64,000 nt of DNA, taken from the NCBI GenBank assembly GCA_004257845.1, contig GCA_004257845.1_4800.1. The stretch is one strand, 5' to 3'. Below are positions 1 through 64,000 of the stretch, piece after piece. Origin of the DNA: a phage. The notes beneath the pieces were generated by a model, which searched no databases, had not been told where the DNA came from, and was given only the letters and a program-made list of their open reading frames with translations. The stretch's first letter is position 1, and every line of letters starts with the position of its first letter. Both the position numbers and the translations under genes were made by a program.

Positions 1-798
1 CGCGGCAGTCCGATAATCCCATCAAACGCTATTGCGATGGCCTACCGTCGTGAGATGAAAGGTCTTTGCTATGCGATGATTGATGACTATCAGGCAGGAA
101 TTTCAGAGTGGCTTGAAAAGAAGCAGGTGCAGAAGTTCTTTGCGCAAGACTCTGCTGATTCAACATTCCAAACTCTTATGAAACGTCTGCAGCTGAAATG
201 GGCAAAGGCGTTTGCTCGTGTTGGGTCGAAGATTGCCGCTGATTTTATCAAGTCGGTTGAAAAGGGCGCTACTTCTGCTACATTTGCAAGTCTTAAGTCC
301 GCAGGCATAGAAGCGCCAAAGGCCACATATAACAAATTCGTTGAGAACACTCTTAGAACAAGCGAGACGTTCAACACGACTCTAGTGACTAAGGTTGGCG
401 AGGATATTCACAACAGAGTGTACGAAGCAGTCATGCTTTCGCTGACTTCGCCCGACCCAGCCCAGCAAGGCACGTCAGGCATTCAGGCGGCGCTGCGAAA
501 CGTAAAACACTTCTCTGCAAAGAGAGTCGACTTAATCGCTAAAGACCAGACAAGCAAATTGTATTGCGTTCTAAGCGATGAAAGGATGCGACAGAATGGA
601 GTTGAAGAATTTGAATGGTCGCACTCAGGAGCAGGGAAGGAGCCGCGAATCTCTCATGAACATGTCGACGGAATGAGATTCAAACTTGATGACAAGCGTC
701 TATGGGAAGTGGGCGGAGAGTTGAAGTTCAAAAAGGGTGACATCGGCCCTCCTGGATGGGCGATACGCTGCAAGTGCAGAAAAATACCAATCATTTGA
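1..798 (+). CDS. head morphogenesis protein, Mu F / SPP1 gp7-like C-terminal domain (5' end outside window)
   Basis: Frame is open from position 1 (no stop before first ATG at 37), so the gene probably starts upstream; C-terminal motif ISHEHVDGMRF...PPGWAIRCKCR resembles the conserved H..DG...PP.H.NCRC signature of Mu F-like head morphogenesis domains. Confidence 0.6.
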   Translation, partial: RGSPIIPSNAIAMAYRREMKGLCYAMIDDYQAGISEWLEKKQVQKFFAQDSADSTFQTLMKRLQLKWAKAFARVGSKIAADFIKSVEKGATSATFASLKSAGIEAPKATYNKFVENTLRTSETFNTTLVTKVGEDIHNRVYEAVMLSLTSPDPAQQGTSGIQAALRNVKHFSAKRVDLIAKDQTSKLYCVLSDERMRQNGVEEFEWSHSGAGKEPRISHEHVDGMRFKLDDKRLWEVGGELKFKKGDIGPPGWAIRCKCRKIPII

Positions 799-805
799 GG
801 TCATT

Positions 806-1726
806 ATGACGATACCAATCAGCACGTTTCCTCTATCTGGACAAACGCCAGTATTACCTGCTGTATATGCGAACGGTTTGGCGATTGTTTCAGAATTTAC
901 ATCCGATAAAAATTTGATTGTTCCATTGAGTCCGCCATTGGCATCTGGATACAATTCAGTCGGACAATTCTTTATGATTGGCAATGATGGCGATTCGACC
1001 AGCAAGCCTAATCTGACATTGTCTGTACCTAAGATGGACATCACAGATGTTCAAACTGGCTTGACTGCATCAACAATCACCATTGCTTTTGGAGAAGCGG
1101 TGATTATAGGAATGGAGTCTGGAGGGTCCAAGAATGCTGTCGCCGTTAAGGTAGTCAAATCCAGCGACAACCAATACACGTTACCAGCTGCGACGGCTTC
1201 CGTTCTCGGCGGCGTCAAAATAGGAAGCGGAATAAGCGTCGCAGGTGACGGTACAATTAGCGTTACTCAATACTCATTGCCGATTGCGTCAGCATCTACT
1301 TTAGGCGGCGTAAAGGTCGGTACAACTCTATCAATTGATGGTTCCGGTGTGCTTAACGCAGCGGAAAGCACCGTCCAGAATGCCATGAACAGTGTTAGCA
1401 ATCCTCCAACCACTTTGGTTAATCTGGCAACCTTAAACCTTCCTGCAGGAAAGTGGCTTGTGACGGCAAGTCAGTTGACTGTCGCGACAGCAGGAATTCA
1501 AGCGAATACCGGAATTACAGCCAAATTGTCAACAAGCGATTCAGATATTACGGATGATGCATTTACGATGTCAGCTGGCATTCGGGCTGCAGGTCGTTTC
1601 GGCGGCAATATTCCAACAAAGATAATTACTCTTGCCGCGCCTGGCAACGTGTATCTAAACTATCAATGCACAGATGCGTTGACATCTACCGTTTACGGAC
1701 AGATCACCGCAATTAAGCTGAACTAA
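806..1726 (+). CDS. virion structural protein with internal tandem repeats (possible head fibre/decoration)
   Basis: ATG at 806 preceded by GAGG; internal repeat YTLPAATASVLGGVKIGSGISVAGDGTISV / YSLPIASASTLGGVKVGTTLSIDGSGVLN; position between head morphogenesis and capsid genes. Confidence 0.4.
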   Translation: MTIPISTFPLSGQTPVLPAVYANGLAIVSEFTSDKNLIVPLSPPLASGYNSVGQFFMIGNDGDSTSKPNLTLSVPKMDITDVQTGLTASTITIAFGEAVIIGMESGGSKNAVAVKVVKSSDNQYTLPAATASVLGGVKIGSGISVAGDGTISVTQYSLPIASASTLGGVKVGTTLSIDGSGVLNAAESTVQNAMNSVSNPPTTLVNLATLNLPAGKWLVTASQLTVATAGIQANTGITAKLSTSDSDITDDAFTMSAGIRAAGRFGGNIPTKIITLAAPGNVYLNYQCTDALTSTVYGQITAIKLN

Positions 1727-1736
1727 AGAGGAAGTT

Positions 1737-1874
1737 ATGCAAAAGATTATTCAGTCACGTTATGTTAAAGTGCGAAATATTAATTGCAACTCTTTGCTTT
1801 CTTGGAAATGGGCTGTTTACGACTCGATGTTAATTGGCGTTTTAGTTGCAGGAGTGCTATTTAATATTCACTGA
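1737..1874 (+). CDS. small hydrophobic protein (45 aa), hypothetical
   Basis: Not in ORF track (below 60 aa); ATG at 1737 preceded by AAAGAGGAAG; C-terminal hydrophobic segment SMLIGVLVAGVLF; stop TGA at 1872-1874. Confidence 0.3.
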   Translation: MQKIIQSRYVKVRNINCNSLLSWKWAVYDSMLIGVLVAGVLFNIH

Positions 1875-1904
1875 ATTCATCGGCAAAGGATTGCCGCGAG
1901 TTTT

Positions 1905-2190
1905 ATACGTATAATGACGTATCATACGTATCAAGTAAGTTATTGTTTTCAAAAGAATCTTACGGATGATACGGATGATACGCGTTGCCGCCGTACTATA
2001 TAGGAATTCAAATAAATTAATTTAAAATTATATATCTAATTTAATTTTATTTTTTTATAAACTCTTATATATGAAAAGTATCCGTATCATCCGTATCATC
2101 CGTAGCACACCAGTGATAGCGCGGCTTATACACCGATACGGATAAAAATACGCCTCATTTTATCCGTATCATCCGTATCACACTAATAAA
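1905..2190. repeat. iteron-like region 1: tandem 9-mers (ACGGATGAT) in direct and inverted orientation flanking an AT-rich core
   Basis: TACGGATGATACGGATGATACGCGT at 1961-1985; inverted copies GTATCCGTATCATCCGTATCATCCGTAG at 2078-2105 and TATCCGTATCATCCGTATCA at 2161-2180; AT-rich stretch about 2000-2070; box CGTATAATGACGTA at 1908-1921. Confidence 0.7.
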
Positions 2191-2237
2191 GGCGCGGCTA
2201 TATCGGTTGTTATACATATTCAAACCATAATTATTGT

Positions 2238-2266
2238 TTGCCTAAGTTTTTTTCATTAGATATAAT
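2238..2266 (+). promoter_or_regulatory. sigma70-like promoter (TTGCCT-17 nt-TATAAT) upstream of scaffold/capsid genes
   Basis: -35 TTGCCT 2238-2243, 17-nt spacer, -10 TATAAT 2261-2266, about 24 nt before start codon at 2290. Confidence 0.5.
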
Positions 2267-2289
2267 ACACAATACTTATTTGAGGGTGG

Positions 2290-3708
2290 ATGCGAATGCA
2301 AACGGCACGCGAAATTGACAAAAATGGATTCTTGACGATTATGGGTTGTCCAATTTCGTCATTTGGCATTTTTGATTATTCTGCTGGTCAAGTTGGTCTT
2401 GATGGTGATCCGAATCGCATCGTAAAAGTCTATCGCCCTGAGTCAGCGGTGAAAGACCCCGAAGCGATAGATTCATTCAAAAATATCCCTTTCATCGACA
2501 ATCACGAAATGCTTTCTGGATTTGAAGGTGATGAGGATAACACAGCACCCGAAGAGTATGGAGTTGATGGCGTTCTGACTGGCAATGTTTATTATGACAA
2601 GCCATGGATGCGCGGCGACCTTAAAGTGTTTAGCCGTCGTCTGAAGAAGGCCATTGATTCTGGAAAGGTTGACTTGTCTTTGGGCTATGACTGTGAATTC
2701 ATCATACAGTCTGGAGAGTTTGACGGGCAGCCGTATGAAGTGGTGCAGACAACTCTTCGCGGCAACCACATTGCTCTCGTGGACGTTGGTCGAGTACCAG
2801 GTGCACGGGTGCTGGATGGTCGTTGCTTTGACCATCTTTGTTTGACGACTGTAACACCATCCAACGAGGATTTAGACATGCCAAAACCGTTAAAAGGTAA
2901 AGCGCGTGATAATGCTGTTGAACAGCTGAAATCACTGATCCCTGCGCTCGAACAATTTCTGAATGAAGAGAGCACTGAAGCTGCTCATCAGGACGAAGTT
3001 GAAGTGAAAGCAGAAGAGAAGGACTCAACCGAAAATCGTGAAGAAGTAATGGTTGATCCAGAAGTCAAGGCAGAAGCAGAAGAAACCCCAGAAGGTGAAG
3101 AGAAGTTTGAAGTTGAAACTGAATCTAACGCTGGCGGCGAACTTCCGCAATTGATCAGCCAAATCGAAGCACTTATTGCAAAACTGAAAGGTGGCGCGGT
3201 AGGTGATGAAGAAGAAGTTGAAGCCGAAGTCAAAGACGAAGAAGTTGAAGTCAAGGCTGAAGATGTATCACCTTGCGACAAAGCTGAAGATGTGGTTAGC
3301 GGCCTGCAAAACAGCAACGTAAAGGGGGCTTCGGTCGAAAAAGATGACAAACCGACAAAAGCGGCGAAAGCGTCGCCAGGTCCAGCAAAAGGGGAACACT
3401 CAATGGCATCTGATTCAGCAGTTGCTGCTTTCTACGCTGATTCTGCTCGTAAGAATAGCCTCTACCAGCGCCTGTCTAAAGTTGTTGGTGCCTTTGATCA
3501 TGCAACTATGGACTCCAAGTCCGTAGCGAAATATGGCGCTAAAAAGTTAGGCTTGAAGTGCGTTGATGGCGCTGAGTTTGACGTGGTGGATAACTATCTG
3601 CGCGGCGTTGAACACGGTCAAAAACAGCGTGTAGTCGCAAAACAAAAGGCCGCTGCGGATTCTGCAGCAACTGACGAAGCATTTGAAGCTTGGTTGAAAG
3701 GGGAATAA
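2290..3708 (+). CDS. prohead scaffold / prohead protease-like protein
   Basis: Immediately upstream of capsid gene; long acidic low-complexity central region (EEVEVKAEEKD..., EEVEAEVKDEEVEVKAED) typical of scaffolding proteins; RBS GAGGGTGG before ATG. Confidence 0.45.
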   Translation: MRMQTAREIDKNGFLTIMGCPISSFGIFDYSAGQVGLDGDPNRIVKVYRPESAVKDPEAIDSFKNIPFIDNHEMLSGFEGDEDNTAPEEYGVDGVLTGNVYYDKPWMRGDLKVFSRRLKKAIDSGKVDLSLGYDCEFIIQSGEFDGQPYEVVQTTLRGNHIALVDVGRVPGARVLDGRCFDHLCLTTVTPSNEDLDMPKPLKGKARDNAVEQLKSLIPALEQFLNEESTEAAHQDEVEVKAEEKDSTENREEVMVDPEVKAEAEETPEGEEKFEVETESNAGGELPQLISQIEALIAKLKGGAVGDEEEVEAEVKDEEVEVKAEDVSPCDKAEDVVSGLQNSNVKGASVEKDDKPTKAAKASPGPAKGEHSMASDSAVAAFYADSARKNSLYQRLSKVVGAFDHATMDSKSVAKYGAKKLGLKCVDGAEFDVVDNYLRGVEHGQKQRVVAKQKAAADSAATDEAFEAWLKGE

Positions 3709-3710
3709 AC

Positions 3711-4328
3711 ATGACTTTCCAAACTAGTGTAGGCCGTCAATATACAACTGGCTTTCCTGGCGACATCGTTCGCGACGGCCCACAGCGTGGGAAGCCAGGT
3801 CGAATCGTTAGCGCCAACGAAGGTGCAAACGTAAACGCCATCAGCCGTGTGTTTGGTTTTAAAGCTGACGTATCTTTAATGGGCACTGGCCAAACCAAAA
3901 CCTTGGGCGCGCAGGACTTTGAAGTTGAACTGGGCGGCACCAATTACTATGGCATCCTTGGCAACAGCAAGCGTTACGCTCTGTATGGCAACTCTACTGG
4001 GCCTTTGGGTGCCAGCATGGTTCTGCCTCAATATAGCGAAGGCGAGTTTTACGATATGTGCACGGGCCTCGTAGTTGAAGTATTCAACCCTGGCACCAGT
4101 CCGCAGACGCTGAACTACGGCGACCTGCTCGCTTATGTACCTAAAGGCATTTCCAGCGGCAACAACCCGAACAACTTGCCTATCGGTGCAATTATCGCCT
4201 ATACTGGCTCACTGCCAACTGGCATGGCTGCCATTCCAGGCGGTATCGTGATTGACCCGACTGCTATTGCCCTTTCCGGCCCAAGCGTCCAGTCTTCCAC
4301 TTATACCATTGTACAATTGACTCGTTAA
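3711..4328 (+). CDS. capsid-associated structural protein (possible decoration protein)
   Basis: ATG at 3711 preceded by AAAGGGGA; Gly/Thr/Ser-rich; sits between scaffold-like and major capsid genes. Confidence 0.4.
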   Translation: MTFQTSVGRQYTTGFPGDIVRDGPQRGKPGRIVSANEGANVNAISRVFGFKADVSLMGTGQTKTLGAQDFEVELGGTNYYGILGNSKRYALYGNSTGPLGASMVLPQYSEGEFYDMCTGLVVEVFNPGTSPQTLNYGDLLAYVPKGISSGNNPNNLPIGAIIAYTGSLPTGMAAIPGGIVIDPTAIALSGPSVQSSTYTIVQLTR

Positions 4329-4342
4329 TAGGCAGGTGAATA

Positions 4343-5482
4343 ATGACTCGCATTAGCCAAACACACTCTCGCCTCCCAGCGAGCAAGGTGCGCCCTTTTG
4401 ATATGCAATCCGTTACCGACGCGGCTGTTTCCCAGCTTGCTCGTATCGGTATTGTGTTTGATTCCGCGATTGTGCGTGATCAGATTGAGCACTTAAACCG
4501 TGCAGGCGCTTTCCGCGTAGGTGATGCCGCGTTTACTGCGCCGCAGACCACTCCGTCAATCCCGACCCCGTTGCAGTTCCTGCAGCAGTGGTTGCCTGGC
4601 TTCGTCAAAATCATGACCGCCGCTCGTAAAATCGACGAGCTGGTTGGTATTGATACCGTTGGTCAGTGGGAAGATGCAGAAATCGTTCAGGGTATCGTTG
4701 AACCAGCTGGCACCGCAGTTGAATATGGTGATTTCACCTCTATTCCTCTGGCAAGCTGGAACGTAAACTTTGAACGTCGTTCTATCGTTCGTGGCGAAAT
4801 GGGCATGGCAGTTGGTATGCTGGAAGAAGGCCGCGCGTCTGCGATGCGTCTGAACTCCGCAGAAACCAAGCGCCAGCAGGCTGCTGTATCTCTGGAAATC
4901 ATGCGTAACGCAATCGGCTTCTATGGCTGGTACAACGGGAACAACCGTACATTCGGCTTCCTGAATGATCCAAATCTGCCAGCGGCGATGACTTCCAACA
5001 CCACTTCCGGCTGGGCTACTGCGACCTTCCAACAGGTGACTGCAGACATCCGTTTGATGGTTCGTCAAATTCGTGTGAACTCTCAGGACCAGATTGATCC
5101 AGAGAAGGTTGACATGACTCTGGCACTGCCGACCAACTCTATCGATTGGCTGTCCAACACCACTGACTTCGGTATTTCTGTACGTGACTGGATCACCCAG
5201 ACTTATCCGAAGATGAAGATCAAGTCTGCACCGGAACTCAACGGCGCACTTGGCAGCGACCCGACTTTCTTGAACGTGGCATACCTGTACGCTGATCACA
5301 TCGATTCCTCAATCGATGGTTCAAGCGATGATGGTTCCGTATTCAGTCAGCTGGTTCAGACCAAGTTCATGACTCTGGGCGTTGAAAAGCGTGCTAAGAG
5401 CTACGTCGAAGACTACGCAAACGCAACAGCAGGCGTTCTGCTCAAGCGTCCTTTCGCAGTCGTCCGTATGACTGGTATTTAA
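4343..5482 (+). CDS. major capsid protein (putative)
   Basis: 379-aa ORF following scaffold-like gene; RBS AGGTGAA before ATG; followed by GC-rich stem-loop; position and size typical of major capsid genes. Confidence 0.5.
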
Positions 5483-5509
5483 TTGCTGTGATTACACAGT
5501 AAAACACAT

Positions 5510-5535
5510 GGGGCGTGGTCGAAAGGCTTCGCCCC
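5510..5535 (+). terminator. GC-rich stem-loop after capsid gene (possible terminator/RNA-stabilising hairpin)
   Basis: GGGGCG(5510-5515)...loop...CGCCCC(5530-5535); no clear T-run downstream. Confidence 0.35.
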
Positions 5536-5597
5536 ATATCAATAGACCTCAAGGGCTGTAGGGGCTTATCTGAGGCTTATATAAATAGGACTACAAA

Positions 5598-6062
5598 ATG
5601 TCAAAATACATCGTTTCAACTATGTCTATGTCAGTAAACTACACCTTCTATACGGAAGTGAAAGAAAACCCGAATGCAAAAGCTGGTTCAGGCGCTCTTC
5701 CAAATATTCGCAAACAGATTCTAATCAAGGGCGGCGCTGGTCTTACTTCAGCAACTTCCGGCTTTGGTGAAATGGCAAAAGGCGCTGACGGTGCACCTTT
5801 GTGGACTCCTGAAGGAATCGTCACCGTTGTAAGCGATGCAGATTTTGAGCATCTGAAAGATCATCACGTATTTAAGCAGCATCTTGAAAAAGGTTTGGTG
5901 AAAGTCGTAAATCACGACATTGTTGGCAATCACAAAGCCGTCGCTAAAGAAGTTCGCGGCATGTCAGACGACCCGTTTGCGCCTATGACGCGCGAAACTG
6001 CTGACAAGCGCATCAAGGTGAAATTGAGCGGCGACCAAGAAGATGATTTATTCCGCGTTTAA
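5598..6062 (+). CDS. hypothetical virion protein
   Basis: ORF in same-strand morphogenesis array after capsid gene. Confidence 0.4.
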   Translation: MSKYIVSTMSMSVNYTFYTEVKENPNAKAGSGALPNIRKQILIKGGAGLTSATSGFGEMAKGADGAPLWTPEGIVTVVSDADFEHLKDHHVFKQHLEKGLVKVVNHDIVGNHKAVAKEVRGMSDDPFAPMTRETADKRIKVKLSGDQEDDLFRV

Positions 6063-6076
6063 ATAAGGTGAATGCC

Positions 6077-6532
6077 ATGTCATTAGATTACGAAAAGTTC
6101 AGAATTAAATTTCCACAGTTTGCTGATCAGGTTAAATTCCCTGACACAACACTTCAAGTATTCTATGACATGGCATGTGAATTTATTGAATCACAAGACA
6201 GTCCTTGTCGTGTTTTAAATGGCAGTAAATTGGAGCTGGCATTGGAATATATGACGGCTCATCTTTTATGCATAGCCGCAGACCAACAAGTGTCTGTGTC
6301 TTCTGGTGACGGAGTTGAACAAAGCGGCTTCGTGACTGGCGCAACAATTGGTGATATCACAGTGAACAAAGTCGCGCCGCCTGCAAGTGATGGTTGGGAA
6401 TACTGGCTTTCAAGCACTCCTTATGGCATGGCGCTGTGGGCGCTTCTTCAAGCACTGGCCGTTGGCGGCTTGTCATTCGGCGGTCTTCCAGAGCGTGAAG
6501 GATTCCGTAAAATTGGTGGGGTATTCTGGTGA
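6077..6532 (+). CDS. hypothetical head-tail joining region protein
   Basis: ATG at 6077 preceded by AAGGTGAA (track ORF begins at a GTG at 6068); stop overlaps next start. Confidence 0.4.
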   Translation: MSLDYEKFRIKFPQFADQVKFPDTTLQVFYDMACEFIESQDSPCRVLNGSKLELALEYMTAHLLCIAADQQVSVSSGDGVEQSGFVTGATIGDITVNKVAPPASDGWEYWLSSTPYGMALWALLQALAVGGLSFGGLPEREGFRKIGGVFW

Positions 6533-6915
6533 GGATTCCTGGCGTAAACTTATATCGAGTTGCGACAAAGGTTATCGGTCGCCAACCGATTCAATATTAC
6601 ATGTACAAGGGGCGCACCCTTGATAAGATGCGCAACTATGTCACTACATATGAAGAACCAATCACCTTACTTGCTTCGGTGCAGGCTGTACTTCGAAACC
6701 AATACGTTGAGCTTGGATTAGAGCTTCAAAAGAACTATGTCAAAATCTGGGTGGACAAAGACATTGTTGACCTTGACCGCGACGCTTCCGGCGACTATTT
6801 TGTGTTTGGTGGCAAAACGTACAAGATGGAAGATGAAACGACATGGTTTGACCAAGATGGTTGGACGTCTTGCCTTGCCGTGGAAGTAAAACAAAGCTTT
6901 CCAGTGTCTACTTGA
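6529..6915 (+). CDS. hypothetical head-tail joining region protein
   Basis: ORF with 4-nt start/stop overlap with neighbours. Confidence 0.4.
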   Translation: MRIPGVNLYRVATKVIGRQPIQYYMYKGRTLDKMRNYVTTYEEPITLLASVQAVLRNQYVELGLELQKNYVKIWVDKDIVDLDRDASGDYFVFGGKTYKMEDETTWFDQDGWTSCLAVEVKQSFPVST

Positions 6916-6916
6916 G

Positions 6917-7498
6917 GTGTATATGACAGATGTCGACCTGATTGACATGCTGGCAACGCGAATTGAAGAAGGTCTGGCGGCGTATAGTCGTGCAGACCTT
7001 TCTGCTGTTCCGGTCCAGAAAAAATACCAACCGACTCAACAGGGCATTCCGACTGGTGATCAGATTTGGTTTAACCTTTTATTCTCAGTTCCATTCGGTT
7101 GGTCGATGAGAAAGAATGAATTTGTCAATGATGAATCTCAATTCGTTAATGGCAAATTTAAAGATATTGAAGATCAGATATATGCAACACGTTTTCAAAT
7201 TAGCGGCTTATTTCCAGAAGTCCCTGGCAATCCAGAAAAGCCTACGGCTAATGACGTTTTGACTTATTTAGCAAGATTCATAACCCACAAGGCTAATTTG
7301 AGGGATTGGTTTAAAAGGCATCAAGCTTCAGTATATAGAGTCGACATGAACAACAATGAAAAGTTCTATGACGACATGTCTCAGTTCGAATCGTTTCCTT
7401 CTTTTGATTTGGTAATCCTTCACAGAAACGCAATTTCAATTGACACGCCTGCTGTTGCAAGAGCTGTTAATAATGATTTAGGCGATATTCCGGTGTGA
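6917..7498 (+). CDS. hypothetical neck/tail completion protein
   Basis: ORF in morphogenesis array; RBS-like GAGGTG before ATG. Confidence 0.4.
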   Translation: MYMTDVDLIDMLATRIEEGLAAYSRADLSAVPVQKKYQPTQQGIPTGDQIWFNLLFSVPFGWSMRKNEFVNDESQFVNGKFKDIEDQIYATRFQISGLFPEVPGNPEKPTANDVLTYLARFITHKANLRDWFKRHQASVYRVDMNNNEKFYDDMSQFESFPSFDLVILHRNAISIDTPAVARAVNNDLGDIPV

Positions 7499-7499
7499 T

Positions 7500-7985
7500 A
7501 TGACAAAATCAAAAATGATAGAAAAACAGATAAAGGCGCTTCAATCGATGAAGGGTCTTACTGTAGAGGCAGGATGGTTTGATTCTACCAGATACCCTTC
7601 AGAAACTGGTGGAGAAGGGATGTTGGTGTCAGAAGTCGCGCGACTTAATGAATTTGGTCACATAGCCGTTTTGAACTTTGGACAAGGTCCAGTCAGGGTA
7701 GAAGTGCCACCCAGACCATTCATGAGATATGCCTATGAATTATTCGTTAGTGAGCGCAGTGAAATAGAGAATAAAATTGCTAAAAAGATTTTTTCCGGTA
7801 AAATAGACGCTAGACAGGCATTAGGTCAGATTGGGCTTGCGATGGAAGCAAAGATTGTCGAATCAATTAAAAACGGACCTTGGCAAAGAAACGCCAGATA
7901 TACCGTGCGTGTGAAAGGATTCGACAAACCTTTAATTCACAGCAGCCTTATGTGGCAATCTGTCAACAGCCAAGTCATTAAATAA
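7500..7985 (+). CDS. hypothetical neck/tail completion protein
   Basis: ORF in morphogenesis array. Confidence 0.4.
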   Translation: MTKSKMIEKQIKALQSMKGLTVEAGWFDSTRYPSETGGEGMLVSEVARLNEFGHIAVLNFGQGPVRVEVPPRPFMRYAYELFVSERSEIENKIAKKIFSGKIDARQALGQIGLAMEAKIVESIKNGPWQRNARYTVRVKGFDKPLIHSSLMWQSVNSQVIK

Positions 7986-7997
7986 GAGGACACCGAC

Positions 7998-9536
7998 GTG
8001 ATCAGTCAATCTCGTTATATTAAAATTGTATCAGGGGTCGGAGCAGGCGCGGCTGTTGCAGTTCGCAAACTGTCGCTTCGCATCATGACTTCCAATACAG
8101 TTCTGCCGCCTGGCATTGTAGCAGAATTTTCAACTGCTGATGCCGTTGGATCATATTTCGGTTTTTCTTCCGAAGAATACAAGCGTGCAGCACTGTATTT
8201 CGGATTCATCAGCAAGCAAATCAACTCGCCTGATTCAATCAGCTTTTCTCGCGTTGTATCCACGGCGATTCCTGCAATGGTTATCGGCGACACTGAGCCT
8301 AAAACGCTTGCTACTTTCCAGGCATTCACTGGCGCTATCTTAAGCATCACTTATGACGGCACAGACTACCTGACTGACGCCATCAACCTTTCAGCGGCAA
8401 CAAGTCTTGCCAACGTAGCGGAACTTTTGGAAACGGCAATCAACACCAAGTTTGCAGCAGAAGGTGGCACGTCGGTGCCTGCACTTGCTGATGCAGAAGT
8501 GTATTGGAATGCCAACACCCAGCAGTTCACTTTGGAAGCCGCTCCGTCGACCGCTGGTGCTGGAAACCTTTCGATTAACGTCACAGGTCAACCGACAGAC
8601 CCATCTCAGGCGCTTGGTTGGACGACTACTGGCACCGTTACGGTTGCTGGACAGGGTGTAGCAAGTCCGGTAGAAGCCATCGCGGCATCTGTGGAGATTT
8701 CCAACAACTTTGGCTCATTCCTTTTCGCTGGAGCAGACCGAACGCTGGAAGAAATCACAGCCGTTGCAGCTTGGACTCACTCGCAGAACAACATGTACAT
8801 GTATCTGTTCTCGACTGCATTCGCCAACATCGGCTCATACTATACCGCGTTGAAAGGTTACTCAGGCGTTGGTATGATGATCCGTGCAACTAACCTCGCG
8901 AATGATTACATCGACCAGGCACCTGCTGAAATTCTTGCGGCGACAAACTATAACACTGTAAATGCAACTCAAAACTACATGTATTATCAGTTTGAAACGC
9001 GAAATGTAACCGTATCGACTGATTCACGCGCAGATACTGCTGATCAAAACCGTGCAAACTATATCGGTGCGACTCAGCAAGCTGGTCAAACTCTCGCGTT
9101 CTTCCAGCGTGGTGTTCTGATGGGCGGGTCTACCGCAGCAGTTGACATGAACACTTATGCCAACGAGATGTGGCTTAAATCTGCTATCACTTCTCAGCTG
9201 TTCAGCATGTTCTTGAATCTTGGTCGCGTGCCTGCAAACGAAGAAGGCAAAGCGACTGTCCAAGCCATGATTCAAGTTGCTGTTGACAATGCGAAGGTTA
9301 ACGGCACCATCTCTGTCGGTAAGGCGCTGACGGAAATTCAGAAACAGTACATCACGCAAACCTCCGGTGACAACACTGCTTGGCGGCAGGTTGAGACTAT
9401 CGGTTATTGGTTGACTGTCGATTTTGACACTGAAACCACTTCCGATAACCGCACCGAATACTATGCAACATACACGCTAATCTACTCTAAAGATGATGCT
9501 GTGCGTCGCGTTGAAGGTCGTGACGTTCTTATTTAA
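7998..9536 (+). CDS. tail sheath-like protein (putative)
   Basis: 512-aa ORF with GTG start preceded by AAGAGGA; directly upstream of a tube-like ~155-aa gene and separated from it by a GC hairpin, an arrangement typical of contractile tails; call by position and size only. Confidence 0.4.
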   Translation: MISQSRYIKIVSGVGAGAAVAVRKLSLRIMTSNTVLPPGIVAEFSTADAVGSYFGFSSEEYKRAALYFGFISKQINSPDSISFSRVVSTAIPAMVIGDTEPKTLATFQAFTGAILSITYDGTDYLTDAINLSAATSLANVAELLETAINTKFAAEGGTSVPALADAEVYWNANTQQFTLEAAPSTAGAGNLSINVTGQPTDPSQALGWTTTGTVTVAGQGVASPVEAIAASVEISNNFGSFLFAGADRTLEEITAVAAWTHSQNNMYMYLFSTAFANIGSYYTALKGYSGVGMMIRATNLANDYIDQAPAEILAATNYNTVNATQNYMYYQFETRNVTVSTDSRADTADQNRANYIGATQQAGQTLAFFQRGVLMGGSTAAVDMNTYANEMWLKSAITSQLFSMFLNLGRVPANEEGKATVQAMIQVAVDNAKVNGTISVGKALTEIQKQYITQTSGDNTAWRQVETIGYWLTVDFDTETTSDNRTEYYATYTLIYSKDDAVRRVEGRDVLI

Positions 9537-9542
9537 ATAATT

Positions 9543-9560
9543 GCCGCCGTAAATGGCGGC
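9543..9560 (+). terminator. stem-loop between sheath-like and tube-like genes
   Basis: GCCGCC (9543-9548) ... GGCGGC (9555-9560); no T-run. Confidence 0.3.
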
Positions 9561-9583
9561 CATCTCTCTGAGAGGAATCTGTA

Positions 9584-10051
9584 ATGATTAACGTTTCCGG
9601 TTTTGGCGCTTCGATTCGTTTGGTAGCATCAAACACTTTTCCGAATGGTGTGACTCTTTCTGATTTTGCAGATGATGCTGATCCGATTGACGCGCCGGAC
9701 CTGCAAATCTCTGAGGCTGCAATGGGCCTTAACGGTGACTTAGTAGTATGGAACCGTGCAAACCCGCTTGAAGTAGGTGTGAACATCATCCCTACTTCTG
9801 AAAGTGATGTCAACTTGGACGTTCTTGCAGCTGCAAACCGCGTAGGCAAGCGTAAGAACTCTGCAAAAGACGTGATCACACTTGTGCTGACTTATCCTTC
9901 TGGAATGGTTATCACGCTAAACAAAGGCACCTTGACAACTGGTTCAGTAATTCCTGGCATCCAGTCTCAAGGTCGTGTGAAAACACGCCAATATCGCTTC
10001 AAGTTTGAGAACGTAGTCAAAACTGGCGTGAGCAACCAAGAGATTTTATAA
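9584..10051 (+). CDS. tail tube-like protein
   Basis: 155 aa; strong RBS GAGAGGAA; paralogous to product of 11002-11499 (MINVSGFGASIRLVA... vs MVNISGFGTSIRIVA..., shared ITYP.G..., KTR/KTNRY motifs). Confidence 0.45.
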   Translation: MINVSGFGASIRLVASNTFPNGVTLSDFADDADPIDAPDLQISEAAMGLNGDLVVWNRANPLEVGVNIIPTSESDVNLDVLAAANRVGKRKNSAKDVITLVLTYPSGMVITLNKGTLTTGSVIPGIQSQGRVKTRQYRFKFENVVKTGVSNQEIL

Positions 10052-10380
10052 TGTATCAAATACCACTTGACAGCGTACCTAACCAGAATATCAGCTTTAA
10101 CGTTGACGGTGCATATTGGCAGTTGCACATTTTTGCTGCTATCGAGCACATGTGCGCCGACGTATACCGCAACGGTGAACTTTTGATTCAAGGGGTGCGC
10201 TGTTTTGGTGGTATCCCAATGGTGCCTTATAAGTATCTCATGATTGGGTACGGTAATTTCATTTTCGACAGCGTACCTGATTATGAAAGTTTTAACTCTG
10301 GCGGCTGTAATCTATATTACATGTCAGAATCTGAGTTGGCTGAATTCCAGGCAACTGCTGAAGCGGAGTTTGCAATTTGA
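10051..10380 (+). CDS. hypothetical tail protein
   Basis: ORF, start overlaps previous stop. Confidence 0.4.
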   Translation: MYQIPLDSVPNQNISFNVDGAYWQLHIFAAIEHMCADVYRNGELLIQGVRCFGGIPMVPYKYLMIGYGNFIFDSVPDYESFNSGGCNLYYMSESELAEFQATAEAEFAI

Positions 10381-10733
10381 CAACTCTAACAATTGAAGTT
10401 AACGAAAATAATGACCTTTTTCTGCCTGATGGAAGAAACTTAAATATTCTTTCAGGAGAAAAAGCGATGGTGCAAGTAATCAAGGCCGCGCACCAGATGC
10501 GACTTGGTGAAGACTTGTACGATATAGAAAACGGTGTCGATTATTTGGGGACCGTTTTCAAGTCGCCCGTTGACGAAGACGGTGCGCGAAAGTCGATTGC
10601 AGATGCTATTCTGAAGAAAGCAGACGTTGCCGGAATCGACTCATTGACTGTCACCATCCAAAACGGTATCCTTGGATTCACTGCAGAAGTGGTGACTATT
10701 TATGGCGAACGTATAAAGGTGAGTAATCAATAA
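10377..10733 (+). CDS. hypothetical tail protein
   Basis: ORF, 4-nt overlap with previous gene. Confidence 0.4.
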   Translation: MTTLTIEVNENNDLFLPDGRNLNILSGEKAMVQVIKAAHQMRLGEDLYDIENGVDYLGTVFKSPVDEDGARKSIADAILKKADVAGIDSLTVTIQNGILGFTAEVVTIYGERIKVSNQ

Positions 10734-10999
10734 TGGCACAAGTAATTCATTTTGCAAATGGCGTCATGAAATTTGGCGAAAAATTTGAAGACGCATCAGA
10801 GCTGTTTAATAAGAAGGTTGAGCCTGTTGCAGAAATCAAAGAGCAGGTCGAAGAAAAATCCGTTGAACAAAAACTAGATTTTGATTCCATGAGCGTTTCA
10901 GAATTGAAGTCTTATGCTAAAGAAAATGGCATTGACATCAAGGGTCTTTCTTATAAGGATGAAATTCTTGCTGCAGTTAAATCTGCATCTGCGGAGTAA
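10733..10999 (+). CDS. hypothetical protein
   Basis: ORF, overlapping start/stop. Confidence 0.4.
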   Translation: MAQVIHFANGVMKFGEKFEDASELFNKKVEPVAEIKEQVEEKSVEQKLDFDSMSVSELKSYAKENGIDIKGLSYKDEILAAVKSASAE

Positions 11000-11001
11000 A
11001 C

Positions 11002-11499
11002 ATGGTCAATATTAGTGGATTTGGCACAAGCATTAGAATTGTCGCTCTTCAATCTTTTCCTGTTGGGCTGAATATCAGTTCTTTGTCTGATGACCAGGAT
11101 TCGCTAATTATTGAGGAAGTTGAATCAGTAGGTTATCAACTTACTTACGACGGCGGCATTTGCATATACGACAAAGCCGCCGTCGTTCGCGTATCCATTG
11201 CGGTCATTCCAAACACTGAAGACGACATAAATCTTAAGCTTTTATTATCTGCCCGTAAAGGTGGATTCAAGTGGTTGCCAATTCAGGATGTGACATCGAT
11301 GCTCATTACATATCCTGACGGTGGAAGGGTGGCATTCTCTAACGGAACGATAATCAGCGGTCCGCTTGGTGACTCCATAGAGCAATCAGGCCGTCGCAAG
11401 ACAAACCGATACACATTTGTGTTTGCCAGCTACGGTGGCGCACAGAGCACGTCTCAAATTGCCAAGGGCGTGGTGCAGAGCATATTGGGGTCCATTTAA
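11002..11499 (+). CDS. tail tube-like protein, second paralog
   Basis: 165 aa; clear sequence similarity to product of 9584-10051. Confidence 0.45.
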   Translation: MVNISGFGTSIRIVALQSFPVGLNISSLSDDQDSLIIEEVESVGYQLTYDGGICIYDKAAVVRVSIAVIPNTEDDINLKLLLSARKGGFKWLPIQDVTSMLITYPDGGRVAFSNGTIISGPLGDSIEQSGRRKTNRYTFVFASYGGAQSTSQIAKGVVQSILGSI

Positions 11500-12032
11500 T
11501 GGCTATCGATTTACTGTCATATAGTCTATCAAACAGAAGCTTCACGATAAAGAGCTTCAACCTTGGAGAAGTATCCACGCTTGGATGGGCCATAGTCAAC
11601 GTCAAAATAAGACTCCAAGCGAAGATATTCAAAAACCAAAGGGAAGACGGCAGCTATATTGTCGATGGCAGAGTAAAGATGCCGCGAATACTCACTGTCA
11701 CCGTGATAGCTCAGACGAAAAGCGCATCAGATGCAATAGCTAAGATGTTGCAAAACAGGTCGACTATATACACAATTAATTCCCGTGGTCTAATATTCGA
11801 ACGTATGGTGCTGCAAAATAACAACTTCAGCCAGGACGCTGACAATATAACGTCTCAGCCCATACAATTGGTCTTCCATGAGATATTAACACAGCAGGAT
11901 GTGTCTATTCAAACAGCGCAGGCAGGCGACTCAACAGTAATAGAGCGCGGCATTGCATACATAAAAGAAACTTCTGCCAGCGTCACTGGCGTCGCTACAA
12001 AGGTGATGAATGGTATCAAGGGGATGTTCTGA
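11499..12032 (+). CDS. hypothetical tail protein
   Basis: ORF, start overlaps previous stop. Confidence 0.4.
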   Translation: MAIDLLSYSLSNRSFTIKSFNLGEVSTLGWAIVNVKIRLQAKIFKNQREDGSYIVDGRVKMPRILTVTVIAQTKSASDAIAKMLQNRSTIYTINSRGLIFERMVLQNNNFSQDADNITSQPIQLVFHEILTQQDVSIQTAQAGDSTVIERGIAYIKETSASVTGVATKVMNGIKGMF

Positions 12033-12592
12033 TGGACTTCGTTTCGATTCTGCTTTCTGGTCAATCTTTGACCATAACGAATGAGTCAACAGGTCTTCCT
12101 GTCTGGACAAGGCTTTCACCTGTTTCTGCAGAAATAACATCCCCAGCAGAAACAACTCAATTCCCTCTTGCTGGTACAGCCATGCAGGTTGTCGAAGTAT
12201 CAAGCACGTCATCAGTAAGCAATTTACAGGCGGCAAAGGTTGTAATGCCAGCCCATATGGCGTTAAACGTAATTTGCAATGACCAGTCTACAATTGAAAA
12301 TATCATAAATTCATTTGATGATGACGAAGTCACATTTTCAATAACTTCTCGAAGCATCATTGCCAGTAAAATGTCGATGTCCGACGTTGAAATAACCCAG
12401 TCAGAAGAAAACTTGAATGGAGTCTCAATAGTAATAACTTTCGAGCAAACGTCATTTAGCATTCAAGGAAGCTTCGACCCTAAACAATCTGCAGACGAAT
12501 CATCAAATGGTGTTGCCATTAAAGAACCAGTCAGTTTGACTACAACTGTGAGTTCGTTATATAATAAAATAAAATCAACAGTAGGAATATAA
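12032..12592 (+). CDS. hypothetical tail protein
   Basis: ORF, start overlaps previous stop. Confidence 0.4.
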   Translation: MDFVSILLSGQSLTITNESTGLPVWTRLSPVSAEITSPAETTQFPLAGTAMQVVEVSSTSSVSNLQAAKVVMPAHMALNVICNDQSTIENIINSFDDDEVTFSITSRSIIASKMSMSDVEITQSEENLNGVSIVITFEQTSFSIQGSFDPKQSADESSNGVAIKEPVSLTTTVSSLYNKIKSTVGI

Positions 12593-12593
12593 A

Positions 12594-13010
12594 ATGAAGA
12601 TCACCAACAAACAAACTGGTCGTACAGTAGAAATTAAAATCAGCAAAATGACTGCGATGGAAGGCTGGAATATTCAGCGTCGATTCGTAGAATTTGCAAT
12701 GTCGAAAGACCCTGCTTTTCGTTCAGAGTATACGATGGAAGTGTTGGGCTTTGCAAAAGTCGAGCTTGACGTGGGACAAGAAATCCCATTAAGCACTGGT
12801 GCACTAATTGACAACCATCTTGGTGACTGGGAAAACCTTAAAGAAGTATTTGAAGCAGTTCTCATGGAGAACGGTATAAACCCAGACACCCACGCCGAGC
12901 GTGAAGGCTACTGGGAACAAGCTGGCGGCGAAATGGCTGCAGCATTCATCGGCGAATCGATGCGATTAATCGCGCCATTCCTCAGCGGCGAGACTCCAAA
13001 CAAGGGGTAA
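12594..13010 (+). CDS. hypothetical protein (tail assembly chaperone position)
   Basis: ORF immediately upstream of tape measure gene. Confidence 0.35.
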   Translation: MKITNKQTGRTVEIKISKMTAMEGWNIQRRFVEFAMSKDPAFRSEYTMEVLGFAKVELDVGQEIPLSTGALIDNHLGDWENLKEVFEAVLMENGINPDTHAEREGYWEQAGGEMAAAFIGESMRLIAPFLSGETPNKG

Positions 13011-13013
13011 ACT

Positions 13014-15194
13014 GTGTCTGACTCATTAGAAAAATTTGTGCTTCAATATACGGTGGACTTGAAAGAGTCCATCAATCGTCTTGAGCAATTGCAAGATAAG
13101 GTTGATCAGACAAACAAAAAGGCAAAATCCGCTGGCAAAGATTTCTCTGGAGCATTCAAAGATGTTTTTGGCGAGCTAAAGCCGCTTACTGGTGAGCTAG
13201 GGTCAATTGACGGAATACTTGCGCGGCTGACATATCGTTTTGCCGCGCTCGTTCCTGTTGTCGCAGGATTGGCCGTCGTCGTCAAATCCATCGTTGATGT
13301 TCGAAAAGAATACGAAGCGCAAAGAAAGCTTGGTTTTGAAGCCGGACTCTCTCCAATGGGTGTCGAACAACTACAACGACAGTTGAATGAAAGTTCAGGT
13401 GGCATCCTTGGCGCACAGGGGTCGCGAGACTTAATCAGCAAAGCTTCTAATCTGGCATTCAATGCATACACCAACCCCGATGTGATGAACAAGGACAACT
13501 TGTTGTTGAACAAGATGGGGACAAGTCCTTTCAACAGTAACGGCGGCATCAAAGACACGAATCAGCTGCTTGATGAAATTGGAACAAAGCTGAGAAGTGT
13601 GAATGAGCAAACCGCTCGTGCTATTGGTGCCCTGGCAGGTTTTACCGCCGATGAAGTCCGCGCCCTTCGTGAGCGCAACCAGTCTGTGAAAGAAAGCACG
13701 CGCATAAGCGACGAAGAAACCGCGAAGCTGCAAAGACAGCAAGCTGCTCTTGAGACTATACGAAATAGTATGGGGCAAATTCAAGAAGATTGGCGGCGTA
13801 TTGAGTTGGTAATTGGTGAAAATGTCATGCCTGCATTCTCGACTCTTGTCAGCAAAACTGCTGATACAGTCGAAGGATTCCAGATGATGTTTCAGAGAAT
13901 GTCTGACGGATGGAGCGAATTTGTCGACAACTTCATCGCTGACTTGAAACATCCGTTCGACAAGCAGGCCGCTGTCAACGAACGTCACGAAAGAGCGGTT
14001 GACCGATGGATCACCCAAATGGCTGATGGCGATGTTAAACGCCAAAGGAATCAAGAACAGAACGCCGCTGAACAACGTTCTGCACAGGCTCTTTTTACTC
14101 GTGACATAAATCTTTTTTCAAGTGCTGTGTCAACCTTTGCTGGCGTGATTGATGAGCGTCAAGCTTGGGCGGCATGGGCAGGTGAAATCGGGCGCAGCGC
14201 AGGGCAATCCGCGATGCCTGGAACACCAGCATTGAATACTGGCGCGACCGTAGGGAATAATCTTGGGTCAGGGAATCCGACAGCATATGACTCAATATAT
14301 GAGGAAGCTTCAAAACGCTATGGCATACCTGTAGCAATGATGAAGGCTGTAACTGAAGTCGAATCTGGATTCAATCCAAATGCTGTGAGCGGAGCAGGCG
14401 CGACTGGTTTGATGCAAATCATGCCTTCTAACTTCAAGGGTCTTGGTATCACAGACGGCAACGACCCTAGACAAAACATTATGGGCGGCGCTCAACTGTT
14501 GAAAGAGTATTTAAACGCTGCCAACGGCGATTGGAATCTTGCGCTGACGATGTATCACGGTGGCTACGACCGCAGCGGCTGGGGCAAGAATACACGCGCT
14601 TATCCTGGAAAGGTCATGGCTGCTCTCGACCGACAATCCAATGGTGAGTATGCCACGGCAGCGCCGCAAGGTGCACCAGTTACTCCAGTACTTAGCGGTA
14701 GCGGAGCGGAAGCACCAAAGGGCCGTTATGCACCAGTACAAGGTCAATCGCGCCAAACGGTGCAATACAGGCAATTGCAAGAAGCCATTGCAGGATACCT
14801 GAACGTACCAGTTGAGCAGTTGATGCAGGGACAAGTCAACAAAGGTGATATTGACTTTGCTCAAACTTACCTTAAGCTCGGAACGCAAAGGGATTATATT
14901 AAAAATATGCAGCTGGCTTCAACTCCAGGTGTAAGACCGAACATTCAAGCCGAAGCGATGAAAAACGCTCGTCTTGCTGCATTCCAACTTGAAGCGTTCC
15001 AGAAATATGGCGGCGACCTTTCCGCGAATAGTCGACCTGGTGGGCGTGATATTACTATGGGTCAGAAAAACGTTGTCATCAACGTCAACGGCGCCCAAGA
15101 CCCACGCAGCACGGCATTCGAAACGAAACGGGTGCTTGAACAAGATGATATCAACGACATAAACAACCTTACTGCTACACCTTTGAAGTGGTGA
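13014..15194 (+). CDS. tail tape measure protein with lytic transglycosylase (SLT) domain
   Basis: 726 aa, GTG start after AAGGGG; coiled-coil-like N-terminal region; SLT motifs EVESGFNPNAVSGAGATGLMQIMP and MYHGGY (about nt 14300-14580). Confidence 0.7.
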   Translation: MSDSLEKFVLQYTVDLKESINRLEQLQDKVDQTNKKAKSAGKDFSGAFKDVFGELKPLTGELGSIDGILARLTYRFAALVPVVAGLAVVVKSIVDVRKEYEAQRKLGFEAGLSPMGVEQLQRQLNESSGGILGAQGSRDLISKASNLAFNAYTNPDVMNKDNLLLNKMGTSPFNSNGGIKDTNQLLDEIGTKLRSVNEQTARAIGALAGFTADEVRALRERNQSVKESTRISDEETAKLQRQQAALETIRNSMGQIQEDWRRIELVIGENVMPAFSTLVSKTADTVEGFQMMFQRMSDGWSEFVDNFIADLKHPFDKQAAVNERHERAVDRWITQMADGDVKRQRNQEQNAAEQRSAQALFTRDINLFSSAVSTFAGVIDERQAWAAWAGEIGRSAGQSAMPGTPALNTGATVGNNLGSGNPTAYDSIYEEASKRYGIPVAMMKAVTEVESGFNPNAVSGAGATGLMQIMPSNFKGLGITDGNDPRQNIMGGAQLLKEYLNAANGDWNLALTMYHGGYDRSGWGKNTRAYPGKVMAALDRQSNGEYATAAPQGAPVTPVLSGSGAEAPKGRYAPVQGQSRQTVQYRQLQEAIAGYLNVPVEQLMQGQVNKGDIDFAQTYLKLGTQRDYIKNMQLASTPGVRPNIQAEAMKNARLAAFQLEAFQKYGGDLSANSRPGGRDITMGQKNVVINVNGAQDPRSTAFETKRVLEQDDINDINNLTATPLKW

Positions 15195-15198
15195 TAAT

Positions 15199-16071
15199 TT
15201 GAAAAAGAGAATCCTTAAAGTCACCTTATCTATGCCGGATGGCACAAGCCAAGTGCTTGATGAAGGATTGATGCTCAGATGCCGAATCAAAAAGGCAGCA
15301 CTTTCCGTGCAGAATAAGGCCACAATCGAAGTTGCAGGATTGACAGGGTACTTGAGAGAGTACCTGCTTTCCAACTTCACGGCATTCAACAAACGTCTGC
15401 GTGATCAAGGCCAGTTGGCGGAGAACTATGTCAACGTGACTATTGAAGCTGGGTACAGAGAGGGGAACGTAATCAGCAGCAACTTGGTATACAAGGGACA
15501 GGTGACGACTGTCGAGATAACAGCGCCGCCGCCGAACATCGTCATACGCATCACTTGCTACACCAACCAGATAAACAGGACTAAGTTTATCACTCAAGCT
15601 GCACCGTCAAACCCAACCTTCAAAGAGTTTGTGGAGTGGTCAGCAAAGCAAATGGATATTGATACTGTTATATGCGATACGTCGATTAACAATCAACGCC
15701 TTGTGAACCCAGGCCGAACAACATATGTTGCAGCTGCCTTGCTGCTTGAGATTCAGAACTATCAAAGGAACTCTATTGCGGCATATATTGATGATGATAC
15801 GCTAATCGTCAAGGATAAAGACAAAATTCTGAATCCAGAACAGATAACGGTGATTGAGGAATTTGTCGGAATACCGATGTGGAACGAGTGGGGCGCTGAC
15901 TTCACTTGCATGTATAACGCGGATTTGAAGCTTGCCCAAGGTGTGAAATTCAAATCAGTCTTAAACCCAAGCTTGAACGACACCACATTCGTCATCATGC
16001 AACTTGAATATGATTTAGCAAGTCGTGATGACATATTTACGGTGACGGGCGGCGTTGCACCATCGGCCTAA
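15199..16071 (+). CDS. distal tail / baseplate hub protein (putative)
   Basis: ORF directly after tape measure gene (TTG start in track); call by position. Confidence 0.35.
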   Translation: MKKRILKVTLSMPDGTSQVLDEGLMLRCRIKKAALSVQNKATIEVAGLTGYLREYLLSNFTAFNKRLRDQGQLAENYVNVTIEAGYREGNVISSNLVYKGQVTTVEITAPPPNIVIRITCYTNQINRTKFITQAAPSNPTFKEFVEWSAKQMDIDTVICDTSINNQRLVNPGRTTYVAAALLLEIQNYQRNSIAAYIDDDTLIVKDKDKILNPEQITVIEEFVGIPMWNEWGADFTCMYNADLKLAQGVKFKSVLNPSLNDTTFVIMQLEYDLASRDDIFTVTGGVAPSA

Positions 16072-16073
16072 AT

Positions 16074-16595
16074 ATGAGAAAGAATAAAGTAATTGATCTG
16101 TTTGGAGTCACTTATGAAATACATCAATTCAGCGCAATAGATGCGTTTGAAATGGTTGATGCGATAAGCATATTAACTCCACTTGAATTATTAAGTGAAT
16201 GTCATGTTATCAAATATGACGGAACTAAAGTCAGGTTAAACTCTGAGAAGGCAATAAGTGAAGAAGTGAAAAGTGTGCCAAATCATTTGCCGCCCAACCT
16301 TGTATTGAAAGTTCTAATGGAAGCGGTAAAGAAGCACAATTTTGGATTCCTCAGCGATTGGAAAGGTACTAAGATTCCAAATAGATTCTTGGCTGACGTT
16401 CCGACCGTAGAGCCTAATTATCTTGAGCCGATGGTTGCAAGCCTAATAAACAATGGTCTTGCTTCGTTAAAAGAATTGGAAGAATATTATTCATTGCGTG
16501 ATGCATTCGCTATGTTTGATGGACTAATAGCAAAATCACTTAATGAAGCCTACTCAAACGAAGCTGCCATTAAAGAATCAAAGTCAAATCGCTAA
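16074..16595 (+). CDS. hypothetical tail/baseplate protein
   Basis: ORF in tail array. Confidence 0.4.
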   Translation: MRKNKVIDLFGVTYEIHQFSAIDAFEMVDAISILTPLELLSECHVIKYDGTKVRLNSEKAISEEVKSVPNHLPPNLVLKVLMEAVKKHNFGFLSDWKGTKIPNRFLADVPTVEPNYLEPMVASLINNGLASLKELEEYYSLRDAFAMFDGLIAKSLNEAYSNEAAIKESKSNR

Positions 16596-16599
16596 AATA

Positions 16600-16628
16600 T
16601 TGCTTATAGACTCCTTATAGATTATAAT
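16600..16628 (+). promoter_or_regulatory. sigma70-like promoter (TTGCTT-17 nt-TATAAT)
   Basis: -35 TTGCTT 16600-16605, -10 TATAAT 16623-16628, upstream of RBS AAGGAG and ATG at 16653. Confidence 0.4.
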
Positions 16629-16652
16629 TTGTTGATCAGATATAAGGAGTCT

Positions 16653-17381
16653 ATGATGGCAGAAAAGTTAACCCAACTTACAAGCCCCAACCAAACTGAC
16701 AAATCAAGTATGTTTGCCGCGCTGCAGGGAATGCTGGACCGTGGCAAGTATACCACTGACGGCATGATTCCTGCACAAGTAATATCTTATGACCGCAAAC
16801 AGAATTTAGCAGTCATAAAGCCTGTTATTCATTTCGTAAGTCTTGATGATAAACCAGTGGAGCGTCAACCTTTGGTGTCAATTCCTGTATTGGCAATCGG
16901 CGGCGGCGGCTTCGTAATCAACTTTCCTCTGAAAGAGGGTGATTTGGGCTGGATATTCGCTGGCGACCGCGAGTTGTCGACATTCCTTGAAGAATTGAAG
17001 CCGACCGCGCCTACCAATGGCCGTGCGAAAACTTTCGCTGATGGACTGTTCATACCGGATGTATTTCGAAAATACACCATAAGCGGAGAGGATGCAGGCT
17101 CAATGGTAATCCAGTCACTCAGCGGAGATGTCCGCATCGCATTAAGTGATGACTCGATAAACATAACTGCATCGGCTGGAGTAAATGTGAAAACACCAAT
17201 AACCACTATCGACCAACAATTGATAGTTAATGGAAAGGCAACGTTCAATGGTGGTATAGAAGGGAAAGAAGGAACGACGGCAACGCTTCCGACTGGCACA
17301 ACAATCGGCGGCACAAATGTATCCACTCACGGTCACATAGGTAACGGACCTGGAAACAGAACTGGGGATATGATAGAATGA
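16653..17381 (+). CDS. baseplate spike/needle-like protein (putative)
   Basis: ATG 16653 after AAGGAG; Gly-rich C-terminal region; position before baseplate-like genes. Confidence 0.35.
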   Translation: MMAEKLTQLTSPNQTDKSSMFAALQGMLDRGKYTTDGMIPAQVISYDRKQNLAVIKPVIHFVSLDDKPVERQPLVSIPVLAIGGGGFVINFPLKEGDLGWIFAGDRELSTFLEELKPTAPTNGRAKTFADGLFIPDVFRKYTISGEDAGSMVIQSLSGDVRIALSDDSINITASAGVNVKTPITTIDQQLIVNGKATFNGGIEGKEGTTATLPTGTTIGGTNVSTHGHIGNGPGNRTGDMIE

Positions 17382-18649
17382 GTGCACAATATTCTTACAT
17401 AGTAAGCACTGGTGTAATAACCATCGACACAGCCGATTTGCTGGCTGACGTTCAAAGTGAATGGATTGAGTCATTAGGGGTCGGGCTTGACGTTGATGCA
17501 TCGACACCGCAAGGCACCCTAATCGCGACAGAGACTTTGGCAAGAACTTCAGTCATGAAGAACAACGCCGAGCTGGGAAGTCTCATCAACCCTAATTATT
17601 CATATGGCGTATACCTTGATGCCATCGCGGCATTGCTTGGGATTGAGCGAACTAAAAACATCAGCACGATGCTAAAAGGAATTACCGCAGAAGGAACGCC
17701 GCTGTTGGAAATTCCTGCTGGAAGTTTGCTGACGGATTCAAACGGCACATACTGGTATGTTCTTGAAGACGTTCAAATCACTTCGACTGGCAAGACAAGC
17801 AACATGACTCTTGCATCAAAAGATTATGGCTCATTTACGGTTGCCCCTGATGAAGAGTTTACCGTGGTGCAAGGTTATGACGTCATCGGATGGTCAAGAA
17901 CGTATTCAACATCAGCAACGACGACCGTACCAGGTACGCAATACATGGGCGACGGAGCGTTAAAGGCCGCTCGCGTTAAGCGCCTTTACCAGCAGGGAAT
18001 TGCATCGCTTGGTGCTATTCGCGCTCGCGCCATGTCGGTCGACGGCGTGGAATCGGTGATGGTAGTGGAGAATGACACGGGATTGCCTGGAACGGTGCGC
18101 GGCATCACCTTTTCAACGCCTAACGGTGTCTGGGTGTGCGCAAGCGGAACGTTCGATAAGCAAGTTTTTGCTGAGACTATTTTCAAGGCAAAGATGGGCG
18201 GCCAGCCGTGGGACTTTGGTGCTGCCAACCAGGGTGATCCAGTCAACTCGCCTGATGGAATAGAAGTTGTCGACGAAGAATCGCAACTGTCTTATTTCGT
18301 AAAGTTCAACACTGCTGTCATATATGACTTGTATGTCGATATTACTGTTGTAAGAGGCACCGCAACCGCCGATGCCGAATCTATTATTGCCGCTGTGTTG
18401 AATTACGGTAATGGAAATTTTAACGGCGAGCAAGGATATGCAGTGGGCCAATCTCAATCTTCTTTTGAGATTGCTTCAGCAGTGTCTTGCGAGTATCCAG
18501 GCTTGTATATTAAAGATTGCAAAATTGCAGCAGTTAAAAGCGGACAGGCAGCGCCAAATTATCCATCCGATTACGGCAGCGAGTGGATTGCCAATCCTTG
18601 GGATAAGGCGAATACTATGCGCGGCTTCATCAACGTTAAATTTGTGTGA
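17378..18649 (+). CDS. baseplate wedge protein (J-like position), putative
   Basis: 423-aa ORF with 4-nt overlap to previous gene; call by position. Confidence 0.35.
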   Translation: MSAQYSYIVSTGVITIDTADLLADVQSEWIESLGVGLDVDASTPQGTLIATETLARTSVMKNNAELGSLINPNYSYGVYLDAIAALLGIERTKNISTMLKGITAEGTPLLEIPAGSLLTDSNGTYWYVLEDVQITSTGKTSNMTLASKDYGSFTVAPDEEFTVVQGYDVIGWSRTYSTSATTTVPGTQYMGDGALKAARVKRLYQQGIASLGAIRARAMSVDGVESVMVVENDTGLPGTVRGITFSTPNGVWVCASGTFDKQVFAETIFKAKMGGQPWDFGAANQGDPVNSPDGIEVVDEESQLSYFVKFNTAVIYDLYVDITVVRGTATADAESIIAAVLNYGNGNFNGEQGYAVGQSQSSFEIASAVSCEYPGLYIKDCKIAAVKSGQAAPNYPSDYGSEWIANPWDKANTMRGFINVKFV

Positions 18650-18655
18650 GGAACT

Positions 18656-21394
18656 ATGCAAAAGTTTGACACAAACCTGTTGCAAAACCTTAAGTGGATG
18701 CAGAACAATGCACCAAACATTACATCTTTGGTGCAAAAGAAAAGTGACTGGTATGAAAGATACCAAGATCAGTTTTGGACTGACTGGTACAATAACATTT
18801 TTAACATTGACACTTGTGATGCAATGGGCATTTATATTTGGTGCGACATTCTTTGCATACCAAGAGACTTTGTGGACTTAAGCAATTATGAGCACAACTG
18901 GGCGTTTGGACCGACGCGCGACAACTTTGAAGGTGCGGACAACATCGGCGGCAACTTCTTTGGTGCTGGCGGGAAGGTTGTAAAGAATATCGAAGAAGCG
19001 CGCATACTTCTTAAGCTTCGTTATCTGACGCTTACAAGTGATGGCCGCATCGAAAGTATCAACCGCATGCTTAAGTGGATTTTTAACCGTGGAGAGGCTT
19101 GGGATTACTCTTCATCACGCTACGCATATGTGACCGACAATACTCAAGGTGCGGTGTCTTCATCTGAATCAACAAATGGCTCATTCCTTCTGTACGACTG
19201 GCAAGGGTCAACTGAGATTCAGCATGATTATAAGCAGATACTTTTAAGCCATGGCAACAATGCCGGGCTGACCATCAGCGGAGTGTCAGGCACCGTGTCA
19301 CGGATGGCGCACCCAGATTGGTACTCATGGGGAAATGGTTCCGGCACAGGGCTTGTCGGCGGCGACACCAGACAGTATGGTGGGCCTGATTACTATGGGC
19401 AGTTGTGTGGTGATTACCCAGGCGAGGCCATAGAGAATTTTGCCAACGCAGTAAGGGTCATCAAGACGGCTTCAAGCGGTGAGCCTGTGTATTCTTTGGC
19501 CAATAATCCAAGTGCCAAATCAATTTCGCTTCCTTCGCAGGCTGGCGTCAACGTTTGCTATAGCTTCTACATAAAGGTGCTTTCTGAAAATGTCGCTTCT
19601 GTTTCTGTTACAGAGAATAGTGATGCATCGAGTAATGGAAAGCTGTTTGACCCCGTCACTGGACAGTTCAACTTAGACTCGTCCTTGAGTTATTTCATCA
19701 CAGGCAAGTTTGATGGGGTGAGAAGGGAATCAAGCCGTGGTGGCATAAAAGCAATCGGCGGCGATTGGTATCGAATCTGGATTGTAGAGCAGACGGCAAC
19801 CGATGCTTCTGGAGTAAGTACCAGCTTTTCAATAGAGTTGAAGGCAACTGCCGCTGGATCAACTCAAACTCGTGAATTGCCTGAAGGGTCTGACGCTCTT
19901 TTGTTTGGATACTCGATTTGCGTCTGCGACCCTGTTCAGAATCCAAATGGACCTGAGCCTTATTTTTATGGAACGCAAAACCCTCCTTCTGACGGAACAG
20001 CAATCCTGTCTGTAACGGCGGGAACGCTCAATAACATCTCCTGTGCAAACGGACCGCTGACGACAAGAAACGGTGTAGTTGGCGAGTCATTCATGCAACC
20101 TGGCTCATCACTTGCATACTCTGGCTCAATCGGCGGCTACCCGTACCCAGGGAACGCCACGCTGATTGCAGAGACTGATGGAATCAGACGCTCATGGAAC
20201 GTTAGCAGGCTGGATGGAGCACCGCCGCCGCCGACCGCCGACTATTACATGGAATACGTCATCGGACCTTATTTCGCCAACAACCTGTCTGACAACTTTA
20301 AGACGCTAGTTGGCGACAGGAATGAAGGATTCTTGCCAGCAAATGCCGGAATACGCTGGCAGCTTTACCAAGAAGTCGCAGACTTATCTGATATTGATTT
20401 GACTGTCAGCGACATAACGGACACGCGAGTAGGATTTGAAACGGAAGGTGTTGCGTGGATTAACACTGATGGCATCATCAGAGTTGGCGGCATTAACGAG
20501 TGGCCACTGAACAACTTCAACGGTGTGATACGCCAACTTGAATCTTTGAAAGGTGTTAACCAAGTCGTCGATGGCGCTTTTGTCAACGACTATTCAATCT
20601 CCAAGGCTTCTCGCGATGACTTTGGCCGTGAAATACCGCGCGCAGCCATCACAAACTATTGGCGATATACTCAGCCTAATGATGGAACTTCATTTGGCAA
20701 TATCATTGAGGATGGCGCAAACACTGTCACAGCGACGCCAATCAGCGGTGTGCCCAACCAGTTCCCATCATTCAAGCTTTCCGCTACAATAGGGACTGTG
20801 CCAGCATCCGGTTATGCACGCGCTGTACTTGCTACTAAATACACTGGCACCCTGACTGGCCCTTTGTCATTTATCGCAATAGTCAAAAACAACACGGTTA
20901 ACGGTCAAAAACTTTTTGTAACTGTACCGGATGGGATGGGTGGCTATATCCCTAAATTCTACAACATAGGCGCAGGTGATTTGCAACGTATCGAAATTGA
21001 CCTTGCCGCTGAGATTGTTGAAGGCGCTACCTGGGATGGATCAACAGGCGGCATCAGCATCGGTTTGATATCAGGGAAAGACTTGCCGACCGAAGTTGGT
21101 ACGACTCTTGAACTTGATATTTTAAGCTTGATGCTTGTGTCTGGTAATACGATGAATGCGCTTGCAATTTCAACAAGCGAAGATTTCGCAAAGAAAACTG
21201 CGACTTCTATATACATCAAAAACCCAGGATCACTTGCCACTGGAGTTCAATTGATTGCTTCTAATGGTGATGTTGTAGCAACAGTAAACTTTCCGAGAAG
21301 TGCTGCTGGTGGTTATGTTTCAAGCATGAACATAACTGACTTAACTGGTGATTGGGCATCAACCCTTTTATCAAAAATTAAATACATCGTGTAG
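18656..21394 (+). CDS. large baseplate/tail fibre-associated structural protein
   Basis: 912-aa ORF after GAGGAA RBS; Gly/Ser/Thr-rich; upstream of tail fibre gene. Confidence 0.45.
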   Translation: MQKFDTNLLQNLKWMQNNAPNITSLVQKKSDWYERYQDQFWTDWYNNIFNIDTCDAMGIYIWCDILCIPRDFVDLSNYEHNWAFGPTRDNFEGADNIGGNFFGAGGKVVKNIEEARILLKLRYLTLTSDGRIESINRMLKWIFNRGEAWDYSSSRYAYVTDNTQGAVSSSESTNGSFLLYDWQGSTEIQHDYKQILLSHGNNAGLTISGVSGTVSRMAHPDWYSWGNGSGTGLVGGDTRQYGGPDYYGQLCGDYPGEAIENFANAVRVIKTASSGEPVYSLANNPSAKSISLPSQAGVNVCYSFYIKVLSENVASVSVTENSDASSNGKLFDPVTGQFNLDSSLSYFITGKFDGVRRESSRGGIKAIGGDWYRIWIVEQTATDASGVSTSFSIELKATAAGSTQTRELPEGSDALLFGYSICVCDPVQNPNGPEPYFYGTQNPPSDGTAILSVTAGTLNNISCANGPLTTRNGVVGESFMQPGSSLAYSGSIGGYPYPGNATLIAETDGIRRSWNVSRLDGAPPPPTADYYMEYVIGPYFANNLSDNFKTLVGDRNEGFLPANAGIRWQLYQEVADLSDIDLTVSDITDTRVGFETEGVAWINTDGIIRVGGINEWPLNNFNGVIRQLESLKGVNQVVDGAFVNDYSISKASRDDFGREIPRAAITNYWRYTQPNDGTSFGNIIEDGANTVTATPISGVPNQFPSFKLSATIGTVPASGYARAVLATKYTGTLTGPLSFIAIVKNNTVNGQKLFVTVPDGMGGYIPKFYNIGAGDLQRIEIDLAAEIVEGATWDGSTGGISIGLISGKDLPTEVGTTLELDILSLMLVSGNTMNALAISTSEDFAKKTATSIYIKNPGSLATGVQLIASNGDVVATVNFPRSAAGGYVSSMNITDLTGDWASTLLSKIKYIV

Positions 21395-21404
21395 AGGAAC
21401 GGCA

Positions 21405-23192
21405 ATGCCAACACTTATTAACAGACCTTTCGCGCAAAGCGGTGATGTATCCGTGGTGCCGGATGCAAGTCCAAGCGGTTATGTGAACTTCCAGCGCGGC
21501 TACACCCCTGACTATGCACTTGCCCTGGAAGCCGGAAACGTCGCCGCGAAAGCGGTTGAACGTGAGTCGATGAACTGGTTGCTGAATCTGATCACCGACA
21601 ACCTTATGTTCATCCAGGACCACGGCGCTCAACAGTATTTCTCGTCTGACTTGAAGCCAGACGGATACCCGAAAAATGCCATCGTTGTCAGCAACTCTGG
21701 CACCCCTTCAGCGCCTGAATGGCGCATTTTCCAGAGTGCGGTAGACGGCAACACCAGCGCAGTCCCAGCTAACGGCGAAACGGAATCTTGGCAGGAATTG
21801 ACGCTGCCTAGCGAAGCGAGAAAATATATTCCTATGCCTGCTGGCGGCGATGCGCAAAACCCGTATTTTGTTCGCGGACTGATTTCAAACTTTGTGGACT
21901 TTGATAATATCACGACTTCCACAACTATTGTCATTCAATCTGATGCCGTTGCCGCTCTCTGCTCTAACATCCCGAACGCGGTTGGTGCGACGAAGGTTGC
22001 AGGCCGTCTCCAGGTTTGCGCTTGGCAGGTTAATGCGCAGACTTTCGCCCTGCAACAATACACGTCAATGAACGGATATGTTTTCACCCGCTCTTATACT
22101 TCTGGTGCTTGGAGTGCCTGGATTCAAAATGCTACTGTTCAAGACGTGCAAATTGGAACGCCGAATCTTGCATCAGGTAAAGGCGCACAAGATATAATCC
22201 TTACCGTTCCAGCAGGTTATTCATGGCCTCCGTCAGCAGGTAGTCGCCTGACCATCGTTAATGATGTCACGACCACCGGACCTGTCACCGTGACCATTGG
22301 TGCAAACAAAGTTGCAGTCCTTGGATTCGACGGCGGCGAGCTGCCAGCAGGGTCCATCGTCGGTCTTCTTCCTTTTACTATTATTTATGACGGCACCGTT
22401 TGGCGTCTTCTTCAAGCGTTCGGCGCGGCGCAAATCGGTGTCGATGCTAGTGAGCCGCAACAGTTTGTTACAAAGCGCCAACTCGATGCTTTGGCCGCGA
22501 AGTTGATCACTATGGGTGATGTGTTCGAAGTCGGTGAGACTCGATTCTTGACTAATGGCACCAACCCAAATACTAAACTGGGCGCTTACGGTCAGGTATG
22601 GACCAGGTTGCCTGATAACATGGTCATCAGGACGTCTGGCACGGCAAGAAACGGTCTTGACACTGGAGGTGCAGACTCTGTTACTCTTACCGCCGCCATG
22701 CTTCCTCTGCACAATCACAGCGTGAACATAACTACGCGACAGAGTGGTCCATGGTCCAATACCACTGGAGACGCAGGCAACCATAACCACACAGGCGATA
22801 CCAGTCAAAACGGTGCTCACGTGCACGGAATGGATTCAGCAGGCAACCACCACCATGACAGTAGCTGGGGTGAATCAAATACGACTGATGCGCGGTATGG
22901 CGTGTATGATGGGACGCACAACAACTTCGGAAGTCGAAAGGGTGGCGACTGGGACAACTATAAATACAACACCTCAACTAACGGCAACCACGTTCACAAT
23001 ATTCAATCTTCTGGGTCACACACTCATGGGTTGAATATAAATTACGCTGGCAATCACAGCCATGGATATACCCTCCCAGCTCACACTCACGATGTGGTCG
23101 GTAACACTGGCGATGCAGGGCAGGCCGTCCCAACGGCTGTTTCAACTCTGCCGCGATATGTCGTCTTGAACGGCTGGTACAGAAGCGCATAA
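21405..23192 (+). CDS. tail fibre protein with histidine-rich HxH repeats
   Basis: ATG at 21405 after GAGGAACGG; C-terminal repeats NHNHTGD, AHVHG, NHHHD, HVHNIQSSGSHTHG, NHSHGYTLPAHTHD resembling metal-coordinating HxH motifs of tail fibre tips. Confidence 0.55.
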   Translation: MPTLINRPFAQSGDVSVVPDASPSGYVNFQRGYTPDYALALEAGNVAAKAVERESMNWLLNLITDNLMFIQDHGAQQYFSSDLKPDGYPKNAIVVSNSGTPSAPEWRIFQSAVDGNTSAVPANGETESWQELTLPSEARKYIPMPAGGDAQNPYFVRGLISNFVDFDNITTSTTIVIQSDAVAALCSNIPNAVGATKVAGRLQVCAWQVNAQTFALQQYTSMNGYVFTRSYTSGAWSAWIQNATVQDVQIGTPNLASGKGAQDIILTVPAGYSWPPSAGSRLTIVNDVTTTGPVTVTIGANKVAVLGFDGGELPAGSIVGLLPFTIIYDGTVWRLLQAFGAAQIGVDASEPQQFVTKRQLDALAAKLITMGDVFEVGETRFLTNGTNPNTKLGAYGQVWTRLPDNMVIRTSGTARNGLDTGGADSVTLTAAMLPLHNHSVNITTRQSGPWSNTTGDAGNHNHTGDTSQNGAHVHGMDSAGNHHHDSSWGESNTTDARYGVYDGTHNNFGSRKGGDWDNYKYNTSTNGNHVHNIQSSGSHTHGLNINYAGNHSHGYTLPAHTHDVVGNTGDAGQAVPTAVSTLPRYVVLNGWYRSA

Positions 23193-23200
23193 GGTGATTT

Positions 23201-23845
23201 ATGATTAATGCAAACGTAATATCTAAAGGGACCGGATGCAGCATGGATGTTGCTGAAAAATGGGTCGACCCCTTCAAGCAGGCTTGTGAGCACTACGGAA
23301 TCAAAAGCAAGAATGCCATCGCGGCGCTGCTTGCAAACGTAGGAGTGGAAACAGGCAGCCTGAAGACCTTTGTGGAAAACCTGAATTATTCCGCTCAAGG
23401 TCTTGCTAATACGTGGCCTAGCCGTTACAGCGCCAGCGGTCGTTTCGGTGGCGCACCAAACTCCTTGGCATTGTCGATTGCCCGTAAACCAATGGAAATC
23501 GCCAATAATACATATGCAAACCGAATGGGAAATGGTTCGGTAGCATCTGGCGACGGTTGGAAGTACCGTGGCCGTGGTGCCATTCAGCTGACTGGAAAGG
23601 CTAACTATGCAGAGTATTCAAAGCAATCAGGGTATGACGCATTGAATAACCCTGACATTTTGACTGAGCCGAAATACATCGCTGACAGCGCGGCGTGGTT
23701 CTTCAAGAACAGCGGTTGCATTCCACTTGCCGATGCGGGTGCATTTGATTCGACCGTGAAGCGGATTAACGGGGCCGCGCCGAATACGGCTAACCATGGG
23801 GATTTGCGACGGAAGCGTTACAAGGATGCACTAGCAGTTATGTAA
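23201..23845 (+). CDS. endolysin, glycoside hydrolase family 19-like
   Basis: Motif WKYRGRGAIQLTGKANY matches the GH19 chitinase/lysozyme signature; RBS AAGGTGA; located at end of late operon. Confidence 0.75.
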   Translation: MINANVISKGTGCSMDVAEKWVDPFKQACEHYGIKSKNAIAALLANVGVETGSLKTFVENLNYSAQGLANTWPSRYSASGRFGGAPNSLALSIARKPMEIANNTYANRMGNGSVASGDGWKYRGRGAIQLTGKANYAEYSKQSGYDALNNPDILTEPKYIADSAAWFFKNSGCIPLADAGAFDSTVKRINGAAPNTANHGDLRRKRYKDALAVM

Positions 23846-23848
23846 GAA

Positions 23849-23868
23849 AAAGGCCCATATGGGCCTTT
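23849..23868. terminator. bidirectional intrinsic terminator between convergent genes
   Basis: Perfect palindrome AAAGGCCCATATGGGCCTTT with A/T runs on both sides, between endolysin stop (23845) and minus-strand gene end (23871). Confidence 0.6.
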
Positions 23869-23870
23869 GT

Positions 23871-24101
23871 TTATTTTACGGCTTCAACCTGGACGGGCGG
23901 CGCGGAACTTGTATCAATGTCTGGCAAGTCGAAGTAATACCCCGCCATGCCAATCACGCCAACAATCGCGGCCCGTGCCACCTTGTTGCTAATTGACTCC
24001 CCAATAAGCTTTACCAACAGGGACAAGATTTGAGACGTCAAAGCCTTTTTCAGCCTTTTGTTTTCTTCCAAATCTTTCTGCATAACTACCACCCATGTCA
24101 A
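23871..24101 (-). CDS. small protein with C-terminal hydrophobic segment, hypothetical
   Basis: ORF; segment AAIVGVIGMAGYYF. Confidence 0.35.
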   Translation of the reverse strand: MTWVVVMQKDLEENKRLKKALTSQILSLLVKLIGESISNKVARAAIVGVIGMAGYYFDLPDIDTSSAPPVQVEAVK

Positions 24102-24640
24102 CGCACATCCTGTGTCTTAACATTACCTGAAGCATCTCTTAAGGGCAGTGGATAGTAGGCCATTTGGTAGTCTGATACGCCTTCAACATGATAAAACACG
24201 ATTACGTCTTTGCTGTTGATGAGCATGTTAACGACATCTGATTTATCTTCTGGAGTGAGTATGAGTGCGCCGCCTGTCCTGCTGTCTACTGCAACAGGGT
24301 ATGTCTTGTCGACAAGGCCGCTGTCCAATGTATTATACCTGACAACGATTTCAGCGGCATCAACTTTTGCAATTGACATTCCGAACACAAACGAAACGAC
24401 TTGGCGACCGCGATCATTCATTACGCACATCTTTTCCTTATCAAACCTTTCCTTTATCACATCATATTTGTTCCAGCAAAATTCGAACGATTGGCCGTTG
24501 TTAAAATATCTCGTTAACACTTTGGCATTACTATTTGGCGGCGTAAACATACTTTCAGCCGCTGCACTTTTGGTGAAGAACAAGACTGTCAGCATAGCCA
24601 TGATGGTGATCAAAACAATCTTTAAAGTTTTCGATTTCAT
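24098..24640 (-). CDS. secreted/periplasmic protein, hypothetical
   Basis: N-terminal signal-peptide-like sequence MKSKTLKIVLITIMAMLTVLFFTKSAAAE. Confidence 0.45.
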   Translation of the reverse strand: MKSKTLKIVLITIMAMLTVLFFTKSAAAESMFTPPNSNAKVLTRYFNNGQSFEFCWNKYDVIKERFDKEKMCVMNDRGRQVVSFVFGMSIAKVDAAEIVVRYNTLDSGLVDKTYPVAVDSRTGGALILTPEDKSDVVNMLINSKDVIVFYHVEGVSDYQMAYYPLPLRDASGNVKTQDVR

Positions 24641-24723
24641 TATAATTCACCTTTTGATTACGAATATTAATAGTATAGGCCGAAGGTTTTGAAAGTAAAT
24701 AAGGCGAAAGGTAAATAAAAGAA

Positions 24724-24743
24724 AAGCCGGAGATTTCCGGCTT
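24724..24743 (-). terminator. intrinsic terminator downstream of ligase-like gene
   Basis: Stem AAGCCGGA / TCCGGCTT with 4-nt loop; T-rich tract follows on the minus strand. Confidence 0.5.
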
Positions 24744-24816
24744 TATGTATACACTGTATATTAAATTCTATAAAACGACGCGATAGATTATCCGCACCAA
24801 TTATTTATCTAGTGTC

Positions 24817-25779
24817 TTAAAAATACTCCATATCGGTAATATCACGGAAGCATTTATACAAAGCAGAGCGCGGCACGTCGACGATGCCAAAGTTAAAGAA
24901 TTTATACGTTAGGTATTTATCGCGATAGTTCTCGCGATTCTCCCAAAGCATTTTACGCTCTGCCATAGGCATTGAACCAGCGGAGACGCGGAAAGGAATC
25001 ATTTCACCTTTCTCATCCACATATTTTGGATTGACGACTACGAATGAGCCAAGGTATCCTTTCGCAACTAAACCTTCAGCCTCTTTTGAACGCTTGGTGC
25101 GACCCAATTCGTCAATGAATGCTTCGTTGTTGTTCTCCATCATCTCAACGAAGTCTATGATCAACCCTTCTTCATCGGTCCACGGCTTGTCCTTCCACAC
25201 ATCACGTGACTTCGGCGTCGCGCGGCCATGCTTATATTTGCCCGTCCAAGACTTGCCATACAAGCCTTCATATCCAAGCTGGTCTGCTTCGATTTGCATC
25301 GCCGCGTACTGTTCCATATTTTCGATGTTTCGATATTCGAGAGCGCGAAGGAATGGGCGTCGACCATGGTTGATGAGATGTTGATTAACTTCAGCAACTC
25401 TAGCTCGATAGTTTGCATAACGCTTTTCAAAAGGCAGATCAGGGTCGCTGAAGTCATCAAACACCCACCATGTAAAGTTAGTGATTGCATCAGTATTCAT
25501 GCATGCAGTATAGGCCTGTTGCATGACGTTCTTATCATTTGGATTGCCGTCGATTAGCTCTCCATCAAGTCCGTGAATTAGTTCACCCAAAAAGAGGAAC
25601 TCTTTTTTGATTTGAACGTTGCGCAACGGCATGCCGGAAGTGCCCATTGGCAAGTTGTCATACGCCATTGCACGTATGCCATCGACCTTGAATGACAGTC
25701 CGCAAGGCAGCGGCACGTCCTCGCCGCGCTCGATAATCTGCTTACGTTGGCAACCCTTCATTGGTTTTAATGCTGTCAT
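24817..25779 (-). CDS. ATP-dependent polynucleotide ligase (DNA or RNA ligase), nucleotidyltransferase superfamily
   Basis: Motif I KVDGIR (KxDGxR), motif III-like FLGELI, motif IV-like EEGLIID. Confidence 0.5.
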   Translation of the reverse strand: MTALKPMKGCQRKQIIERGEDVPLPCGLSFKVDGIRAMAYDNLPMGTSGMPLRNVQIKKEFLFLGELIHGLDGELIDGNPNDKNVMQQAYTACMNTDAITNFTWWVFDDFSDPDLPFEKRYANYRARVAEVNQHLINHGRRPFLRALEYRNIENMEQYAAMQIEADQLGYEGLYGKSWTGKYKHGRATPKSRDVWKDKPWTDEEGLIIDFVEMMENNNEAFIDELGRTKRSKEAEGLVAKGYLGSFVVVNPKYVDEKGEMIPFRVSAGSMPMAERKMLWENRENYRDKYLTYKFFNFGIVDVPRSALYKCFRDITDMEYF

Positions 25780-25781
25780 AA

Positions 25782-26405
25782 TTATTGTCCTGTAACTTCT
25801 CTGATCACACGGTCTTCAAGTTCCAGCTTCTTTACCATTTTGCAGGAGTGCTCATAAGCTGGATCAGTAGATTTGATGAACGTTCCGTTGTACATGACAC
25901 CTTTGCGGTCCTTGATGTCTTCGTAGGCCGCTTGCGCACAGTCGGATAAGCGAAGGCCATAATCATGAGCTACGCCGGAAAGGTAATCGACTGCGGCCAT
26001 GATGGTGACGTCAATATCCATGGTCTGATTCTTAGCAATAGCATCACCAAGCCGTCCAAGGGTCTTTGCCAGGCGAAGGATGAATGAATGAGGGTGAGCG
26101 CCTTTATCAGCACAACCGCCGCCATTAATGTTTTCGATTTCAGTACCGTTTTGCGCCGCCAGGATGGTCAACACAACAAGACAATCGCCAATGTCGTCCT
26201 TGATTGCAGCTTGCAAGTCACAGATGGCCTGCTCTGTATATCCAATTTCAGGGTCGAAGAACACAAGGTCATGGAGTTGATCAACGTGGTCGGTTAACTC
26301 CCCAAACTCGCTGATAAGCTTCGGGTATTGGTCCTTAAGGTCGCAACCTTGGATGATGTTACGGTCAGAAGCCCACTGGCGAATGTTTGCATAAATCTGT
26401 TTCAT
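25782..26405 (-). CDS. MazG-like nucleotide pyrophosphohydrolase
   Basis: EFGELTD ... DDIGDCLVVL arrangement resembling the ExxE ... ExxD metal-binding motifs of MazG/NTP-PPase domains. Confidence 0.45.
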   Translation of the reverse strand: MKQIYANIRQWASDRNIIQGCDLKDQYPKLISEFGELTDHVDQLHDLVFFDPEIGYTEQAICDLQAAIKDDIGDCLVVLTILAAQNGTEIENINGGGCADKGAHPHSFILRLAKTLGRLGDAIAKNQTMDIDVTIMAAVDYLSGVAHDYGLRLSDCAQAAYEDIKDRKGVMYNGTFIKSTDPAYEHSCKMVKKLELEDRVIREVTGQ

Positions 26406-26921
26406 TTATTTTTCCTTTGATGCATTGAATTGATCGATTTTTATTTTAGCCTGATTATAAGTATCAATCAAGCTATTAACTTTCTCTTTTAATCGATTTG
26501 TTTCTGCGGCGAACTGAACAAGAAATCTGACATCCTCTTCTGATAGTCCACAGTTTCCTTCTGGGATAGAGAGGCGTCCAGTGGTCGCAGAGTCGGGCAC
26601 ACTCCTGAGTAACTCACGGGAGCAGCTGAGTTGCTCGCGCAACTTGACATTCCCAGACTTGTAACGAGCAATAGTGTCATCAGCAACCAGTTGCGCTTCC
26701 TGGCGACCCTTCTCATATGCCGATGCCGATTCAACCTGTAAAGTTGCAATTTGCTCTTCGAGTGCATTTATCTTGTCCTTACGCTCATTAAGCGATGTCA
26801 GATATTGATTATCCTTGGCCAGTGATGCGTTGGTTTGCTGCAGGTCTTCAACGTATGATCCAGCGGCAAACGCGCCAACAAGGGCCAGAATCTTCAGGAG
26901 CGGTACAATTCTTTCTATCAT
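26406..26921 (-). CDS. membrane-anchored coiled-coil protein (i-spanin-like)
   Basis: N-terminal hydrophobic segment IVPLLKILALVGAFAAGSY followed by heptad-rich region; alternate-frame ORF inside it has a signal/lipobox-like LLLVTSLGMSSC. Confidence 0.3.
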   Translation of the reverse strand: MIERIVPLLKILALVGAFAAGSYVEDLQQTNASLAKDNQYLTSLNERKDKINALEEQIATLQVESASAYEKGRQEAQLVADDTIARYKSGNVKLREQLSCSRELLRSVPDSATTGRLSIPEGNCGLSEEDVRFLVQFAAETNRLKEKVNSLIDTYNQAKIKIDQFNASKEK

Positions 26922-26978
26922 GATGCACCAGATAAATAAAAGGCCGCCAAACGGCAGCCTTGTTGATTTGATTGTCGA

Positions 26979-27839
26979 TTAAAACTCTTCTGCGTCGGTC
27001 GGAGTTTCATTGACAGGACCAGCGGCACCGCTTGCTTCTTCCTGCTTGCTGCGGTCGATGTTAACGTTACCGCCAACTACGTCGTTGCGGAATGCCTTGG
27101 CGACTTCGTACAGACCTTTGTCCTGCACCAGACCTTCCAGCTCAAACTTCAGAACGGACCAGGTGTTGCCGTCTTTGGACTGGGATGCAGTACCCATGCG
27201 AACGATGTTCATAAAGGTCGGCGGCGTTTTCAAACCTTGCGGAGTTTGAACTTTCTTCTGCTGCAGCGCGGTCATCAGCATACGAGACGGCTTGATCATC
27301 GAAGAAGTCAAAGACAGCATGGCACTGCCAAATTCACCCGTTTCTTCGTTCAACAGAATCACGAAGTGGTTACGTGTATCTGCATAGTAAGGAGATTTCT
27401 TCTCGTGCACTTTGCCGTTTTCGTCCGGCACAAATACCTTACCGTTGATCTCAACAGCGCGGCCTGCCGCGACTTCTGCATCAACGTGCTCTTTGGTGAA
27501 TTCACCTTTAAAGCCTTTATCGTCGGACTCGCGACCGCCCCAAAGGATGAAGGTGCGTTTGAATGCGCAAGGGATGATCTGCACGCCTTTCTTGCCGTCA
27601 TACAACTCACCAGTAACGGTGTTGTAAAGCATGCCAGCTTTTGCACCAGGAACGTGTTTTGGATCATCTTCGTCGACCATAGGAGACATCTTCTGCAGGA
27701 CGACGATAAAAGGAATGGCATACGCATCGGCATCGGCACCTTCAAAACCAGCGCCAAAATCGGTCATGTCGACAAAATCAGCCATAGCGGACATCTGGGT
27801 GTTTTTCACTGCAACTTCGGTGGTTTCTTTCTTAGACAT
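26979..27839 (-). CDS. ssDNA-binding protein (T7 gp2.5-like), putative
   Basis: Acidic C-terminal tail ending ...TDAEEF (terminal aromatic), as in gp2.5-type SSBs; located in replication module. Confidence 0.4.
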   Translation of the reverse strand: MSKKETTEVAVKNTQMSAMADFVDMTDFGAGFEGADADAYAIPFIVVLQKMSPMVDEDDPKHVPGAKAGMLYNTVTGELYDGKKGVQIIPCAFKRTFILWGGRESDDKGFKGEFTKEHVDAEVAAGRAVEINGKVFVPDENGKVHEKKSPYYADTRNHFVILLNEETGEFGSAMLSLTSSMIKPSRMLMTALQQKKVQTPQGLKTPPTFMNIVRMGTASQSKDGNTWSVLKFELEGLVQDKGLYEVAKAFRNDVVGGNVNIDRSKQEEASGAAGPVNETPTDAEEF

Positions 27840-27898
27840 TTGATATTTTCCTATAGTATCAAGTTTCGTGGCAACCTGATTTCAAGATAAAGGTTAAA

Positions 27899-28456
27899 TT
27901 ACTTTTTGCTTTTAGGCAAGGTTATTTTAGCTTCTTTGTATTCAAAAACGCTAATATCTTCACTAACTGGATTGCCCGCTTCCAGCTGTTCTTTTACAAA
28001 CGACTTCAGTGTAGCAGAATGAACGCCTTGTTTCAACGTGGCTTCAACACCATCTTCACGCAGCGCGGCAACAATCTCTTGCGCCTGTTCGATTTCTTCG
28101 CGACCGAACTCAGCCGTGACGCTGGACTTGATCAAGCCGCCGTAACCGTTGTTGACAAGCCAATCGAAAACTTTTAATTCGTTTTCTTTCTTGATTGAAG
28201 CGTTCACCTTGGACTCGACCTTGATTTTGGTCTTGTCCTCAAGCTTGATTTCGGACACGCCAAGCTCATCCATAACGCCAGGAAGCAGAACAGTTTTGAT
28301 TTCACTGATTCGCTGCTTTTGCATATCAGCTTCATCTTCAAGCTCTGTCAAAGCTTCTTGGCGTTCTGCCAGTTCAGATACTAAGCGCGCAAGGCGCTCT
28401 TGAATGCTCTCAGGAGCGACCTGCGGCAAATCATCTTCCCAATTAATATTGCTCAT
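27899..28456 (-). CDS. acidic coiled-coil protein, hypothetical
   Basis: ORF; 4-nt overlap with downstream gene. Confidence 0.4.
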   Translation of the reverse strand: MSNINWEDDLPQVAPESIQERLARLVSELAERQEALTELEDEADMQKQRISEIKTVLLPGVMDELGVSEIKLEDKTKIKVESKVNASIKKENELKVFDWLVNNGYGGLIKSSVTAEFGREEIEQAQEIVAALREDGVEATLKQGVHSATLKSFVKEQLEAGNPVSEDISVFEYKEAKITLPKSKK

Positions 28457-28716
28457 ATTTTACCTTCTTGCATTAGCCCTTCAACACGGGTCATTTGATA
28501 ACGTTCAGGTTTCCAAGCCGCCAAAGCCTTCTCAGCGCCTTTCAAGGTTTTATATGCCTTGATGCCAGGCATAATAACGGTATTCACCCCAGCACCGTTG
28601 CCATAATCAAACTCTTTAACAACGCGGAACATCCCGTCAATTTCTTTGACCAAAAGACGTTTGAAAGCGATTGCACCAGTAGCTTCATTTTTGTAACGTT
28701 CAAGGATGCGTACCAT
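28453..28716 (-). CDS. hypothetical protein
   Basis: ORF; sigma70-like promoter just upstream. Confidence 0.4.
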   Translation of the reverse strand: MVRILERYKNEATGAIAFKRLLVKEIDGMFRVVKEFDYGNGAGVNTVIMPGIKAYKTLKGAEKALAAWKPERYQMTRVEGLMQEGKI

Positions 28717-28748
28717 TTTGTATTCCTCTGTTTCGTTTCGATGAAGTA

Positions 28749-28777
28749 ATTATGACTCATCTTCCGTGACAAGTCAA
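28749..28777 (-). promoter_or_regulatory. sigma70-like promoter on minus strand (TTGACT-17 nt-CATAAT)
   Basis: Minus-strand -35 TTGACT (plus coords 28772-28777), -10 CATAAT (28749-28754). Confidence 0.4.
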
Positions 28778-28790
28778 ATTATTTTTGATA

Positions 28791-30314
28791 TTAATTCATC
28801 TTTTTGCCGTCGAGGATGTGATCAGCAAGCATAGACTTCATACTTAATGAACGCTGAATTTCTTCATCGATGGTATCAACACCAATAAAATCAACATACA
28901 GCACACTTGATTTGGTGCCGATGCGGTGATTTCGGTCTTCGGATTGTTTGCGCAACTCGTTGTCATAGTTGCAAGAATAATAGATTGCCAAGTCGGCGGC
29001 GGTAAGCGTGATACCGATTCCTGCCGCTGCAGCGTGACAAACAAGCACTTGCGTCCCACCGTTCTCGACTGTGTTCTTCTGGAAGTCATCAATCAAGAAC
29101 TCACGCTGCTCTTTTGACGTCTCACCGTTATATACACCAGTGACCACGCCTTCAGACTCAAGCCAGTCCTTAATCTGGTTCATTTCTTCCTTAAAGATGG
29201 CCCAAACGATGAATTTGCGCTCTGGGTCGTCTTCCAGCACCCCTTCCACATAATCCTTAAAGGCCGTGAATCGTGGGTTGTCTTCCATGTAGACCATCTC
29301 ATCATACACCTTGACAAAGCCGGATGTAACCTGCTTCATCTTGGTGCGCGACGCGATCATCTCAAACTTGACGTTTTCTTCTTCGCCCTTGTATTCCATC
29401 AAATAGTTGTACTCATTCTTGAGTTCATCGTAGACATCGCGTTGTTTAGGCGACAGCTCGAAGTCGATAAACTTATACACCTTCTCTGGAAGGTCAGGCA
29501 AGTATTCCGCTTTTGTCGCACGAAAATAGTGCGGTTCCATCAGCCGGATAAGCTTGTCAAGGTTTTTGTACATCGGTCGGCCAAACTGGTCTTTGCGCGG
29601 CACTTGCGGAATCCCATAGCCATTGCCGCCGATTTTCTTGAGGATGGCTTGCATTTCTGGGTCGTGCGCTTCAAGTAGCACAGTGAATTCAGAGTTGAAG
29701 GCGCGGAAAGATTTGGTGCCGAGCAAGCCTGCTTCAAGGAAGTGATATTGCATGTAAATATCCGCAGGCGAGCGCGGCAACGGCGTGCCAGAAAGGATTC
29801 GACGGGCCTTTGCCAGCCGACCCAATTCCACGACCTTGATGGAGCGTTTTGCTGTGTTATTTTTGATGCGAGTCGATTCATCAATGATCATCAGGCAGCG
29901 GTATTTCTTCAAGACCGACTCGATGTGTTGATAACCTACTGGTGTGTTGACGGTATCGATGTTGAATGAGAAGATGCGCGCAGGCACTTCGCCTTCAGGG
30001 TAGTGATCAGCAAACATCTTCTCCCAAAGCGCCTTGCCCTTTTTAGTCTTCATCTTGTCGTTGCCGCGCCAGTAGTGCCCAATCCACTTGATGGAAAGGT
30101 GTTCTGGTGCTTCACGACGAATCCAGTTGGAGTGGACACCGTTTGGAGCGATGACGACCATGGCATCGAACGCGCCAGCAGTGAAGTGCTTTTCAAACTC
30201 TGCCAAAGCGGTCCAAGTTTTACCAAGACCCTGTTCCATGAAATAGGCAAAGTATTTTCTGCGGCCTGCTTTATCAAGCGCCAGAAGCTGGTGGCGCATC
30301 CCTTGTGTTTTCAT
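28791..30314 (-). CDS. SNF2-family DNA helicase
   Basis: Motif I GLGKT, motif II IIDESTRIKN, C-terminal helicase motifs HAAAAGIGITL. Confidence 0.75.
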   Translation of the reverse strand: MKTQGMRHQLLALDKAGRRKYFAYFMEQGLGKTWTALAEFEKHFTAGAFDAMVVIAPNGVHSNWIRREAPEHLSIKWIGHYWRGNDKMKTKKGKALWEKMFADHYPEGEVPARIFSFNIDTVNTPVGYQHIESVLKKYRCLMIIDESTRIKNNTAKRSIKVVELGRLAKARRILSGTPLPRSPADIYMQYHFLEAGLLGTKSFRAFNSEFTVLLEAHDPEMQAILKKIGGNGYGIPQVPRKDQFGRPMYKNLDKLIRLMEPHYFRATKAEYLPDLPEKVYKFIDFELSPKQRDVYDELKNEYNYLMEYKGEEENVKFEMIASRTKMKQVTSGFVKVYDEMVYMEDNPRFTAFKDYVEGVLEDDPERKFIVWAIFKEEMNQIKDWLESEGVVTGVYNGETSKEQREFLIDDFQKNTVENGGTQVLVCHAAAAGIGITLTAADLAIYYSCNYDNELRKQSEDRNHRIGTKSSVLYVDFIGVDTIDEEIQRSLSMKSMLADHILDGKKMN

Positions 30315-30733
30315 GACAATTCCTCTAAATACTTGATGATGTGATGGATGGACCCGCTCGCGGCGACCATAGCCAGAATCTCATGCTTAGTATATTCTTT
30401 TAATCGCAATGAAGGGTGAACTAAATAATAAGCCTTTTCAGAGTCCACCTTCAGCAACACGAATGACGAGAATTTCCAATCACTCCAAGAAGTCAAAAAG
30501 CTTTGTTGACCTTTCTCAAATGCGCTCTTGAAAGGAAGAGTGGTGGCCCTTGCAGGCCACGATTCAAAGAACTTCATTTCAAGCCAAAAGCCGCGCCCTT
30601 TCCGGTTGGTGCCGATTACGTCCGGCACACCATCACCCGTCATTGATTCGATTCTTTGAAGCTTCAAGATTGATTCTGAATGCTTCTTCAAAGGCACGAA
30701 TATGTATTTCTGTTCACGGTTATTTGTTGCCAT
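30311..30733 (-). CDS. VRR-NUC domain nuclease
   Basis: PD-(D/E)xK-like GVPDVIG...WLEMKF; 4-nt overlap with SNF2 helicase gene; start taken at internal Met just after polymerase stop. Confidence 0.5.
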   Translation of the reverse strand: MATNNREQKYIFVPLKKHSESILKLQRIESMTGDGVPDVIGTNRKGRGFWLEMKFFESWPARATTLPFKSAFEKGQQSFLTSWSDWKFSSFVLLKVDSEKAYYLVHPSLRLKEYTKHEILAMVAASGSIHHIIKYLEELS

Positions 30734-33617
30734 CTGGATACACCTGTTTGATAACGTCGACGATGAACATGTCAATGCCTTCAAGTTTGCGGCCTTTCAT
30801 CAGGAAGAATGCGCCGTTCCCGACGTTCTCTGCAATGTATTTCCCGTATTTCTGGAACTTCTCTGGACGAATCCTGAAGCGCATTGGCGAGTCGGTCGAA
30901 TCGTCCTTGCACATAAGGTCAATGAACTGAGTCTCAAGCTTGTTTCCATACTGGTCAAACTCTGCGTAGCGGCCATCAGCTTGAAGACCCTTTTTAAGTT
31001 TGCCGTGCTTTGTATAAATGCCGCGCTCAAGACGTTTACGGATGCGTGTCGCTTCGTTCTCGTCAGCCAGCACTTTCTTGGTCAACTTGCCGATCACTAT
31101 TGCACGCTCGTCATCGCCGACTTCCTTCATCTGGCGTATTGAAGCACCGGAAGTAACGCCAATCAGATAGGGGTCATTATATGCCCATCCGAACTTTGTG
31201 TGCATCTCTGTAAGGTCGCCGTATTTGACTTCAGCATTGGCCAATGCATCCTTTTGCTTTTGCGTTAAGGTTCCGGCTTCACGTGCTTCGATATACTTCA
31301 TCGCCTTCACCATGCCATATCCTTTTGCGTTCATGATGCCGCCGATTAGCTTTCCGTTAGCGATGGTCCAGTTCATTGAAGAGTGATCAGGGTCGATTGG
31401 CACATAATCCACGCCTTCCTTCGCAAGTTCACGTAATATCGCAATCGTCTGGTCTTCGTCCTTAGCAGCGCGTAAGCAAGCAGCGGCAAATTCCAACGGG
31501 TAGTGTCGCTTAAGCCACAAGGTCCAGTAGGTCACGACCGCGTATGATACGGAGTGTGACTTGTTAAAGCCCCATGACCCGAACGTCGCCATCGCTTGCC
31601 AAAGCTTTCTTGCATCCGCTTCCGGTACGCCGTTATTTATTGCTCCTGCAACGAAGTCTTCGCCAAGCTTGTTAAAGTATTCCTCACCCTTACGACCTGA
31701 CATCGCCTTACGTACAGCGGATGTTTTCGCCCAGTCAAATGAACCAATCTCTTTGACCACGGCCATGATTTGCTCTTGGTAAAGAAACACGCCGTAAGTC
31801 TCTTTTAAGTACGGCTCAAGCTGCGGCACGTCGTACTCAATCGGCGCACGTCCTGCCGCGCGTTCAATGTATTTCTGGGCCATACCGGACGACAACGGGC
31901 CAGGTCGGCCAAGTGCTGTCAGGTTATCGATTTTGTTAAAGTTATCAACGTGCACAAAGTTGGTTACTGAGCGTACAGCGTCGCCTTCAAACTGGAAGAT
32001 GCCTGACATCTTGTTTTCGTTAAGGATGTCAAGGACGCTTTGGTCATCAAGCTTGATTCCGTACAGCGTTTCAGCATCTATCACGCCAGTATCAGAAATG
32101 ATTCCGAGAGTACGAAGGCCCAGCGCATCAAGCTTCAAAAGGTTTAGGTATTCGCTGTCAGGCTTATCGATTTGCGCAATCCCTTCTGCAGTTACAGTAC
32201 AGTAATCAGAGATTGGGTCATTACACACAATGATTCCCGCTGCGTGAACACCTGTGTGAGACGGGTGAATCTCAAGGTCACCCATGCAACGCGCGGCGTC
32301 AGGATATTTCGCCACGAACTCTTGGCCCGTGGTCGTTGTTGCAAAGGTATCCTCCAGGCCGTGACCATAACGGGCGTCACCGGATGAGTATTCAAGCAGT
32401 GCGTTTTTAATGTTGGCTGTTTCGTGGTATCCAATGTTGAACTTCTTACCAACTTGAGCCATTACTGAGTTGGCCTTAAGCGTGTTGATGTTGCCAAGCT
32501 TTGCAACGTTCATTTCGCCGTATTTCTCTTTAAGATAATCAAACACCATATAGCGTTTGGTATCTTCAAAGTCGATGTCGATGTCAGGAAGGTCGGCGCG
32601 GCTTACGTCGATGAATCGGGCAAACAGTAGCTTATACGGGATTGGGTCCACTTCCGTGATGCCGAGGCAATAGCAAACAAGTGAACCAGCCGATGAGCCG
32701 CGAGCAGGACCGACGAGCATTTTTGTTTTTGCGAATCGTACAAGGTCTGCTACCACCAGAAAGTATGAGTCGAAATCTTTCAGCTGAATCTGGTGAATTT
32801 CTTCGTTGAAGCGGTCCTCGTATTCCTGAGTCCATTCTTTGATGTGACCTGCTTTGAGACGGTACTCCATGCCCTCACGCGCAAGCTTTACCATGTCACC
32901 AGCAAGGTGAATAATCGGTGCCTTACGCAATTTCAGGTCAAGTCCGACTATGCCGTTTGCTATGTCAACAGCATTGGCCGTTGCCTGATTGAGCTCATCT
33001 TCAGTCAAGATGCCTTTAAGCTGTTTTCGCAAGTCTTCCGCGTCAACGATGCAATGCGGCTTCACCGTGTCGCGCACTTCCCAAGCATAAGCAAAGTCAA
33101 CGTGCTCAGGTGAAGGCATGTGGTTGTATCCGGTTAAAACCAGCGGCCTTCCACCACTACGATGAGCCAACACCTGGCGCTTTGCCAAAAGGAACGACGA
33201 TGGGTTGACGTCTATATAGTCGTAGTCCTCTGGCCGCAGCAGTTCCACGGCACCGCCACAGAATTTAACGACGCCATCGAGCGCCCCGAACTCTGCACGG
33301 GTAAGACCACCACGCTGCGTTGCAAGTGTTGTAGCGTTGTAAAAAGATTTTAAGTCAAGGGCCAATATCCAAGCCTTCGGTTTGAATCCCTTTTTCGGGT
33401 CCGCATCAGGGTCGATGATTGGAATCTCCATTCCAAACATAGGATTAATATCATTTTTCTGGCATTCCTTTTCCCAGCGAACGTGACCCCATGTGTTGTT
33501 ATCAACTAATGCCGCGACTTCGCAGCCCAACTCTTTGAGCCGTGCTATAATTTCAGGATGCCGTCCATAAACTTCTTTGAACGTGTAACCGCTGCGAACT
33601 CTCAATTGTGGAAACAT
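30720..33617 (-). CDS. dnaE: DNA polymerase III alpha subunit-like (DnaE-type) replicative polymerase
   Basis: Catalytic palm motif LPDIDIDFED, FNKSHSVSYAVVTYWTLWLKRHYPLEF, GRPGP; N-terminal PHP-like region. Confidence 0.8.
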   Translation of the reverse strand: MFPQLRVRSGYTFKEVYGRHPEIIARLKELGCEVAALVDNNTWGHVRWEKECQKNDINPMFGMEIPIIDPDADPKKGFKPKAWILALDLKSFYNATTLATQRGGLTRAEFGALDGVVKFCGGAVELLRPEDYDYIDVNPSSFLLAKRQVLAHRSGGRPLVLTGYNHMPSPEHVDFAYAWEVRDTVKPHCIVDAEDLRKQLKGILTEDELNQATANAVDIANGIVGLDLKLRKAPIIHLAGDMVKLAREGMEYRLKAGHIKEWTQEYEDRFNEEIHQIQLKDFDSYFLVVADLVRFAKTKMLVGPARGSSAGSLVCYCLGITEVDPIPYKLLFARFIDVSRADLPDIDIDFEDTKRYMVFDYLKEKYGEMNVAKLGNINTLKANSVMAQVGKKFNIGYHETANIKNALLEYSSGDARYGHGLEDTFATTTTGQEFVAKYPDAARCMGDLEIHPSHTGVHAAGIIVCNDPISDYCTVTAEGIAQIDKPDSEYLNLLKLDALGLRTLGIISDTGVIDAETLYGIKLDDQSVLDILNENKMSGIFQFEGDAVRSVTNFVHVDNFNKIDNLTALGRPGPLSSGMAQKYIERAAGRAPIEYDVPQLEPYLKETYGVFLYQEQIMAVVKEIGSFDWAKTSAVRKAMSGRKGEEYFNKLGEDFVAGAINNGVPEADARKLWQAMATFGSWGFNKSHSVSYAVVTYWTLWLKRHYPLEFAAACLRAAKDEDQTIAILRELAKEGVDYVPIDPDHSSMNWTIANGKLIGGIMNAKGYGMVKAMKYIEAREAGTLTQKQKDALANAEVKYGDLTEMHTKFGWAYNDPYLIGVTSGASIRQMKEVGDDERAIVIGKLTKKVLADENEATRIRKRLERGIYTKHGKLKKGLQADGRYAEFDQYGNKLETQFIDLMCKDDSTDSPMRFRIRPEKFQKYGKYIAENVGNGAFFLMKGRKLEGIDMFIVDVIKQVYPDGNK

Positions 33618-34159
33618 TATTTACTCCAGATGTCATATACGCCAATTTGTTGGCAGACTTTGTGCAGTAATATTACGTCGTCTAATGCACGGTGTTTCTG
33701 TTCATATTTTCCGAAATATAATTCATACAGCTCTTGAAGCTTAACTCTTCGGCCAAAAATAGGCAAGGTTTGCTCAACTGTACAAATGTTTATTTCTGGA
33801 AAATTAACATCATCAAGCGTAAGTCCTTCGCGCTGTAGTGCATAATCAAGAATGTTTTTATCGAACGCATGGTTGTGCGCGATAGTTGCATCAGTCTTCT
33901 TGAAGATTTCTTTTAGCTGCGGGACGAAATTGATGAACGGTGGATTGCACTCAAGGTCTTCATTTGTTAATCCGGTAATCTTTGTGATAATTTCTTCAAT
34001 CACGATTTCAGGATTAATTATGAATTCAAACGTTTCAAGAATCTCTTTGCCGTCTGTCAACAGACCTGCAAATTCAATAGGGCGCGGCTGCATCCCAAGC
34101 GGCGCTTTCGGGTGCACGGTCAATCCGGTTGTTTCGAAGTCATAAGGGAGAAATAACAC
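33617..34159 (-). CDS. dnaQ: DnaQ-like 3'-5' exonuclease (DEDDh)
   Basis: Exo I YDFETTGL, Exo II IAHNHAFDKNIL, Exo III HRALDDV. Confidence 0.75.
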   Translation of the reverse strand: MLFLPYDFETTGLTVHPKAPLGMQPRPIEFAGLLTDGKEILETFEFIINPEIVIEEIITKITGLTNEDLECNPPFINFVPQLKEIFKKTDATIAHNHAFDKNILDYALQREGLTLDDVNFPEINICTVEQTLPIFGRRVKLQELYELYFGKYEQKHRALDDVILLHKVCQQIGVYDIWSK

Positions 34160-34213
34160 ATTAGCCTCCTACAAAAAGGCCGCCCATTAGGACGGCCACA
34201 GATTCACGATTCG

Positions 34214-34765
34214 TTATACAGTGTACGGAGTACCGTCTTGATTCAAGCGCACGATAAACTTCAAATCAACGCCGATGATTTCACGCGTATCAAAGATCAC
34301 ATAGTTGTAACGACGTTGACCAGCAATGTTCGGGTTGGTATGAGAGTCAGTTACAACTTCCTGTGCAACCTGAATGCCTTCTTCGCTAAAGAACTTACGC
34401 CATTCAGCAAGTTCAGCGGCAGTTACGTGCATACCAAGATGGCTAACCTGATTGTCATGCGCATCGATATATTCGATGTTTTCGTTAATCCAGTTGCAGC
34501 CCATTGTGTAGTCAAGGATTTCAAGCTCAAGAGGCTTACCAGCGCCGCCATCAGTACCGTTGCCAGCCTGATAGTTGAAGCGCAAGTCAGCTTCATTGGT
34601 GCAATCGTCGCGACGACCTTTAAAGTCATCAGCTTCAAATACGCGACCAGTAGCAACAACATGATCATGGAACCATTCTGTCAGGCCGATTTTAGCCAAG
34701 AAATCCTGTGCGCGCTGAGCATCTGGAATTGACAGGGCGATTTGTTCAATTTTAAAATGTGGCAT
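34214..34765 (-). CDS. hypothetical protein (possibly VOC/glyoxalase-like)
   Basis: ORF; weak resemblance only. Confidence 0.3.
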   Translation of the reverse strand: MPHFKIEQIALSIPDAQRAQDFLAKIGLTEWFHDHVVATGRVFEADDFKGRRDDCTNEADLRFNYQAGNGTDGGAGKPLELEILDYTMGCNWINENIEYIDAHDNQVSHLGMHVTAAELAEWRKFFSEEGIQVAQEVVTDSHTNPNIAGQRRYNYVIFDTREIIGVDLKFIVRLNQDGTPYTV

Positions 34766-34861
34766 TTTGTTTCCTTAATTAAATATTATTGATTAATTAC
34801 TGTGTTGTCTTCGTCCTGTTTCTTTTCAGGAGCGGGTGTGACAACTTCAAATGTTCGTGAT

Positions 34862-35545
34862 TTATTTACCAAATGGAATATCAGTACCAGACATAAAGCG
34901 CCATGCGCCAGTAATTAAGATATGGCGAATGAAGTCAGCAATTACTTGCGGCTCAGTCTCCAATCCATTCATCAATGCCTTTTTCTGGTATTCAGCAGCG
35001 TATTCAGGAGTCCAGCCGCGAGTCGCGCAAACGGCATCTTCAATCTGTTTAGACATGCCAGTGCCGCGCAACTTGTTAGGACTAATAGAGAATACCGTGA
35101 TGCCGTACTTAGGCGTAAGTTCGTGAGCCATCTGCTTGCTGATCATAAGCGCAGCAGCCTTGGATGCATTATAACACAAGCTGGACGTCATAGGAATATG
35201 CGCAGCGTTGGAAACGATGTTGATCACAAAGCCTTTGTTGTCGATAAGACTTTTCAGCGCAGCCTGAGTCGTGTTAACGAAAGAGAATGCGTTGGTGTGC
35301 ATAACGCGGTTAAACTCTTCATAGTTTACATCTTCAAACCAATTGTTAGAGTTGACACCAGCACAGTTGATCAAGCCTTCAACATCATATGGGCTTAAAA
35401 TTTCTTTCATCTGTTTAGCATCGCGGACGTCATATCCGTATGCTGAATCGATGCCAAGCACGTTATGACCGTAAGCGCCAAGGGTGTCAAAAATAGATTT
35501 ACCAAGACCGGAATTGGAACCTGTTACAACAATTACTTTTTTCAT
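34862..35545 (-). CDS. short-chain dehydrogenase/reductase (SDR)
   Basis: TGSNSGLGKS (TGxxxGxG), NCAG, catalytic YNASK (YxxxK). Confidence 0.7.
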   Translation of the reverse strand: MKKVIVVTGSNSGLGKSIFDTLGAYGHNVLGIDSAYGYDVRDAKQMKEILSPYDVEGLINCAGVNSNNWFEDVNYEEFNRVMHTNAFSFVNTTQAALKSLIDNKGFVINIVSNAAHIPMTSSLCYNASKAAALMISKQMAHELTPKYGITVFSISPNKLRGTGMSKQIEDAVCATRGWTPEYAAEYQKKALMNGLETEPQVIADFIRHILITGAWRFMSGTDIPFGK

Positions 35546-35610
35546 TTATTTATCCTTTTTGGACTTCGTTTCGATGAGGTAAATATAACTCATCGAAACG
35601 CACAAGTAAA

Positions 35611-36483
35611 CTATTTATTGAAATTAATATTATGGGTGTTTACAAGACGTTCACACATGGCGCTATAAACACCATCGTCGTGTATTGAGTCTTCGTGCTT
35701 CAGGCCGCTGATTGCGAAGCGTGTAAGCTTGACAATCTTAAGCTCGAACAGATGCCACATGTGGTAGTCTTCCGGCGTTTTCAGCGTCACGCCATTAGGG
35801 AACAACACCTGCATAACCTGACCTACCATCACAGCGTTATCGCCATAAACGGCATTGCGCTCACGGAAGGTCGCGGCCATCGCATCAAGAATATCGGCGG
35901 CAGTTGCCGGAGATTGTTCAACTTCCACAGCCTTAGTCTCTTCTTGCCCTGTTGCGCTTGGATCAATTGCTAATTGTTGCACCACTTCACCTGCTTTGCA
36001 AAGATTAAATGTAAAAGCGATTTTATTTTGAGCAACGGAGTTATAATACAATGCTTCATCTTGCATCCGCGCGAGTACGTCTTGTCGGTCGTCGAATACA
36101 TTGATGATTCGATAATCGCCGTGCCGCAAAGCGTGCGATAGCCATGCAGATTTCATAATAGTTGATGGACGTTTGTCGCCATAGTCTCTCATCTTGATTG
36201 TAAATTCATCAAAAGGGAAAACATTGTCCAGACGTTCAAAAGTCACTTGTCTGTATTTTTCTGGCCTTGCAGTCCAATATTCAACCGCCTCACCGCGAAG
36301 AGATGCCGACTCTACTGCTGATGCAATGTGAGGATAGAACTGATCATAACCAATACCGCTGTGATAGTCATCATAGTCTGACAACGGACCTGCCACCTTG
36401 ATGCGGTCTAAGCGCCAACGGTCATCAAACAGCGTTCCGTCAAGGTCGAATACGTTTAAGATTTCGCTGTTTTTAATGCTCAT
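35611..36483 (-). CDS. HAD-superfamily phosphatase-like protein
   Basis: Motif I VFDLDGTLFD; later INVFDD. Confidence 0.5.
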   Translation of the reverse strand: MSIKNSEILNVFDLDGTLFDDRWRLDRIKVAGPLSDYDDYHSGIGYDQFYPHIASAVESASLRGEAVEYWTARPEKYRQVTFERLDNVFPFDEFTIKMRDYGDKRPSTIMKSAWLSHALRHGDYRIINVFDDRQDVLARMQDEALYYNSVAQNKIAFTFNLCKAGEVVQQLAIDPSATGQEETKAVEVEQSPATAADILDAMAATFRERNAVYGDNAVMVGQVMQVLFPNGVTLKTPEDYHMWHLFELKIVKLTRFAISGLKHEDSIHDDGVYSAMCERLVNTHNINFNK

Positions 36484-37283
36484 CCTTTTGATACTCCATC
36501 TTTAGCAACTGGATTGTTGGTGATTGGCATTGCACTCCAAAACTGGATGCGCAACTCTTCTTGCTGTGCCGTGGTATCCATCCAATCACGATACCAAGGG
36601 CAATGGGCTTTGCCATGACGAGGAAACGCGCACTTACCCATACCGATGCACTGAGGCTGTAGTAAAGGATTGGCCCACGGGTGCACCTTAAGGACTTCCG
36701 CAACCATTGCACGGAATACTTCTTGATACTCGCCTTGAGTACGCGTGCACAAGCGGTTAGAGGCCATTTGTTGCAGAGTGCGCAAGTTGAACTTTGCCAT
36801 GATATGCGTTTGCATATTAGAAGGCAACACGGCACGTGCATCTTGAATCTCTGCGCCAGCCGCGCGAAGTTCTTGGTATAGGGCGTCAATGGTTGCCATT
36901 GCATCATCCCATTTCTCTGCCAGTTCAGCAGCCTTCTCGTCATGACGAGTCCATCCCTTTGGATCATCCTCTGGGTAAGTAAATTTGGCAGGACGAATCG
37001 CATCAAATGCTGACGACTCCTGAGCGCGGCTTGTGCGTTCTTGATATGCACCTGTGCGTGTGCGCACCATCTGATGAGTCATATTCTTTGATACATCAGT
37101 GATGTCAAAGATATAGTCCACAAAGTCAAAAGGCGACTTGATTGTATCAAGCATGTAGCGCCAGTGCTCTTGCTTCTCTGATTCTGTCATCTCAGAGACT
37201 GGCTTACCAGTCATGCGCGTGTTCTTTGTTTCCAGCAAAAGGTCAAGTGCATCTTGGGTGTATCGAATTAATTCAACTTTCAT
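36480..37283 (-). CDS. thyX: flavin-dependent thymidylate synthase (ThyX)-like protein, RTR variant
   Basis: THQMVRTRTGAYQERTSR aligns with ThyX signature (Q..RHR..SY.E.S.R) but has Thr in place of His in RHR. Confidence 0.55.
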   Translation of the reverse strand: MKVELIRYTQDALDLLLETKNTRMTGKPVSEMTESEKQEHWRYMLDTIKSPFDFVDYIFDITDVSKNMTHQMVRTRTGAYQERTSRAQESSAFDAIRPAKFTYPEDDPKGWTRHDEKAAELAEKWDDAMATIDALYQELRAAGAEIQDARAVLPSNMQTHIMAKFNLRTLQQMASNRLCTRTQGEYQEVFRAMVAEVLKVHPWANPLLQPQCIGMGKCAFPRHGKAHCPWYRDWMDTTAQQEELRIQFWSAMPITNNPVAKDGVSKG

Positions 37284-37296
37284 TTTAATTATCCTA

Positions 37297-37743
37297 TTAA
37301 CGGTAATTCACTAGTTGCTGATCACCAGAGAAGGTGCAATGATAAACGAATTGTGCGTTATAAAGCAACTGAAAACTTTTCTTTGGTTCATTATTAGAAC
37401 TCATTGATGTAAAGATTTCTGCACCAGAACGGTTTTCACCAATCAGGTTAATAAAGCCGCCAGTTGAACGAGGCTGAACGAAAGTGAAACGCTGCATCCA
37501 CGGAGTCCGGTTGGCACCTTTTCCAGTGAATCCCTGAATCTGAATATTCAGACCTTCTTGCTCGTTCACACCGATGTAAGTGGTAATTGTTGCGCCAGTC
37601 GTCGCTGCGGTCTTGCCGTCCATCGCTTCGCAATCGTAAACAGCGATTGAATCGGAAGTACGGACAGCGGCTTCAGTCGCTTCCATATACATGGTTCCGA
37701 GAATAGCAGTCGCGGCAAGCGCGATTCCAGTGATGCGTTTCAT
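37297..37743 (-). CDS. secreted protein, hypothetical
   Basis: Signal-peptide-like N-terminus MKRITGIALAATAILGTMYMEA. Confidence 0.4.
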   Translation of the reverse strand: MKRITGIALAATAILGTMYMEATEAAVRTSDSIAVYDCEAMDGKTAATTGATITTYIGVNEQEGLNIQIQGFTGKGANRTPWMQRFTFVQPRSTGGFINLIGENRSGAEIFTSMSSNNEPKKSFQLLYNAQFVYHCTFSGDQQLVNYR

Positions 37744-37808
37744 TTTCGTTTCCTCTATGAGTTCTGCTTCAATGATTAAAGTATACGCCCATTGAAGCAG
37801 AAAGCAAA

Positions 37809-38804
37809 TTATTTATTAGCAATATAAGCAAATTTTTGATAGTTATTTGCTTTGATGAGTTTTTCAACTTCAGCAAGGTCATGAGCGACGTCATCAAGCA
37901 AAATGTTTCGCCAAGTAGCGAATCGACCGACACTAAATACGTTCAAATCCATAGTCAACTGGAGCAGTAAGGCGTGGCGCAAGTCTTTCGGAATGTCGAC
38001 AATTTTGCCATACTTCTGGTCAACCTTTTCAACTTCTTCCAAAGAGATGTCATTCCATGAAAGACCAAAAGCGGTAAGAACTTCATCCACTTCTGCACGC
38101 AGCTTCATGTCGCGATAACGGGTAATGCCGCCAGCGGCTTCAACTGCTGCCGCGCTGACGCTTACCAATGGAATTGTTTCAATGATCAGCGTGTCACCAG
38201 TGATTGATGCGCGGTAAGTCCTTACAGAATAGTCAGGGAAGTAAATTGTTTGATAAAGTTCACACTTGCGCTTAATCTTAAAACGATAAACGCGAATATT
38301 TGCCTTATCAAACGAGAAGTCGAGTTTTTGATCAATACCAGCAAGCTTCATCATGACTGGCAGCGGCGATGTGTTGATGATTGGCGTCTCGCTATAGCCG
38401 CAAAGCGTGTCGACCGGAGTATTAAAGAATATACGGTCACCCAGTTTATCGACAAGTTGATCATAAAAGTCATCCGGCGCTATGTAGCGCGTAGCAGTTT
38501 GAAGCTTCATGATTGAGCGGCTGCCAAACTGGTTGGTGACTTTCATAGAGTACATGTTGGCAAGGTTAATCGGGCAGTGGTCGTGATAGTAGTTGCCGCG
38601 AAAATACACAGCCTTATCGACTGTCACGGCCTTAAAGGGGATTCCGGTAATACGGCTTACTTCTTCGCCGCGAAATCGTAGCAGCGCCTTGTGCTGCGCG
38701 ACGCGTTCGCCTGCTTCGTACACAATAGAGTTCGGAAAGTGACAAGCCGTGATAAGTCCTGCCAGTCCGCCGCCGATAATCATTACAGGTTGTTTCATGT
38801 TCAT
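37809..38804 (-). CDS. FAD/NAD(P)-binding Rossmann-fold oxidoreductase-like protein
   Basis: N-terminal VMIIGGGLAGLITA (GxGxxG) followed by IVYEAG. Confidence 0.5.
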   Translation of the reverse strand: MNMKQPVMIIGGGLAGLITACHFPNSIVYEAGERVAQHKALLRFRGEEVSRITGIPFKAVTVDKAVYFRGNYYHDHCPINLANMYSMKVTNQFGSRSIMKLQTATRYIAPDDFYDQLVDKLGDRIFFNTPVDTLCGYSETPIINTSPLPVMMKLAGIDQKLDFSFDKANIRVYRFKIKRKCELYQTIYFPDYSVRTYRASITGDTLIIETIPLVSVSAAAVEAAGGITRYRDMKLRAEVDEVLTAFGLSWNDISLEEVEKVDQKYGKIVDIPKDLRHALLLQLTMDLNVFSVGRFATWRNILLDDVAHDLAEVEKLIKANNYQKFAYIANK

Positions 38805-38888
38805 TTGTCCTTTGTGGGTGATATGATAAGTATAATAGCTAAATTATCTTACAGCAACAAGTCATTTTATTTAGTACAGACGAAAAAA

Positions 38889-38909
38889 GACCCACAACTG
38901 GTGTGGGTC
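38889..38909 (-). terminator. intrinsic terminator downstream of Lys/Ala/Glu-rich protein gene
   Basis: Stem GACCCACA / TGTGGGTC followed on the minus strand by TCTTTTTTC. Confidence 0.65.
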
Positions 38910-38937
38910 AATTACCGCTACATAACCGTCCTAGAGG

Positions 38938-39786
38938 TTATTCTGCTTGATCGTCGTGCTCTTCGGCATCTGCTTCGGATTCAACATCGATGAACTCGAT
39001 GTGGCCCATCTCTTCCAGTTTGCTCAGGTAAGAGCGAACTGAAGCGCCAAACAGCTGATCTTTAACTTTTTCACCCAGCTCGTCGATAGACTGCGGCTGA
39101 CCGATTTCACCTTCTTTGATCGCAGCCAGTACGCGACCACGGGTGGAATGTTCTTGCGGCTGGCTCAGGCCGTTTCCGGTGTAAACAAAGTGAGTTGCTT
39201 TAGCGCGACGCTGACCATTAGCTTTCTTGGCGGCTTTACGCTCTGCAATCGCTTTGCGACGCTCTTCAGCTTCTTTCTTACGCTGTTCTTTCTGTTGTTC
39301 TGCAGCTTCTTTCGCCGCAATCTTAGCAGCTTCACGCTCTGCCTTGCGTTTCGCTTTCGCTTCTTCTTTAGCCTTTTCTTTTTCGGCTTTCGCTTCTGCA
39401 CGGGCCTGATCACGTTCAGCCTTTTTCGCCGCAGCTTGTTCAGCTTTCAGGCGCTTGGCTTCTTCTTTCGCCTTTGCCTTTTCAATTTCTTTAGCGGCTT
39501 TAGCGGCTTCACGCTCTGCCTTCTTAGCAGCAGCCTTTTCAGCACGCTCTGCAGCCTTCTTAGCGGCTTCTTCAGCACGCTTCTGAGCCTTCTCGTCAGC
39601 AGCCTGCTTGCGTTTCAGCGCAGCTTCTTCACGCTTGGCTTGTTTTTCCTGCTCACGCTTCTGGCGTTTTTCTTCGGCTTCTTTCTTTTTAGCCAGGCGT
39701 TTTTCTTCAGCCACGCGACGACGTTCTGCTGCAGCTGCTTGTTTTTCTTCTTTAGATAATACTTTGATTGCTTCGGCCATATTCAC
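38938..39786 (-). CDS. Lys/Ala/Glu-rich low-complexity protein with C-terminal globular domain (histone H1-like composition)
   Basis: About 190 aa of KAE-rich repeats (KKAAERAEKAAAKKAEREAAKAAKE...) then non-repetitive C-terminus; strong terminator downstream. Confidence 0.5.
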   Translation of the reverse strand: MNMAEAIKVLSKEEKQAAAAERRRVAEEKRLAKKKEAEEKRQKREQEKQAKREEAALKRKQAADEKAQKRAEEAAKKAAERAEKAAAKKAEREAAKAAKEIEKAKAKEEAKRLKAEQAAAKKAERDQARAEAKAEKEKAKEEAKAKRKAEREAAKIAAKEAAEQQKEQRKKEAEERRKAIAERKAAKKANGQRRAKATHFVYTGNGLSQPQEHSTRGRVLAAIKEGEIGQPQSIDELGEKVKDQLFGASVRSYLSKLEEMGHIEFIDVESEADAEEHDDQAE

Positions 39787-39939
39787 AGTCCTTAAATAAA
39801 TTAGTTTATTTTATATTCCCCGTTTGGGATAACTTAATTGTGCCTTAAGTCGCCGCCAGTAGCAACTAAAAACTATGGCGGAAATGCCACTTTAATTAAA
39901 CTGATTTTCAGTTTTATTTTTCGTAAATTTACGTCAACA

Positions 39940-41124
39940 TTAACGCGCTTTCAAATCACGGTACACGGTCAGATTCTTCTTAGCACGGGTGATAGCTGTG
40001 TACATCATCTTGGAGTACGGAACGCCGCGCAAGATTTCTTCCAGCACGCACACATTGTCCCACTCGCTGCCTTGCGATTTGTGCACCGTGATGACATAGC
40101 CATAATCCATCCCGCCAACAGCGCGTTGGGCCTCTTTGCGCACTTCCTGATCAGTAGAGAAGGAAAGAGGATTAATCTTAACCTTTATATCTTTGCCATC
40201 GGTAAGCGAGCGCAAATTGACATACATGATTTCATTGGACTCGTCTTCGTCCCTTTCAAAGTCCGGCACTGGTTCATAGCTAATAACAATCCCTTGCTCG
40301 CCATTACAGAATCCTGGCCCGTGCTGGTTGAAGGTGCAAATAACTTTCTCGCCGATTCCTGGCATTGGCGTTATACGTCCGCTCACTTGCCGTAATAATG
40401 AATTCCATTTATCTTTGGTGCTATTATAGGAGCAAATAATTTGATCATCTTCGCCCATGAATTTCTTCAATGCAGTAACGCGCGGCGATTCTGCCAGAAC
40501 TTTTACATCGTCGTATTCACGCGGAGGAAGGCGGTTGCCTTGGCGCACGAAGAAGGAGGCGCGGATGATGTTGGACTCTTTCCCTTGGCGCATGATTTCT
40601 GTTAACAGTACGTCAACGGCTTCTTCGGTAAAGTAGGCGGCGGCTTTTACCGGAGGGACTTGTCCAATGTCGCCTAATGCCAGGACAGGGATGCGGTGAT
40701 CAAGAAGGCGCTCTGTGTCCCACTCGCCAACCATTGACGCTTCATCAAGAACAACAAGGAGCGGCTTTTCGTCCAGCTTTGACTTTCTCGAGAATATTGG
40801 CTCATTGTCGTCATTTACGCCGCGCACGTTATAGATGAACTGGTGAAGGGTCTTAGCTCCACGACAGCCTTTTTGCTTTAATCGGCTTGCAGCCTTTCCG
40901 GTAGGCGCAATATAGATAGCGCCGTACTCACCGACACAGCGGCGCACAATCTCGCGAGCAATAGAGGTTTTACCAGTCCCTGCATAGCCAGCGATGAAAA
41001 ACACGCGCTTCGTCGTTTTACCGTCCTGCAATCGCTTGTACCATGCAACGGCCTTCTCGATGGCATCGATTTGTTGCGCGTTAAACTGAATCACTGGCTC
41101 ATCATTAAATTCTGGAATGTTCAT
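39940..41124 (-). CDS. SF1 DNA helicase, RecD/Dda-like
   Basis: Walker A GYAGTGKTS, VVLDEASMV, C-terminal TVHKSQGSEWD. Confidence 0.75.
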   Translation of the reverse strand: MNIPEFNDEPVIQFNAQQIDAIEKAVAWYKRLQDGKTTKRVFFIAGYAGTGKTSIAREIVRRCVGEYGAIYIAPTGKAASRLKQKGCRGAKTLHQFIYNVRGVNDDNEPIFSRKSKLDEKPLLVVLDEASMVGEWDTERLLDHRIPVLALGDIGQVPPVKAAAYFTEEAVDVLLTEIMRQGKESNIIRASFFVRQGNRLPPREYDDVKVLAESPRVTALKKFMGEDDQIICSYNSTKDKWNSLLRQVSGRITPMPGIGEKVICTFNQHGPGFCNGEQGIVISYEPVPDFERDEDESNEIMYVNLRSLTDGKDIKVKINPLSFSTDQEVRKEAQRAVGGMDYGYVITVHKSQGSEWDNVCVLEEILRGVPYSKMMYTAITRAKKNLTVYRDLKAR

Positions 41125-41450
41125 TATAACTCCACTACGCTTTCAAGGTCCAGATATACTGGAATAAAATGGCAATCTTCTTTTCGTTCAAACATCTCAC
41201 CATCAACATGGCTGAAGAAAACAGTCGTGTTTGGTATCTTCCATCCTTTCTCGTCGCGCACTAAGTACGCCATGGATTCAACAGGGATGTACAGAGATAC
41301 CGGATTTGCGGCAAAAATAAATTTGATTCTGTCTGGTTGACCCAGGAATCGCATGATTGTTAGGCTTGAATTCAATCTTGTATTAAGGAAGGACTCAACG
41401 ATTCCGACGTGTGTTGCACGTTCGCGTTGCTTCGTCTCTTTTTCGTTCAT
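41124..41450 (-). CDS. hypothetical protein
   Basis: ORF; start overlaps helicase; minus-strand promoter upstream. Confidence 0.4.
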   Translation of the reverse strand: MNEKETKQRERATHVGIVESFLNTRLNSSLTIMRFLGQPDRIKFIFAANPVSLYIPVESMAYLVRDEKGWKIPNTTVFFSHVDGEMFERKEDCHFIPVYLDLESVVEL

Positions 41451-41488
41451 TTCAGGCGACCTTTGTTAGTGCGGAAATATTTTCTGAT

Positions 41489-41517
41489 AGTATAATTGCA
41501 GATATAGTATAAAGCAA
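41489..41517 (-). promoter_or_regulatory. sigma70-like promoter on minus strand (TTGCTT-17 nt-TATACT)
   Basis: Minus-strand -35 TTGCTT (plus 41512-41517), -10 TATACT (plus 41489-41494); divergent from + strand promoter. Confidence 0.4.
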
Positions 41518-41553
41518 AGTAAATCGAAATTGTGAACTAAATGGTAAATATTG

Positions 41554-41581
41554 TTGACTTTGTATCACTCAATATTATACT
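41554..41581 (+). promoter_or_regulatory. sigma70-like early promoter (TTGACT-16 nt-TATACT)
   Basis: -35 TTGACT 41554-41559, -10 TATACT 41576-41581, upstream of RBS GAAGGAAAG and ATG at 41611. Confidence 0.5.
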
Positions 41582-41610
41582 GCAGGTATTGATCACCGAA
41601 GGAAAGAAAG

Positions 41611-42693
41611 ATGGCTAGTTTAAGAGAAGAAGCAAAAATAATTGAAGAGTTTTTAACAGAACTCCAAAGAGGCATCCCAGAAGATGAGCGCGTCATGACG
41701 GTGTTTGCTCCTGAAGCAACGGTGCAGACCGACGAGCGCGGCAAGAAGATCAACAGCAGCTTCTGGCCTAAGCCTTGGAAGTTGGGCAAGCCGCTCATGC
41801 AGCACCAAAACGGCTATGCATGCATCAGTTCAATGCGTAAGTCTCCCAACCCAAAGACGGGTGAGATGCGATACTGGCGTACAGAGTCGGCCTTTGGTCA
41901 CGGCATGGCGATGATGGTCGACGACATCGGTCACGGTAAAGGTTCCAAAGGCGATTTAGATTTGGAATTCTTTTTTGAGCGACTGAAGCCGACTGTCATC
42001 GTCGAGACTTCACCGAACAACCACCAGCTTTGGTACTTCTTTAAAGAACCGATTGACCATCTTATTCAGTTCAAAGCGTTCCTTGGGTCTTTCGTTAACA
42101 TGGTACTCAAGAAGGGCGGCGACAACACGATTAAAGACGTAACGCGCGTGGGTCGTGTTCCTGGGTGCATCAACAACAAGCGTGTGACTCACGACGGCCC
42201 CTATAAATATGTCGATGAGAACGGCGACCCGTTCCGCTGCCGACTTGTCCATGCAGACTACTCATTGCGCTACACCATCGAAGACATTTGTCAGGCATTT
42301 GGCTTTCACGTCGTCATGCCACAAAATCGTGAGATTCAAATTGACGTCGATGAATACAAGTATGATGCTGTTTGGTATAAAATAGCCCAGCAGATTCTAT
42401 CGCGCAACAAGATGGGTGAAGGGTCTGATGGCGACGTCATCGAGAATATGTCAGGCAAGTGCCGCATAATCTGTCCTTGGGGTGAAGAACACACCAACGG
42501 CGACCCGTATGGCGCTTACTTTCGCGGCCCTATCCCTGGTGCAGAACATGAGTTTGTGTTCGGTTGCGCCCACGACTGTCACCGGAAAGGGGAAGGCAAG
42601 AAAGGTTGGACTGCTTTTGTTGAAGCAATCGTCATGCCTTATATTGAGAATCAACTTGACATGATAAATCGTCGTGCAGGTGGCATAAAATAG
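41611..42693 (+). CDS. AEP-type primase-polymerase-like protein with C-terminal zinc-binding motif
   Basis: MMVDDIGHG (acidic motif), ETSPNNHQLWYFF (SxH-like), C-terminal Cys/His cluster CPWGEEH...GCAHDCH. Confidence 0.45.
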   Translation: MASLREEAKIIEEFLTELQRGIPEDERVMTVFAPEATVQTDERGKKINSSFWPKPWKLGKPLMQHQNGYACISSMRKSPNPKTGEMRYWRTESAFGHGMAMMVDDIGHGKGSKGDLDLEFFFERLKPTVIVETSPNNHQLWYFFKEPIDHLIQFKAFLGSFVNMVLKKGGDNTIKDVTRVGRVPGCINNKRVTHDGPYKYVDENGDPFRCRLVHADYSLRYTIEDICQAFGFHVVMPQNREIQIDVDEYKYDAVWYKIAQQILSRNKMGEGSDGDVIENMSGKCRIICPWGEEHTNGDPYGAYFRGPIPGAEHEFVFGCAHDCHRKGEGKKGWTAFVEAIVMPYIENQLDMINRRAGGIK

Positions 42694-42751
42694 TTTGCTT
42701 TTATTTTCATAGCAACTATAATCATTTTATGAACTGAAGCAGAGGTGATTT

Positions 42752-42898
42752 ATGCAAAGCGAAGAATTGAAAATCGAGGTTGAATGTCTGTTAAAGTCGT
42801 TAGAACCTAAACCAGCAGAGCTTCCGACCCTTCAAGGAGTCATGGCTCACCATCAAGCGGCTGCGGCCAAACACTACTCTGAATTTGTTAAGGAATAA
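42752..42898 (+). CDS. small protein (48 aa), hypothetical
   Basis: Not in ORF track; ATG 42752 preceded by AGAGGTGA; stop at 42896-42898 adjacent to next gene start. Confidence 0.35.
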   Translation: MQSEELKIEVECLLKSLEPKPAELPTLQGVMAHHQAAAAKHYSEFVKE

Positions 42899-42900
42899 AG

Positions 42901-43191
42901 ATGAACGAACCAAAAATGATGACCGTTGAAGAAGCGCAAAAGCTTCGTGTTGAAAACGAGCTTAAGCTTGTCAACCAGATTCTTCCTTTGTTTGCAGGCT
43001 ACGCAGTGGAGGAAGTTGTTGGGGCAATCCTTAACGTATCCACGCATGTCGCTATGAATCTTCAGGCCGAGCGATTCAACACACTGCTGACTATTAAAGA
43101 CCTTACCGTCAGCGCAACGTTCACTGTTGAGCCAGTCAATTTTGACGAAGCTTCAGCCGCGATTCAACAGCAAAGAGATCAAGAGGTGTAG
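42901..43191 (+). CDS. hypothetical protein
   Basis: ORF in early array. Confidence 0.4.
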   Translation: MNEPKMMTVEEAQKLRVENELKLVNQILPLFAGYAVEEVVGAILNVSTHVAMNLQAERFNTLLTIKDLTVSATFTVEPVNFDEASAAIQQQRDQEV

Positions 43192-43192
43192 C

Positions 43193-43456
43193 ATGGGTGC
43201 TTTCCGTAACGAGTTCATCTGGAACGTTACCAGCAATCTCTCGACTTGTCCTAACTGTGCGAGCGATGTTATCAAGGTGCGGCAGCATCGCAACGCGGAG
43301 AAGGGTGCATGGGAAGATGGCGACCTTGTAGAGTGCCAGTGCTGCTCTCATGAAGGTGTTGTTGAGCTTCAAGCTGGTGAAGGTTGCCCACCAGCAGAGC
43401 GCACAGCACGCGTTGAATGGGATGCAACAGACTCCATTGGTGATCCTCAACAGTAA
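43193..43456 (+). CDS. four-cysteine zinc-ribbon protein, hypothetical
   Basis: ATG 43193 after AGAGGTG; CPNC...CQCC. Confidence 0.4.
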   Translation: MGAFRNEFIWNVTSNLSTCPNCASDVIKVRQHRNAEKGAWEDGDLVECQCCSHEGVVELQAGEGCPPAERTARVEWDATDSIGDPQQ

Positions 43457-43474
43457 ATTTAGGTATAGATACTT

Positions 43475-43579
43475 ATGAAAGCCGTAAAGAAATACACATT
43501 AATCATTTCCCTTGTCATCATCCTGGGGCTATTATATGTATTGGATATGGCATATTATTTGGCAGGGGTGAGTGGATGA
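43475..43579 (+). CDS. small hydrophobic peptide (34 aa), hypothetical
   Basis: Not in ORF track; MKAVKKYTLIISLVIILGLLYVLDMAYYLAGVSG; stop overlaps next ATG (ATGA). Confidence 0.3.
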   Translation: MKAVKKYTLIISLVIILGLLYVLDMAYYLAGVSG

Positions 43580-43866
43580 ATATTGTAATTCTTTATGGTG
43601 AAAATATCAGCGATGACGACATCGAAGTTGCCGTTGATGTTTACGGTATCGATGAGGTGAAACGTGTTGAAGAAATTAGTGGCGCAAATCTCAATGAGAT
43701 TGTCAAAGAGGCTGGCTGTCCTTCGGAAGAGATTCTGGTGGTTACTAACGATGACCTGTCTTCTATGGATCATTTGCGCCGCATCTTCACCGATTGCCAA
43801 TACCTTCATGCTGTTCAATCAGTAAACAAATTGAGAAAGGCATACGCCAACCAATTTCCTTGCTGA
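43576..43866 (+). CDS. hypothetical protein
   Basis: ORF in early array. Confidence 0.4.
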   Translation: MNIVILYGENISDDDIEVAVDVYGIDEVKRVEEISGANLNEIVKEAGCPSEEILVVTNDDLSSMDHLRRIFTDCQYLHAVQSVNKLRKAYANQFPC

Positions 43867-44002
43867 TAGTTCACCAGTTATATTGCTTTAAATTGAGTTT
43901 TACTATATTAATATACAACGCCAGATTTCTGGCGTTTATTTACCGCACCCTGAAAGGATATATCCATGCAACAATATAACAAAGCCGTATCAGGAGGATT
44001 AA

Positions 44003-45673
44003 ATGTCAATTAATAATGACAATCTTCCAGAGGATACAGGTGATGAATTTGGTGCAATCTTTGACGAAATTCAAGATGCAGGTGTTTCGGAAGAAATGCA
44101 GGCAGCAGAGCAGCAAGGCACCAGAGCTAAAATCAGCCTTCAACACAAAGCTGTTGAAAAAGATTCAGAGCGCATGGAATGCTACGGTGAAGAAGACTTG
44201 GTTGAAAGAGCACGCTTGCTCGCCTCACTTCAGGTAATCAAGTTCCCTCACTACAAGCCTACCAAAGATGACTTCGTTCTACAGGCAGACCGGACGAGTG
44301 ACATGAACCGTTATGCGGTTTTCGACGCGTTGTTTGATAAGGGAAGTGGCATTGTTCCATTCCCTCACAAAGATACTTTTCGTGGGCGCTTAGTCGACCA
44401 TCGCGGCGAAACATTCACTGACCGTACCTTGGAAGTCACAGAGATAGTCGCTGCTGTCGACGCAGCAGGGTTGTCCAACCCAAACTCACGTCAGGTCGCT
44501 CAATCCTATAAGGAATGGGCCATGCGTTATCAGCGTGACGACCTGATGGACTTCTTCTACAAGAAGCTGCCTGAATGGGACGGTACTGCGCGCATCGAGA
44601 AATACCTTATCGAGCTATTCCGACCGTTCGATACAGAGTTAAACCGACAAATCGGTGTGTATTTTTGGCTATCGCTCTACAACCGCCTGACCAACCCTGG
44701 CTGTCAAGCGCCAATCTCCATCGCGCTAATCGGCGGCCAGAACGCAGGGAAGAGTTATTTTAGCAAGCTGCTTTGCGAAGCTATTATGAACGACCGCCAC
44801 GCAACACCGATTCCGTTGAACTTAGCCGCGCAAAACTTCAACCCGTTCTTGCGAGCTATTACGGGTCGCTCAATTATCGCGAACGTTGGCGAGATGACAG
44901 GCTTTAAAAAGGCCGACATCGAAAACATGAAAGCATTCCTGACTAAGACGGAAGATGACCTGGACTTCAAATTTGAAGATACGCAGGTTAAACCACGCCA
45001 GTGGATTGCCATCATGGACGGCAACGAATACGCAGGCATGCAGCGTGACGATACGGGCAACCGTCGTGTTTACCCTATCTTTGTTGGCCAACTTGCTGAC
45101 AAGGACGGGCAACCGAACTGGTCTAAAGACTTCCAAGCTGACCTTTCCACTTTGAAAGAAGATGTTTGGCAGCTTATGGCTGAGTGCGCTGCGTGGATGG
45201 AGAAGCACGGCGAAGCAGGCTATAACGCGTTTGTTGGTGAAACATCTCGCATGCTTACTGAGTTCAGTAAAAACGAAATGGAACGTGCACGCGGCGTTAT
45301 CCGTGATGAGATGGTCGACAACGACCTTGTTGAAGTCGTCATCACCGCGCCTTATGACCGACATCACAGCGGACGCTGGCACATCACAAGTGGTGCTATT
45401 GCTATGGGATTCAGAGCGAAGTGCGGCAAGTCGCCTTTCTCTCGTACCCTTGCGCCGCACATGTCGAAGCTTGGCTTTGAGCCTGCGACCTATCGCAACC
45501 AGCGCGGCTACTTTACGCCGCTGATTAAGAATGAAGCAGGGGAATACATTTCTGATCTGATGACCATCTTAGCGTATCTTATCCGCGATGAGTCTGACCC
45601 TGAAGATATTGAATTCTTGAAGAAGGTTATTGAGCGTAAACGTTCTTTGGGAAGAGATAAGGATGAATTCTGA
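44003..45673 (+). CDS. P-loop NTPase, primase-associated/D5-like helicase family (putative)
   Basis: Walker A LIGGQNAGKSYFSKLL; Walker B-like IAIMDGNE; RBS AGGAGG. Confidence 0.5.
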   Translation: MSINNDNLPEDTGDEFGAIFDEIQDAGVSEEMQAAEQQGTRAKISLQHKAVEKDSERMECYGEEDLVERARLLASLQVIKFPHYKPTKDDFVLQADRTSDMNRYAVFDALFDKGSGIVPFPHKDTFRGRLVDHRGETFTDRTLEVTEIVAAVDAAGLSNPNSRQVAQSYKEWAMRYQRDDLMDFFYKKLPEWDGTARIEKYLIELFRPFDTELNRQIGVYFWLSLYNRLTNPGCQAPISIALIGGQNAGKSYFSKLLCEAIMNDRHATPIPLNLAAQNFNPFLRAITGRSIIANVGEMTGFKKADIENMKAFLTKTEDDLDFKFEDTQVKPRQWIAIMDGNEYAGMQRDDTGNRRVYPIFVGQLADKDGQPNWSKDFQADLSTLKEDVWQLMAECAAWMEKHGEAGYNAFVGETSRMLTEFSKNEMERARGVIRDEMVDNDLVEVVITAPYDRHHSGRWHITSGAIAMGFRAKCGKSPFSRTLAPHMSKLGFEPATYRNQRGYFTPLIKNEAGEYISDLMTILAYLIRDESDPEDIEFLKKVIERKRSLGRDKDEF

Positions 45674-46320
45674 TGAATAAAGCAATCAACATCGCTAAAT
45701 TCTTTCAACATCTTGGTGAACTGAACAAAGAGAGTGATGTTCACGGCGAAGAAATGAACCGGATGATTTCAACAGTGTTGCGCGGCTTTGGTTATGATAA
45801 GGACTCAATCACTTGCAAGCGCACAAAGCTTGTCGATGAGTCTTATCTTTACTACGTAGAGCTGCGCATTGGTAAAGATGTAATGATCATTGACCCTAAA
45901 CTGGAAGGGGCACACTGTTTTGGCGCTCATCCTCGTGCGAGTGAATTCAAGGGTCGCGGTCGCAACCGAATCCAGAAGCTTGATGACGCAGGCGACTTGA
46001 ACATCGCAATGTTCCTTAAAGAGTTCCTTGCGCTACCGAAGGTTGCATCATCCACGGGCCGTGATGACCCTTGCAAGATTGGATTCCGAACTAAAGATTT
46101 GCGCAATGCGCTACGCAAGAAGGGATTTGTGCCTTCTTATGACAATGTCGCCGCGCTGATGGCTTCAATGGAGGAAGCTGAAGCGATGGACAAGGTACGC
46201 GGCTATTTCCTGAATACAGGCTTCACCATGTATGAATGGCACACGAAGGGATTGACTGTCGCCGACTTCATCTATTCATTAGAGCAGAAGTATGTACGCA
46301 ATATGCAGGCCACAGGATAA
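45673..46320 (+). CDS. hypothetical protein
   Basis: ORF; ATGA overlap with previous gene. Confidence 0.4.
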   Translation: MNKAINIAKFFQHLGELNKESDVHGEEMNRMISTVLRGFGYDKDSITCKRTKLVDESYLYYVELRIGKDVMIIDPKLEGAHCFGAHPRASEFKGRGRNRIQKLDDAGDLNIAMFLKEFLALPKVASSTGRDDPCKIGFRTKDLRNALRKKGFVPSYDNVAALMASMEEAEAMDKVRGYFLNTGFTMYEWHTKGLTVADFIYSLEQKYVRNMQATG

Positions 46321-46359
46321 TCATCATCAAAATATTTGCTTTTCTGACGAGGTGATATT

Positions 46360-46584
46360 ATGATTAATTTAGACAGGATTGAGTTAGCACTTAGTACCTT
46401 AATCAAATATTACCAGTTTGCTTTTAAGGCTAGTTTGTTTGGCTTGTTCAATCCTCATCAAGCAGCAAAGGCGCGAAGCAATGCCAACCGCCTGCGCTGC
46501 ACTGGTATAGTCATCCATGACCGGATATTGACAGAGGGTAGATTCAGCCATGAATACACAGTGGAGAATAACAAATCAACGTAG
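46360..46584 (+). CDS. hypothetical protein
   Basis: ORF preceded by GAGGTGA. Confidence 0.35.
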   Translation: MINLDRIELALSTLIKYYQFAFKASLFGLFNPHQAAKARSNANRLRCTGIVIHDRILTEGRFSHEYTVENNKST

Positions 46585-46759
46585 GGCTTTACAAGTCCTC
46601 ATCCACTACCTGTCACGCCTTTATCCAACGGCGCACGAGCAGAATCCAGCAACTGGTCATCTGTTTAAGCGCCGTAACCTTTCGCTAAAAACATTCGCTT
46701 TAATCCAATATGACCGCTACCTGGACGGGCGCTACTGCGGCCCGAAGGATTCTCTATGA
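46550..46759 (+). CDS. hypothetical protein
   Basis: ORF preceded by GAGGGTAG; overlaps previous ORF by 35 nt. Confidence 0.3.
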   Translation: MNTQWRITNQRRALQVLIHYLSRLYPTAHEQNPATGHLFKRRNLSLKTFALIQYDRYLDGRYCGPKDSL

Positions 46760-47034
46760 TTACTACATACAAAGTATTCTTTGTCAAATGCACATCATCT
46801 ATTGATGACCAATTTACTGCTGGCAAGAATTATCCCGTGATTTCTGAGTCAAAGCTAGATATAATCTTGAACGATCATGAAATCTATGAGCCGATGCCAG
46901 CGACTGCGTTTGATGTTATCGGTCACGTTCGGATTAAGACGAATGTTGAGACGATGCACGATCCGTTGTTCAAGAAGCAAATCAAGAATGCCATGCAAGA
47001 CTTTTGCGCGGCTATGTTTAAATATTATAAGTGA
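46756..47034 (+). CDS. hypothetical protein
   Basis: ORF with 4-nt overlap. Confidence 0.4.
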   Translation: MITTYKVFFVKCTSSIDDQFTAGKNYPVISESKLDIILNDHEIYEPMPATAFDVIGHVRIKTNVETMHDPLFKKQIKNAMQDFCAAMFKYYK

Positions 47035-47041
47035 GTTGAAG

Positions 47042-47263
47042 ATGAGCAAGAAAACCCTTAAGGCTGGCGACCGTATCCGTTGGATGTCAGGACAGAATAT
47101 GCGCGCAGGCACCATCCTTGAGCTGGACCAATACCTTACTGATTCACGCGGTCGCAATCATTACCGTGTAAGAATCGATACGGTAAAAGAAGATGACAAG
47201 TCACTGGTTGGTGAAGTCGTCATCGTAACTCCACGTCAAATCAAGGCGGCTTGTGAAGCATGA
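47042..47263 (+). CDS. hypothetical protein
   Basis: ATG 47042 (internal Met of track ORF 46877-47263) preceded by GAAGATGAG. Confidence 0.35.
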   Translation: MSKKTLKAGDRIRWMSGQNMRAGTILELDQYLTDSRGRNHYRVRIDTVKEDDKSLVGEVVIVTPRQIKAACEA

Positions 47264-47415
47264 ATAAATATCAATTTAGCGATAATAAAATCAGTAAGGC
47301 AGACGCAATCAAGCAGCTTCGCCGCGTACTTGAAGCCAGCGGCCATACGAAAGAGCGCGCACGCGTCCTGGCCAAAGAGCATTATAAACGTTTCGTGTCA
47401 CAAATCAGAGGTTAA
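47260..47415 (+). CDS. small protein (51 aa), hypothetical
   Basis: Not in ORF track; ATGA overlap with previous stop; stop at 47413-47415 just before next ATG. Confidence 0.3.
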   Translation: MNKYQFSDNKISKADAIKQLRRVLEASGHTKERARVLAKEHYKRFVSQIRG

Positions 47416-47417
47416 TT

Positions 47418-47909
47418 ATGATCATCCATCGCCCTTTAATGTTAAACAAAGAAGAAGCTAAAGAAATTTTACACGCATTGAGACGTGCAGAAGCAGATGT
47501 TAACCTTCGCGTAAAGGTAAGAGACTTCATTATGAAGCAGTTCGAAAGTTATGATGTTGACTATGCCATCGATGAATTACTGAAGCGAAACGTCAAGGGT
47601 GCAACAAGACCTATTCACCATCAATCACGTTGCGTAAGAGTTCCTATTAAAACTTATGTTGATAAAAAGCCGCGCCTTAAGCCAATTGACATATTTGACA
47701 TAAAGAACGGCGACTCAATCATAAGCAAGGACGCGGAAGAGGGTGCAATTCCTGTCAATGGCCGAGTGATTTACGTGTCGCATGACGCTGATCAGACTTT
47801 AATTCAATGGGTAAGGTTTGATAACACCGGCGGCGGCAAATATCGCTACTATGGCGACGAGCGATTCACCACTAAATTCTATAAGGTACTCGACCATGGC
47901 TCATGTTAA
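47418..47909 (+). CDS. hypothetical protein
   Basis: ORF in early array. Confidence 0.4.
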   Translation: MIIHRPLMLNKEEAKEILHALRRAEADVNLRVKVRDFIMKQFESYDVDYAIDELLKRNVKGATRPIHHQSRCVRVPIKTYVDKKPRLKPIDIFDIKNGDSIISKDAEEGAIPVNGRVIYVSHDADQTLIQWVRFDNTGGGKYRYYGDERFTTKFYKVLDHGSC

Positions 47910-48243
47910 AGACGAAGTGTTGTTTGGCGCAGAGATTAAGAAACGTGTCAGAGAAATGGCAGGAGAAGAAAGAATGAAGTCGCTGCGAAAAGGTTTTGAT
48001 CACATCAATGGCGTATCCGGCACGAAGGAGATGGGCGTGTTGGTAAAAGACATTCGCATTGGCGATGTCATGGTCATCGACCGACAAGCGCGCGTCGTTA
48101 TCCAGGTACAGCCGAACGATGATGAAGGTTGTGTCCTATTGAAGTTGAAGAAGCTTTCATCAAGCCCAGCGAAGGCCGTCATCAAGAAGGTATGGCCCGA
48201 AGGATTACGCAAACTCATTCGTCGACCAGTGGAGAATGTATAA
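47896..48243 (+). CDS. hypothetical protein
   Basis: ATG 47896 (internal Met of track ORF) overlapping previous stop. Confidence 0.35.
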   Translation: MAHVKDEVLFGAEIKKRVREMAGEERMKSLRKGFDHINGVSGTKEMGVLVKDIRIGDVMVIDRQARVVIQVQPNDDEGCVLLKLKKLSSSPAKAVIKKVWPEGLRKLIRRPVENV

Positions 48244-48479
48244 TGGAAGATTATATCAATGCTATGTATATGGCATTCTATGTCGTGCAACTTCCGAATG
48301 GCGCGGTATTCTATGGCGAGTATACCTTTGACGTTCAATATGACGTTTCAGAGCGTACAGTGTTAACAAGGGAGTTGATTGCTGACCTTAAGGACGACAT
48401 CAAACGCGTCGCGCGGCAGCAGTTCAATTTGGATGACACCGTCATCGTTCGAATTACTGGAATAACAGAGGTGCAGTGA
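48243..48479 (+). CDS. hypothetical protein
   Basis: ATG 48243 (internal Met of track ORF 48129-48479). Confidence 0.35.
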   Translation: MEDYINAMYMAFYVVQLPNGAVFYGEYTFDVQYDVSERTVLTRELIADLKDDIKRVARQQFNLDDTVIVRITGITEVQ

Positions 48480-48808
48480 TGACCCGTGATCAGATACTTG
48501 CCGCGTATGAGCGTAGGAAGGTGAACGAAATCTGGAAAAGACACAACGCCTTTGCCGAGTCCTATTACTTCTTAAAGAGGTGCATAAAAGAGAATGTGAG
48601 GATGGGCGATACCGTTTTGACATTTAACATTTTGTCTTATGGTAATAAGCTTAATGCAATATATGCTTGTCGACTAGCCAACATGAAGTTCGATAGAGGA
48701 GGTGACGGAGAGTTGACCATCTATCGATTCTCTCACCGGACGGGTGATACAAAGATAACAAGGACACGTGACCAGATAGAGATTGACCTACTCCACTATG
48801 TAAAATGA
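48476..48808 (+). CDS. hypothetical protein
   Basis: ORF with 4-nt overlap. Confidence 0.4.
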   Translation: MMTRDQILAAYERRKVNEIWKRHNAFAESYYFLKRCIKENVRMGDTVLTFNILSYGNKLNAIYACRLANMKFDRGGDGELTIYRFSHRTGDTKITRTRDQIEIDLLHYVK

Positions 48809-48826
48809 ATATCAAAAAGGTGATTT

Positions 48827-49021
48827 ATGAGTGTTAAACTAGACATACAGAAAACTCTTGATAAGGCCGCTGCAATAAAGAACTTCATGGATTGTTACGC
48901 CAGTTGCACGCTTTATGGAAGCGTTCCAAACGGCGACGTAAGACCGGAAAGTATGCTTGAGTGGCTTGTTGAGCATCGCTACATAATCGACATAGTTGAT
49001 GAATACATAAAGCAGAAATGA
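48827..49021 (+). CDS. hypothetical protein
   Basis: ORF preceded by AAAAAGGTGA element. Confidence 0.4.
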   Translation: MSVKLDIQKTLDKAAAIKNFMDCYASCTLYGSVPNGDVRPESMLEWLVEHRYIIDIVDEYIKQK

Positions 49022-49106
49022 ATATCAAAAAGGTGAGCTAAATGCTTGCCTTTTCTTTTATCAATATTTATACTCTTTTCATCAATACGAACAAGTGAGG
49101 TGAATT

Positions 49107-49424
49107 ATGATTTACTTAGGCATCGACAAGGAACAGGACGAGCGGTTAGGAAGCGTGTTAAACGTAGACTTGAACACAGCTGTACACACCAAGCCTTGGC
49201 CAGAGGGCCACCCCGACGTAGTTGTACCCGTTGCACCTTGGACGCGTTACGTGGCCATTGACGATAACGGCCTTGTTCATTGTTACTCAGAAAAGCCGAC
49301 ATACTTCGAAAAGTATCACCAATGGCTCATGACTGGATGGGCAAAGGTGCGCTGTTGCGGCGAAGTCGGTCTGGATGGCTGGAGCTTCGAGGCTAGTGAA
49401 TCGTGTGTCGAGGTGCAATTATGA
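49107..49424 (+). CDS. hypothetical protein
   Basis: ORF preceded by AGTGAGGTGA. Confidence 0.4.
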   Translation: MIYLGIDKEQDERLGSVLNVDLNTAVHTKPWPEGHPDVVVPVAPWTRYVAIDDNGLVHCYSEKPTYFEKYHQWLMTGWAKVRCCGEVGLDGWSFEASESCVEVQL

Positions 49425-49639
49425 ATGCCGCGCTGGGTAAGTTGTCTTTTAATAAGCGCAATGAGTTGCGTATGGTGTCGGCTTTTCAGCGCACCCTTAA
49501 TGCCATGTCAAGCATTGCAATGACAATTCTTCGTGCCGATTGTCCTGAAGAAGAACGTGAGTGCTTGTACGCAAGACACAAACAACTAAACAAAGCTGCA
49601 TTCAAGTTGCAGCAATATGCTATGGAGTATGCGAAATGA
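49421..49639 (+). CDS. hypothetical protein
   Basis: ATG 49421 overlapping previous stop (ATGA). Confidence 0.35.
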   Translation: MNAALGKLSFNKRNELRMVSAFQRTLNAMSSIAMTILRADCPEEERECLYARHKQLNKAAFKLQQYAMEYAK

Positions 49640-50019
49640 GAATGAAGCGTTGCCCTTACTGCCACGATGTGATGCACCTTCCACACGAAGAGTTTGTGCA
49701 GCACATGACTGACTGTGATAAGAATCCTAATAGCGAAAGCCAACTTGAAGAAAGAATGTTCTTGGTGTCATTCAAAGCTTCTGCTTATGAAGTGCAACGT
49801 TCTTACGGCGCACCAAGTACGATTTACTGTCCAACAACATTGAGAAGCGACATCGACTCAATTCAGCTTGCGGCCTGGATTAACGTTAAGGAAGGAATCA
49901 CGCCGCACTTTATTGCGCGCATCCAATCTCAGATTCTACAAATCAAGCGCGAATACAACCGTGACATCACTGAAGTGAAGGTGTTGTCTATCACGCCGAT
50001 GAATAAGGAGTTGCCGTGA
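49636..50019 (+). CDS. putative zinc-binding protein, hypothetical
   Basis: ATG 49636; N-terminal CPYCHDVMHLPHEEFVQHMTDC. Confidence 0.4.
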   Translation: MRMKRCPYCHDVMHLPHEEFVQHMTDCDKNPNSESQLEERMFLVSFKASAYEVQRSYGAPSTIYCPTTLRSDIDSIQLAAWINVKEGITPHFIARIQSQILQIKREYNRDITEVKVLSITPMNKELP

Positions 50020-50276
50020 ACAAGGGTCCGATGACCAAGTTGGCCGTTGGCGCGCGGAAGCTTCGACAAGCCGTTAATGGGTCGCGGCCCGTGGCGTTAA
50101 CACTAGACGATGCAAAGGCACTGGTAGAGCTACTCGACGAGCACAACCGACGCAAGAATCTGGAGAACACATTACGCTGGCGCGTTACTCCGAAAGGGCG
50201 GGAGAGCGAAAAGAAAGCTTACTTGCGACGCAAACTAAGGTCGGTCGGCCTTCACGAAGAGGCGAAGAAGATTTGA
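50016..50276 (+). CDS. basic small protein, hypothetical
   Basis: ORF with 4-nt overlap. Confidence 0.4.
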   Translation: MNKGPMTKLAVGARKLRQAVNGSRPVALTLDDAKALVELLDEHNRRKNLENTLRWRVTPKGRESEKKAYLRRKLRSVGLHEEAKKI

Positions 50277-50348
50277 TTCAAAAAGGTGAGCTAAATGCTT
50301 GCCTTTTTATTTACCTGTATTATACTTAGTTCATCAAGCAAAGGAGAA

Positions 50349-50657
50349 ATGATTATGAGTTACGACGAAAGGTTTGGCAGAAGCGGATTATTTCATGACG
50401 CTGTACACAAAGACAGCAAAGATGTTGTCTGCGCATTCAAGGTTGATTCTTACGGTACGCTGAAACCTTTTAAGGTCGGCGAAACATACAAGCTGTTTCA
50501 CGGATGGTTAACGCGTCGCAACAACTTGCCTGACATGGAAGTCTGGTGGATAGAATACAATGGTCAGGCTCATCGGTGCAAGGTTGTAGAGGTGCGCGGC
50601 GTGACCTACTACCAATCTGTTATCAGCGGCTTTGTTTTTAAAGAGGGTGAGTTATGA
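50349..50657 (+). CDS. hypothetical protein
   Basis: ATG 50349 preceded by AAGGAG. Confidence 0.4.
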   Translation: MIMSYDERFGRSGLFHDAVHKDSKDVVCAFKVDSYGTLKPFKVGETYKLFHGWLTRRNNLPDMEVWWIEYNGQAHRCKVVEVRGVTYYQSVISGFVFKEGEL

Positions 50658-50959
50658 GCACCAAAGCGATGAAGATTAAGTTGTTGAAGGTGATGCAGGC
50701 CGCTGTAGAGTGCGGCGCTATTCAGGAGTTCAAAGAGACTCAAGAAGGCGGTGAGCCAGTATTCTTCTTTAAGAATAAGAAAGGTGCGGCAGTTGCGTTG
50801 ATGCTCTTGAAGAACAGCGACACGACCTTTATTCTTTGCGCAGGCGGTTATGACCTTGTTGCCGATGACGCTTACATCACCTGCGCGACGGGCCTTAATC
50901 CTATGTTAACGTTCGAGCGTCGCGGTATTCGTGTTGCGACATTTGGAGGCTGTTTATGA
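50654..50959 (+). CDS. hypothetical protein (N-terminal module shared with 51469 product)
   Basis: KLLKVMQAAVECGAIQEFKE resembles QLEAVLEMAVKAGAIKSWRRE of the 51469-51972 product. Confidence 0.4.
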   Translation: MSTKAMKIKLLKVMQAAVECGAIQEFKETQEGGEPVFFFKNKKGAAVALMLLKNSDTTFILCAGGYDLVADDAYITCATGLNPMLTFERRGIRVATFGGCL

Positions 50960-51252
50960 AACTAAGTTTAGCACAAGTCCAAACATTATACCGTATGGAA
51001 GACGGGACGCGATATATGTTGCGTGGCGATTGCAAGAAGGCTCATGAGAAGCGCCCATCGCTGTTTCATGACGTCAATGCACCATCAATCCCTGTTTTGT
51101 TTCGCCTTGGGCTTGTTGATTGGGCGGTTCAAGGAGAAAAAGACCCAAGGCTATATTCATTTGTGGTGATGACAAAGAAGGGTCGCGAGGCATTACAAGG
51201 AATTAAAGAGAATATGAGAGGAGGAAAATACTATTATGACATCCAACCTTAA
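50956..51252 (+). CDS. hypothetical protein
   Basis: ORF with 4-nt overlap. Confidence 0.4.
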   Translation: MKLSLAQVQTLYRMEDGTRYMLRGDCKKAHEKRPSLFHDVNAPSIPVLFRLGLVDWAVQGEKDPRLYSFVVMTKKGREALQGIKENMRGGKYYYDIQP

Positions 51253-51472
51253 AGCCCGTTTGTTATTCATCAAGCCACATATGCCTTATAAGATTAGTAA
51301 ACGCACCTGGCTCAACATCTACAACCGCAGCGGCGACCGTTGCTTGTACAAGGCGAAGCGACGCAAGAAGGTATATTTAAAAGCGGTGATGTCGCAGCCA
51401 GTCGATGCATTCATCATCGGAGAAAATGAATTGTCAGTAGGACATCAAATCGAACTCGGAGCAAAGAAATGA
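51236..51472 (+). CDS. hypothetical protein
   Basis: ORF in early array. Confidence 0.35.
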   Translation: MTSNLKARLLFIKPHMPYKISKRTWLNIYNRSGDRCLYKAKRRKKVYLKAVMSQPVDAFIIGENELSVGHQIELGAKK

Positions 51473-51972
51473 AAATCGAACAACTCGAAGCAGTATTGGA
51501 AATGGCTGTTAAAGCAGGCGCAATCAAAAGCTGGCGTCGCGAGAAGTCGGATGACGCCGCGCACTTTTGCCGCAACTTCTATATTGTCGGCAACCTTAAC
51601 GACCACTACACCATCGAGTGGTATACTAATATGATGACGCTTAAGTCGCGCACCATGGAGCTTTGGTGCAATGACATTTGCTTATCCAACACTCATCCAT
51701 CCTACGACGTTGCATTGGCATTCTATCACGGAAGTCATCAACCAGTAGCCCACATTGGTGAGAAGCACGAATACCTGAAGGCGGGACCAGAAGATCCAAT
51801 GGAAGGTTGGATTGAATGGTCTGGCGGCAAGAATCCGGTGCCTGGTAAAAAGGTCATGTTGATGTGGAGGAATGGCGCAAAGTCATCATACGCTTTCAAT
51901 TCAAAAGGATACATATGGACTCACGACGGAAGCACCCATGACATCATCGCTTATCGCGTCGTGGAGGAATAA
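51469..51972 (+). CDS. hypothetical protein with shared C-terminal module
   Basis: C-terminal WIEWSGGKNPVPGKKV...IIAYRVVEE similar to C-terminus of 53118-53537 product. Confidence 0.4.
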   Translation: MKIEQLEAVLEMAVKAGAIKSWRREKSDDAAHFCRNFYIVGNLNDHYTIEWYTNMMTLKSRTMELWCNDICLSNTHPSYDVALAFYHGSHQPVAHIGEKHEYLKAGPEDPMEGWIEWSGGKNPVPGKKVMLMWRNGAKSSYAFNSKGYIWTHDGSTHDIIAYRVVEE

Positions 51973-52313
51973 TGGAAGAGCAAGAAGGCCGTGAGCTAAC
52001 GTTCGACGAGCAGATGCAAGAGCTTCAGCGCACATCGCCGCTGCGCGGTAAGGTTGTTGACATCGAGGCGAGAGAATCCAATCTCACCCAGTGGCGGCTC
52101 AAGTGCACCAGCGCAAGCAAGGATATGTTAAGCTTCAAAGTCGGTCAGACCTATTTGCTTTATGAGGCAAAAGGACTTATTATTGATGGAAGGCAAATTG
52201 TCTTCACGGTCGTCAGCGGAATGCGTTGGTTTGTGAAGCGTGATGTCGAGGGCCGTGACATGTTTGTCGCAGGCTTTCCAGCAACAAGATTCCAATTGGA
52301 GAAGGTTGAATGA
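51972..52313 (+). CDS. hypothetical protein
   Basis: ORF, overlapping start/stop. Confidence 0.4.
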   Translation: MEEQEGRELTFDEQMQELQRTSPLRGKVVDIEARESNLTQWRLKCTSASKDMLSFKVGQTYLLYEAKGLIIDGRQIVFTVVSGMRWFVKRDVEGRDMFVAGFPATRFQLEKVE

Positions 52314-52633
52314 AGTCTCTTCAACTGCACGCGCAATCGCTTGCATCTAAGTTCGGATTCATGGATGGTGACATCGTGTCACTTTTCTGTGAAGAAAATA
52401 ATATTGAATCAGAATTAAAGGACAAAGACTCCCACGACGTTTTAATCAAATTAGTAAGGAAGCACCTTTTGCCGCTGGTAAGTCACGTTGAGGTGTTTGA
52501 AATATCAACGATGCACAACCCGATACGTTGTGAAGATGAATTCATTGATGATATGCGTCAAAGCGATGTGCAAGTTGAAGTTGGCATCAAAGAAGTATTA
52601 CAGTGCATTAAAGAAACGGAGAAATTTGAATGA
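52310..52633 (+). CDS. hypothetical protein
   Basis: ORF with 4-nt overlap. Confidence 0.4.
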   Translation: MKSLQLHAQSLASKFGFMDGDIVSLFCEENNIESELKDKDSHDVLIKLVRKHLLPLVSHVEVFEISTMHNPIRCEDEFIDDMRQSDVQVEVGIKEVLQCIKETEKFE

Positions 52634-53121
52634 CTAACAAAACGCAGCGCATCAATTTTGAAGGTAAAGAATACGAAATAGACGCTCGTGCAAGATTTGT
52701 TGCGCGCGATTCTAACGGAACCATCTGGGCGTATGAGGGGAAACCTGCATGGAACGATTGGCGCGGCCAGTGGGGATACGAAGTCGGCGATTCGCTTTGG
52801 TGCAAGCAAATTGGTGATGGAAAGATGTTTGAAGAGAACAGACCCGCATCACGCGATTCATTGAAGGAAGTGGCAGAAATCAAAATCCAGGACCCAACGC
52901 CGTCGACCGATAATCAATACGCAGTCGGGCAACGTGACATCGAGCAACTCGACGAGGGCGGCTATTATACGCGCCACATCTATGCTATGACTCAAGAAGG
53001 ACTTTACAGCAAGTCGGACATTGCCGCTGAACTGGCCCATCGTGACTTGCAAATTGACCTGCTCAAGATAGAAGTGCAAAACTTACGCAACACCCTTTTA
53101 AATACCTGGAGCTTAAAATGA
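52630..53121 (+). CDS. hypothetical protein
   Basis: ORF with 4-nt overlap. Confidence 0.4.
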   Translation: MTNKTQRINFEGKEYEIDARARFVARDSNGTIWAYEGKPAWNDWRGQWGYEVGDSLWCKQIGDGKMFEENRPASRDSLKEVAEIKIQDPTPSTDNQYAVGQRDIEQLDEGGYYTRHIYAMTQEGLYSKSDIAAELAHRDLQIDLLKIEVQNLRNTLLNTWSLK

Positions 53122-53537
53122 TACAGCGTTACGATGTTGATTATTGCACGCAGCACGCTTGCACTTGTGAAGTTGTAAAGGATGATGAAGGCGGCTATGT
53201 TGAATATGAGGACTATGAATCACTACTCAAGCTTAATGAGTCGCTAACAAAAGAGATTGAGCAATACCGCGAGCGCATCAAAGTCGCTGAAGATATTATC
53301 AAGCTTTTTAGCGAGGCTGTTGAGAAATACAAGGAGCGCAACGTACCGATTAAGGAGGAAGCGTGGACCGTGTGGTTTGGTGGCGTGAATCCGGTGCCTG
53401 GGAAGATGGTTGAGTTTGAATTACTCAACGGTTATAAATCAAAAGGTGCTGTTCCTTCGGATAGTTTGACATGGGATAAAGTCACAAGCCCGACTGGTGC
53501 AAAGATTGTTGCTTATCGGGTCGTTAAGGAGGGGTGA
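53118..53537 (+). CDS. hypothetical protein with shared C-terminal module
   Basis: C-terminal WTVWFGGVNPVPGKMV...IVAYRVVKEG similar to 51469 product. Confidence 0.4.
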   Translation: MIQRYDVDYCTQHACTCEVVKDDEGGYVEYEDYESLLKLNESLTKEIEQYRERIKVAEDIIKLFSEAVEKYKERNVPIKEEAWTVWFGGVNPVPGKMVEFELLNGYKSKGAVPSDSLTWDKVTSPTGAKIVAYRVVKEG

Positions 53538-53986
53538 TGGGTAAACGGCTTATCGCCGCTGGTTGGGCCATACCGAAGTGGGGCCATCGTGCGCATTACT
53601 TTGACGAAGGAGAAGTGCAAAGCCTTTGTGGTCGCGCAACATACTTCGGTGATGAGCGCGTCAGCGGCGATTACATCGACTCGCTTTTAGGCAAAGGTGA
53701 TTGCAAGAAATGTCAGGATATATTAAGAGATATTCTTACGCAAAGAGGATTGCTTGAGCTTGATGAATCGGAGGAAGTAATTGAACTTAAGCTTGAAGCG
53801 AATTACCTTATTTATACGTTCAAGAACTATTACGCAACTAATATGCGCTCAAAAATGAGCGAGGAAGTAATAGAAAAGGTGTTCACCTACAATCCGCTAA
53901 GGATGAATAAAACTAAATTGAAGAAGTTTAATATAATGTTAAGGAAAGAATTTAAAAGGCTTGGAGTGAAGAATTTTATATTTTAA
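53534..53986 (+). CDS. hypothetical protein
   Basis: Last ORF of early array, followed by strong terminator. Confidence 0.4.
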   Translation: MMGKRLIAAGWAIPKWGHRAHYFDEGEVQSLCGRATYFGDERVSGDYIDSLLGKGDCKKCQDILRDILTQRGLLELDESEEVIELKLEANYLIYTFKNYYATNMRSKMSEEVIEKVFTYNPLRMNKTKLKKFNIMLRKEFKRLGVKNFIF

Positions 53987-54003
53987 TAGTGATTAATGTT
54001 AAG

Positions 54004-54027
54004 AGGGCCGATTGGCCCTTTTTGTTT
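54004..54027 (+). terminator. rho-independent terminator ending the + strand early gene array
   Basis: Stem AGGGCC / GGCCCT with 4-nt loop followed by TTTTTGTTT. Confidence 0.65.
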
Positions 54028-54312
54028 GCCTGTGGAATGTGAGGCTTTATTATCGGATAAAGCGATTGATTTGTGTAAATCTATTAGAGGGTCGTGGGTA
54101 GTAAGGATTGTGACGTGAATTTTGTGTCTTGAATATGTGTGCGAATTTGGAAGAATATTGTACTGTGGTGCTGTGGGATTGGAGAGGGAATCACTAGGAA
54201 TTGGAGCGTGTACCGTGGTGTGTGGTCCTGTAGGCTGCGCCGTATATGGGATTGTCGCTTGAAACTAAAAAGGAGATATAGTTAGCTGGCTAACCTTACG
54301 CATAGAATTTAA

Positions 54313-54604
54313 GCGTATAATGACGTAAGATTTGGACCTATCCGTAGTTCACTCCACACACTTCTATGGTGCGCCGCGACTGGGTTCAGTGGTACATCTT
54401 ACGGATGATACGGATGATACGCGTCGCCGCTATACTTTATACAACTTTGAAAAAACAATTAACTCCATTTTGAATTAATTTAAATTAATTTTTTTCTACA
54501 TCCTCATACTTATACTAAACTTATATTTATACGTATTATCCGTAAGATATAAGTAAAAACAAAGACTTGCGGCAATACGGATGATACGTCATGATACGCT
54601 TCGA
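54313..54604. repeat. iteron-like region 2 (diverged paralog of region 1)
   Basis: GCGTATAATGACGTA at 54313-54327; TACGGATGATACGGATGATACGCGT at 54400-54424; AT-rich stretch about 54430-54530; inverted TATTATCCGTAAGAT at 54533-54547; ACGGATGATACGTCATGATACGC at 54578-54600. Confidence 0.7.
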
Positions 54605-54710
54605 CCAGCCAGCAGCGGCTAAGTCATTGATTTGCATAACAAGCGGCGAAAGGGATGGATTTCTTTTATACGTATCAAACAGTACACCACGCACCACGGT
54701 CCGCAATCCT

Positions 54711-56283
54711 ATTTGCACTATGATTTGTGTACGTTTATAGCCATAATGAACATCAATCTGCACTTGAATATAATGTCCATCCATTGTATAATTCACACTA
54801 TTAATTTGCACTATGGGATTTTGCACTATGAGTCAAGATTATGTAGCGATGCCTGAAGACTTTGAAGACCCGCGATTCGCAGAGCACAATCAGGCTTTAT
54901 TCGATGAGTTCATTGACCTTGTTATTCAGGGCCATGACATGCGCGCAGCTTTTGCACTAGTATTTGGAATGGAAGTTGCAACGGATAACTACACTGGCCA
55001 GCGAATCCTTTGCGCACAACGCAATCCGTACTACAAAATGCGCTTCAAAAAGCGTATGGAAGAGATGCCACTCAAGGATTTGTGGAGCGTAAAAGGTGCA
55101 ATTCACAATTTGGTCAAGCTTGTGCGTGATCCAGAAGTCGCGGCGTCAGCCAAGCTTAATGCTATTCGTGAACTGAATATCATCTACGGCATCACGATGA
55201 TTGATGAAAACGGCAATAGTAAAATGGGCCGTTCCATGGACGATTTCTACAAGGATTTTGGAGAGGCAGCCAAAGAAGGTGAGCAATTCTCCCGCCACTA
55301 GCCAATTTGCACTATAAAACGGCCCTAGAACACATTTTCTCCACTTCTAGGGCCATCGGTAATACGACGGGGAAGGTTACAACCGTAAACGCGTTAGAAA
55401 GTGTATTATTATAAGTCATCTTTTAGTCACTTTACGTAACAATTTACGACCTTCAACCGTCCAATCGAACGACTCCACCAGCAGATTTGCACTATAACCT
55501 AAGACGATGCGCCCTTTCTCGTTATCGACCCGCCAACAAGTCTCGAATAGCATTCGATTTGCACTATTAACTATTGCCGCAACTCGCGTAGGATAAGCGC
55601 AATTTGCACTATGGTCGTAAAGGGATAAGGTGCGACCACTTCCGATGGACAACGTAGCGATGAGAATGAGTGTATTCATAAGCCACCAATTTGCACTATG
55701 AAAAGCGACCCCGAAGGGCCGCCATTCGATTAGATAATCTGGAAGGTGTAGGACTTGTTGCCGAACTCGAAGTTTAAGCGTCCAGCTTCCTTAAGCTTCA
55801 TGCGGAAGCGAATGTGCTTGCTATCCGGTAAGCCCAGCGCGGCGAACGCTACGCGGACCGATTTGAACTCGCCTACACCCTCGACCATGACACCGTTACG
55901 GGTAAGACGCTTTTGCGCCACTTCCTTATTATCCCAACTTTTTGCAATACCTTCGCTATTCGAACGGCGATGGGATGGAGTTCCATTTTGCACTACGCAA
56001 TTTGCACTATCGTTTAAACCGCTCTTAACGAAGGCTTCATACTCTTCGTCGGTCATCGCGTCGAGTTCTTCCTGGGTCGGCTCGGACTTTTTAACGACCG
56101 CACGCGCCTTATGCGTTTTTACATCGTTGGGCACTTCCTCGCGCGACTTCGCGTCTGGGATGGGCGACTCGTTGGACGGCTCATCGAGCGCGTTTAAGGA
56201 CTCGATTAACGCTATTACGCGAGTCTCGGCGGTCCGGCGGTCCGCAAATTTTTTGATCGGCTTCGAACCGGAATTTGCATTAT
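54711..56283 (+). repeat. dispersed same-orientation array of 12-bp motif AATTTGCACTAT (at least 11 copies including variants)
   Basis: Copies at about 54711, 54803, 54819, 55304, 55485, 55557, 55601, 55688, 55985, 55999, 56272, all on the + strand; several lie antisense within minus-strand ORFs. Confidence 0.75.
54813..55301 (+). CDS. hypothetical protein
   Basis: ORF; start could be ATG 54813 or 54828 (no clear SD for either); followed by hairpin 55321-55354 (10-bp stem GGCCCTAGAA / TTCTAGGGCC). Confidence 0.4.
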   Translation: MGFCTMSQDYVAMPEDFEDPRFAEHNQALFDEFIDLVIQGHDMRAAFALVFGMEVATDNYTGQRILCAQRNPYYKMRFKKRMEEMPLKDLWSVKGAIHNLVKLVRDPEVAASAKLNAIRELNIIYGITMIDENGNSKMGRSMDDFYKDFGEAAKEGEQFSRH

Positions 56284-56356
56284 AAAATGCAACGAGGTCG
56301 GCGGTCTTAGTTGCGATAACGTCGCCGCTAGTCGAGAAACGATTTAAGCTAACCAT
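55730..56356 (-). CDS. hypothetical protein (CpG-rich island)
   Basis: 208-aa ORF with distinct codon usage; contains antisense motif copies encoding SANCVVQNG. Confidence 0.4.
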   Translation of the reverse strand: MVSLNRFSTSGDVIATKTADLVAFYNANSGSKPIKKFADRRTAETRVIALIESLNALDEPSNESPIPDAKSREEVPNDVKTHKARAVVKKSEPTQEELDAMTDEEYEAFVKSGLNDSANCVVQNGTPSHRRSNSEGIAKSWDNKEVAQKRLTRNGVMVEGVGEFKSVRVAFAALGLPDSKHIRFRMKLKEAGRLNFEFGNKSYTFQII

Positions 56357-56436
56357 AATGAACTCCTATTTGTTAGGGCGCTAGGCGCGAAAGAATTTTA
56401 TTAAAGCGCCGCGCACGACGCTCTAAAAATCCTCTC

Positions 56437-56721
56437 TTACGCTTCGACGAGGGAGAAGGTCTCAAATTCTTCTTCGCCCATAACGAGTAAGATGTTACCG
56501 ATTTCGACCGCTTCGAAGAAGTATCCGTTAACGTTTACTTCGAAGGCTTCGCGGTCCGATTCCGGTAACGCCGCGTAAAGTTTAAAAGCCTCGGCGACCG
56601 TAACCCCACCCGCCTCGATAGTTTGGTCTACGTTCGCGGCGTAGACTTCGGATAAAATTTGTTTTACGCCGTAGTTCTCGACGATAGCGTTACGGATAGA
56701 AGAAACGTTAAGAATAGCCAT
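56437..56721 (-). CDS. hypothetical small protein, paralog A
   Basis: 94 aa; similar to product of 57355-57645 (SIRNAIVE/AIRSARVE, VYxxNVDxTIE, NGxxxxxxEIG). Confidence 0.45.
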   Translation of the reverse strand: MAILNVSSIRNAIVENYGVKQILSEVYAANVDQTIEAGGVTVAEAFKLYAALPESDREAFEVNVNGYFFEAVEIGNILLVMGEEEFETFSLVEA

Positions 56722-56945
56722 TTTAAACTCCTAGTTGGGAGAGGCGTTAACGACCTATTCGTTAACTCATCCCGTCCCGATATGAGTACATTATAATATA
56801 GTGTAGAAAAAAGTAAAGCACTTTTTCGATAAAGATGAGATAAATTATTTTATCTTTTTTCTTTACTTCTTCGTACACTCGCGTATACTTGTTTATATCG
56901 AGACGGGCGATGACCCTTTCTTTTACTACCATCGGGAGTTTTATT

Positions 56946-57248
56946 ATGGCTACTTTAATTTCTTCTCTTCTTACTTACGACGAAGACCGCTTAACCGTCG
57001 CTTCTCTTCTTAAAGCCGTTAACGCAGAATTAGACGGGACCGCTATTAAGGTCCGCGCGTTCGCCTTCGTCGGCCTTTCCTTCGACGATATGAAGTACGT
57101 CGAACGTAGCGCCATCCGCTTCGCGAAGACCGACGACGAAGCCGTTACCCTTATCGAAACCGTAACGCCGCGCGGCGAAGCGCTAATTATCGTCGAGTAT
57201 CTCGATATAGAAGGCTATAAAGCTTATAAACATTTTATCGCAAAATAA
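56946..57248 (+). CDS. hypothetical small protein
   Basis: ATG 56946 preceded by GGGAG; CpG-rich codon usage. Confidence 0.4.
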   Translation: MATLISSLLTYDEDRLTVASLLKAVNAELDGTAIKVRAFAFVGLSFDDMKYVERSAIRFAKTDDEAVTLIETVTPRGEALIIVEYLDIEGYKAYKHFIAK

Positions 57249-57354
57249 CGAAAAGTGCTTTACTTCTTCGTACACTAAGACTATAATGTTTTATATCGAG
57301 AGGGGATGAGGTAGCGAATAGGTCGCTACCCGCCCGACCAACTAGGAGATTATT

Positions 57355-57645
57355 ATGATTACTTTAGCCGCTATCCGTTCCGCTCGCGTCGAGACTTCCG
57401 AAAACTCTAACGTATTTGGCGAAACCTTAGAGAGCGTTTATCTCTCTAACGTAGACGCAACTATCGAATCTATTTATGAGCCGATCAACTTCCTCGACCT
57501 TTACAAGTATCGCGATGAGGACATCGTATCTTGCCGCGTAACCATCAACGGCTTCGTCTATACGATTACCGAAATCGGCGGCGAATATCTCGCGGTCCCG
57601 CAACTCGGCGGCGAAGTAACTTTCTTTAAAATCGTAAGCCTGTAA
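57355..57645 (+). CDS. hypothetical small protein, paralog B
   Basis: 96 aa; similar to product of 56437-56721 but on the opposite strand; RBS AGGAGA. Confidence 0.45.
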   Translation: MITLAAIRSARVETSENSNVFGETLESVYLSNVDATIESIYEPINFLDLYKYRDEDIVSCRVTINGFVYTITEIGGEYLAVPQLGGEVTFFKIVSL

Positions 57646-57656
57646 GGAGAAGGAAG

Positions 57657-57866
57657 ATGACTAATATGAATAATTCTCTTAACGCGCGCGCCCATCGTAC
57701 CGCCGTAATCGATATGTTCCGCGAGCTTAAGGAATTATGCGATAATATGAACGCGATGTTATCCATCGGCGGCTGGGGATACGAAGAAGAGGTTAAATAC
57801 GCGGTTATGCGTCGCCGTCGCGATAACGTCCTTGGGCAAATTAAACGCGCCGGATTATTCCTTTAA
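57657..57866 (+). CDS. hypothetical small basic protein
   Basis: ORF preceded by GGAGAAGGAAG. Confidence 0.4.
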   Translation: MTNMNNSLNARAHRTAVIDMFRELKELCDNMNAMLSIGGWGYEEEVKYAVMRRRRDNVLGQIKRAGLFL

Positions 57867-57892
57867 TTATAATTACCAACAGTTACTAATAG

Positions 57893-57914
57893 GCCGCGCT
57901 TAGTCGCGGCTTTT
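57893..57914 (+). terminator. rho-independent terminator
   Basis: GCCGCG (57893-57898), loop CTTAGT, CGCGGC (57905-57910), then TTTTCTT. Confidence 0.6.
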
Positions 57915-58036
57915 CTTCGCCCCTATCTCGATGCGCTTCTCCGCGAAAACTCCTTTATCCTTCCCTTCGTCGTCGCATAATCTTCGTCGAGATGCTCCTT
58001 AGTTCGTATAACGGGTATTACGTTAAATGGAGAACA

Positions 58037-58110
58037 TCGCGTAAGTCCTTGTTTTATATAGACACCTATATCGGACCGTTAGGGCGGGTCGCGTAAGTCG
58101 TTGTTTTATA
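58037..58110 (+). repeat. 22-bp direct repeat pair TCGCGTAAGTC(C/G)TTGTTTTATA
   Basis: Copies at 58037-58058 and 58089-58110, one mismatch, in a non-coding CpG-rich stretch. Confidence 0.6.
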
Positions 58111-58386
58111 AAGGCGCAAAACTTTCCCTTCGTTCCGAACTAAAACGAGGAATATGCCGACCCTTCGTCCGAAAATAGTACGCATGCGAAATTACATGCA
58201 TCTCGAATAATTCCCACCGATATTATCCTACAAGCAATCATTCTCTTTCGAATCATTATGCTTCATATTATTATGCGTCGAATCATTCGCTTTCGAATTG
58301 TAACGCTGGAAACTGTAACGGCGATTGATTATTGCGTTCGTGTGGTTTTTAGGGCATGGGTCTTTTGGTGCGTTTTGGTACTTGAT

Positions 58387-58500
58387 GAAATTTGCAGTAC
58401 ACTAATCAAAATACGACACATTTGGTCCACTAACTTTTCAAAGAAAAAGTCCTGGACAGTACCGTACTATTTTGTACCCACAGGAAATTTGCAGTACACT
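58387..58500 (+). repeat. two exact 17-bp copies GAAATTTGCAGTACACT
   Basis: 58387-58403 and 58484-58500; share AATTTGCA core with the upstream motif array. Confidence 0.6.
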
Positions 58501-58571
58501 CCTGCGCGCCAGGCAAAATAAAGGGCCGCACTAAGCGACCCACGATTCACGGTTAAGGCAACATCCACCCA

Positions 58572-59018
58572 CTATTCACTCTTATGGGCATCACCAAAGC
58601 CATCCGCAATCTGGCTGATCAACGACTCAATGGACACAGTCTTACCAATTGATCGAGCGGTTATGGCGAGCATATTATCAATCAAACCGTGATTAACACA
58701 ACACTCTGGAGATTTAGAGTCATCTTCAGAACAACCAAAAAGCTGGTCGCGCAGACTTTCAAGAGAACGCTCAATATTTTCCAACTTCTCTTCTAAATCG
58801 GATTGGCGACGTAAAACCCATGTCAAGTCACGGTTGCCAACTTCCAATCCATCAGAATAGCAAGGTGGAGCGTCAATTTTGATACTGGAGCCAAAAGCGG
58901 TGCCGCTGCCTTTAGTATATGTGTGGCTCATAGAATCATTTTTATTTGACATATCATTACCTTTAATATTTGGGTGATTAACAATAACTATAATAAAGCC
59001 GCATAGCGCGGCATTCAA
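58572..59018 (-). CDS. hypothetical protein
   Basis: ORF; true start may be an internal Met. Confidence 0.35.
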   Translation of the reverse strand: MNAALCGFIIVIVNHPNIKGNDMSNKNDSMSHTYTKGSGTAFGSSIKIDAPPCYSDGLEVGNRDLTWVLRRQSDLEEKLENIERSLESLRDQLFGCSEDDSKSPECCVNHGLIDNMLAITARSIGKTVSIESLISQIADGFGDAHKSE

Positions 59019-59027
59019 ATCGATTTA

Positions 59028-59276
59028 TTAATTGTGACGATTGGATTCATCAATCGATACCAATTGTGCAGGGTCGCCGGATACCGTTGCGCCGATGATT
59101 CCCATCTGAGAGAAAAATTCTGAATAAACTTCTTTCCAGTACTTGCGCGCAGCTTTCTGGGCCTGCCCTTTGCGCTTGTAACTTTTTCCTTGAAAGATGA
59201 AGCGGTCTTTTGGAGCGTGATACTCCACCACACCTTCCAGCCATTGTAAGAATGCTACTGATTCATTTTGATTCAT
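59028..59276 (-). CDS. hypothetical protein
   Basis: ORF. Confidence 0.35.
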   Translation of the reverse strand: MNQNESVAFLQWLEGVVEYHAPKDRFIFQGKSYKRKGQAQKAARKYWKEVYSEFFSQMGIIGATVSGDPAQLVSIDESNRHN

Positions 59277-59283
59277 ATAATCC

Positions 59284-59679
59284 TCAATATTTTAATAAGA
59301 AAGCACCCAACCAGCTTTCCTCAATCTCGCGGCCAGTGGCCAAACGGTCGGTCTTGGCTATGGGTCTGGATTCGCCGCAGGGCAATCCGTCCTGTAGATG
59401 TGTACTATTGCCAATTCTCACCATGACCTTTCCATCAGGGTCGATATAAGCGCGACAACCCATAATTTCGAGTCGTTGTAGACACTGGCGAATCATTTTC
59501 AGCTTCTCACCTGACCGGATAGAGCGCGGTCGCGACCGCTGACCGTTCTTATTCACTGTACGCTTGAAAACCGGAATATCATTGGTGCGTTGCGGCTTGG
59601 GTCGGTAATAAGCCTCTTCGCCAGGAGTTGCACCTGGTGTCAGTTCGCGCTTGAGCGCCTTTTCAATATCAATGATCAT
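59284..59679 (-). CDS. hypothetical basic protein
   Basis: ORF. Confidence 0.4.
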   Translation of the reverse strand: MIIDIEKALKRELTPGATPGEEAYYRPKPQRTNDIPVFKRTVNKNGQRSRPRSIRSGEKLKMIRQCLQRLEIMGCRAYIDPDGKVMVRIGNSTHLQDGLPCGESRPIAKTDRLATGREIEESWLGAFLLKY

Positions 59680-59773
59680 AATTTATGCCGCAGCAGCATG
59701 GATGATTGCGTAAACAATTCCAAACAGGGCGACAACACAAACAGTGCCCCAAAATGCAAAGCGCCGTGCCTCT

Positions 59774-59980
59774 TTATCCATTGTCCACCGCCCCAATATC
59801 AGTTAAGAACTCGTGCAACGCACCTTTCTTATTGAGCTTTTGCATCGTTTTGATATCATCAAGTGATATACTTTGATCGCTTTGCTGTTTATCGATGCAA
59901 ACGAGACTGCCTTTGGCCTTGATGGTCATGCCTTTGGCTTCGATACTTTTTACAAAATCGGACAACACTTTAATTTCCAT
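59774..59980 (-). CDS. hypothetical protein
   Basis: ORF; overlaps upstream gene end. Confidence 0.35.
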   Translation of the reverse strand: MEIKVLSDFVKSIEAKGMTIKAKGSLVCIDKQQSDQSISLDDIKTMQKLNKKGALHEFLTDIGAVDNG

Positions 59981-60272
59981 TAGAGCCTTCTCCGCTGTTA
60001 ATGTTGTCCAGAATCAAGGTTGGAATTTCATCTTGAGTCCTGACTTTGTAATGCGAAGGCATTTTGCTTTCTAACAATGCCTGTTCAGCTTCTCCCTTTG
60101 TTTCAAAGAGCGGGATGCACCAATCAACTGCATTGCCGTGTTCATCACCCTTGACGGCCTTCAAAAAGACAAGACGCTTGTCCGCAGGGTCGATGCCGCA
60201 AATTAAGTATTTTGGAAGAGCCTTTGCTTTCTGAGCTTTATCAATATCTTCAAATTTCATAAAACACCTCAC
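59970..60272 (-). CDS. hypothetical protein
   Basis: ORF immediately downstream (minus strand) of fibre gene. Confidence 0.4.
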   Translation of the reverse strand: MRCFMKFEDIDKAQKAKALPKYLICGIDPADKRLVFLKAVKGDEHGNAVDWCIPLFETKGEAEQALLESKMPSHYKVRTQDEIPTLILDNINSGEGSNGN

Positions 60273-60314
60273 TTGTTAACGTATAATGAGTATAACTTAA
60301 TAGCGCATAAAGTA

Positions 60315-60334
60315 AAGGCGCTTTTCAGCGCCTT
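60315..60334 (-). terminator. stem-loop downstream of fibre gene (possible terminator)
   Basis: AAGGCGC / GCGCCTT stem with 6-nt loop, 8 nt beyond stop at 60342. Confidence 0.45.
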
Positions 60335-60341
60335 GAGTGAA

Positions 60342-62690
60342 TTATTTCGCTGCTTTCAGCGCGGCTATCTCTGCCTTGAGTTCATCAATCTGATCCATCA
60401 ATGCGAGAATAGCCTCGTGGTGCAATGCCGCTGCAACACCTGGAGTGTTTACTGACTTTACGTCGTCCAGAATTGAACCATCGCGCAGGGTGACTGGTGA
60501 AGACTTCGTTTCTGATACTGCTTCAGGAAAATCTTTCTCTACGTCCTGCGCGATGAATCCGTATCCTATTGAGCCATTGGTTTCCAGAACCCATGTGACT
60601 CCTTTGATGTTTCTCATCTTGGATAGTGGATTACTGATACGCTCAATGTTGCTTTTAATTCTTTCGTCAGATGTGTTTCGCCATTCTTGGCATCTTGCTA
60701 TACCATCAGCACCAAATAAATAAGATGCGCTGCTTCCAGTGCCACTTAAAATGTTAAGTTGCGCGCGGTCCAATGCTGTCGTGCCACTTCTGACCCCTCC
60801 GAGCATCCAAGTTCCATCGTACCAGTCGCCGCCAACAGAGTTAATATAGCCTCCTTCTGGTACATTCGCGTAGTTGATCATCCTGATGGCATTTCTTTCT
60901 GAAGCCGCTACCCCAACTGAGTTTAACGGTTGTGCAACGACATCCTTGGGTCTGACGTATGCATCAATATGTAATGCGCCATCAGGTCTTAGTGTGCCAA
61001 TTTGAGTCTCTGCGCCTGGAAAGTACAAAGTCCCAGCTTGGTTGAATGACCATTCTTGCACCCCATTAGATATCACAGCACCTTGTTCAGACGTTAATCC
61101 ATCAATCTTACCGTATGCTTGCAAGAATGCTTGATACGCAATGTTGGTGCCAATTTTATATTCAGATTTTACACTGCCGCCTCTGACAAACGTTCCGGTT
61201 GCAGGTTTTACTGCGTCACCATTAATAACGCTCCAAGTCGTATTCGCAGCAACGAACCCACCAGATGCACGGATTACCCAGACGCCGACAAAACTTGCGG
61301 GAAGCACTTCGTTGTTGGCACCACCATAAATGTTGTTGTATTTGTTGGCGTCAAAAACAGCTTCGCCATAGGACGTTGCACCTGTGGAAATAGCCCTTGT
61401 CTGATACCTTGTTTGTGGGTTTGCAGGACTAAACACCCCAGATGCCCCAGACATTGCTGTCGCGCCCGATCCACCTGTATCAGTTCCGTGAAAGGTGACT
61501 GTACCTATAATGTTTGGCAATCCAGGCTTGGTGATTCTTCCGTCAGTATTACTAAGCCCTTTGTCTCCGCGCGCGAACAAGCCTGCAACAGAACCAGTCT
61601 GCACGCCATTTCTGTCAGGTACACGGAATGTGGTTGATCCATCACCAAGGGAGTATTTGCCTCGTTGAGAATAATCAGCAAGCCAGTCTGCATCGGCGAT
61701 AGGTGACAGCATTTGCGCATACGCCCAAAGCTCAGGCCAGTCAGCACGGTTGAGTAATTGACCATCAGCAACAACTTCATACGGCTGAATATAGGCGCGA
61801 CTATCTCGTAAGTGAAAGTCACCAACGCCATAGTTCATTACGCCGTTCATGCTTGGGCCAACGGTGCCAGTATTTACTAAGTTCTCAACCCAACACTTCG
61901 TCGCGGCATCATAATCATTAACAGGGTCGCCAGCCAGTGGTGTTGGGCCTTGTGGACGAATATTCAACCATGCTTGCGCATTGTCTGCTGATCCGGTGCC
62001 GCCCATGGAAGTTGGAACGATGCTTTGATCAGCAACAGGGCCAAATCCAAAGGCATCTTTCATTCCCTGAATAGTCGTTTGTCCTGTGCCGCCGTTGGAT
62101 ACTGGGATGACAGTTCCAGCATTATATAATTGCGCCCATGGGCTCCAAACTCCATCTACCGCGTTATAAGTCCTTTGGTGTGTAATGTTTTCGTAGTACG
62201 TTGAGTATCTTTGAACGCAACTTTCTATTGATGGTCCAGTTTTTAGGACTTCAAGGACTCCTGCTTGCGCCACTGGGTAATTAAGAGCAAGTTGAGCACT
62301 AGCATTAAAGTCTTGGAAATACTGCCCAAACCAAGAGCCTGTCAGCAAGTTCAGATTTATCCCAGAAGGAAGCACTCCGTAATTCCTTACAGTTCCTGTC
62401 AATGTTGCGGCAGTAGTTCGAATGGAAAGCATGTCACCAGCAGCCCATGCACGCGCTGCAGTCCCTTCCTGTGCACGCTGAACGGTCAGGACATCACCAA
62501 CGACGGCTGTTACTGTGATGATTTCGAATTGGAGGCCTGTTGCAGCGTCTACGATTGTCGCCACTACACGCTCGTTTGCAGCCAAGGTCGGAAAGCCCGA
62601 CCCTGAGCGGATTGTGATTGTGGTGTCTGAAGTCGTCGTTGGCTGAGCGAGCGCGACCTCAAAGTTGTTTTTGAATATTAGCCTTGGCAT
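60342..62690 (-). CDS. tail fibre/tailspike protein with C-terminal intramolecular chaperone (peptidase S74-like) domain
   Basis: C-terminal SDERIKSNIERISNPLSKMRNIKGVTWVLETNGSIGYGFIAQDVEKDFPEAV...coiled coil matches the auto-cleaving chaperone domain of phage fibres/endosialidases; Gly/Thr/Ser-rich body. Confidence 0.65.
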   Translation of the reverse strand: MPRLIFKNNFEVALAQPTTTSDTTITIRSGSGFPTLAANERVVATIVDAATGLQFEIITVTAVVGDVLTVQRAQEGTAARAWAAGDMLSIRTTAATLTGTVRNYGVLPSGINLNLLTGSWFGQYFQDFNASAQLALNYPVAQAGVLEVLKTGPSIESCVQRYSTYYENITHQRTYNAVDGVWSPWAQLYNAGTVIPVSNGGTGQTTIQGMKDAFGFGPVADQSIVPTSMGGTGSADNAQAWLNIRPQGPTPLAGDPVNDYDAATKCWVENLVNTGTVGPSMNGVMNYGVGDFHLRDSRAYIQPYEVVADGQLLNRADWPELWAYAQMLSPIADADWLADYSQRGKYSLGDGSTTFRVPDRNGVQTGSVAGLFARGDKGLSNTDGRITKPGLPNIIGTVTFHGTDTGGSGATAMSGASGVFSPANPQTRYQTRAISTGATSYGEAVFDANKYNNIYGGANNEVLPASFVGVWVIRASGGFVAANTTWSVINGDAVKPATGTFVRGGSVKSEYKIGTNIAYQAFLQAYGKIDGLTSEQGAVISNGVQEWSFNQAGTLYFPGAETQIGTLRPDGALHIDAYVRPKDVVAQPLNSVGVAASERNAIRMINYANVPEGGYINSVGGDWYDGTWMLGGVRSGTTALDRAQLNILSGTGSSASYLFGADGIARCQEWRNTSDERIKSNIERISNPLSKMRNIKGVTWVLETNGSIGYGFIAQDVEKDFPEAVSETKSSPVTLRDGSILDDVKSVNTPGVAAALHHEAILALMDQIDELKAEIAALKAAK

Positions 62691-62728
62691 TTTACGGTCC
62701 TCGTTTTGTCGACAACCGTATTATAACC

Positions 62729-63070
62729 TTAATTTCTTTTGAGAGGAATATGACGGTTGTTGTCATTATTTGGTTTAATAATGAGCATAAAAACGATTAG
62801 AAAGATGATGGCTGATATACTTAATTCAATCAGCGCGGCTTGAGATATAGATTGATCTTCATGATACTGCTTTTGCATTTCTGCTTTCTTCTGAGCGCAA
62901 ACTTCAGGCGATATATAATCACCTTTTGAGTTGCCATAATAAATTTCGCCGTTTTCAGAAATCAGCCTGCCGCAAATATCCGTTTCAGCCTTTGCACTTG
63001 ACATCATAATAACGGTGCCGATGATAGCGGCGATAGTCCAGATTAGCAGTTGTGATAAAGTGTTGTTCAT
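62729..63070 (-). CDS. membrane protein with signal peptide and C-terminal transmembrane segment
   Basis: Start at internal Met (MNNTLSQLLIWTIAAIIGTVIMMSSAKA) preceded by AGAGG; C-terminal ISAIIFLIVFMLII. Confidence 0.4.
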   Translation of the reverse strand: MNNTLSQLLIWTIAAIIGTVIMMSSAKAETDICGRLISENGEIYYGNSKGDYISPEVCAQKKAEMQKQYHEDQSISQAALIELSISAIIFLIVFMLIIKPNNDNNRHIPLKRN

Positions 63071-63266
63071 GATAACCTCTTTAAATTCCCTTCCCATTTC
63101 GGGAAGGGCGATGATTATTTTACGCGAAAGAATAGGCGCGTGCCACACAGCGAGTCCCAACGGCCTTCGCCATCCCATACCGACACAACGCCAGCGGTGA
63201 TGACACCAGCAGAATTGGCGGCATTGGCCCAGGCAAGACGTTTCAACTTCCAACTGCACCAACGAT

Positions 63267-63518
63267 TCACAGTTCGTCTCCAGATTGCAAAATAAGACCT
63301 GTATAGAGGATTGCCAGAGCTAAAGGCGCACCGCTTCCAGCCTCTCTATTCTCTTTAATTTGAAGCGTGTCCTTAAGGAATTGCAATTGAACGTTAAATT
63401 CATTTTCAATCCCAAGCACCACGGCCAATTCTTTTACAGAATCTGCATATGCCTTATCTAGCACTTCTTTTGGTACTTTTAAAGTTAATTCACTTGCCAT
63501 TTTCTTTCCACTCCACAA
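63267..63518 (-). CDS. hypothetical protein
   Basis: ORF. Confidence 0.35.
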   Translation of the reverse strand: MWSGKKMASELTLKVPKEVLDKAYADSVKELAVVLGIENEFNVQLQFLKDTLQIKENREAGSGAPLALAILYTGLILQSGDEL

Positions 63519-63711
63519 ATGTGCTGCCGATTGTTTCTCTGTTTAGCAGGTATCTGCCGCGCATTCCATGAAGGCTAAACTCAACCGTCGATGGATTAGA
63601 TTTTGAAAGCCACATCGCTTGACCGTCGAATGGACCGCCTACGCATGTATATTTCGCTTTTGGCTCACTCCTTTTGGGACGTTTTGCCCGCTCTTTGATT
63701 GATAGTCTCAT
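63490..63711 (-). CDS. hypothetical protein
   Basis: ORF overlapping neighbours. Confidence 0.3.
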   Translation of the reverse strand: MRLSIKERAKRPKRSEPKAKYTCVGGPFDGQAMWLSKSNPSTVEFSLHGMRGRYLLNRETIGSTFVEWKENGK

Positions 63712-63926
63712 CAGTCTTCACCTTGAGATTCCAGACAAGTAAGGACAAGCCACGTCATCGGAAGAATCAAAACCAGAGAAATGAGGGACCAGATAGACCA
63801 GCACAAGATGACAGACTTGAATGTGTGAACGTCGCCAAACGCAGCAGTAAAACAGAATCCCATAACAAATGCAATAGCGGTGGAATGGTTGTCTATGGCT
63901 TTGATGGCACGGTCGATGAGTTTCAT
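63711..63926 (-). CDS. small two-transmembrane protein (holin-like topology)
   Basis: 71 aa with two hydrophobic segments AIAFVMGFCFTAAF and ILCWSIWSLISLVLILPMTWLVL and a charged C-terminus. Confidence 0.35.
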   Translation of the reverse strand: MKLIDRAIKAIDNHSTAIAFVMGFCFTAAFGDVHTFKSVILCWSIWSLISLVLILPMTWLVLTCLESQGED

Positions 63927-64000
63927 ATTACCTCCGGTTTTGAGTTAATATGATTATAACGCAGAGTCTCAGAAAGGCAAACTTTTTGTGAATTTTAATC

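Follow-up and report, generated by a model that had tools for sequence, protein, structure and literature searches.

The window, that is the whole 64-kb stretch of DNA that was analysed, comes from a Wifcevirus-type E. coli myophage and contains a direct terminal repeat (DTR) of approximately 3.9 kb at 54467..58365. Two independent determinations agreed on the left physical end at 54467; the Mansfield record begins at this position and carries an annotated DTR of 3673 bp from PhageTerm, and the WFH record starts with the same first base, its DTR computing to 3702 bp. A terminal repeat of about 3.7 kb has been reported for WFC and WFH (Korf 2019). The right boundary was placed by mapping Mansfield position 3673 to window position 58365. 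Several sequence elements were found near the two boundaries. An AT-rich stretch lies at 54467-54560, and shorter repeats of ATACGGATGATACG, three direct copies and one inverted, flank the left boundary itself. The 360-bp leader also holds other blocks that are conserved across genera. At 54680..54687 (+ strand, 213 bp from the left end) is the rare element CAGTACAC, which has only three copies in the window and two in the whole Kyle genome and whose offsets match at both DTR boundaries. Beyond the right boundary by 22-38 bp, a motif-like element, GAAATTTGCAGTACACT, was identified at 58387..58403 on the + strand with a second copy at 58484-58500; in the region of this element the block TTGGTACTTG..GTACACTAATCA is kept in Kyle and PA1.

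The gene for the small terminase subunit (terS, 157 aa) was identified at 54828..55301 on the + strand. A phmmer search matched its product to the 'Small terminase' of phage E217 (PDB 7UXE, 10 chains) with an E value of 7e-34, and it is annotated as terminase small subunit in Mansfield and corresponds to phrog_4783. A strong sigma-70-type promoter of terS, TTGAAT-17-TATAAT with 10/12 matches in the promoter scan, was located at 54764..54792 (+), pointing inward at about 300 bp from the left end. Equivalent consensus promoters were read from the sequences upstream of terS in Kyle and Hera. No + strand terminator was found after terS. On the minus strand, an 87-aa protein with a signal-peptide-like start is encoded at 55416..55679; it is annotated in Mansfield and WFH and has homologues in Kyle (gp2), PA1 and Hera (gp17). 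A 208-aa protein (phrog_4730) is encoded at 55730..56356, also on the minus strand, and its family was found in every related clade, including those that lack the motif described below. The DTR also encodes a small 69-aa protein of a 'transcriptional regulator' PHROG, for which no homologue was found at the Kyle or PA1 loci. A 215-aa protein was present only in the motif-bearing lineages (Wifcevirus, Kylevirus and L171), where its gene is start/stop-coupled to that of a VapE-like primase-helicase. The helicase is conserved in clades without the motif as well, and the AlphaFold model of the 215-aa protein (pLDDT 52) was uninformative.

A word of 11 bases is repeated about a dozen times around terS. 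The 9-mer TTTGCACTA occurred 11 times, always on the + strand and always within 54712-56009, with zero occurrences elsewhere in the 64-kb window, which bears out the original prediction of a same-orientation array. With up to two mismatches allowed, the 12-mer AATTTGCACTAT gave 18 matches in the window, 12 of them at 54710-56283 and all 12 on the + strand; shuffled sequence gave a mean of 9.05 matches and never reached 18, so the excess over shuffled expectation held as well. The 11-mer ATTTGCACTAT had eight exact occurrences in the window. Second-order Markov simulations produced 1.1 copies of TTGCACTA on both strands combined, with a maximum of 4, and the densest 8-mer in the simulations reached no more than 4 copies per 1.5 kb compared to 10 in the real sequence. 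Outside the array, counts of the core GCACTA equalled the Markov expectation on both strands, with neither over-representation nor strand skew genome-wide. No avoidance of GCACTA outside the array was seen with Markov models of orders 2-4. At order 1 the word seemed 2-3-fold depleted, which comes from CTA being rare in general.

Motif copies start at 54710, 54803, 54818, 55304, 55484, 55556, 55601, 55688, 55985, 55999 and 56272, and two degenerate yet genus-conserved copies start at 54790 and 54950. All are direct repeats in one orientation. Their spacing is irregular, from 13 to 486 bp, with tandem spacings of 13 and 15 bp (54790, 54803, 54818) and 14 bp (55985, 55999). Eight of the 13 copies are intragenic and five of those eight are antisense to the gene that holds them. 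Nine of the 12 copies share the same start position modulo 3, largely because of a TAG stop in one antisense frame and of orthologous copies in one gene.

The left part of the array surrounds the start of terS. The copy TATTTGCACTAT (54710..54721) lies upstream of the terS promoter and is a full match in this phage only, nine relatives holding GCACTAT, GCATTAT or similar. The degenerate copy AATTCACACTAT (54790..54801) overlaps the end of the -10 element and is invariant in 10 Wifcevirus genomes. It is followed by AATTTGCACTAT at 54803..54814, at about the transcription start of terS and invariant among relatives, and by ATTTTGCACTAT at 54818..54829, whose last bases overlap the ATG at 54828. 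Within terS, the degenerate copy CTTTTGCACTAG (54950..54961) is invariant in 10 genomes and has an orthologous copy in L171. The copy at 55304..55315 lies 2 bp 3' of the terS stop and directly adjoins the U-tract of a hairpin (55321-55354) that forms a terminator on the minus strand, where WFH has an annotated terminator.

Five copies had been placed in a gap at 55302-55729. The copies are present there, but the gap is not empty, and three of them lie within the conserved 87-aa gene, antisense to it and each read as Ser-Ala-Asn: GATTTGCACTAT at 55484..55495, GATTTGCACTAT again at 55556..55567, and AATTTGCACTAT at 55601..55612. The first of these is replaced in Bas101 and WFC by ATTCGCACTAT, the Kyle-type form, and the second has an orthologous copy (GCACTATTAA) in Kyle, PA1 and L171. 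The copy at 55688..55699 has the terminator of the 208-aa gene (about 55704-55723) on one side and the ribosome-binding site of the 87-aa gene on the other. Within the 208-aa gene, two antisense copies are read as SANC and VVQN, as had been stated for its product: ATTTTGCACTAC at 55985..55996, missing from the allele of RCIP0319, Ro157lw and ECML-117, and AATTTGCACTAT 14 bp further at 55999..56010. Finally, AATTTGCATTAT at 56272..56283 is a doubtful member that lacks the GCACTA core and varies among close relatives; it is probably a chance member.

The array was also found in other phages with long DTRs. The Pantoea Kyleviruses Kyle and PA1 carry 14 and 13 copies, respectively, of TTYGCACTAY at the same place, all on the + strand, although nucleotide similarity to the window in the array region is confined to 86 bp. 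In Kyle, 14 of the 19 + strand GCACTA words in 69.5 kb fall within 1 kb. A third lineage, L171 (only approximately 68-70% identical), has 10 copies at the same place and all on the + strand, with more copies upstream of terS and fewer downstream. Three of its copies stand in tandem directly 3' of TATAAT, and its tandem spacings are 12 and 13 bp. Kyle has zero copies upstream of terS. Copy positions and reading frames turn over among the lineages and copy number stays roughly constant at 10-14; for instance, Kyle gp3 reads PVVQK where PA1 has PSAKP, four codons apart. The array was missing from Pbunavirus, which is reported to be headful and permuted, and likewise from the remaining TerS relatives that were compared. 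A search for analogous arrays covered Pbunavirus, Carpasinavirus, Bcepfunavirus, the Aeromonas relative and the IMG/VR relatives, and the DNA downstream of terS held none in any of them. Myosmarviruses have a different repeat downstream of terS, a 21-bp triple. IMG/VR was also scanned by exact pattern for TGCACTA in three spaced copies; the 120 loci returned were nearly all unrelated tandem coding repeats, and none of them encodes a TerS relative. A full-text literature search for the motif string returned only primer sequences and nothing relevant, and the Rfam scan gave a single sub-threshold match unrelated to the array, which is thus not an Rfam RNA. Overall, these comparisons show a real, unidirectional and lineage-specific array under selection at the DNA level, which surrounds terS and lies 0.24-1.5 kb inward of the left DTR end.

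A by-product of Ser-Ala-Asn protein repeats, or chance, was considered as an explanation, and three copies do encode Ser-Ala-Asn at aligned positions of a conserved small protein. However, copies also occur between genes, in the sense frame of terS and in a second antisense frame (VVQ), and the counts exclude chance. In addition, the homologue of the 87-aa protein in the motif-less phage Hera lacks Ser-Ala-Asn at all three positions, with AYKDC, NGGGN and DQYSL where the window has HSANC, NSANR and YSANL. This explanation is refuted, and repetitive protein coding alone does not account for the array. In these alignments the cost of the motif falls on the protein, with the word forcing Ser-Ala-Asn on the 87-aa product. 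The proposal that a word kept in one orientation through coding sequence acts at the DNA level gains strong support from the sequence comparisons, because of the conservation across genera, the turnover of position and frame, and the Hera control.

Binding by a phage protein, one of the functions originally proposed, is still the best class of explanation. The context of the array, at the left end of the terminal repeat and around terS, was not part of the original prediction; it points to terminase or genome-end biology and away from a generic regulator. The reading that we favour, tentatively, is that the array consists of redundant sites for a phage DNA-binding protein, most plausibly the ring-shaped TerS, which would mark the left genome end for the terminase. 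The array adjoins the left physical end, with copies upstream of, inside and downstream of terS; the distance from the end to the first copies is about 240-350 bp, and the conserved copies begin at 54790 (+324). The pac and cosB sites of other phages have comparable positions, such as inside terS for P22 or on both sides of the cut for SPP1 (review PMC9611059). The occurrence of the array together with the long-DTR genome type, in Wifcevirus, Kylevirus and L171, also speaks for this reading. The homologous TerS is a decamer with outward N-terminal helix-turn-helix (HTH) motifs, and such rings would present these DNA-binding motifs in cyclic symmetry. DNA touching several subunits of the ring would, in the proposed mechanism, therefore need direct repeats that all point the same way. 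Adjacent subunits would be contacted by tandem copies at intervals of 12-15 bp, and these spacings would roughly correspond to the DNA path per subunit round a 9-10-mer ring. Dispersed copies may nucleate further rings or loops, and binding on the array would set the packaged side of the cut at 54467 and the direction of packaging. Feedback on terS expression is possible because several copies lie on the terS promoter and 5' UTR.

There is also evidence against TerS as the reader. At least 12 sites over 1.3 kb are unlike any characterised pac or cos site. In the putative HTH or recognition region of TerS, the likeness between Wifcevirus and Kylevirus is no greater than that of either to the motif-less Pbunavirus. 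For E217 TerS, assays in vitro gave no appreciable binding to DNA (review PMC9611059). A comparison of the word with TerS across lineages covers only three motif-bearing lineages with a near-identical word, whose TerS N-terminal regions differ from each other as much as from those of motif-less clades. In a separate look for a reader protein, phylogenetic profiling placed TerS and the 208-aa protein in all clades and left six ORFs shared with Kyle alone, none of which had a Pfam or PHROG match. Based on sequence, the ATACGGATGATACG repeats and the cross-genus leader blocks are alternative candidates for the true terminase signal.

Compared to known packaging signals, the array shows both likeness and difference. 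The R1-R3 sites of lambda cosB, the pacL/pacR boxes of SPP1 and the pac hexamers of P1 are short-repeat terminase recognition sites, in which several short repeats give packaging polarity. The array is likewise a cis element by the cut site and terS. Known sites have 2-7 repeats in 100-200 bp, usually in non-coding DNA or within terS only, while the array, known from sequence, has 10-14 one-way copies over 1-1.3 kb, spans three genes on both strands and belongs to a phage with exact ends and a 3.9-kb terminal repeat. The packaging domain of adenovirus, with A repeats of consensus TTTG-N8-CG near the left end, is similar in having clustered short repeats a few hundred bp inside one end, which there are redundant and polar in packaging and share their DNA with other functional elements. 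Adenovirus infects eukaryotes, its proteins are unrelated and its motif is bipartite, and the likeness is one of analogy only. The terS of the window is a clear homologue of the E217-type gene (PDB 7UXE), and in both cases terS is not adjacent to the large terminase gene; Pbunaviruses are without the array and are reported headful packagers, in contrast to the fixed ends of this phage. For E217 TerS, no DNA specificity was found (review PMC9611059).

Several other explanations were weighed against TerS recognition. The copies may be operators or roadblocks for an early regulator, acting on the terS promoter and on the zone where rightward terS transcription meets leftward early-gene transcription. 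This is unlikely. In its favour, copies overlap the terS -10 end, the transcription start region and the start codon, the L171 trio follows TATAAT directly, two copies (55304, 55688) stand between minus-strand terminators and the next gene, terS lacks a + strand terminator, and the DTR encodes the protein of a 'transcriptional regulator' PHROG. However, most copies are deep inside genes, a repressor needs no strict unidirectionality and the 69-aa regulator lacks a homologue in Kyle and PA1. The terS promoter of Kyle has no copy; since Kyle has none upstream of terS, placement on a promoter or operator is not universal. Also unlikely is a Chi-like polar signal for an enzyme tracking from the left end, in which number and orientation matter and exact positions do not. 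This enzyme could be a nuclease-helicase or a translocase of host defence, or else the motor of the terminase nearing the end in the manner of lambda cosQ. One orientation relative to the nearest end, many copies, turnover of position and tolerance of any frame are hallmarks of translocase signals. The Kyle array has 9 copies of CCACCAGC interspersed among its words and the PA1 array has 7; this sequence is Chi on the minus strand and is oriented to be active for RecBCD entering at the left end; the Chi strand count over the Kyle genome is 13 to 2, and Myosmarviruses have 4-5 such sites clustered round terS. The region of the window holds a single exact Chi, GCTGGTGG at 55475..55482 on the minus strand, which is oriented for RecBCD from the left end and abuts the copy at 55484, and has four Chi-like octamers, all in the same orientation. 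Chi itself, read by RecBCD, resembles the array in being orientation-dependent, multi-copy, flexible in position and embedded in coding sequence, and the Kylevirus Chi sites form a parallel array of the same polarity in the same 2 kb. On the other hand, TTYGCACTAY differs from Chi, a separate interleaved element, and its array occupies 1.3 kb instead of extending over the genome; outside the array its core shows neither the over-representation nor the strand skew that would be expected of a Chi-like signal. The right end has no mirrored array, a polar model does not predict that two lineages have tandem copies sitting exactly at the promoter and 5' UTR of terS, and the co-location with Chi may reflect only a shared need for proximity to the end. 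We are not aware of an E. coli enzyme with a control sequence that the word matches. In its phage-specified form, which we consider rather unlikely, the array would be a second 'Chi-like' language beside host Chi, read inward from the left end by candidate readers such as a nuclease-helicase switched by the array or a translocating terminase warned of the near end. Such a polar code would explain why only number and orientation are conserved and why the Kylevirus array is interleaved with correctly oriented Chi.

Iterons of a replication origin or of cis-acting replication, bound by the VapE-like primase-helicase or by the coupled 215-aa protein, are improbable, and partition or initiator sites as originally suggested fit poorly. 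The restriction of the 215-aa protein to motif-bearing lineages and the AT-rich stretch about 240 bp from the array are in favour, and dispersed short repeats recall the type I iterons of P4 ori/crr (TGTTCACC), octamers bound by the alpha primase-helicase, this phage encoding a primase-helicase of the same broad kind (VapE/D5-like). The P4 iterons occur in both orientations and in compact clusters; here the spacing is irregular over 1.3 kb and the cumulative GC skew has a local maximum rather than a minimum at the array, a weak test in a phage because skew follows gene orientation. Comparison of clades likewise speaks against an origin, with the helicase kept in motif-less clades and clade-specific, iteron-like short repeats lying in the gap upstream of terS, and not on its downstream side, in all clades. 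Phage-specific promoters or -10-like elements firing inward, for instance for T7-like transcription-coupled genome entry, are more improbable still, although promoters had been among the proposed functions. All copies share the inward direction of the terS promoter, and several have TATNNN next to them on the 3' side, similar to a -10 hexamer. In the unrelated IMG/VR phage L036, TGCACTATG supplies the -10 part of a promoter-like element that occurs repeatedly and has TGGGAAT as its -35 box. Against this, no conserved -35, upstream or flanking element was found, the sigma-70 scan called none of the copies, the core is GCACTA and not TANNNT, and the bases that follow the word in Kyle make poor -10 hexamers. 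Most copies are intragenic and antisense, and the transcripts would run antisense to early genes. Strand-specific nick sites for a phage nickase, which might promote recombination or duplication of the terminal repeat, are very improbable. The asymmetric word with all copies on one strand would suit them, but no nickase was identified, and T5 and phiKMV-type phages, which have localised single-strand interruptions, scatter their sites genome-wide instead of placing 12 in 1.3 kb. Known binding words were also rejected: in the DnaA box (TTWTNCACA) the conserved T at position 9 conflicts, the TrpR half-site needs inverted pairs, the RE2 element of the marbox is missing, the EcoKI site (GCAC-N6-GTT) is not formed, and the T4 MotA box, the sigma-54 -24/-12 element and Tus Ter did not agree on inspection.

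Overall, the one-way word is a real, undescribed DNA signal, whose most likely role is in genome packaging or the handling of genome ends. It bears on the recognition of viral DNA by small terminases, of which the E217 type has a solved structure. The array is a clean candidate TerS target, being short, asymmetric and multi-copy with support at the DNA level in three lineages, and the question is therefore directly testable. Should the array turn out to be a polar end signal, phage genomes would hold an orientation-dependent control sequence of a new class. Whichever function applies, the array is a practical landmark in Wifcevirus and Kylevirus for the true genome ends and cis-acting elements. 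Interest in these phages stems from their very fast life cycle and from their relatedness to the therapeutic Pbunaviruses, and such a landmark would aid their engineering or rebooting.

A search of the whole 64 kb showed 11 copies of TTTGCACTA, all on the + strand and confined to 54712-56009, and the 12-mer with up to two mismatches gave 12 clustered matches on the same strand. Simulated sequences had approximately one copy of TTGCACTA with both strands counted together, and their best 8-mer reached at most 4 copies per 1.5 kb compared to 10 in the real sequence. The word is real and far above chance expectation, which upheld the one-way array of the original prediction. Alignment of all copies from three phages limited the information to approximately 10-11 positions, RWTTYGCACTAY, with no conserved flanks upstream or downstream of the word.

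The window was approximately 95% identical to the E. coli Wifcevirus phages AV128, kaset, Bas98-101, WFH, WFC, ECML-117, FEC19 and Mansfield. The first base of the Mansfield and WFH records corresponded to window position 54467. A direct terminal repeat (DTR) of 3673 bp is annotated in the Mansfield record from a PhageTerm prediction and Korf et al. gave approximately 3.7 kb for WFC and WFH, while mapping of the right boundary placed the repeat of the window phage at 54467-58365. With the left physical end at 54467, the array begins approximately 240-320 bp inside it. Its left part spans the promoter, 5' UTR and start codon of the small terminase gene terS (54828-55301, + strand), which is preceded by a consensus-like sigma-70 promoter (TTGAAT-17-TATAAT, 54764-54792) and matched the decameric TerS of Pseudomonas phage E217 (PDB 7UXE, E = 7e-34). 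One motif site was found within terS and one just past its stop. The array runs through the gene of an 87-aa protein (55416-55679, minus strand) and its far part enters the minus-strand gene of a 208-aa protein; minus-strand terminators, annotated in WFH, adjoin two copies. The genome end and the small terminase had not been visible to the original prediction, and the 87-aa gene, in what it had taken for a gap, is real.

In the Pantoea phages Kyle and PA1 (Kylevirus), detectable nucleotide similarity to the window here was one 86-bp stretch and TerS was 41-43% identical. GCACTA with a T-rich 5' flank was present in 14 copies in Kyle and 13 in PA1, on the + strand only, from inside terS to approximately 1.1 kb downstream, and 14 of the 19 + strand GCACTA of the whole Kyle genome fell within 1 kb. 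A third motif-bearing lineage, L171, recovered from a public run (TerS 68% and DNA approximately 68-70% identical to the window), had 10 copies, again on the + strand only. Copy number across lineages was steady at 10-14 while positions turned over: upstream of terS, L171 had five copies (three as a tandem set immediately following the -10 element) against none in Kyle, and downstream of the gene L171 had only three. In gp3 of Kyle and the homologous PA1 protein, the positions of the word differed by four codons and its reading frames were different (PVVQK versus PSAKP). Homologues of the 87-aa protein were kept in Kyle, PA1 and the Serratia phage Hera (Myosmarvirus). The word gave Ser-Ala-Asn at aligned positions of this protein in all three phages with the motif; in Hera, a phage without it in which the gene lies elsewhere, these positions were AYKDC, NGGGN and DQYSL. 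By these alignments the proteins adapt to the word and not the word to the proteins. Among ten Wifcevirus genomes the central nine copies were essentially invariant and the outermost (54710, 55985/55999, 56272) were variable. Overall, conservation across lineages, the turnover of positions and frames and the Hera homologue show that the word is selected at the DNA level, in agreement with the DNA-level function proposed originally.

The array is tentatively explained as a redundant set of putative protein-binding sites by which the left end would be flagged to the terminase; the protein most plausibly reading them is TerS. A ring with cyclic symmetry and outward DNA-binding motifs would need direct repeats in one orientation, and the tandem spacings of 12-15 bp would approximate the DNA path per subunit of a 9-10-mer ring. 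Binding to the copies at the terS promoter and in its 5' UTR would bring autoregulation at no extra cost. This explanation was favoured because the array surrounds terS next to the cut site, the usual place of pac and cosB elements (review PMC9611059), because it accompanies the genome type with fixed ends and a long repeat (Pbunaviruses are reported headful packagers), and because one-orientation direct repeats and their spacing fit the ring geometry. However, E217 TerS binds DNA poorly in vitro (review PMC9611059), no special conservation of the TerS N-terminal region was found among motif-bearing lineages and no TerS-motif covariation was seen across the three lineages, whose words are nearly identical, the extent of the array is without precedent among pac/cos sites, and other conserved elements (ATACGGATGATACG repeats, TTGCGGCAAT, CAGCGGCTAA and CAGTACAC) lie nearer the boundary. 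TerS and the neighbouring 208-aa protein were present in all related clades (Pbunavirus, Myosmarvirus, Carpasinavirus, Bcepfunavirus and an Aeromonas phage), and among the clades compared the array was restricted to Wifcevirus, Kylevirus and L171. Six unannotated ORFs were common to the window phage and Kyle only. One of the six encodes a 215-aa protein (window 45673-46320, L171 6657-7307, Kyle 63676-64350), start/stop-coupled to a VapE-like primase-helicase, which was found only in motif-bearing lineages, had no family match and only two homologues among 5.8 billion proteins, and gave a structure model too poor for use.

The main rival, a polar, Chi-like signal, was considered improbable. In style the array resembles signals that tracking enzymes read, and the Kyleviruses have Chi sites of the same polarity interspersed among its copies (Kyle has 9 of them within its first 2 kb and a genome-wide strand count of 13 to 2); Chi is likewise clustered around terS in the Myosmarviruses. 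However, the shared location could equally mean only that both need nearness to an exposed end. These left-end clusters of enterobacterial relatives comprised 9 Chi in Kyle (255-1972), 7 in PA1 (2648-4220) and 4-5 in Myosmarviruses (Hera 3737-4833; L009 4487-4992), with CCACCAGC on the + strand denoting Chi on the minus strand, and all sites were oriented for RecBCD entry from the left end. The window had one exact Chi there (55475) and CCACTAGC at 55295. Other rivals were an operator or roadblock array, origin iterons, inward promoters and nick sites. A sigma-70 promoter family was rejected: there is no -35 element, the core is GCACTA and not TANNNT, no copy was called by the promoter scan, and the majority of copies are intragenic and antisense. 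On the same evidence the phage-specific promoters suggested originally were not supported. A replication origin is unlikely given the irregular spacing and the position at a GC-skew maximum, which also weakened the earlier initiator-site option; iteron-like short repeats sit in the gap upstream of terS in every related clade. A protein repeat was rejected since the Hera homologue does not have Ser-Ala-Asn, and an Rfam scan did not identify the array as a known RNA.

Several other elements were found nearby. CAGTACAC had only 3 copies in the window (54680-54687, 58395-58402, 58492-58499) and two in the whole Kyle genome (204 and 3634), in both genera approximately 205-213 bp past the left DTR boundary and 30 bp past the right. 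A block of approximately 35 bp (TTGGTACTTG..GTACACTAATCA) just beyond the right boundary showed conservation between the window, Kyle and PA1, and is a candidate terminase signal, boundary signal or promoter. The left boundary is flanked by three direct ATACGGATGATACG repeats (54399-54421, 54575-54588) and one inverted (54529-54551), and the Kyle boundary by an analogous AATATCCGAA triple, both candidate cleavage-site or origin elements. A G/T-rich + strand stretch with GGTGG-type words (window 54120-54260, Hera 3250-3340) lies just left of the end region, and the DNA after terS in Hera is strongly C/A-rich, a flip of strand composition around the putative end. Right after terS, Myosmarviruses have three direct copies of AAAAAATAAGCATGCTTTGTA interleaved with Chi (Hera 4525-4650, L009 4527-4645), and these may be that lineage's own equivalent of the array. 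The TerS C-terminus of the enterobacterial clades is Lys/Arg-His-stop (AAG/CGC CAC TAA/TAG), so that a CACTA core lies on the terS stop (window 55293-55301, Kyle 828-839, Hera approximately 4440-4450) even in Myosmarviruses without the array, and this may be an ancestral seed of the motif. Within the DTR, two near-identical rightward promoters (56861-56889, 57258-57287; TTTACT-16/17-TATACT and TATAAT, with GTACAC immediately before the -10) are contained in a 65-nt inverted repeat pair (arms 56719-56783 and 57293-57357), probably forming an early promoter module. Finally, an unrelated uncultivated phage (IMGVR_UViG_3300042868_012782) had 20 same-strand copies of TGGGAAT-N~17-TGCACTATG at 405-5654, at intervals of 55-90 or approximately 500 bp; these look like a family of phage-specific promoters with a -10 part similar to the motif.

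No description of the array was found in Wifcevirus papers or by motif string search. The array was classed as a cis element built from repeats at the end of a phage genome, and was placed in no defined family, for which TerS binding, RecBCD recognition or promoter anatomy would be the defining feature. It offers a concrete candidate DNA target for the structurally solved TerS family, which has no known specificity, and a polar signal would be the more novel but less probable reading.

Follow-up and report, generated by a model that had tools for sequence, protein, structure and literature searches.

The DNA analyzed here is a 64,000-nt window from a Wifcevirus, a phage infecting E. coli, and includes one copy of a direct terminal repeat (DTR) of ~3.9 kb (positions 54,467 to 58,446), the assembly being written circularly. 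The DTR limits of Mansfield (annotated at 1-3673; 3,673 bp) and WFC (both genome ends identical across 3,784 bp) were transferred to the window via an 11-genome alignment, placing the left genome terminus at 54,467 and the right DTR boundary at 58,365 (Mansfield, PhageTerm) or 58,446 (WFC record). The left terminus falls in the AT-rich spacer of a structure at 54,395 to 54,600 that comprises the iteron GGATGATACGGATGATAC (7 matches versus 0.02 expected), the spacer, and an inverted iteron-like copy, and that occurs a second time at 1,955 to 2,183. With seven ORFs, the DTR is a gene-containing long direct terminal repeat, as in T5-type repeats. Its inner ~three quarters form an island of unusual composition, which the initial annotation had placed accurately at ~55.3 to 58.35 kb and which stops 100 to 250 bp short of the inner DTR end in Wifcevirus, WFC, and Kyle.

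The outer DTR (54,600 to 55,482) has a normal composition, as does the gene that it holds for a TerS-like protein of 162 amino acids (54,813 to 55,301, plus strand; phrog_4783; Mansfield terminase small subunit by HHpred). It also carries an exact Chi site (GCTGGTGG at 55,475 to 55,482, conserved in 11/11 genomes) and, at 54,602, 54,609, and 55,295, three Chi-like sites with one mismatch each, all of them on the minus strand, which has its 3' end at the left terminus. The homologous zone contains nine exact Chi sites in Kyle (2 kb) and four in SMP (420 bp), all correctly oriented. In the outer repeat, correctly oriented Chi sites form a cluster directed against entry at the left terminus; it is clear in Kyle and SMP but weak in the window phage (one exact and three one-mismatch sites).

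Small genes lie on both strands of the island. On the minus strand are g1 (55,416 to 55,679; 87 amino acids, basic, with homologs in Kyle and SMP), g2 (55,730 to 56,356; 208 amino acids, basic, the largest island gene; phrog_4730, conserved family-wide), and g3 (56,437 to 56,721; 94 amino acids, pI 4.05, absent in RCIP0319). The plus strand carries the fast-evolving g4 (56,946 to 57,248; 100 amino acids, acidic), whose ratio of nonsynonymous to synonymous codon differences is 1.07, i.e., near 1; g5 (57,355 to 57,645; 96 amino acids, pI 4.23), a distant paralog of g3; and g6 (57,657 to 57,866; 69 amino acids, basic; phrog_10377, “transcriptional regulator”), which is limited to some isolates (the window phage, F13, ECML-117, and FEC19). 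Both the N- and C-terminal domains of g2 are conserved, and a C-terminal motif, as read by eye, may be a DNA-binding helix-turn-helix. Three of these small products (g3, g4, and g5) are acidic. Searches of Pfam, PHROG functions, and PADLOC matched no island protein, whether to known anti-restriction proteins, to T5 A1, A2, or dmp, or to any other entry, and no Ocr-, Ard-, or SAM-hydrolase-like protein was recognized in the island.

Three of the window's five best sigma-70-like promoters are located in the island, where three near-consensus promoter-like sites are kept in Kyle and SMP. TTTACT-N16-TATAAT at 56,790 to 56,817 (minus strand) reads towards g3-g2-g1, TTTACT-N16-TATACT at 56,862 to 56,889 (plus strand) reads towards g4, and TTTACT-N17-TATAAT at 57,259 to 57,287 (plus strand) reads towards g5; the latter two have in common the 19-nt box CTTTACTTCTTCGTACACT. 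A terminator-like hairpin (GCCGCG-CTTAGT-CGCGGC, then TTTTCTT; 57,893 to 57,917, plus strand) was read from the sequence and is missing from the terminator scan list. The inner DTR end (57,918 to 58,320) is noncoding and contains direct repeats (58,037/58,089, 58,126/58,161, and 58,220 to 58,307) and several inverted repeats; by analogy with the injection stop signal annotated in T5, it may serve as a region for terminase or for an injection stop. The small genes on both strands, the terminator, and the direct repeats had all been recognized initially, and the promoter repeats add to them.

Strand-symmetric avoidance of CA and TG

G+C content is unchanged in positions 55,320 to 58,350 (0.464 versus ~0.46 for the window), and the observed/expected ratio of CpG is 1.94 versus 1.13 in the rest of the window, which bears out the CG richness first noticed by eye; the compositional difference as a whole exceeds what was first stated. 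The label of CpG-rich island is nevertheless only partly apt: CpG is raised, but the primary signal is a strand-symmetric avoidance of CA/TG, to which CpG richness is secondary. Strand-symmetric counts over this interval gave 181 CA/TG versus 443 expected (0.41×), with CG at 1.79× and TA at 1.68× expected. A third-position pyrimidine is then followed by a purine only in the steps C|G and T|A, so the rise of CpG and TpA at codon junctions is passive. CA and TG are depleted to an equal degree, in genes of either orientation as well as intergenic DNA, and in all three codon phases.

The number of CA+TG per 300 nt is 43.9 ± 5.5 outside the island (minimum, 17) and drops to 4 inside. Depletion is intermediate and graded across a transition zone (55,300 to 56,200) and deepest in a core (56,200 to 58,150; CA/TG, ~0.15 to 0.25×) that holds 3 to 11 CA+TG per 200 nt versus ~28; composition is back to normal by ~58,200 to 58,300. 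For longer words, strand-symmetric counts in the island are 13 versus 101 expected for CAG/CTG, 0 versus 27 for CTGA/TCAG, and 1 versus 25 for GTGA/TCAC. CTG is the triplet with the deepest depletion (4 versus 65 expected), and the three longest CWG-free gaps of the 64 kb (870, 615, and 426 nt) are all within the island. Even the island promoters have TTTACT in place of TTGACA.

Codon usage is atypical, as proposed initially, in that all synonymous codons containing CA/TG are shunned in island genes; no preference for TCG or ACG within codons was found, contrary to the first impression. CTG and TTG account for 1/33 leucine codons in island genes versus 47% in reference genes, and valine GTG (0/34), serine TCA (0/20), and threonine ACA (0/21) are absent. 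The same avoidance extends across codon junctions, where CA/TG occurs in 14/359 cases versus 1421/6125. The number of distinct 5-mers in the island is 798 versus 933 ± 15 in equal-length controls. A general depletion of short palindromes is absent, with 15.6 six-base palindromes per kb in the island versus 12.7 per kb, and TCGA (33 versus 11.4) and CGCG (35 versus 12.9) are both enriched. Among 4-mers free of CA/TG, GATC shows the strongest under-representation in each of the three islands (window, Kyle, and SMP; observed/expected, 0.23).

Maintenance of the signature across genera

The island segment lies inside the DTR in 29/29 related genomes, and in the comparison of gene presence and absence, variation was limited to g3, g6, and some additional small ORFs, g1, g2, and the TerS-like gene being conserved in other genera. 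Homologs of g2 occur in 356 phage records, including Pbunavirus, in which the g2 homolog adjoins the same TerS-like gene; conservation of this kind is what the initial annotation had named as refuting an acquired cassette. Kylevirus (Pantoea phage Kyle) and Myosmarvirus (Serratia phage SMP) have nonhomologous islands with the same signature in the same place. Within a pair of SMP paralogs, only the island copy is depleted (14 versus 65 CA/TG in 159 aligned codons). T5, T7, and phage K lack such a CA/TG bias and show either different biases or no bias at all.

Polymorphisms in the core were compared with those in the flanks among 11 genomes. In the core, 40 changes create CA/TG versus 86 expected, and 45 remove CA/TG versus 15 expected; the flanks of these genomes have no bias for or against CA/TG-changing polymorphisms. 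Variable sites make up 18.6% of the core versus 11 to 13% of the flanks. These comparisons show ongoing selection against CA/TG and conservation of the island by position across genera, positional rather than ancestral. The preferred reading is a purifying selection that is position-specific, acts on both strands, and avoids CWG most.

Restriction phenotypes and a proposed role of the island

Bas98 to Bas100 have an efficiency of plating (EOP) of ~1 on EcoCFT_I, EcoRV, and EcoCFT_II and of 0.3 to 0.9 on EcoRI but form no plaques on EcoP1_I, and the broad restriction resistance of these phages was left unexplained (PMC11990801); the raw EOP data for Bas98 to Bas100 leave out EcoKI. T5-like phages resist type I, II, and III systems as long as their terminal repeats are free of the sites (PMC10644984), and type I sensitivity is decided by the early-injected region (PMC12455610). 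From published site counts (87 in Bas101 and 81 in T7), we identified the EcoCFT_II recognition sequence as CACAG, which has no sites in the DTR versus ~5 expected (Poisson P of ~0.007) and has sites immediately outside both DTR boundaries. EcoRI, EcoRV, and EcoAI also have no sites in the DTR, and EcoRI and EcoRV have 15 to 19 and 3 to 7 sites, respectively, in phages that resist both. AGACC (EcoP1_I) is not purged, with seven sites in the DTR in both orientations, and Bas101 has one EcoKI site in the DTR. In a correlation over six systems, four of which would have <1 DTR site by chance, the phenotypes fit the DTR site map under a T5-like rule: EcoRI, EcoRV, EcoCFT_I, and EcoCFT_II, with no DTR sites, are resisted and EcoP1_I, with seven, is not.

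Real methyltransferase and restriction-modification motifs with sites in the island number 52/138 versus ~70 in equal-length controls. CA/TG avoidance removes only ~10 to 25% of possible restriction specificities, and GA/TC is as frequent as CA/TG among real type I motifs. Given how few specificities are removed and that palindromes are not depleted, generic restriction avoidance looks too weak for so costly a bias.

We lean toward the explanation, which we consider somewhat probable, that the island is a (pre-)early gene block in the DTR kept CA/TG-poor by selection, a T5-like “stealth” segment; the most likely purpose of the CA/TG loss is to leave few nuclease targets in the DNA first exposed to the host. 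The terminal repeat, which by analogy with T5 probably enters the cell first, would be the DNA exposed before any phage protein. Chi sites in the outer DTR would disarm RecBCD entering via the free left end, and the inner DTR, held as poor as possible in host-nuclease sequence targets, would offer strong TTTACT-N17-TATAAT promoters and small genes to host polymerase. The island products (acidic g3, g4, and g5; basic g1, g2, and g6) would then protect the remaining genome from restriction. We infer that the selection against CA/TG comes from restriction and related nucleases and that the island proteins give the protection. The anti-defense or host-takeover role proposed in the initial annotation is consistent with the promoters, small products, fast-evolving g4, variable gene content, and restriction resistance. 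Counting against the stealth explanation, T5 first-step DNA enters the same host with ordinary CA/TG levels and a bias of another kind; the AGACC sites left in the DTR, the EcoKI site of Bas101, the frequency of GA/TC in type I motifs, and the failure of island proteins to match known anti-restriction proteins weigh on the same side.

Like the DTR described here, the first-step DNA of T5/BF23 (Tequintavirus) is a multi-kb DTR with small genes on both strands, promoters of the host sigma-70 type, a noncoding repeat-rich stretch at the inner repeat end, and a composition that differs from that of the remaining genome, and T5 likewise has whole-genome type I, II, and III resistance unless sites are in the repeat (PMC10644984). 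The repeat is 3.9 kb here versus 10 kb in T5, its outer part carries a TerS-like gene and Chi, unlike that of T5, and there are no homologs of T5 A1, A2, and dmp. T5 first-step DNA is rich in CpG/GC and poor in AG/GA but normal in CA/TG, in contrast to the 3- to 10-fold CA/TG loss here. By analogy, the DTR probably works like the T5 pre-early family without being a sequence member, and two-step transfer is a candidate mechanism here.

A different reader of the same sequence could be a pre-early or virion-delivered phage nuclease with a CA/TG preference that degrades host DNA and spares the island, only the terminal repeat being in the cell during degradation and the remaining genome entering afterwards. 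The bias is lineage-specific, being common to three related genera and not seen in T5, T7, or phage K, which is easier to reconcile with a reader encoded by the phage than with one of the host; dinucleotide-level avoidance suggests a very short recognition element, and in T5, host DNA is broken down while first-step transfer takes place. We nevertheless judge such self-immunity unlikely, as no nuclease-like gene is recognizable in the island, there are no reports of host DNA degradation by these phages, and it would not by itself explain the contrast between EcoP1_I and EcoCFT_II. Marginally less likely still is a role in recombination or replication, in which the Chi cluster switches RecBCD after its entry at the left end, and the island, as a 3' strand coated by RecA, invades the other repeat, yielding concatemers or priming replication; loss of CTG, GTG, and TGG would remove all Chi-like sequences and all DnaG priming triplets (CTG), so that the strand would remain single-stranded and exchange would stay in the repeat. 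In agreement with this, three genera have oriented Chi clusters immediately upstream of the island, and terminally clustered Chi supports RecBCD-dependent growth in P1 and LLS-type phages (PMC12315714). The most depleted triplet, moreover, is CTG. E. coli DnaG begins primers at CTG, and RecA prefers GT-rich DNA; the latter preference runs opposite to the island composition, and the phage encodes its own primases. Recombination would also leave the loss of TCA, CAA, ACA, and GCA unaccounted for and would need depletion of one strand only, yet both are equally depleted.

The remaining alternatives fare worse. Base modification at CA/TG sites of the remaining genome could block restriction, the island staying unmodified, e.g., for prompt reading by host RNA polymerase. 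CACAG, EcoKI, and EcoAI sites contain CA/TG and AGACC does not, and the genome encodes a thymidylate-synthase homolog, a MazG-like enzyme, and a polynucleotide kinase, but EcoRI (GAATTC) and EcoRV (GATATC) are resisted despite 15 to 19 and 3 to 7 sites, respectively, that are free of CA/TG, and no modification genes were recognized and no modification has been reported, making this improbable. We consider it very improbable that the island is, as first annotated, a horizontally acquired accessory cassette keeping a donor dinucleotide signature. Its composition is sharply unlike that of its flanks, gene content differs among isolates, and the proteins are mostly orphans; however, G+C is that of the genome, g2 is a core gene of the family, and the signature is actively maintained rather than decaying, recurs at the same DTR position in diverged genera, and marks only the island copy of the SMP paralogs. 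To our knowledge, no genome has CA/TG near 0.2 to 0.4. Least credible of all is a constraint on mRNA or translation, through codon adaptation or an avoided RNase or toxin cleavage motif, despite the strongly atypical codon usage and the probably heavy transcription of the island: the sense strand is poor in CA and UG alike, in either gene orientation and all codon phases, untranscribed spacers and promoters are depleted too, and no strand-asymmetric CA/TG depletion tracking transcription was seen. The most avoided codon, CTG, is also the leucine codon most used by E. coli, and tRNA genes are missing from the phage genome (PMC11990801).

It is possible, though on balance doubtful, that the CA/TG purge of the first-exposed 2 to 3 kb points to an undescribed reader of very short elements, which could be an Enterobacterales host defense or the phage's own takeover nuclease. 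If so, local dinucleotide “stealth” coding would be a general and so far unrecognized level of the arms race between phages and their hosts, and its signature could be used to locate leading regions and anti-defense genes in other phages. Known leading regions (T7 gene 0.3; Murciavirus, PMC12455610; conjugative plasmids) likewise place DNA without host restriction motifs first and have variable gene content, and they encode small anti-defense proteins, a role that is predicted for the small products here. Leading regions lose individual motifs whereas a dinucleotide is lost here, and the T7 left end has no CA/TG island. Phage avoidance of restriction sites and GATC (Rusinov et al. 2018, as cited in PMC8594841) similarly under-represents short nuclease or methylase targets, but in its classical form it is genome-wide, motif-specific, and mostly of palindromes, in contrast to a dinucleotide in 2 to 3 kb without depletion of 6-mer palindromes. 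P1 and LLS-type lambdoid phages (PMC12315714) have exact Chi sites concentrated near or in their terminal repeats, nearly all oriented for RecBCD from the nearby end; the likeness, clear in Kyle and SMP and weak in the window phage, concerns the outer DTR, which has one exact Chi in Wifcevirus, rather than the island.

Composition and layout of the island

The initial annotation described a CpG-rich block with atypical codon usage at ∼55.3 to 58.35 kb, and both features were confirmed (CpG observed/expected, 1.94 versus 1.13). However, the CpG excess is secondary, and the primary signal is avoidance of CA/TG. The G+C content of the interval 55,320-58,350 (0.464) is the same as that of the window. 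In strand-symmetric counts over this interval, we found 181 CA/TG versus 443 expected (0.41×), 13 CAG/CTG versus 101, 0 CTGA/TCAG versus 27, and 1 GTGA/TCAC versus 25. CG (1.79×) and TA (1.68×) are enriched, and the overall total of pyrimidine-purine steps is unaltered. The CA+TG count per 300-nt window, 43.9 ± 5.5 outside the island, falls to as few as 4 inside; depletion deepens gradually between 55,300 and 56,200, is extreme in the core (56,200-58,150), and is gone by ∼58,200 to 58,300. CA and TG are depleted alike, in both gene orientations, in every codon phase, and in spacers, which places the constraint on double-stranded DNA and not on mRNA. Sequence complexity does fall in a generic way (798 distinct 5-mers versus 933 ± 15), but the loss is small and was rejected as the driver. 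Other spots low in CA/TG, at 1,788-2,290 (iterons) and 24,594-25,017 (terminator), are AT-rich intergenic DNA and represent a different phenomenon. Elsewhere, the gene at 38,938-39,786 (−) encodes a 282-amino-acid, low-complexity protein rich in Lys, Glu, and Ala, with KAEK-type repeats and a globular C terminus, and accounts for the pronounced AT-skew (−0.37) and the excess of GpC (1.9) in that kilobase.

Genes of the island core almost never use synonymous codons that contain CA or TG. Leu is encoded by CTG or TTG at 1 of 33 positions (47% in reference genes), Val by GTG at 0 of 34 (27%), Ser by TCA at 0 of 20 (27%), Thr by ACA at 0 of 21 (21%), Ala by GCA at 3 of 36 (34%), and Gln by CAG at 0 of 4. 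CA or TG spans 14 of 359 codon junctions, compared with 1,421 of 6,125 in reference genes, and the residues that cannot be encoded without these dinucleotides (Gln, His, Cys, Trp, and Met) make up 5.6% of core gene products versus 10%. The purge has reshaped amino acid composition and also the −35 promoter box, which is TTTACT instead of TTGACA at all three promoter-like sites of the island. CpG arises chiefly where NNC codons meet GNN codons (25 to 30 such junctions per gene in the small island genes g3, g4, and g5). Maximization of CpG as the primary signal was ruled out, as TCG and ACG codons show no preference. Outside the island, TTTACT-N16-18-TATACT promoter-like sites occur only at 24,699 (−) and 60,316 (−) and may mark further early transcription units.

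The window derives from a Wifcevirus, a ∼68-kb myovirus of E. coli and Shigella, with 29 records matching at 91 to 96% identity. The direct terminal repeat (DTR) of phage Mansfield was defined by PhageTerm as positions 1-3673, and the two ends of the WFC genome are identical across 3,784 bp. Mapped via an 11-genome alignment, the repeat extends from 54,467 to 58,365 or 58,446 in the window, so the island constitutes its inner three quarters. The outer part, from 54,467 to ∼55,300-55,480, is normal in composition and carries a TerS-like gene, Chi sites, and an iteron and AT-rich structure within which the left genome terminus sits. In the inner part, a divergent promoter region lies between the leftward genes g3, g2, and g1 and the rightward genes g4, g5, and g6; the remaining elements are a terminator-like hairpin and ∼400 bp of noncoding DNA rich in repeats. 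The iteron structure, in which GGATGATACGGATGATAC is combined with an AT-rich spacer and inverted copies, occurs twice, at 1,955-2,183 between head genes and at 54,395-54,600 across the left terminus (54,467); it may be an origin or an element used by terminase or in packaging.

Maintenance of the bias across genera

The initial annotation interpreted the block as a horizontally acquired cassette. We rejected this origin based on the window-like G+C content, the maintenance of the bias, the status of g2 as a core gene, and the presence of islands in Pantoea phage Kyle and Serratia phage SMP. Across phages, 356 records contain a g2 homologue, with Pbunavirus, Kylevirus, and Myosmarvirus among them, and g2 adjoins a TerS-like gene in three of the four relatives studied in detail. 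The CA/TG-poor composition is retained in all Wifcevirus relatives profiled. In the 11-genome alignment, 247 of 1,331 core sites are variable, a proportion above that of the flanks. Core changes that create CA/TG are underrepresented (40 versus 86 expected) and those that remove it overrepresented (45 versus 15 expected), and the flanks show neither bias. Because any transition at CpG or TpA makes CA/TG, a neutral island would decay fast. Gene content itself varies by isolate (L009, L011, L012, and L014): g6 (57,657-57,866) is present in only some, AV128 and RCIP0363 carry an extra 153-nt open reading frame between g4 and g5, F13 has a longer spacer, and RCIP0319 lacks g3.

A locus search of viral contigs returned only close relatives. 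In the 3,603-bp repeat of Kyle, positions ∼1,500-3,400 are depleted to the same degree, and the SMP island contains 73 CA/TG versus 277 expected; TTTACT-N17-TATAAT promoters are present in both phages. SMP also encodes two g2 paralogues, and over 159 aligned codons the island copy contains 14 CA/TG versus 65 in the copy outside. No island was found near the g2 homologues of PB1, Luteibacter phage Pluto, or Aeromonas phage Gekk3-15. Taken together, the Kyle and SMP islands, the SMP paralogues, and the island-free relatives show that the bias follows position in the repeat of enterobacterial genera and not gene ancestry. Very probably, the island is the block of early genes in the terminal repeat, and selection tied to this position acts there against CA/TG. 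The SMP paralogues lie at 5,605-6,639 and 10,167-10,670; the copy outside the island is fused to a 140-amino-acid N-terminal extension, and the island copy is shorter.

This local, 3- to 10-fold depletion of a single dinucleotide has persisted through the divergence of three genera and is, to our knowledge, among the strongest local composition constraints in any phage. Our literature search found no description of such a purge, acting on a dinucleotide and shared by three genera, and we know of none, although T5-type logic is already established. Its cause, if found, would either show that the T5 paradigm holds in a further family or bring to light a novel nuclease that reads sequence. The purge also predicts, with use in phage therapy and engineering, the synonymous edits by which host range would widen or narrow.

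Restriction sites, Chi sites, and the agent of CA/TG avoidance

Against Wifcevirus phages, nearly all restriction systems are ineffective; the sole exception is EcoP1_I, which blocks them completely even though EcoCFT_II sites are as numerous; how they escape was a question left by the BASEL study (PMC11990801). For phages Bas98-100, raw efficiency of plating was ∼1 on EcoCFT_I, EcoRV, and EcoCFT_II and 0.3 to 0.9 on EcoRI, and EcoP1_I yielded zero plaques (PMC11990801). We assigned CACAG as the EcoCFT_II site, as it is the single pentamer that matches the published EcoCFT_II site counts of both Bas101 (87) and T7 (81); AGGCC was excluded by its T7 count of 60 versus the published 81. The repeat contains no CACAG versus ∼5 expected, and this pentamer occurs just beyond both boundaries (54,030, 54,163, and 54,171; 58,479 and 58,635). 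EcoRI, EcoRV, and EcoAI sites are likewise absent from the repeat, and AGACC is present seven times, in both orientations. The Bas101 repeat has one EcoKI site, a system outside the Bas98-100 plating panel.

T5-like phages resist type I, II, and III systems when sites fall outside the terminal repeats (PMC10644984), and a comparable rule applies to the leading region of one Autographiviridae case (PMC12455610). Wifcevirus plating and the repeat site map follow the same rule as T5-like phages, in a correlation over six systems, four of which are expected to have <1 site per 3.9 kb by chance. We lean toward a T5-like reading in which the island behaves as the DNA exposed first and restriction depends on the sites that it contains. 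The DTR site map would offer a simple, testable answer to the BASEL question and points to about six candidate genes.

Restriction-type nucleases are a possible agent behind the purge itself, an attribution that we hold tentatively and at slightly below even, and restriction accounts for the purge only in part. In a sample of 138 real methylation and restriction-modification motifs (Blow et al. 2016, S4 table), CA/TG lies within 69% of type I motifs, a share equaled by GA/TC and exceeded by no other class, and within 62% of type I, III, and IIG motifs versus 53 ± 5% of letter-shuffled motifs. From this sample, 52 motifs have sites in the island core versus ∼70 in equal-length controls. The most depleted triplet in the island is CAG, and the next most avoided word after CA/TG is GATC (O/E, 0.23), in all three islands. 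CAG is common to those type III systems of Enterobacteria that recognize short sites (CAGCAG, CAGAG, and CACAG), and absence of five-base sites from a 3-kb segment is not achievable by chance. Against a restriction driver, avoidance gains just 10 to 25% of specificities, palindromes are undepleted (TCGA and CGCG are enriched), and AGACC persists in the repeat. Moreover, the first-step DNA of T5, which shares the host, has normal CA/TG and a different bias (CpG, 2.2×; AG/GA-poor), the phage K repeat has normal CA/TG with CpG at 1.6×, and no such bias was found in T7. Given these points, a lineage-specific reader of CA/TG, such as a phage takeover nuclease, stays a serious rival to restriction.

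The same comparisons led us to reject a universal terminal-repeat signature, as T5 and phage K are CpG enriched but normal in CA/TG and T7 shows nothing. The T5 (1-10,219) and Staphylococcus phage K (1-8,486) repeats are compositionally unlike adjacent DNA and enriched in CGC/CCG; early regions in terminal repeats may generally have their own composition.

An exact Chi site (GCTGGTGG) lies at 55,475-55,482 (−) and is kept in all 11 genomes; three Chi-like sites with one mismatch are at 54,602, 54,609, and 55,295. Kyle has nine exact Chi sites within the first 2 kb of its repeat (record positions 255-1,972), and SMP has four within 420 bp (11,947-12,368), with its island on one side and its TerS-like gene on the other. 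Chi thus concentrates in the outer portion of the repeat, where the TerS-like gene lies, clearly in Kyle and SMP and weakly in the window. The window's island has no Chi-like sequence on either strand. Every one of these sites is on the strand with its 3′ end at the left terminus and would therefore be active against RecBCD entry there, which suggests that RecBCD has access to the genome from the left. Clusters of Chi at genome ends have been described in P1 and LLS-type phages (PMC12315714). The repeat would then consist of a Chi buffer and, behind it, a target-poor early block. A part for the repeat in recombination would fit as well.

Island proteins

An early or anti-defense region is plausible. 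Searches of the island proteins against Pfam, PHROGs, PADLOC, and PDB profiles gave no usable match. The g3, g4, and g5 proteins are small and acidic (pI 4.0 to 4.9), with g3 and g5 distantly paralogous to each other; the g1, g2, and g6 proteins are basic. The g2 protein has two conserved domains, and by eye its C-terminal motif resembles a helix-turn-helix. The best 120 of 309 g2 matches were all at least 97% identical, too uniform for an alignment on which structure prediction could draw, and the g3 search returned three near-identical clusters only. AlphaFold2 modeling of g4 from 19 sequences gave an unusable model (pLDDT, 45.7). The g4 gene (56,946-57,248, +) is 71 to 88% identical among 20 clusters, and its ratio of nonsynonymous to synonymous codon differences among isolates is 1.07 (291 versus 273). 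Purifying selection is clear in the remaining genes of the repeat (0.10 to 0.38), and the fast evolution of g4 is compatible with an arms-race target.

Follow-up and report, generated by a model that had tools for sequence, protein, structure and literature searches.

Does a group of three small genes in a phage genome form one functional system, or do the genes merely lie side by side? The question is raised by the 64-kb stretch of phage DNA analysed here (hereafter the window), in which two acidic genes, L and R, are divergently oriented around a third small gene, C. The initial annotation of this DNA proposed that the products of L and R are homologous and that their inverted arrangement around C could reflect a small self-contained system, for example paired binding proteins plus an effector. 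Our analysis indicates that L, C and R are probably separately promoted early cassettes, of which R is the core gene and L an inverted-duplicate accessory residing in a swappable slot, with host takeover or anti-defence as their suggested function. The features on which the argument draws are collected in Table 1.

Table 1 Features of the L–C–R region of the window (positions are those of the window)
Feature	Position	Strand	Description
87-aa protein	55416–55679	−	Leftward unit, downstream of the slot
208-aa protein	55730–56356	−	PHROG 4730, function unknown; leftward unit
L	56437–56721	−	94-aa acidic ORF, pI 4.05, net charge −12; R paralog, accessory
L leader hairpin	56746–56766	−	GTTAACGA-ATAGG-TCGTTAAC; 8-bp stem, 5-nt loop; predicted by RNA folding
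P_L promoter	56790–56817	−	TTTACT, 16 nt, TATAAT; predicted by consensus scan
Palindrome	56839–56854		GATAAA-TTAT-TTTATC (GATAAATTATTTTATC); in the P_L/P_C spacer, found by sequence inspection
P_C promoter	56862–56889	+	TTTACT, 16 nt, TATACT; predicted, third copy of the common promoter
C	56946–57248	+	100-aa ORF, pI 4.9; separate ORFan family
P_R promoter	57259–57287	+	TTTACT, 17 nt, TATAAT; predicted
R leader hairpin	57310–57330	+	GGTAGCGA-ATAGG-TCGCTACC; predicted by RNA folding
R	57355–57645	+	96-aa acidic ORF, pI 4.23, net charge −8; core L/R-family member
69-aa basic protein, optional	57657–57866	+	PHROG 10377, annotated "transcriptional regulator"; last gene of the rightward unit
Putative intrinsic terminator	57893–57917	+	GCCGCG-CTTAGT-CGCGGC followed by TTTTCTT; rightward early unit

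The 3-kb region around the trio is ~95% identical at the nucleotide level to E. coli and Shigella Wifcevirus myophages, among them vB_EcoM_SP13, F13, ManiWeber_Bas99, Mansfield, ECML-117 and WFC, and by this match the source of the window is a Wifcevirus myophage of E. coli. In Mansfield, the counterpart of the trio region is located within a direct terminal repeat annotated at positions 1–3673 from a PhageTerm prediction, and WFC and WFH each have a terminal repeat of ~3.7 kb (PMC6563267). Homology to Mansfield and WFC/WFH places the trio inside a ~3.7-kb direct terminal repeat, which by alignment corresponds to roughly positions 54468–58370 of the window; records that hold both genome ends contain the trio region in two copies. 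The kept gene order is a TerS-like gene (+), the 87-aa gene (−), the 208-aa gene (−), the slot (−), C (+), R (+), the optional 69-aa gene (+) and the terminator. The 208-aa and 87-aa genes are conserved in all relatives, as well as on a distantly related metagenomic contig (L005, described below). L, which occupies the slot in the window, is the predicted first gene of a leftward early transcription unit.

Pairwise alignment of the L and R products revealed similarity far beyond chance. A single BLASTP comparison gave 28% identity over 81 aa with an E value of 6e-6, and the local Smith–Waterman score of 71, compared to 28 ± 5 for shuffled sequences (z 7.8–8.4), was reached by 0 of 2000 and 0 of 3000 shuffles. 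The shared motifs from which the homology had originally been read correspond to the invariant columns of the L/R family alignment, IR.A.VE, VY..NVD.TIE, NG and EIG. For C, neither BLASTP, a shuffle test (z about −0.5), hhalign profile–profile comparison nor HMM showed similarity to L or R; with the BLASTP, profile and HMM comparisons all negative, the idea that C is a hidden L/R paralog is ruled out at the sequence level. A profile search of all six-frame ORFs identified no further member of the L/R family in the window. Thus, the arrangement on which the initial annotation was founded, two homologous genes inverted around a gene unrelated to both, is borne out, with the ORFs located at the coordinates given there.

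The three ORFs also behave as genes. The C start codon is an ATG that follows a GGGAG ribosome-binding site (RBS), and the Mansfield annotators chose the same start. For close orthologs of R the dN/dS is 0.06–0.14, for C it is 0.25–0.33, and L differs from its orthologs by 4 synonymous and 0–1 non-synonymous changes. These substitution patterns indicate that L, C and R are each under purifying selection and are real genes.

The inverted duplication is not limited to the coding regions, a point that the initial annotation had missed. It extends 5′ of both the L and R ORFs, over leader and promoter, where two pairs of arms are evident: 56719–56783 with 57293–57357 (65 nt, 78% complementary) and 56799–56825 with 57251–57277 (27 nt, 89% complementary). 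At 78–89% nucleotide identity these non-coding arms are much better kept than the ~30%-identical L and R proteins. The duplicated unit consists of a sigma-70 promoter, the initial transcribed sequence, an 8-bp hairpin, an RBS and the ORF. P_C has its initial transcribed bases TTTATATCGAGACGG in common with P_L and P_R (repeat families D12 and D18) and is without the hairpin. The 22-nt promoter motif is found in 3 copies in the 64-kb window, compared to 0.02 expected, and all three are contained within 500 bp. In an IMG/VR scan, the motif outside Wifcevirus contigs gave only single, apparently chance matches, and multi-copy loci were confined to Wifcevirus. Because each gene has its own promoter copy, L, C and R are separate transcription units and not an operon. 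From the matches to the consensus, transcription from these promoters is predicted to be early and strong and to start just downstream of each. The likeness of the promoters and leaders may stem from shared ancestry combined with strong constraint, from gene conversion or from re-use of a mobile module.

P_L and P_C point away from each other across an AT-rich spacer. This spacer harbors a palindrome (Table 1), which is kept in WFC, ECML-117 and F13 and is a possible common operator or UP-element region. At the other end, the rightward unit is probably terminated by the GC-rich hairpin at 57893–57917; a terminator is annotated at the equivalent position in Mansfield and WFC, and this hairpin was absent from the list returned by our simple terminator scan.

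The close match between the non-coding arms could mean that the DNA itself is what matters, with the inverted repeats serving as a substrate for recombination or inversion, as an origin or as a regulator-binding array, and the similarity of the ORFs being incidental. The greater conservation of the arms relative to the coding parts would fit such a role, as would the indels bounded by promoter-leader modules and the F13 record, where a 303-bp tandem duplication ends in the R promoter-leader. However, the orientation of C relative to R is constant at every Wifcevirus locus examined, with no sign of flipping, and the idea of an invertible segment was rejected on this ground. The ORFs, moreover, are under purifying selection, the predicted fold of R is confident, and textbook −35, −10 and RBS elements suffice to explain why the repeats are conserved. 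We regard this explanation as very improbable.

The leaders of L and R both contain an 8-bp stem closed by an AUAGG loop, with the stem formed by GUUAACGA/UCGUUAAC in L and by GGUAGCGA/UCGCUACC in R. The L hairpin would span about +18 to +38 from the predicted transcription start. RNA folding of the whole R leader gave −19.7 kcal/mol (z = −2.0), and the same analysis gave no stable fold for the C leader. All 7 distinct variants compared, taken from the window and from related phages, are fully paired in the stem. Between the L and R leaders, two of the eight pairs have both bases exchanged (U-A to G-C and A-U to G-C), and the L leaders of ECML-117 and F13 contain a G·U intermediate, which pairs on the sense RNA strand only. 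This covariation, which amounts to about 2–3 evolutionary events and whose score was reached by 6 of 500 shuffles, modestly favors a role at the RNA level over a sequence-specific operator. Symmetry would also be expected to persist in a palindromic DNA operator. As no T-run follows the stem, the leader hairpin is unlikely to be an intrinsic terminator, and a search for Rfam families in positions 54000–59000 returned none.

Comparison among relatives distinguishes sharply between the three genes. C is present in all Wifcevirus records (29 records, 74–93% amino acid identity by tblastn) and R is found in every one, as discrete alleles of ~95%, 79% and 67% identity. By contrast with C and R, L is found in 12 of about 30 records, at 98–100% amino acid identity. 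In 11 records the L slot is filled by a 104-aa acidic gene (pI 4.07) that is itself 99–100% conserved, and whose carriers include WFC, WFH, Bas98, Bas101, CWP003 and FEC19. ECML-117-type phages have no gene in the slot, and their P_L leader runs straight into the RBS of the 208-aa gene. P_L is kept 5′ of L, of the 104-aa gene or, in ECML-117, of the 208-aa gene itself. The three slot states have identical flanks, ATGGCTAT at the end of the promoter-leader upstream and TAAGAGAGGATTTTTAG... downstream, and the ORF bodies between these flanks are unalignable across states. The alignment of the window with WFC illustrates the pattern, as the flanks are 97–100% identical and the slot, together with the 3′ two-thirds of R, is 55–60% identical. 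The 69-aa gene varies as well, being missing from Mansfield, WFC and Bas101, and among relatives the content of the slot, the R allele and the 69-aa gene (present or absent) are found in all combinations.

The 104-aa slot protein (WFC_00005 type) may be very distantly related to L. Its BLASTP comparison with L gave an E value of 0.35 and shuffling a z of 3.5–4.0 (p about 0.002–0.008), a score that is helped by the common MAI start; profile comparisons of this protein with the L/R family were negative.

These gene contents bear directly on the proposal that L, C and R form one system of two paralogous binders flanking an effector. The symmetry of promoter, leader and ORF, all inverted around C, would fit such a system. 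Yet more than half of the relatives are without L and have C and R intact and under purifying selection, and the position of L can be empty or hold an unalignable gene. In addition, the genes form three separate transcription units, and searches of Pfam, NCBIfam and PHROGs gave no match to a toxin, antitoxin or defence family. The comparison of gene content thus largely refutes a three-gene system, which we judge to be extremely improbable. What stands of the initial annotation is the pair of true inverted paralogs around an unrelated gene; the self-contained trio finds no support, as its members are not co-conserved, have their own promoters and assort independently.

Beyond Wifcevirus, the family was sought with two word-indexed searches and with profiles, once against 1.8 billion representatives and once against 5.8 billion proteins, and only three further members emerged (P0020, P0024 and P0025), each 103–108 aa in length. 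The L/R family profile recovers L, R and these three metagenomic proteins at E values of 1e-19 to 1e-32. One R-like gene resides on L005, a 23-kb Logan contig without a nucleotide match to known phages. There the neighborhood is retained, in the order TerS-like, 86-aa and 187-aa genes, the same promoter as in the window (CTTTACTTCTTCGTACACT...TATACT), the R-like gene and a 125-aa gene, the product of which is homologous to C, with E 1e-6 in the N-terminal part and a conserved hairpin at the C-terminal end. A second distant locus, L007, likewise has an R-like gene followed by a 125-aa C-like gene. The R and C families are thus adjacent in three lineages, with the order in L005/L006 and L007 swapped relative to the window. 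No inverted second R copy is found at the distant loci of the L005 and L007 lineages, and a search of IMG/VR and JGI/ENA metagenomes for extra distant loci returned Wifcevirus-type loci and L007 only.

This neighborhood invites the reading that the R and C families constitute a conserved two-protein module, either a binder and its partner or an inhibitor and its modulator, in which L would widen specificity as an extra or alternative R-like subunit. The two genes are present in every Wifcevirus record, where C precedes R, and their relatives are also neighbors in L005/L006 and L007, there with the R-like gene first. At the nucleotide level L005 resembles no known phage. However, the TerS-like, 87-aa and 208-aa genes are syntenic in L005 as well, and the adjacency may simply be inherited; since the whole neighborhood is syntenic there, adjacency alone is no proof of functional coupling. 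Each gene also has its own promoter in Wifcevirus, and the alleles do not co-vary, the 84%-type C accompanying the 97% R allele as well as the 67% one. We consider a dedicated R–C module rather unlikely. Adjacency in three lineages could mean that R and C cooperate, which the explanation by separate cassettes does not require; a looser pairing of this kind is the part of the system idea that survives, as a possibility.

No family match for L, C, R or the 104-aa protein was obtained in Pfam, PHROG or NCBIfam, and searching PDB sequences with the profiles of the two families returned nothing useful. An AlphaFold2 model of R, computed from 15 sequences, has a pLDDT of 90.4 and a pTM of 0.78 and predicts a small N-terminal α/β part followed by a four-stranded β-meander. 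Comparison of this model with solved structures, known DNA mimics included, gave no structural match. The best non-family matches in a Foldseek search of BFVD were A0A5B9NNY6 from Erwinia phage TropicalSun (E 1.2e-3) and A0A513QBN4 from Shigella phage MK-13 (E 0.08). Both resemble R in length and superimpose with TM scores of 0.56–0.64, but share only 14–16% identity with it; the matches are borderline, compare one predicted structure with another and involve uncharacterised proteins. A Big_13 Ig-like domain was considered and rejected, as the hits cover only a V-x-V-N-G-x-x-Y hairpin and were summed over 5–11 repeats, there is no Pfam match for L or R, and the R model contains helices and has another topology.

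Among described phenomena, the trio modules come closest to a cassette known from T4-like phages, the PeSL (promoter-early stem-loop; Arbiol et al. 2010, PMC2839356; Comeau et al. 2014, PMC4122927). In a PeSL, a strong sigma-70 promoter preceded by AT-rich sequence is combined with a stem-loop and with a Shine–Dalgarno sequence plus ATG; these cassettes are located 5′ of ORFans and mediate indels and replacements (PMC2839356, PMC4122927). Similarly, the locus described here contains three TTTACT-16/17-TATA(A/C)T copies embedded in a common 19–22-nt motif with AT-rich sequence upstream, each module being immediately 5′ of a small ORFan and bounding indels or replacements between close relatives. 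There are also clear differences. Unlike the many PeSL copies dispersed across T4-like hyperplastic regions, the motif here is confined to 500 bp within the terminal repeat of a myovirus that is not T4-like, with only 3 copies, one of them inverted. The PeSL stem-loop is a terminator or attenuator, whereas the stem-loop here is found in two of three copies, is part of the transcribed leader and has no T-tract, making a terminator role unlikely. Finally, mini-circles have been shown for PeSLs, while the trio modules are described here from sequence comparison.

Small ORFan clusters in long terminal repeats are also found in T5, as its first-step-transfer (pre-early) region, and in SPO1, as the host-takeover module of its terminal redundancy. 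The trio region resembles these in having small, mostly ORFan genes behind strong promoters of the host-polymerase type within a long direct terminal repeat, which is present in two copies and would be first to enter the cell. The searches turned up no T5 or SPO1 protein related in sequence or fold.

Ocr, ArdA and Arn are small, acidic phage anti-restriction proteins that are made early and mimic DNA. L and R are likewise small, acidic and predicted to be early, and the genus is reported to resist nearly all tested restriction–modification systems without DNA modification. Their charge, however, is much weaker (net −8 to −12), and the predicted fold is α/β with a C-terminal four-stranded β-meander. 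Given the weak charge, the different predicted fold and the lack of a structural match to mimics, the model argues against placing L and R in the DNA-mimic class. L and R are only moderately acidic, with a predicted fold unlike that of the known mimics.

Taken together, the observations are best accounted for, in a virulent Wifcevirus phage, by separately promoted cassettes that share a composite module. The module is present three times. Each copy has a near-consensus sigma-70 promoter preceded by AT-rich sequence and followed by the common initial transcribed bases and an RBS with ATG, and the L and R modules additionally hold the conserved leader hairpin. R is a core gene; in this explanation L would stem from an inverted duplication of a whole promoter-leader-ORF cassette and would since have diverged into an accessory paralog. 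Its promoter-proximal slot holds L in some phages, an unalignable 104-aa acidic gene in others and no gene in the rest, with exchange presumably proceeding by recombination in the conserved flanks, that is, the leader/RBS upstream and the inter-cistronic sequence downstream. Host RNA polymerase would transcribe L, C and R right after DNA entry, and the hairpin may affect the RNA itself, for instance its stability, processing or translation. The small acidic L and R proteins would, by analogy, bind and neutralise host proteins in host takeover or anti-defence, and L, R and the discrete R alleles may cover different or variant targets. It is genome position, small size, charge and analogy that point to such a binding function. 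Small size and acidity, probable very early expression, confinement to the lineage and occurrence as discrete alleles would suit host-takeover or anti-defence binders.

The literature searched contained no transcriptomic or genetic work on the trio genes or on Wifcevirus. The genus has been described as replicating exceptionally fast and as resisting nearly all tested defence systems, with no protection mechanism known (PMC11990801). Uncharacterised early counter-defence genes are thus to be expected in Wifcevirus genomes. A bolder version of the proposal would have L/R represent a new fold of early effector, with L, the R alleles and the 104-aa gene as interchangeable anti-defence or takeover specificities and C as a conserved partner of R. 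We hold this to be unlikely; if true, it could explain why Wifcevirus phages withstand almost every restriction and defence system tested against them, as well as their very fast takeover.

Taken alone, the locus displays an ordinary feature of virulent phages, namely ORFan early genes that sit behind repeated strong promoters and are duplicated and swapped. For the understudied Wifcevirus genus, its analysis defines an early control module and provides a short list of candidates, R, C, L and the 104-aa alternative, for the fast-replication and resistance phenotypes. Natural presence/absence variants of these candidates already exist within the BASEL collection, in which Bas99 and Bas100 carry L and Bas98 and Bas101 the 104-aa alternative. 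More broadly, the locus indicates that cassette shuffling of the PeSL kind is seen outside the T4-like phages.

The central gene C and the right-hand gene R, which lies opposite its inverted paralog L, both vary among Wifcevirus phages. C of the window (56946-57248) shares 84% amino acid identity with most relatives, that of phage TH35 being the only one at 93%, and the DNA flanking it is 95-99% identical to the relatives. Compared in this way at the sequence level, the window carries an unusual C allele. Variation in R lies mostly past residue 38 (57468-57645), where discrete alleles at 95%, 79% and 67% differ. Directly preceding this variable part is a 20-nt stretch, encoding NVD(A/Q)TIE, over which L and R share 90% identity. 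The unit duplicated in tandem in phage F13 comprises the 3' two-thirds of C together with the R promoter and the R leader, and this duplication is either a real recombination product that arose between or near repeated modules or an assembly artefact.

Coordinates of sequence features in the window and two related loci
Feature	Sequence	Coordinates	Strand	Remarks
ATTTGCACTAT array	window	54711-56283	+	10/10 copies on + strand
ATTTGCACTAT array	L005	4210-5210	+	all in 1-kb neighbourhood equivalent to that of the window
Palindrome GATAAA-TTAT-TTTATC	window	56839-56854		centred between divergent promoters P_L and P_C
69-aa basic protein gene	window	57657-57866		after R; PHROG 10377, 'transcriptional regulator'
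Short direct repeats	window	58037-58113 and 58220-58307		repeat families D7 and D2
303-bp tandem duplication	L004 (phage F13, OP745617)	3440-3860		

The 69-aa gene is a further presence/absence cassette, carried by the window, F13, ECML-117 and locus L088 and lacking in Mansfield, WFC and Bas101; a search of its product for Pfam domains found none. The short direct repeats lie in non-coding sequence beyond the terminator of the rightward unit, close to where the terminal repeat ends on the right. Among the sequences in this non-coding stretch are two copies of TCGCGTAAGTC(C/G)TTGTTTTATA, 52 bp apart, and a repeat of the TTCGAATCATT type.

The palindrome between the promoters of L and C is kept in relatives, and it is possibly a common operator of both early units.

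Two tandem copies of the motif TTTGCACTATG (54804-54835) accompany the TerS-like gene, first in the conserved gene order of the terminal repeat. Each copy supplies this gene with one in-frame ATG, at 54813 and 54828, the second of which is the start chosen in the Mansfield annotation. Around and downstream of this gene, and confined to the terminal repeat's left half, lie the window copies of the 11-mer ATTTGCACTAT, which, counted with one mismatch allowed, number 10 versus 1.7 expected across 64 kb. The orientation they share is the plus strand, in a stretch where most genes run leftward. A second array was found in L005, a 23-kb Logan contig (SRR23924999) from a Wifcevirus-like phage lineage, for which comparison with every record of the phage collection found no nucleotide similarity. 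L005 retains the early-region synteny, the promoter core and the 11-mer array of the window, with nine copies versus 0.5 expected and 9/9 on the plus strand. Both the position and the orientation of the array are conserved between the two phages. These could be sites for the binding of terminase or for end processing, or they could constitute a phage-specific promoter.

Follow-up and report, generated by a model that had tools for sequence, protein, structure and literature searches.

The two identical 17-nt sequences found just beyond the direct terminal repeat (DTR) of this phage most likely help to mark the site of the genome-end cut and not a promoter or operator, because the element to which the first copy belongs is kept at the DTR edge in three genera. 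We propose that the 17-mers and this boundary element may form an undescribed cis-acting element that defines the genome end or is recognised by the terminase, in the manner of cosB in phage lambda, and we give this reading a probability of about 0.5. All coordinates refer to the whole stretch of 64,000 nucleotides that was analysed, hereafter called the window.

The window belongs to a Wifcevirus, a PB1-like E. coli myophage. About 30 Wifcevirus genomes (among them WFC, WFH, Mansfield, ECML-117, FEC19 and Bas98-101), which are themselves PB1-like E. coli myophages with genomes of 66-72 kb, match the region of interest at 85-97% identity. DTRs of about 3.7 kb have been published for WFC, WFH and Mansfield (PMC6563267; PMC6753283). 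The DTR ends were mapped onto the window from five records (WFH, Ro157lw, SP13, Mansfield and WFC). Both copies of the repeat are physically present in the records of WFH, Ro157lw and SP13, while the ends of Mansfield were determined with PhageTerm. The resulting features of the DTR are the following.

54467-58365, no strand: direct terminal repeat, 3899 nt in the window, placed by homology to the five end-defining records
54466/54467, no strand: left boundary of the DTR, agreed on by all five records
58365/58366, no strand: right boundary of the DTR and putative right genome end, mapped by homology from the records of other phages
54828-55301, plus strand: small terminase subunit (TerS), homologue of the TerS of Pseudomonas phage E217 (PDB 7UXE, E=6e-34)
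54710-56283, plus strand: array of 12 copies of RATTTGCACTAT, surrounding the TerS gene in the left DTR half
55730-56356, minus strand: p208, a 208-aa protein (phrog_4730) conserved inside the DTR
57657-57866, plus strand: regulator-like gene of 69 aa (phrog_10377, PHROG 'transcriptional regulator'), an accessory gene located 520 nt upstream of the site

The right end of the repeat falls after GGGTCTTT and before TGGTGCG in four of the five records (WFH, Ro157lw, SP13 and Mansfield), which originate from different laboratories, one of them having used PhageTerm. In the fifth record, that of WFC, the DTR ends at the equivalent of 58446/58447, between the two 17-mer copies and 81 nt further to the right. 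The TerS gene, contained in the DTR, comes first in the gene order of the genome, and the large terminase gene is carried by the part of the genome located outside the window. The structure of the E217 small terminase has been solved (PDB 7UXE; PMC9611059). A locus search with TerS as query returned close relatives only.

Beyond this right boundary, the sequence contains a compact set of features.

58366-58412, plus strand: bipartite element, TGGTGCGTTTT, about 20 nt, then GTACACTAA, conserved across genera
58366-58376, plus strand: Box A, TGGTGCGTTTT, abutting the right DTR boundary
58378-58381: internal GTAC of the bipartite element
58397-58405, plus strand: Box B, GTACACTAA, with conservation continuing to ..TCAAAAT
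58387-58403, plus strand: 17-mer copy 1, GAAATTTGCAGTACACT, forming the 3' half of the conserved boundary element
58484-58500, plus strand: 17-mer copy 2, GAAATTTGCAGTACACT, a Wifcevirus-specific duplicate
58373-58403, plus strand: extended repeat unit 1, TTTTGGTAC-N5-17-mer, parallel to unit 2
58470-58500, plus strand: extended repeat unit 2, TTTTGTAC-N6-17-mer, as read from the sequence
58378-58497, no strand: cluster of six GTAC sites, at 58378, 58397, 58459, 58464, 58474 and 58494

The pair of exact 17-mers announced by the original prediction is real: GAAATTTGCAGTACACT occurs exactly twice, both times on the plus strand and with 97 nt from start to start. No third copy was found in the 64-kb window with up to 3 mismatches (0.23 expected), nor was the 17-mer present in the approximately 4 kb of genome that are absent from the window and were read in the relative EC150. 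None of 200 Markov-1 simulations of the window yielded a close exact direct repeat longer than 16 nt, and the pair exceeds chance expectation. Two further close exact direct repeats above chance length are present in the window, a 21-mer, AAATGAATATCAAAAAGGTGA, at 48803 and 49016 (213 nt apart) and a 17-mer, GCTTCACGCTCTGCCTT, at 39329 and 39506 (177 nt apart). Measured from the boundary given by four of the five records, copy 1 starts 21 nt and copy 2 starts 118 nt past the right edge of the DTR. The repeat extends beyond 17 nt in a degenerate form, with TTTTG(G)TAC and 5-6 nt preceding both copies and CAAAATA lying downstream of both, after 3 or 13 nt. GTAC is depleted about two-fold in the window as a whole (131 observed against 247 expected), and the six GTAC sites grouped in 120 nt from 58378 form its densest and only dense GTAC cluster.

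In order to evaluate the boundary outside the genus, we compared the window with more distant phages sharing an E217-type TerS. The TerS of Pantoea phage Kyle (Kylevirus) shares 43% identity, and the surrounding DNA cannot be aligned. The Kyle record contains both copies of a 3603-nt repeat, which ends with GTGCCCTT (...CCCTT) directly followed across the boundary by GACCGCGATTTAGTACCTGGTCCAATTTCACAGTACACTAATCAGAAT, where the window reads GGGTCTTT followed by TGGTGCGTTTTGGTACTTGATGAAATTTGCAGTACACTAATCAAAAT. GCG-TTT-GTAC, AATTT and CAGTACACTAATCA, the last of them without a difference, are common to both sequences and keep their register relative to the boundary. When positions 58366-58415 were aligned locally to 8 kb of Kyle on both strands, the best match fell exactly at the right boundary of the Kyle DTR, with a score of 49 compared to 23.7 ± 2.4 for shuffled queries (z = 10.7). 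The equivalent of copy 1 is found 22 nt from the right DTR end in Kyle, compared to 21 nt in the Wifcevirus records, and Box B starts 31 nt from the cut in the window, 32 nt in Kyle and 31 nt in Myosmarvirus. In the latter genus, the DTR boundary of MyoSmar, determined by PhageTerm, lies directly before TGGTGCGATTT-N20-GTACACTAA, as read in its close relative TropicalSun, and the best matches of the window element in TropicalSun and MTx are located at this same spot (z of 3.0-3.4 and 2.0, respectively). The annotated boundary of MTx is 14 nt further to the left of the element. The Myosmarvirus scores are weak (z of 2-3.4), a chance match with z = 3.6 being found in XcP1, and they are unconvincing without the positional coincidence.

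The conservation is specific to one segment. Among five segments of 50-60 nt around both boundaries, only 58366-58415 was conserved, and no cross-genus match was obtained for the copy-2 segment, for either flank of the left boundary or for the inner side of the right boundary. Kyle carries a single copy of the unit, copy 2 having no counterpart in Kyle or Myosmarvirus. Along the terminase lineage, conservation of the element is strong in Kylevirus and weak in Myosmarvirus, and the element is absent from Pa193 (Pbunavirus), XcP1 and Maja despite the same type of TerS. A gapped 19-base pattern retrieved only Wifcevirus and Kyle from IMG/VR, and from metagenomes it retrieved Wifcevirus contigs together with unrelated matches devoid of protein homology to the window; a 14-mer scan of IMG/VR was swamped by chance matches. 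Four of the unrelated metagenome loci (L155, L160, L165 and L168) carry 3-4 iterated CAGT(A/C)CACTAATCRAC motifs at intervals of about 30 nt, and one of these motifs is an exact match to Box B and its flank. These probably represent an independent array of binding sites that matches Box B by chance.

On this basis, we propose the following sequence of events. The replicating concatemer would contain one DTR at each genome-to-genome junction, and the packaging or end-processing machinery would have to cut precisely at 58365/58366 to produce the right genome end. Copy 1 would be the distal box of a bipartite site located on the unique-sequence side of the cut, and a phage protein bound to Box A and Box B would place the cut some 21 nt leftward of the 17-mer. 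The terminase would be the best candidate for this protein, acting through its E217-type small subunit (54828-55301). Copy 2, 97 bp further on, could be a second or cooperative binding site, an alternative cut site, or a sequence with no role. The repeat, its position relative to the reported termini, its conservation and the lack of promoter, ORF or RNA signals are direct observations, from which we infer protein binding, the identity of the binder and a role in cutting.

Several observations are in favour of such an end-defining function: the site lies 21 nt from a precise terminus in WFH, Mansfield, Ro157lw and SP13; the segment 58366-58415 is the only one of the five to be conserved, and this at the boundary of Kyle; and a TerS gene of validated type is present in the same DTR. 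In addition, the site lies past the terminator of the neighbouring gene module, and neither a promoter nor an Rfam family, a stable fold or a conserved ORF is present there. The only dense GTAC cluster of the window is found here, and the distance from cut to GTAC is 12 nt both at this boundary and in Kyle. Other observations count against it. E217 TerS displays no appreciable DNA binding in vitro (PMC9611059). The boundaries are displaced in WFC (+81 nt) and MTx (-14 nt), the 17-mers are no better conserved within Wifcevirus than their flanks, copy 2 is confined to this genus, nothing comparable is conserved at the left boundary, and the Pbunavirus, Xanthomonas and Burkholderia relatives with the same type of TerS lack the element. 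The element is moreover located beyond the molecule whose right end would be made, a geometry that calls for a putative T7-like step of DTR duplication.

A more far-reaching version of the proposal is that Box A and Box B constitute a cos-like end signal located outside the repeat across the PB1-like enterobacterial myophages with a long DTR (Wifcevirus, Kylevirus and Myosmarvirus), with cutting or strand-specific nicking at a fixed distance, 12 nt before GTAC, and with the second Wifcevirus unit serving as an alternative cut site. The 12-nt distance is found at the common boundary, in Kyle, and at the WFC boundary relative to the second unit; this recurrence may be a coincidence, or a second cut site may exist. 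We regard this version as tentative and rather doubtful.

The arrangement can be compared with known packaging systems. In lambda, cosB positions the nicking at cosN, and its R sites, recognised by the small terminase, lie beside the nicking site (PMC13595911). As in lambda cosB, short repeated boxes are grouped here within about 120 bp, all to one side of a precise terminal cut; the sites of cutting and of putative binding are distinct, and the small terminase subunit is the expected reader (PMC13595911). The differences are also clear: lambda has 12-nt cohesive ends and no DTR, its R sites flank an IHF site, whereas no IHF consensus was found between the 17-mer copies with up to 1 mismatch, and gpNu1 is unrelated to the E217-type TerS. 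Unlike in lambda, the boxes lie here outside the molecule whose end is made, and binding is putative. A parallel in architecture is also provided by T7 and T3, whose non-permuted genomes have exact direct terminal repeats with one copy of the repeat per concatemer junction. In these phages, correct cutting depends on a pac element of unique sequence beside the repeat (pacB), and duplication of the repeat is required. Direct terminal repeats bordered by an element of unique sequence are common to T7/T3 and to the arrangement proposed here. T7 and T3 are, however, podoviruses with a repeat of 160-230 bp and an unrelated terminase; there is no sequence similarity, and the repeat of the present phage reaches 3.9 kb and carries the TerS gene. 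The pac sites of P22 and of SPP1 (pacL/pacR), located within or close to the TerS gene, resemble the RATTTGCACTAT/GCACTA array in that repeated boxes lie near this gene (PMC9611059). These phages are headful packagers with permuted ends, whereas the 17-mers adjoin a fixed end, at 3.1 kb from the TerS gene.

The position and conservation of the element would equally fit a site for another DNA transaction at the edge of the repeat, such as priming or nicking for DTR duplication, initiation of replication, recombination, or protection of the end by a protein other than the terminase, for example p208. This protein is kept inside the DTR of Wifcevirus, Kylevirus (49%) and Myosmarvirus (35-37%), and its C-terminal part in Pbunavirus. 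The lack of DNA binding by E217 TerS in vitro (PMC9611059) points in the same direction, as do the AGTACAC-type sites that the window, Kyle and MTx carry some 10-215 nt inward of the left end. Against this, p208 has no recognisable fold or family: no match was found in Pfam, NCBIfam or the PDB, a homologue search returned near-identical proteins only, and a single-sequence AlphaFold model was unusable (pLDDT 39.5), so that p208 was not retained as a candidate for the binder or for a nuclease. The site shows neither iterons nor AT-rich features of an origin, and nothing favours such a function over recognition by the terminase. We consider this alternative unlikely, although it is the best placed of those that compete with an end-defining role.

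Somewhat less probable still is that the pair results from a neutral local duplication, in which case copy 1 alone or neither copy would be functional and copy 2 would be the remnant of a duplication of about 97 bp, kept by its recency. The absence of any counterpart of copy 2 and its surroundings in Kyle and Myosmarvirus is consistent with this view. So is the variation within Wifcevirus: the two copies diverge independently, being identical in only 3 of 20 aligned genomes, and with 15% of variable columns the 17-mers are no more conserved than their flanks (12-19%). These 20 genomes are 85-97% identical in this region and the 17-mers vary like the flanks, so that conservation within the genus is uninformative about constraint. 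On the other side, all 20 genomes keep the core AATTT(G)C-N-GTACACT of copy 2 and a spacing of 96-97 nt (97 nt in 19 of them); this core is invariant in the 17-mers, variation being confined to positions 1, 2 and 10. The flanks of the two units have drifted down to roughly 40% identity while the core stays, and the recorded DTR end of WFC lies 12 nt before a GTAC of the second unit, mirroring the geometry of copy 1. Judging from this pattern, the core of the copies looks to be under selection.

In the original prediction, the 17-mers were suggested to be possible promoter or operator elements, related as a second class to the AATTTGCA motif of the upstream array and situated at the start of a minus-strand tail-fibre module, which they would control. 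This module spans 62690 down to 58572, and the site is in fact at its 3' end, beyond the last gene (stop at 58572) and beyond the terminator, which lies between the last minus-strand gene and copy 2 and is annotated in WFC and WFH too.

58513-58541, minus strand: intrinsic terminator of the tail-fibre module, GGGTCGCTTAGTGCGGCCC then TTTATTTT, a hairpin at 58541-58523 followed by a T-run

On the plus strand, the final DTR gene stops at 57866, after which relatives annotate a plus-strand terminator upstream of the site; the 17-mers consequently occupy the gap between two converging transcription units. Beside the minus-strand terminator, Mansfield displays a tandem expansion of ACCCACG with about 6 copies (L001, about 3860-3900, corresponding to about 58541 in the window), and F13, SP13 and Bas99 have one additional ACCCACG copy.

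A promoter was not detectable either: a scan of 57600-59100 revealed no sigma-70-like site over either copy on either strand, and no -35/-10 pair with a spacing of 16-18 nt within 58366-58520 on either strand. Within the 17-mer, AAATTT, TGCA and GTAC are the only mini-palindromes, no inverted repeat that involves it was reported, and the lack of dyad symmetry does not suit an operator for an HTH dimer. The presence of a PHROG 'transcriptional regulator' gene 520 nt upstream could be taken as support, but this gene is found in only 6 of 17 sampled Wifcevirus relatives, is missing in 11 and is absent in Kyle, while the element is present in all of them. Three sigma-70-like promoters do exist within the DTR, at 56790-56817 (minus strand), 56862-56889 (plus strand) and 57259-57287 (plus strand). 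They read TTTACT-N16/17-TATAAT or TATACT, with CTTTACTT..(G/C)TACACT in common, two of them being exact 19-mers 397 nt apart, and they are probably early promoters of the divergent DTR genes. The GTACACT of the 17-mer occurs in the spacers of the sites at 56862-56889 and 57259-57287, which would be in favour of a promoter-like role; the four equivalent TTTACT-N17-TATAAT promoters of Kyle have spacers without GTACACT, and we therefore treat this occurrence as a coincidence.

The kinship of the 17-mers with the upstream array deserves separate consideration. The shared AATTTGCA core is genuine: both 17-mers agree with the array consensus AATTTGCACTAT in 10 of its 12 positions and share its orientation. 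At the background rate, a given 17-mer would show such a match with a probability of about 1e-3, for a comparison made post hoc. Array and 17-mers are moreover alike in being confined to the DTR and its edge, and the match and shared orientation would allow for a common reader. Several features separate them. The array core continues with CTAT whereas the 17-mer continues with GTACACT, and the array, unlike the 17-mers, lies partly inside minus-strand genes; all its copies are on the plus strand, one overlapping the TerS start codon and six running antisense inside minus-strand ORFs. The part conserved across genera is GTACACTAA with its upstream box, not AATTTGCA. Kyle, like the window, keeps both the boundary element and a GCACTA array (11 occurrences in the window and 14 in Kyle, at the corresponding place in L148 477-1478, all on the plus strand), but this array is absent in MTx and TropicalSun, two Myosmarvirus phages that have kept the boundary element, as well as in Pa193. 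These phylogenetic distributions suggest that array and boundary element are separable. The match and orientation favour membership in one motif family, the distribution is at odds with it, and kinship is unproven. Taken together, the position of the site, the promoter scans and the distribution of the regulator gene speak against control of the fibre module by a promoter or operator, to which we attribute a very low probability. Recognition by a protein, which had also been suggested, is a different matter: since the footprint that contains copy 1 is conserved between genera, a protein-recognition role is probable for the 17-mer, even though the roles first assigned to it are not supported.

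Two further readings were discarded. The description of the stretch as non-coding is effectively correct, since the small ORF at 58258-58521 that runs over both copies has no family match, crosses the DTR boundary and is frameshifted by 1-nt indels in SP13 and RCIP0319; as 97 is not a multiple of 3, the copies are in different frames of this ORF, which also disposes of a protein-coding repeat. A structured RNA was rejected as well, an Rfam search of 57600-58900 giving no match at E ≤ 1 and the DNA fold of 58330-58520 being no more stable than that of shuffled sequence (z = +0.37).

Other repeated motifs were noticed along the DTR. In its left part, CCACCAGC, the complement of the E. coli Chi site GCTGGTGG, forms a plus-strand cluster of 9 copies in Kyle (L148 255-1972) and of 4-5 copies in Myosmarvirus (Hera, L151 5237-6333; TropicalSun, L152 5987-6492), an orientation that would affect RecBCD arriving from the left genome end. 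In the window, a single exact copy is present in the left DTR part, at 55475. As the complement of Chi, enriched in Kyle and Myosmarvirus and not in the window, CCACCAGC was rejected as a part of the array motif. A cluster of AATCATT/AATGATT occupies the last 150 nt or so inside the right DTR end, with 3 copies in the window (58220-58307, within TCGAATCATT-type repeats) and 4 in Kyle (L148 3464-3585), and is absent in Myosmarvirus. The non-coding right part of the DTR also contains a 25-nt direct repeat, TCGCGTAAGTCCTTGTTTTATATAG, at 58037-58061 and 58089-58113, with 92% identity and 52 nt apart. Finally, the ACGGATGATACG motif family has 10 matches with up to 1 mismatch, compared to 0.16 expected, in two clusters (1918-2176 and 54401-54588). 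The first lies upstream of a DUF2213 head gene at 2290 and the second flanks the left DTR boundary, where an inverted pair (54393-54415 and 54529-54551) is centred about 5 nt from the cut.

To our knowledge, how the boundaries of kilobase-long exact terminal repeats are recognised and cut is poorly understood and has been little studied outside T7/T3, and the papers searched contained nothing on the recognition of DTR boundaries in Wifcevirus and its relatives. If the element were irrelevant to cutting, the finding would reduce to an ordinary conserved intergenic repeat. If it does define the end, it would give a sequence-level handle on the way in which terminases make kilobase-long exact terminal repeats, and use of the second Wifcevirus unit as an alternative cut site would explain the 81-nt-longer repeat of WFC. 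An element of about 47 nt conserved across genera at the right boundary, together with a TerS gene in the same repeat, provides a concrete target for mutation, and it would aid the annotation of genome ends in a group that includes therapy-relevant PB1-like phages.
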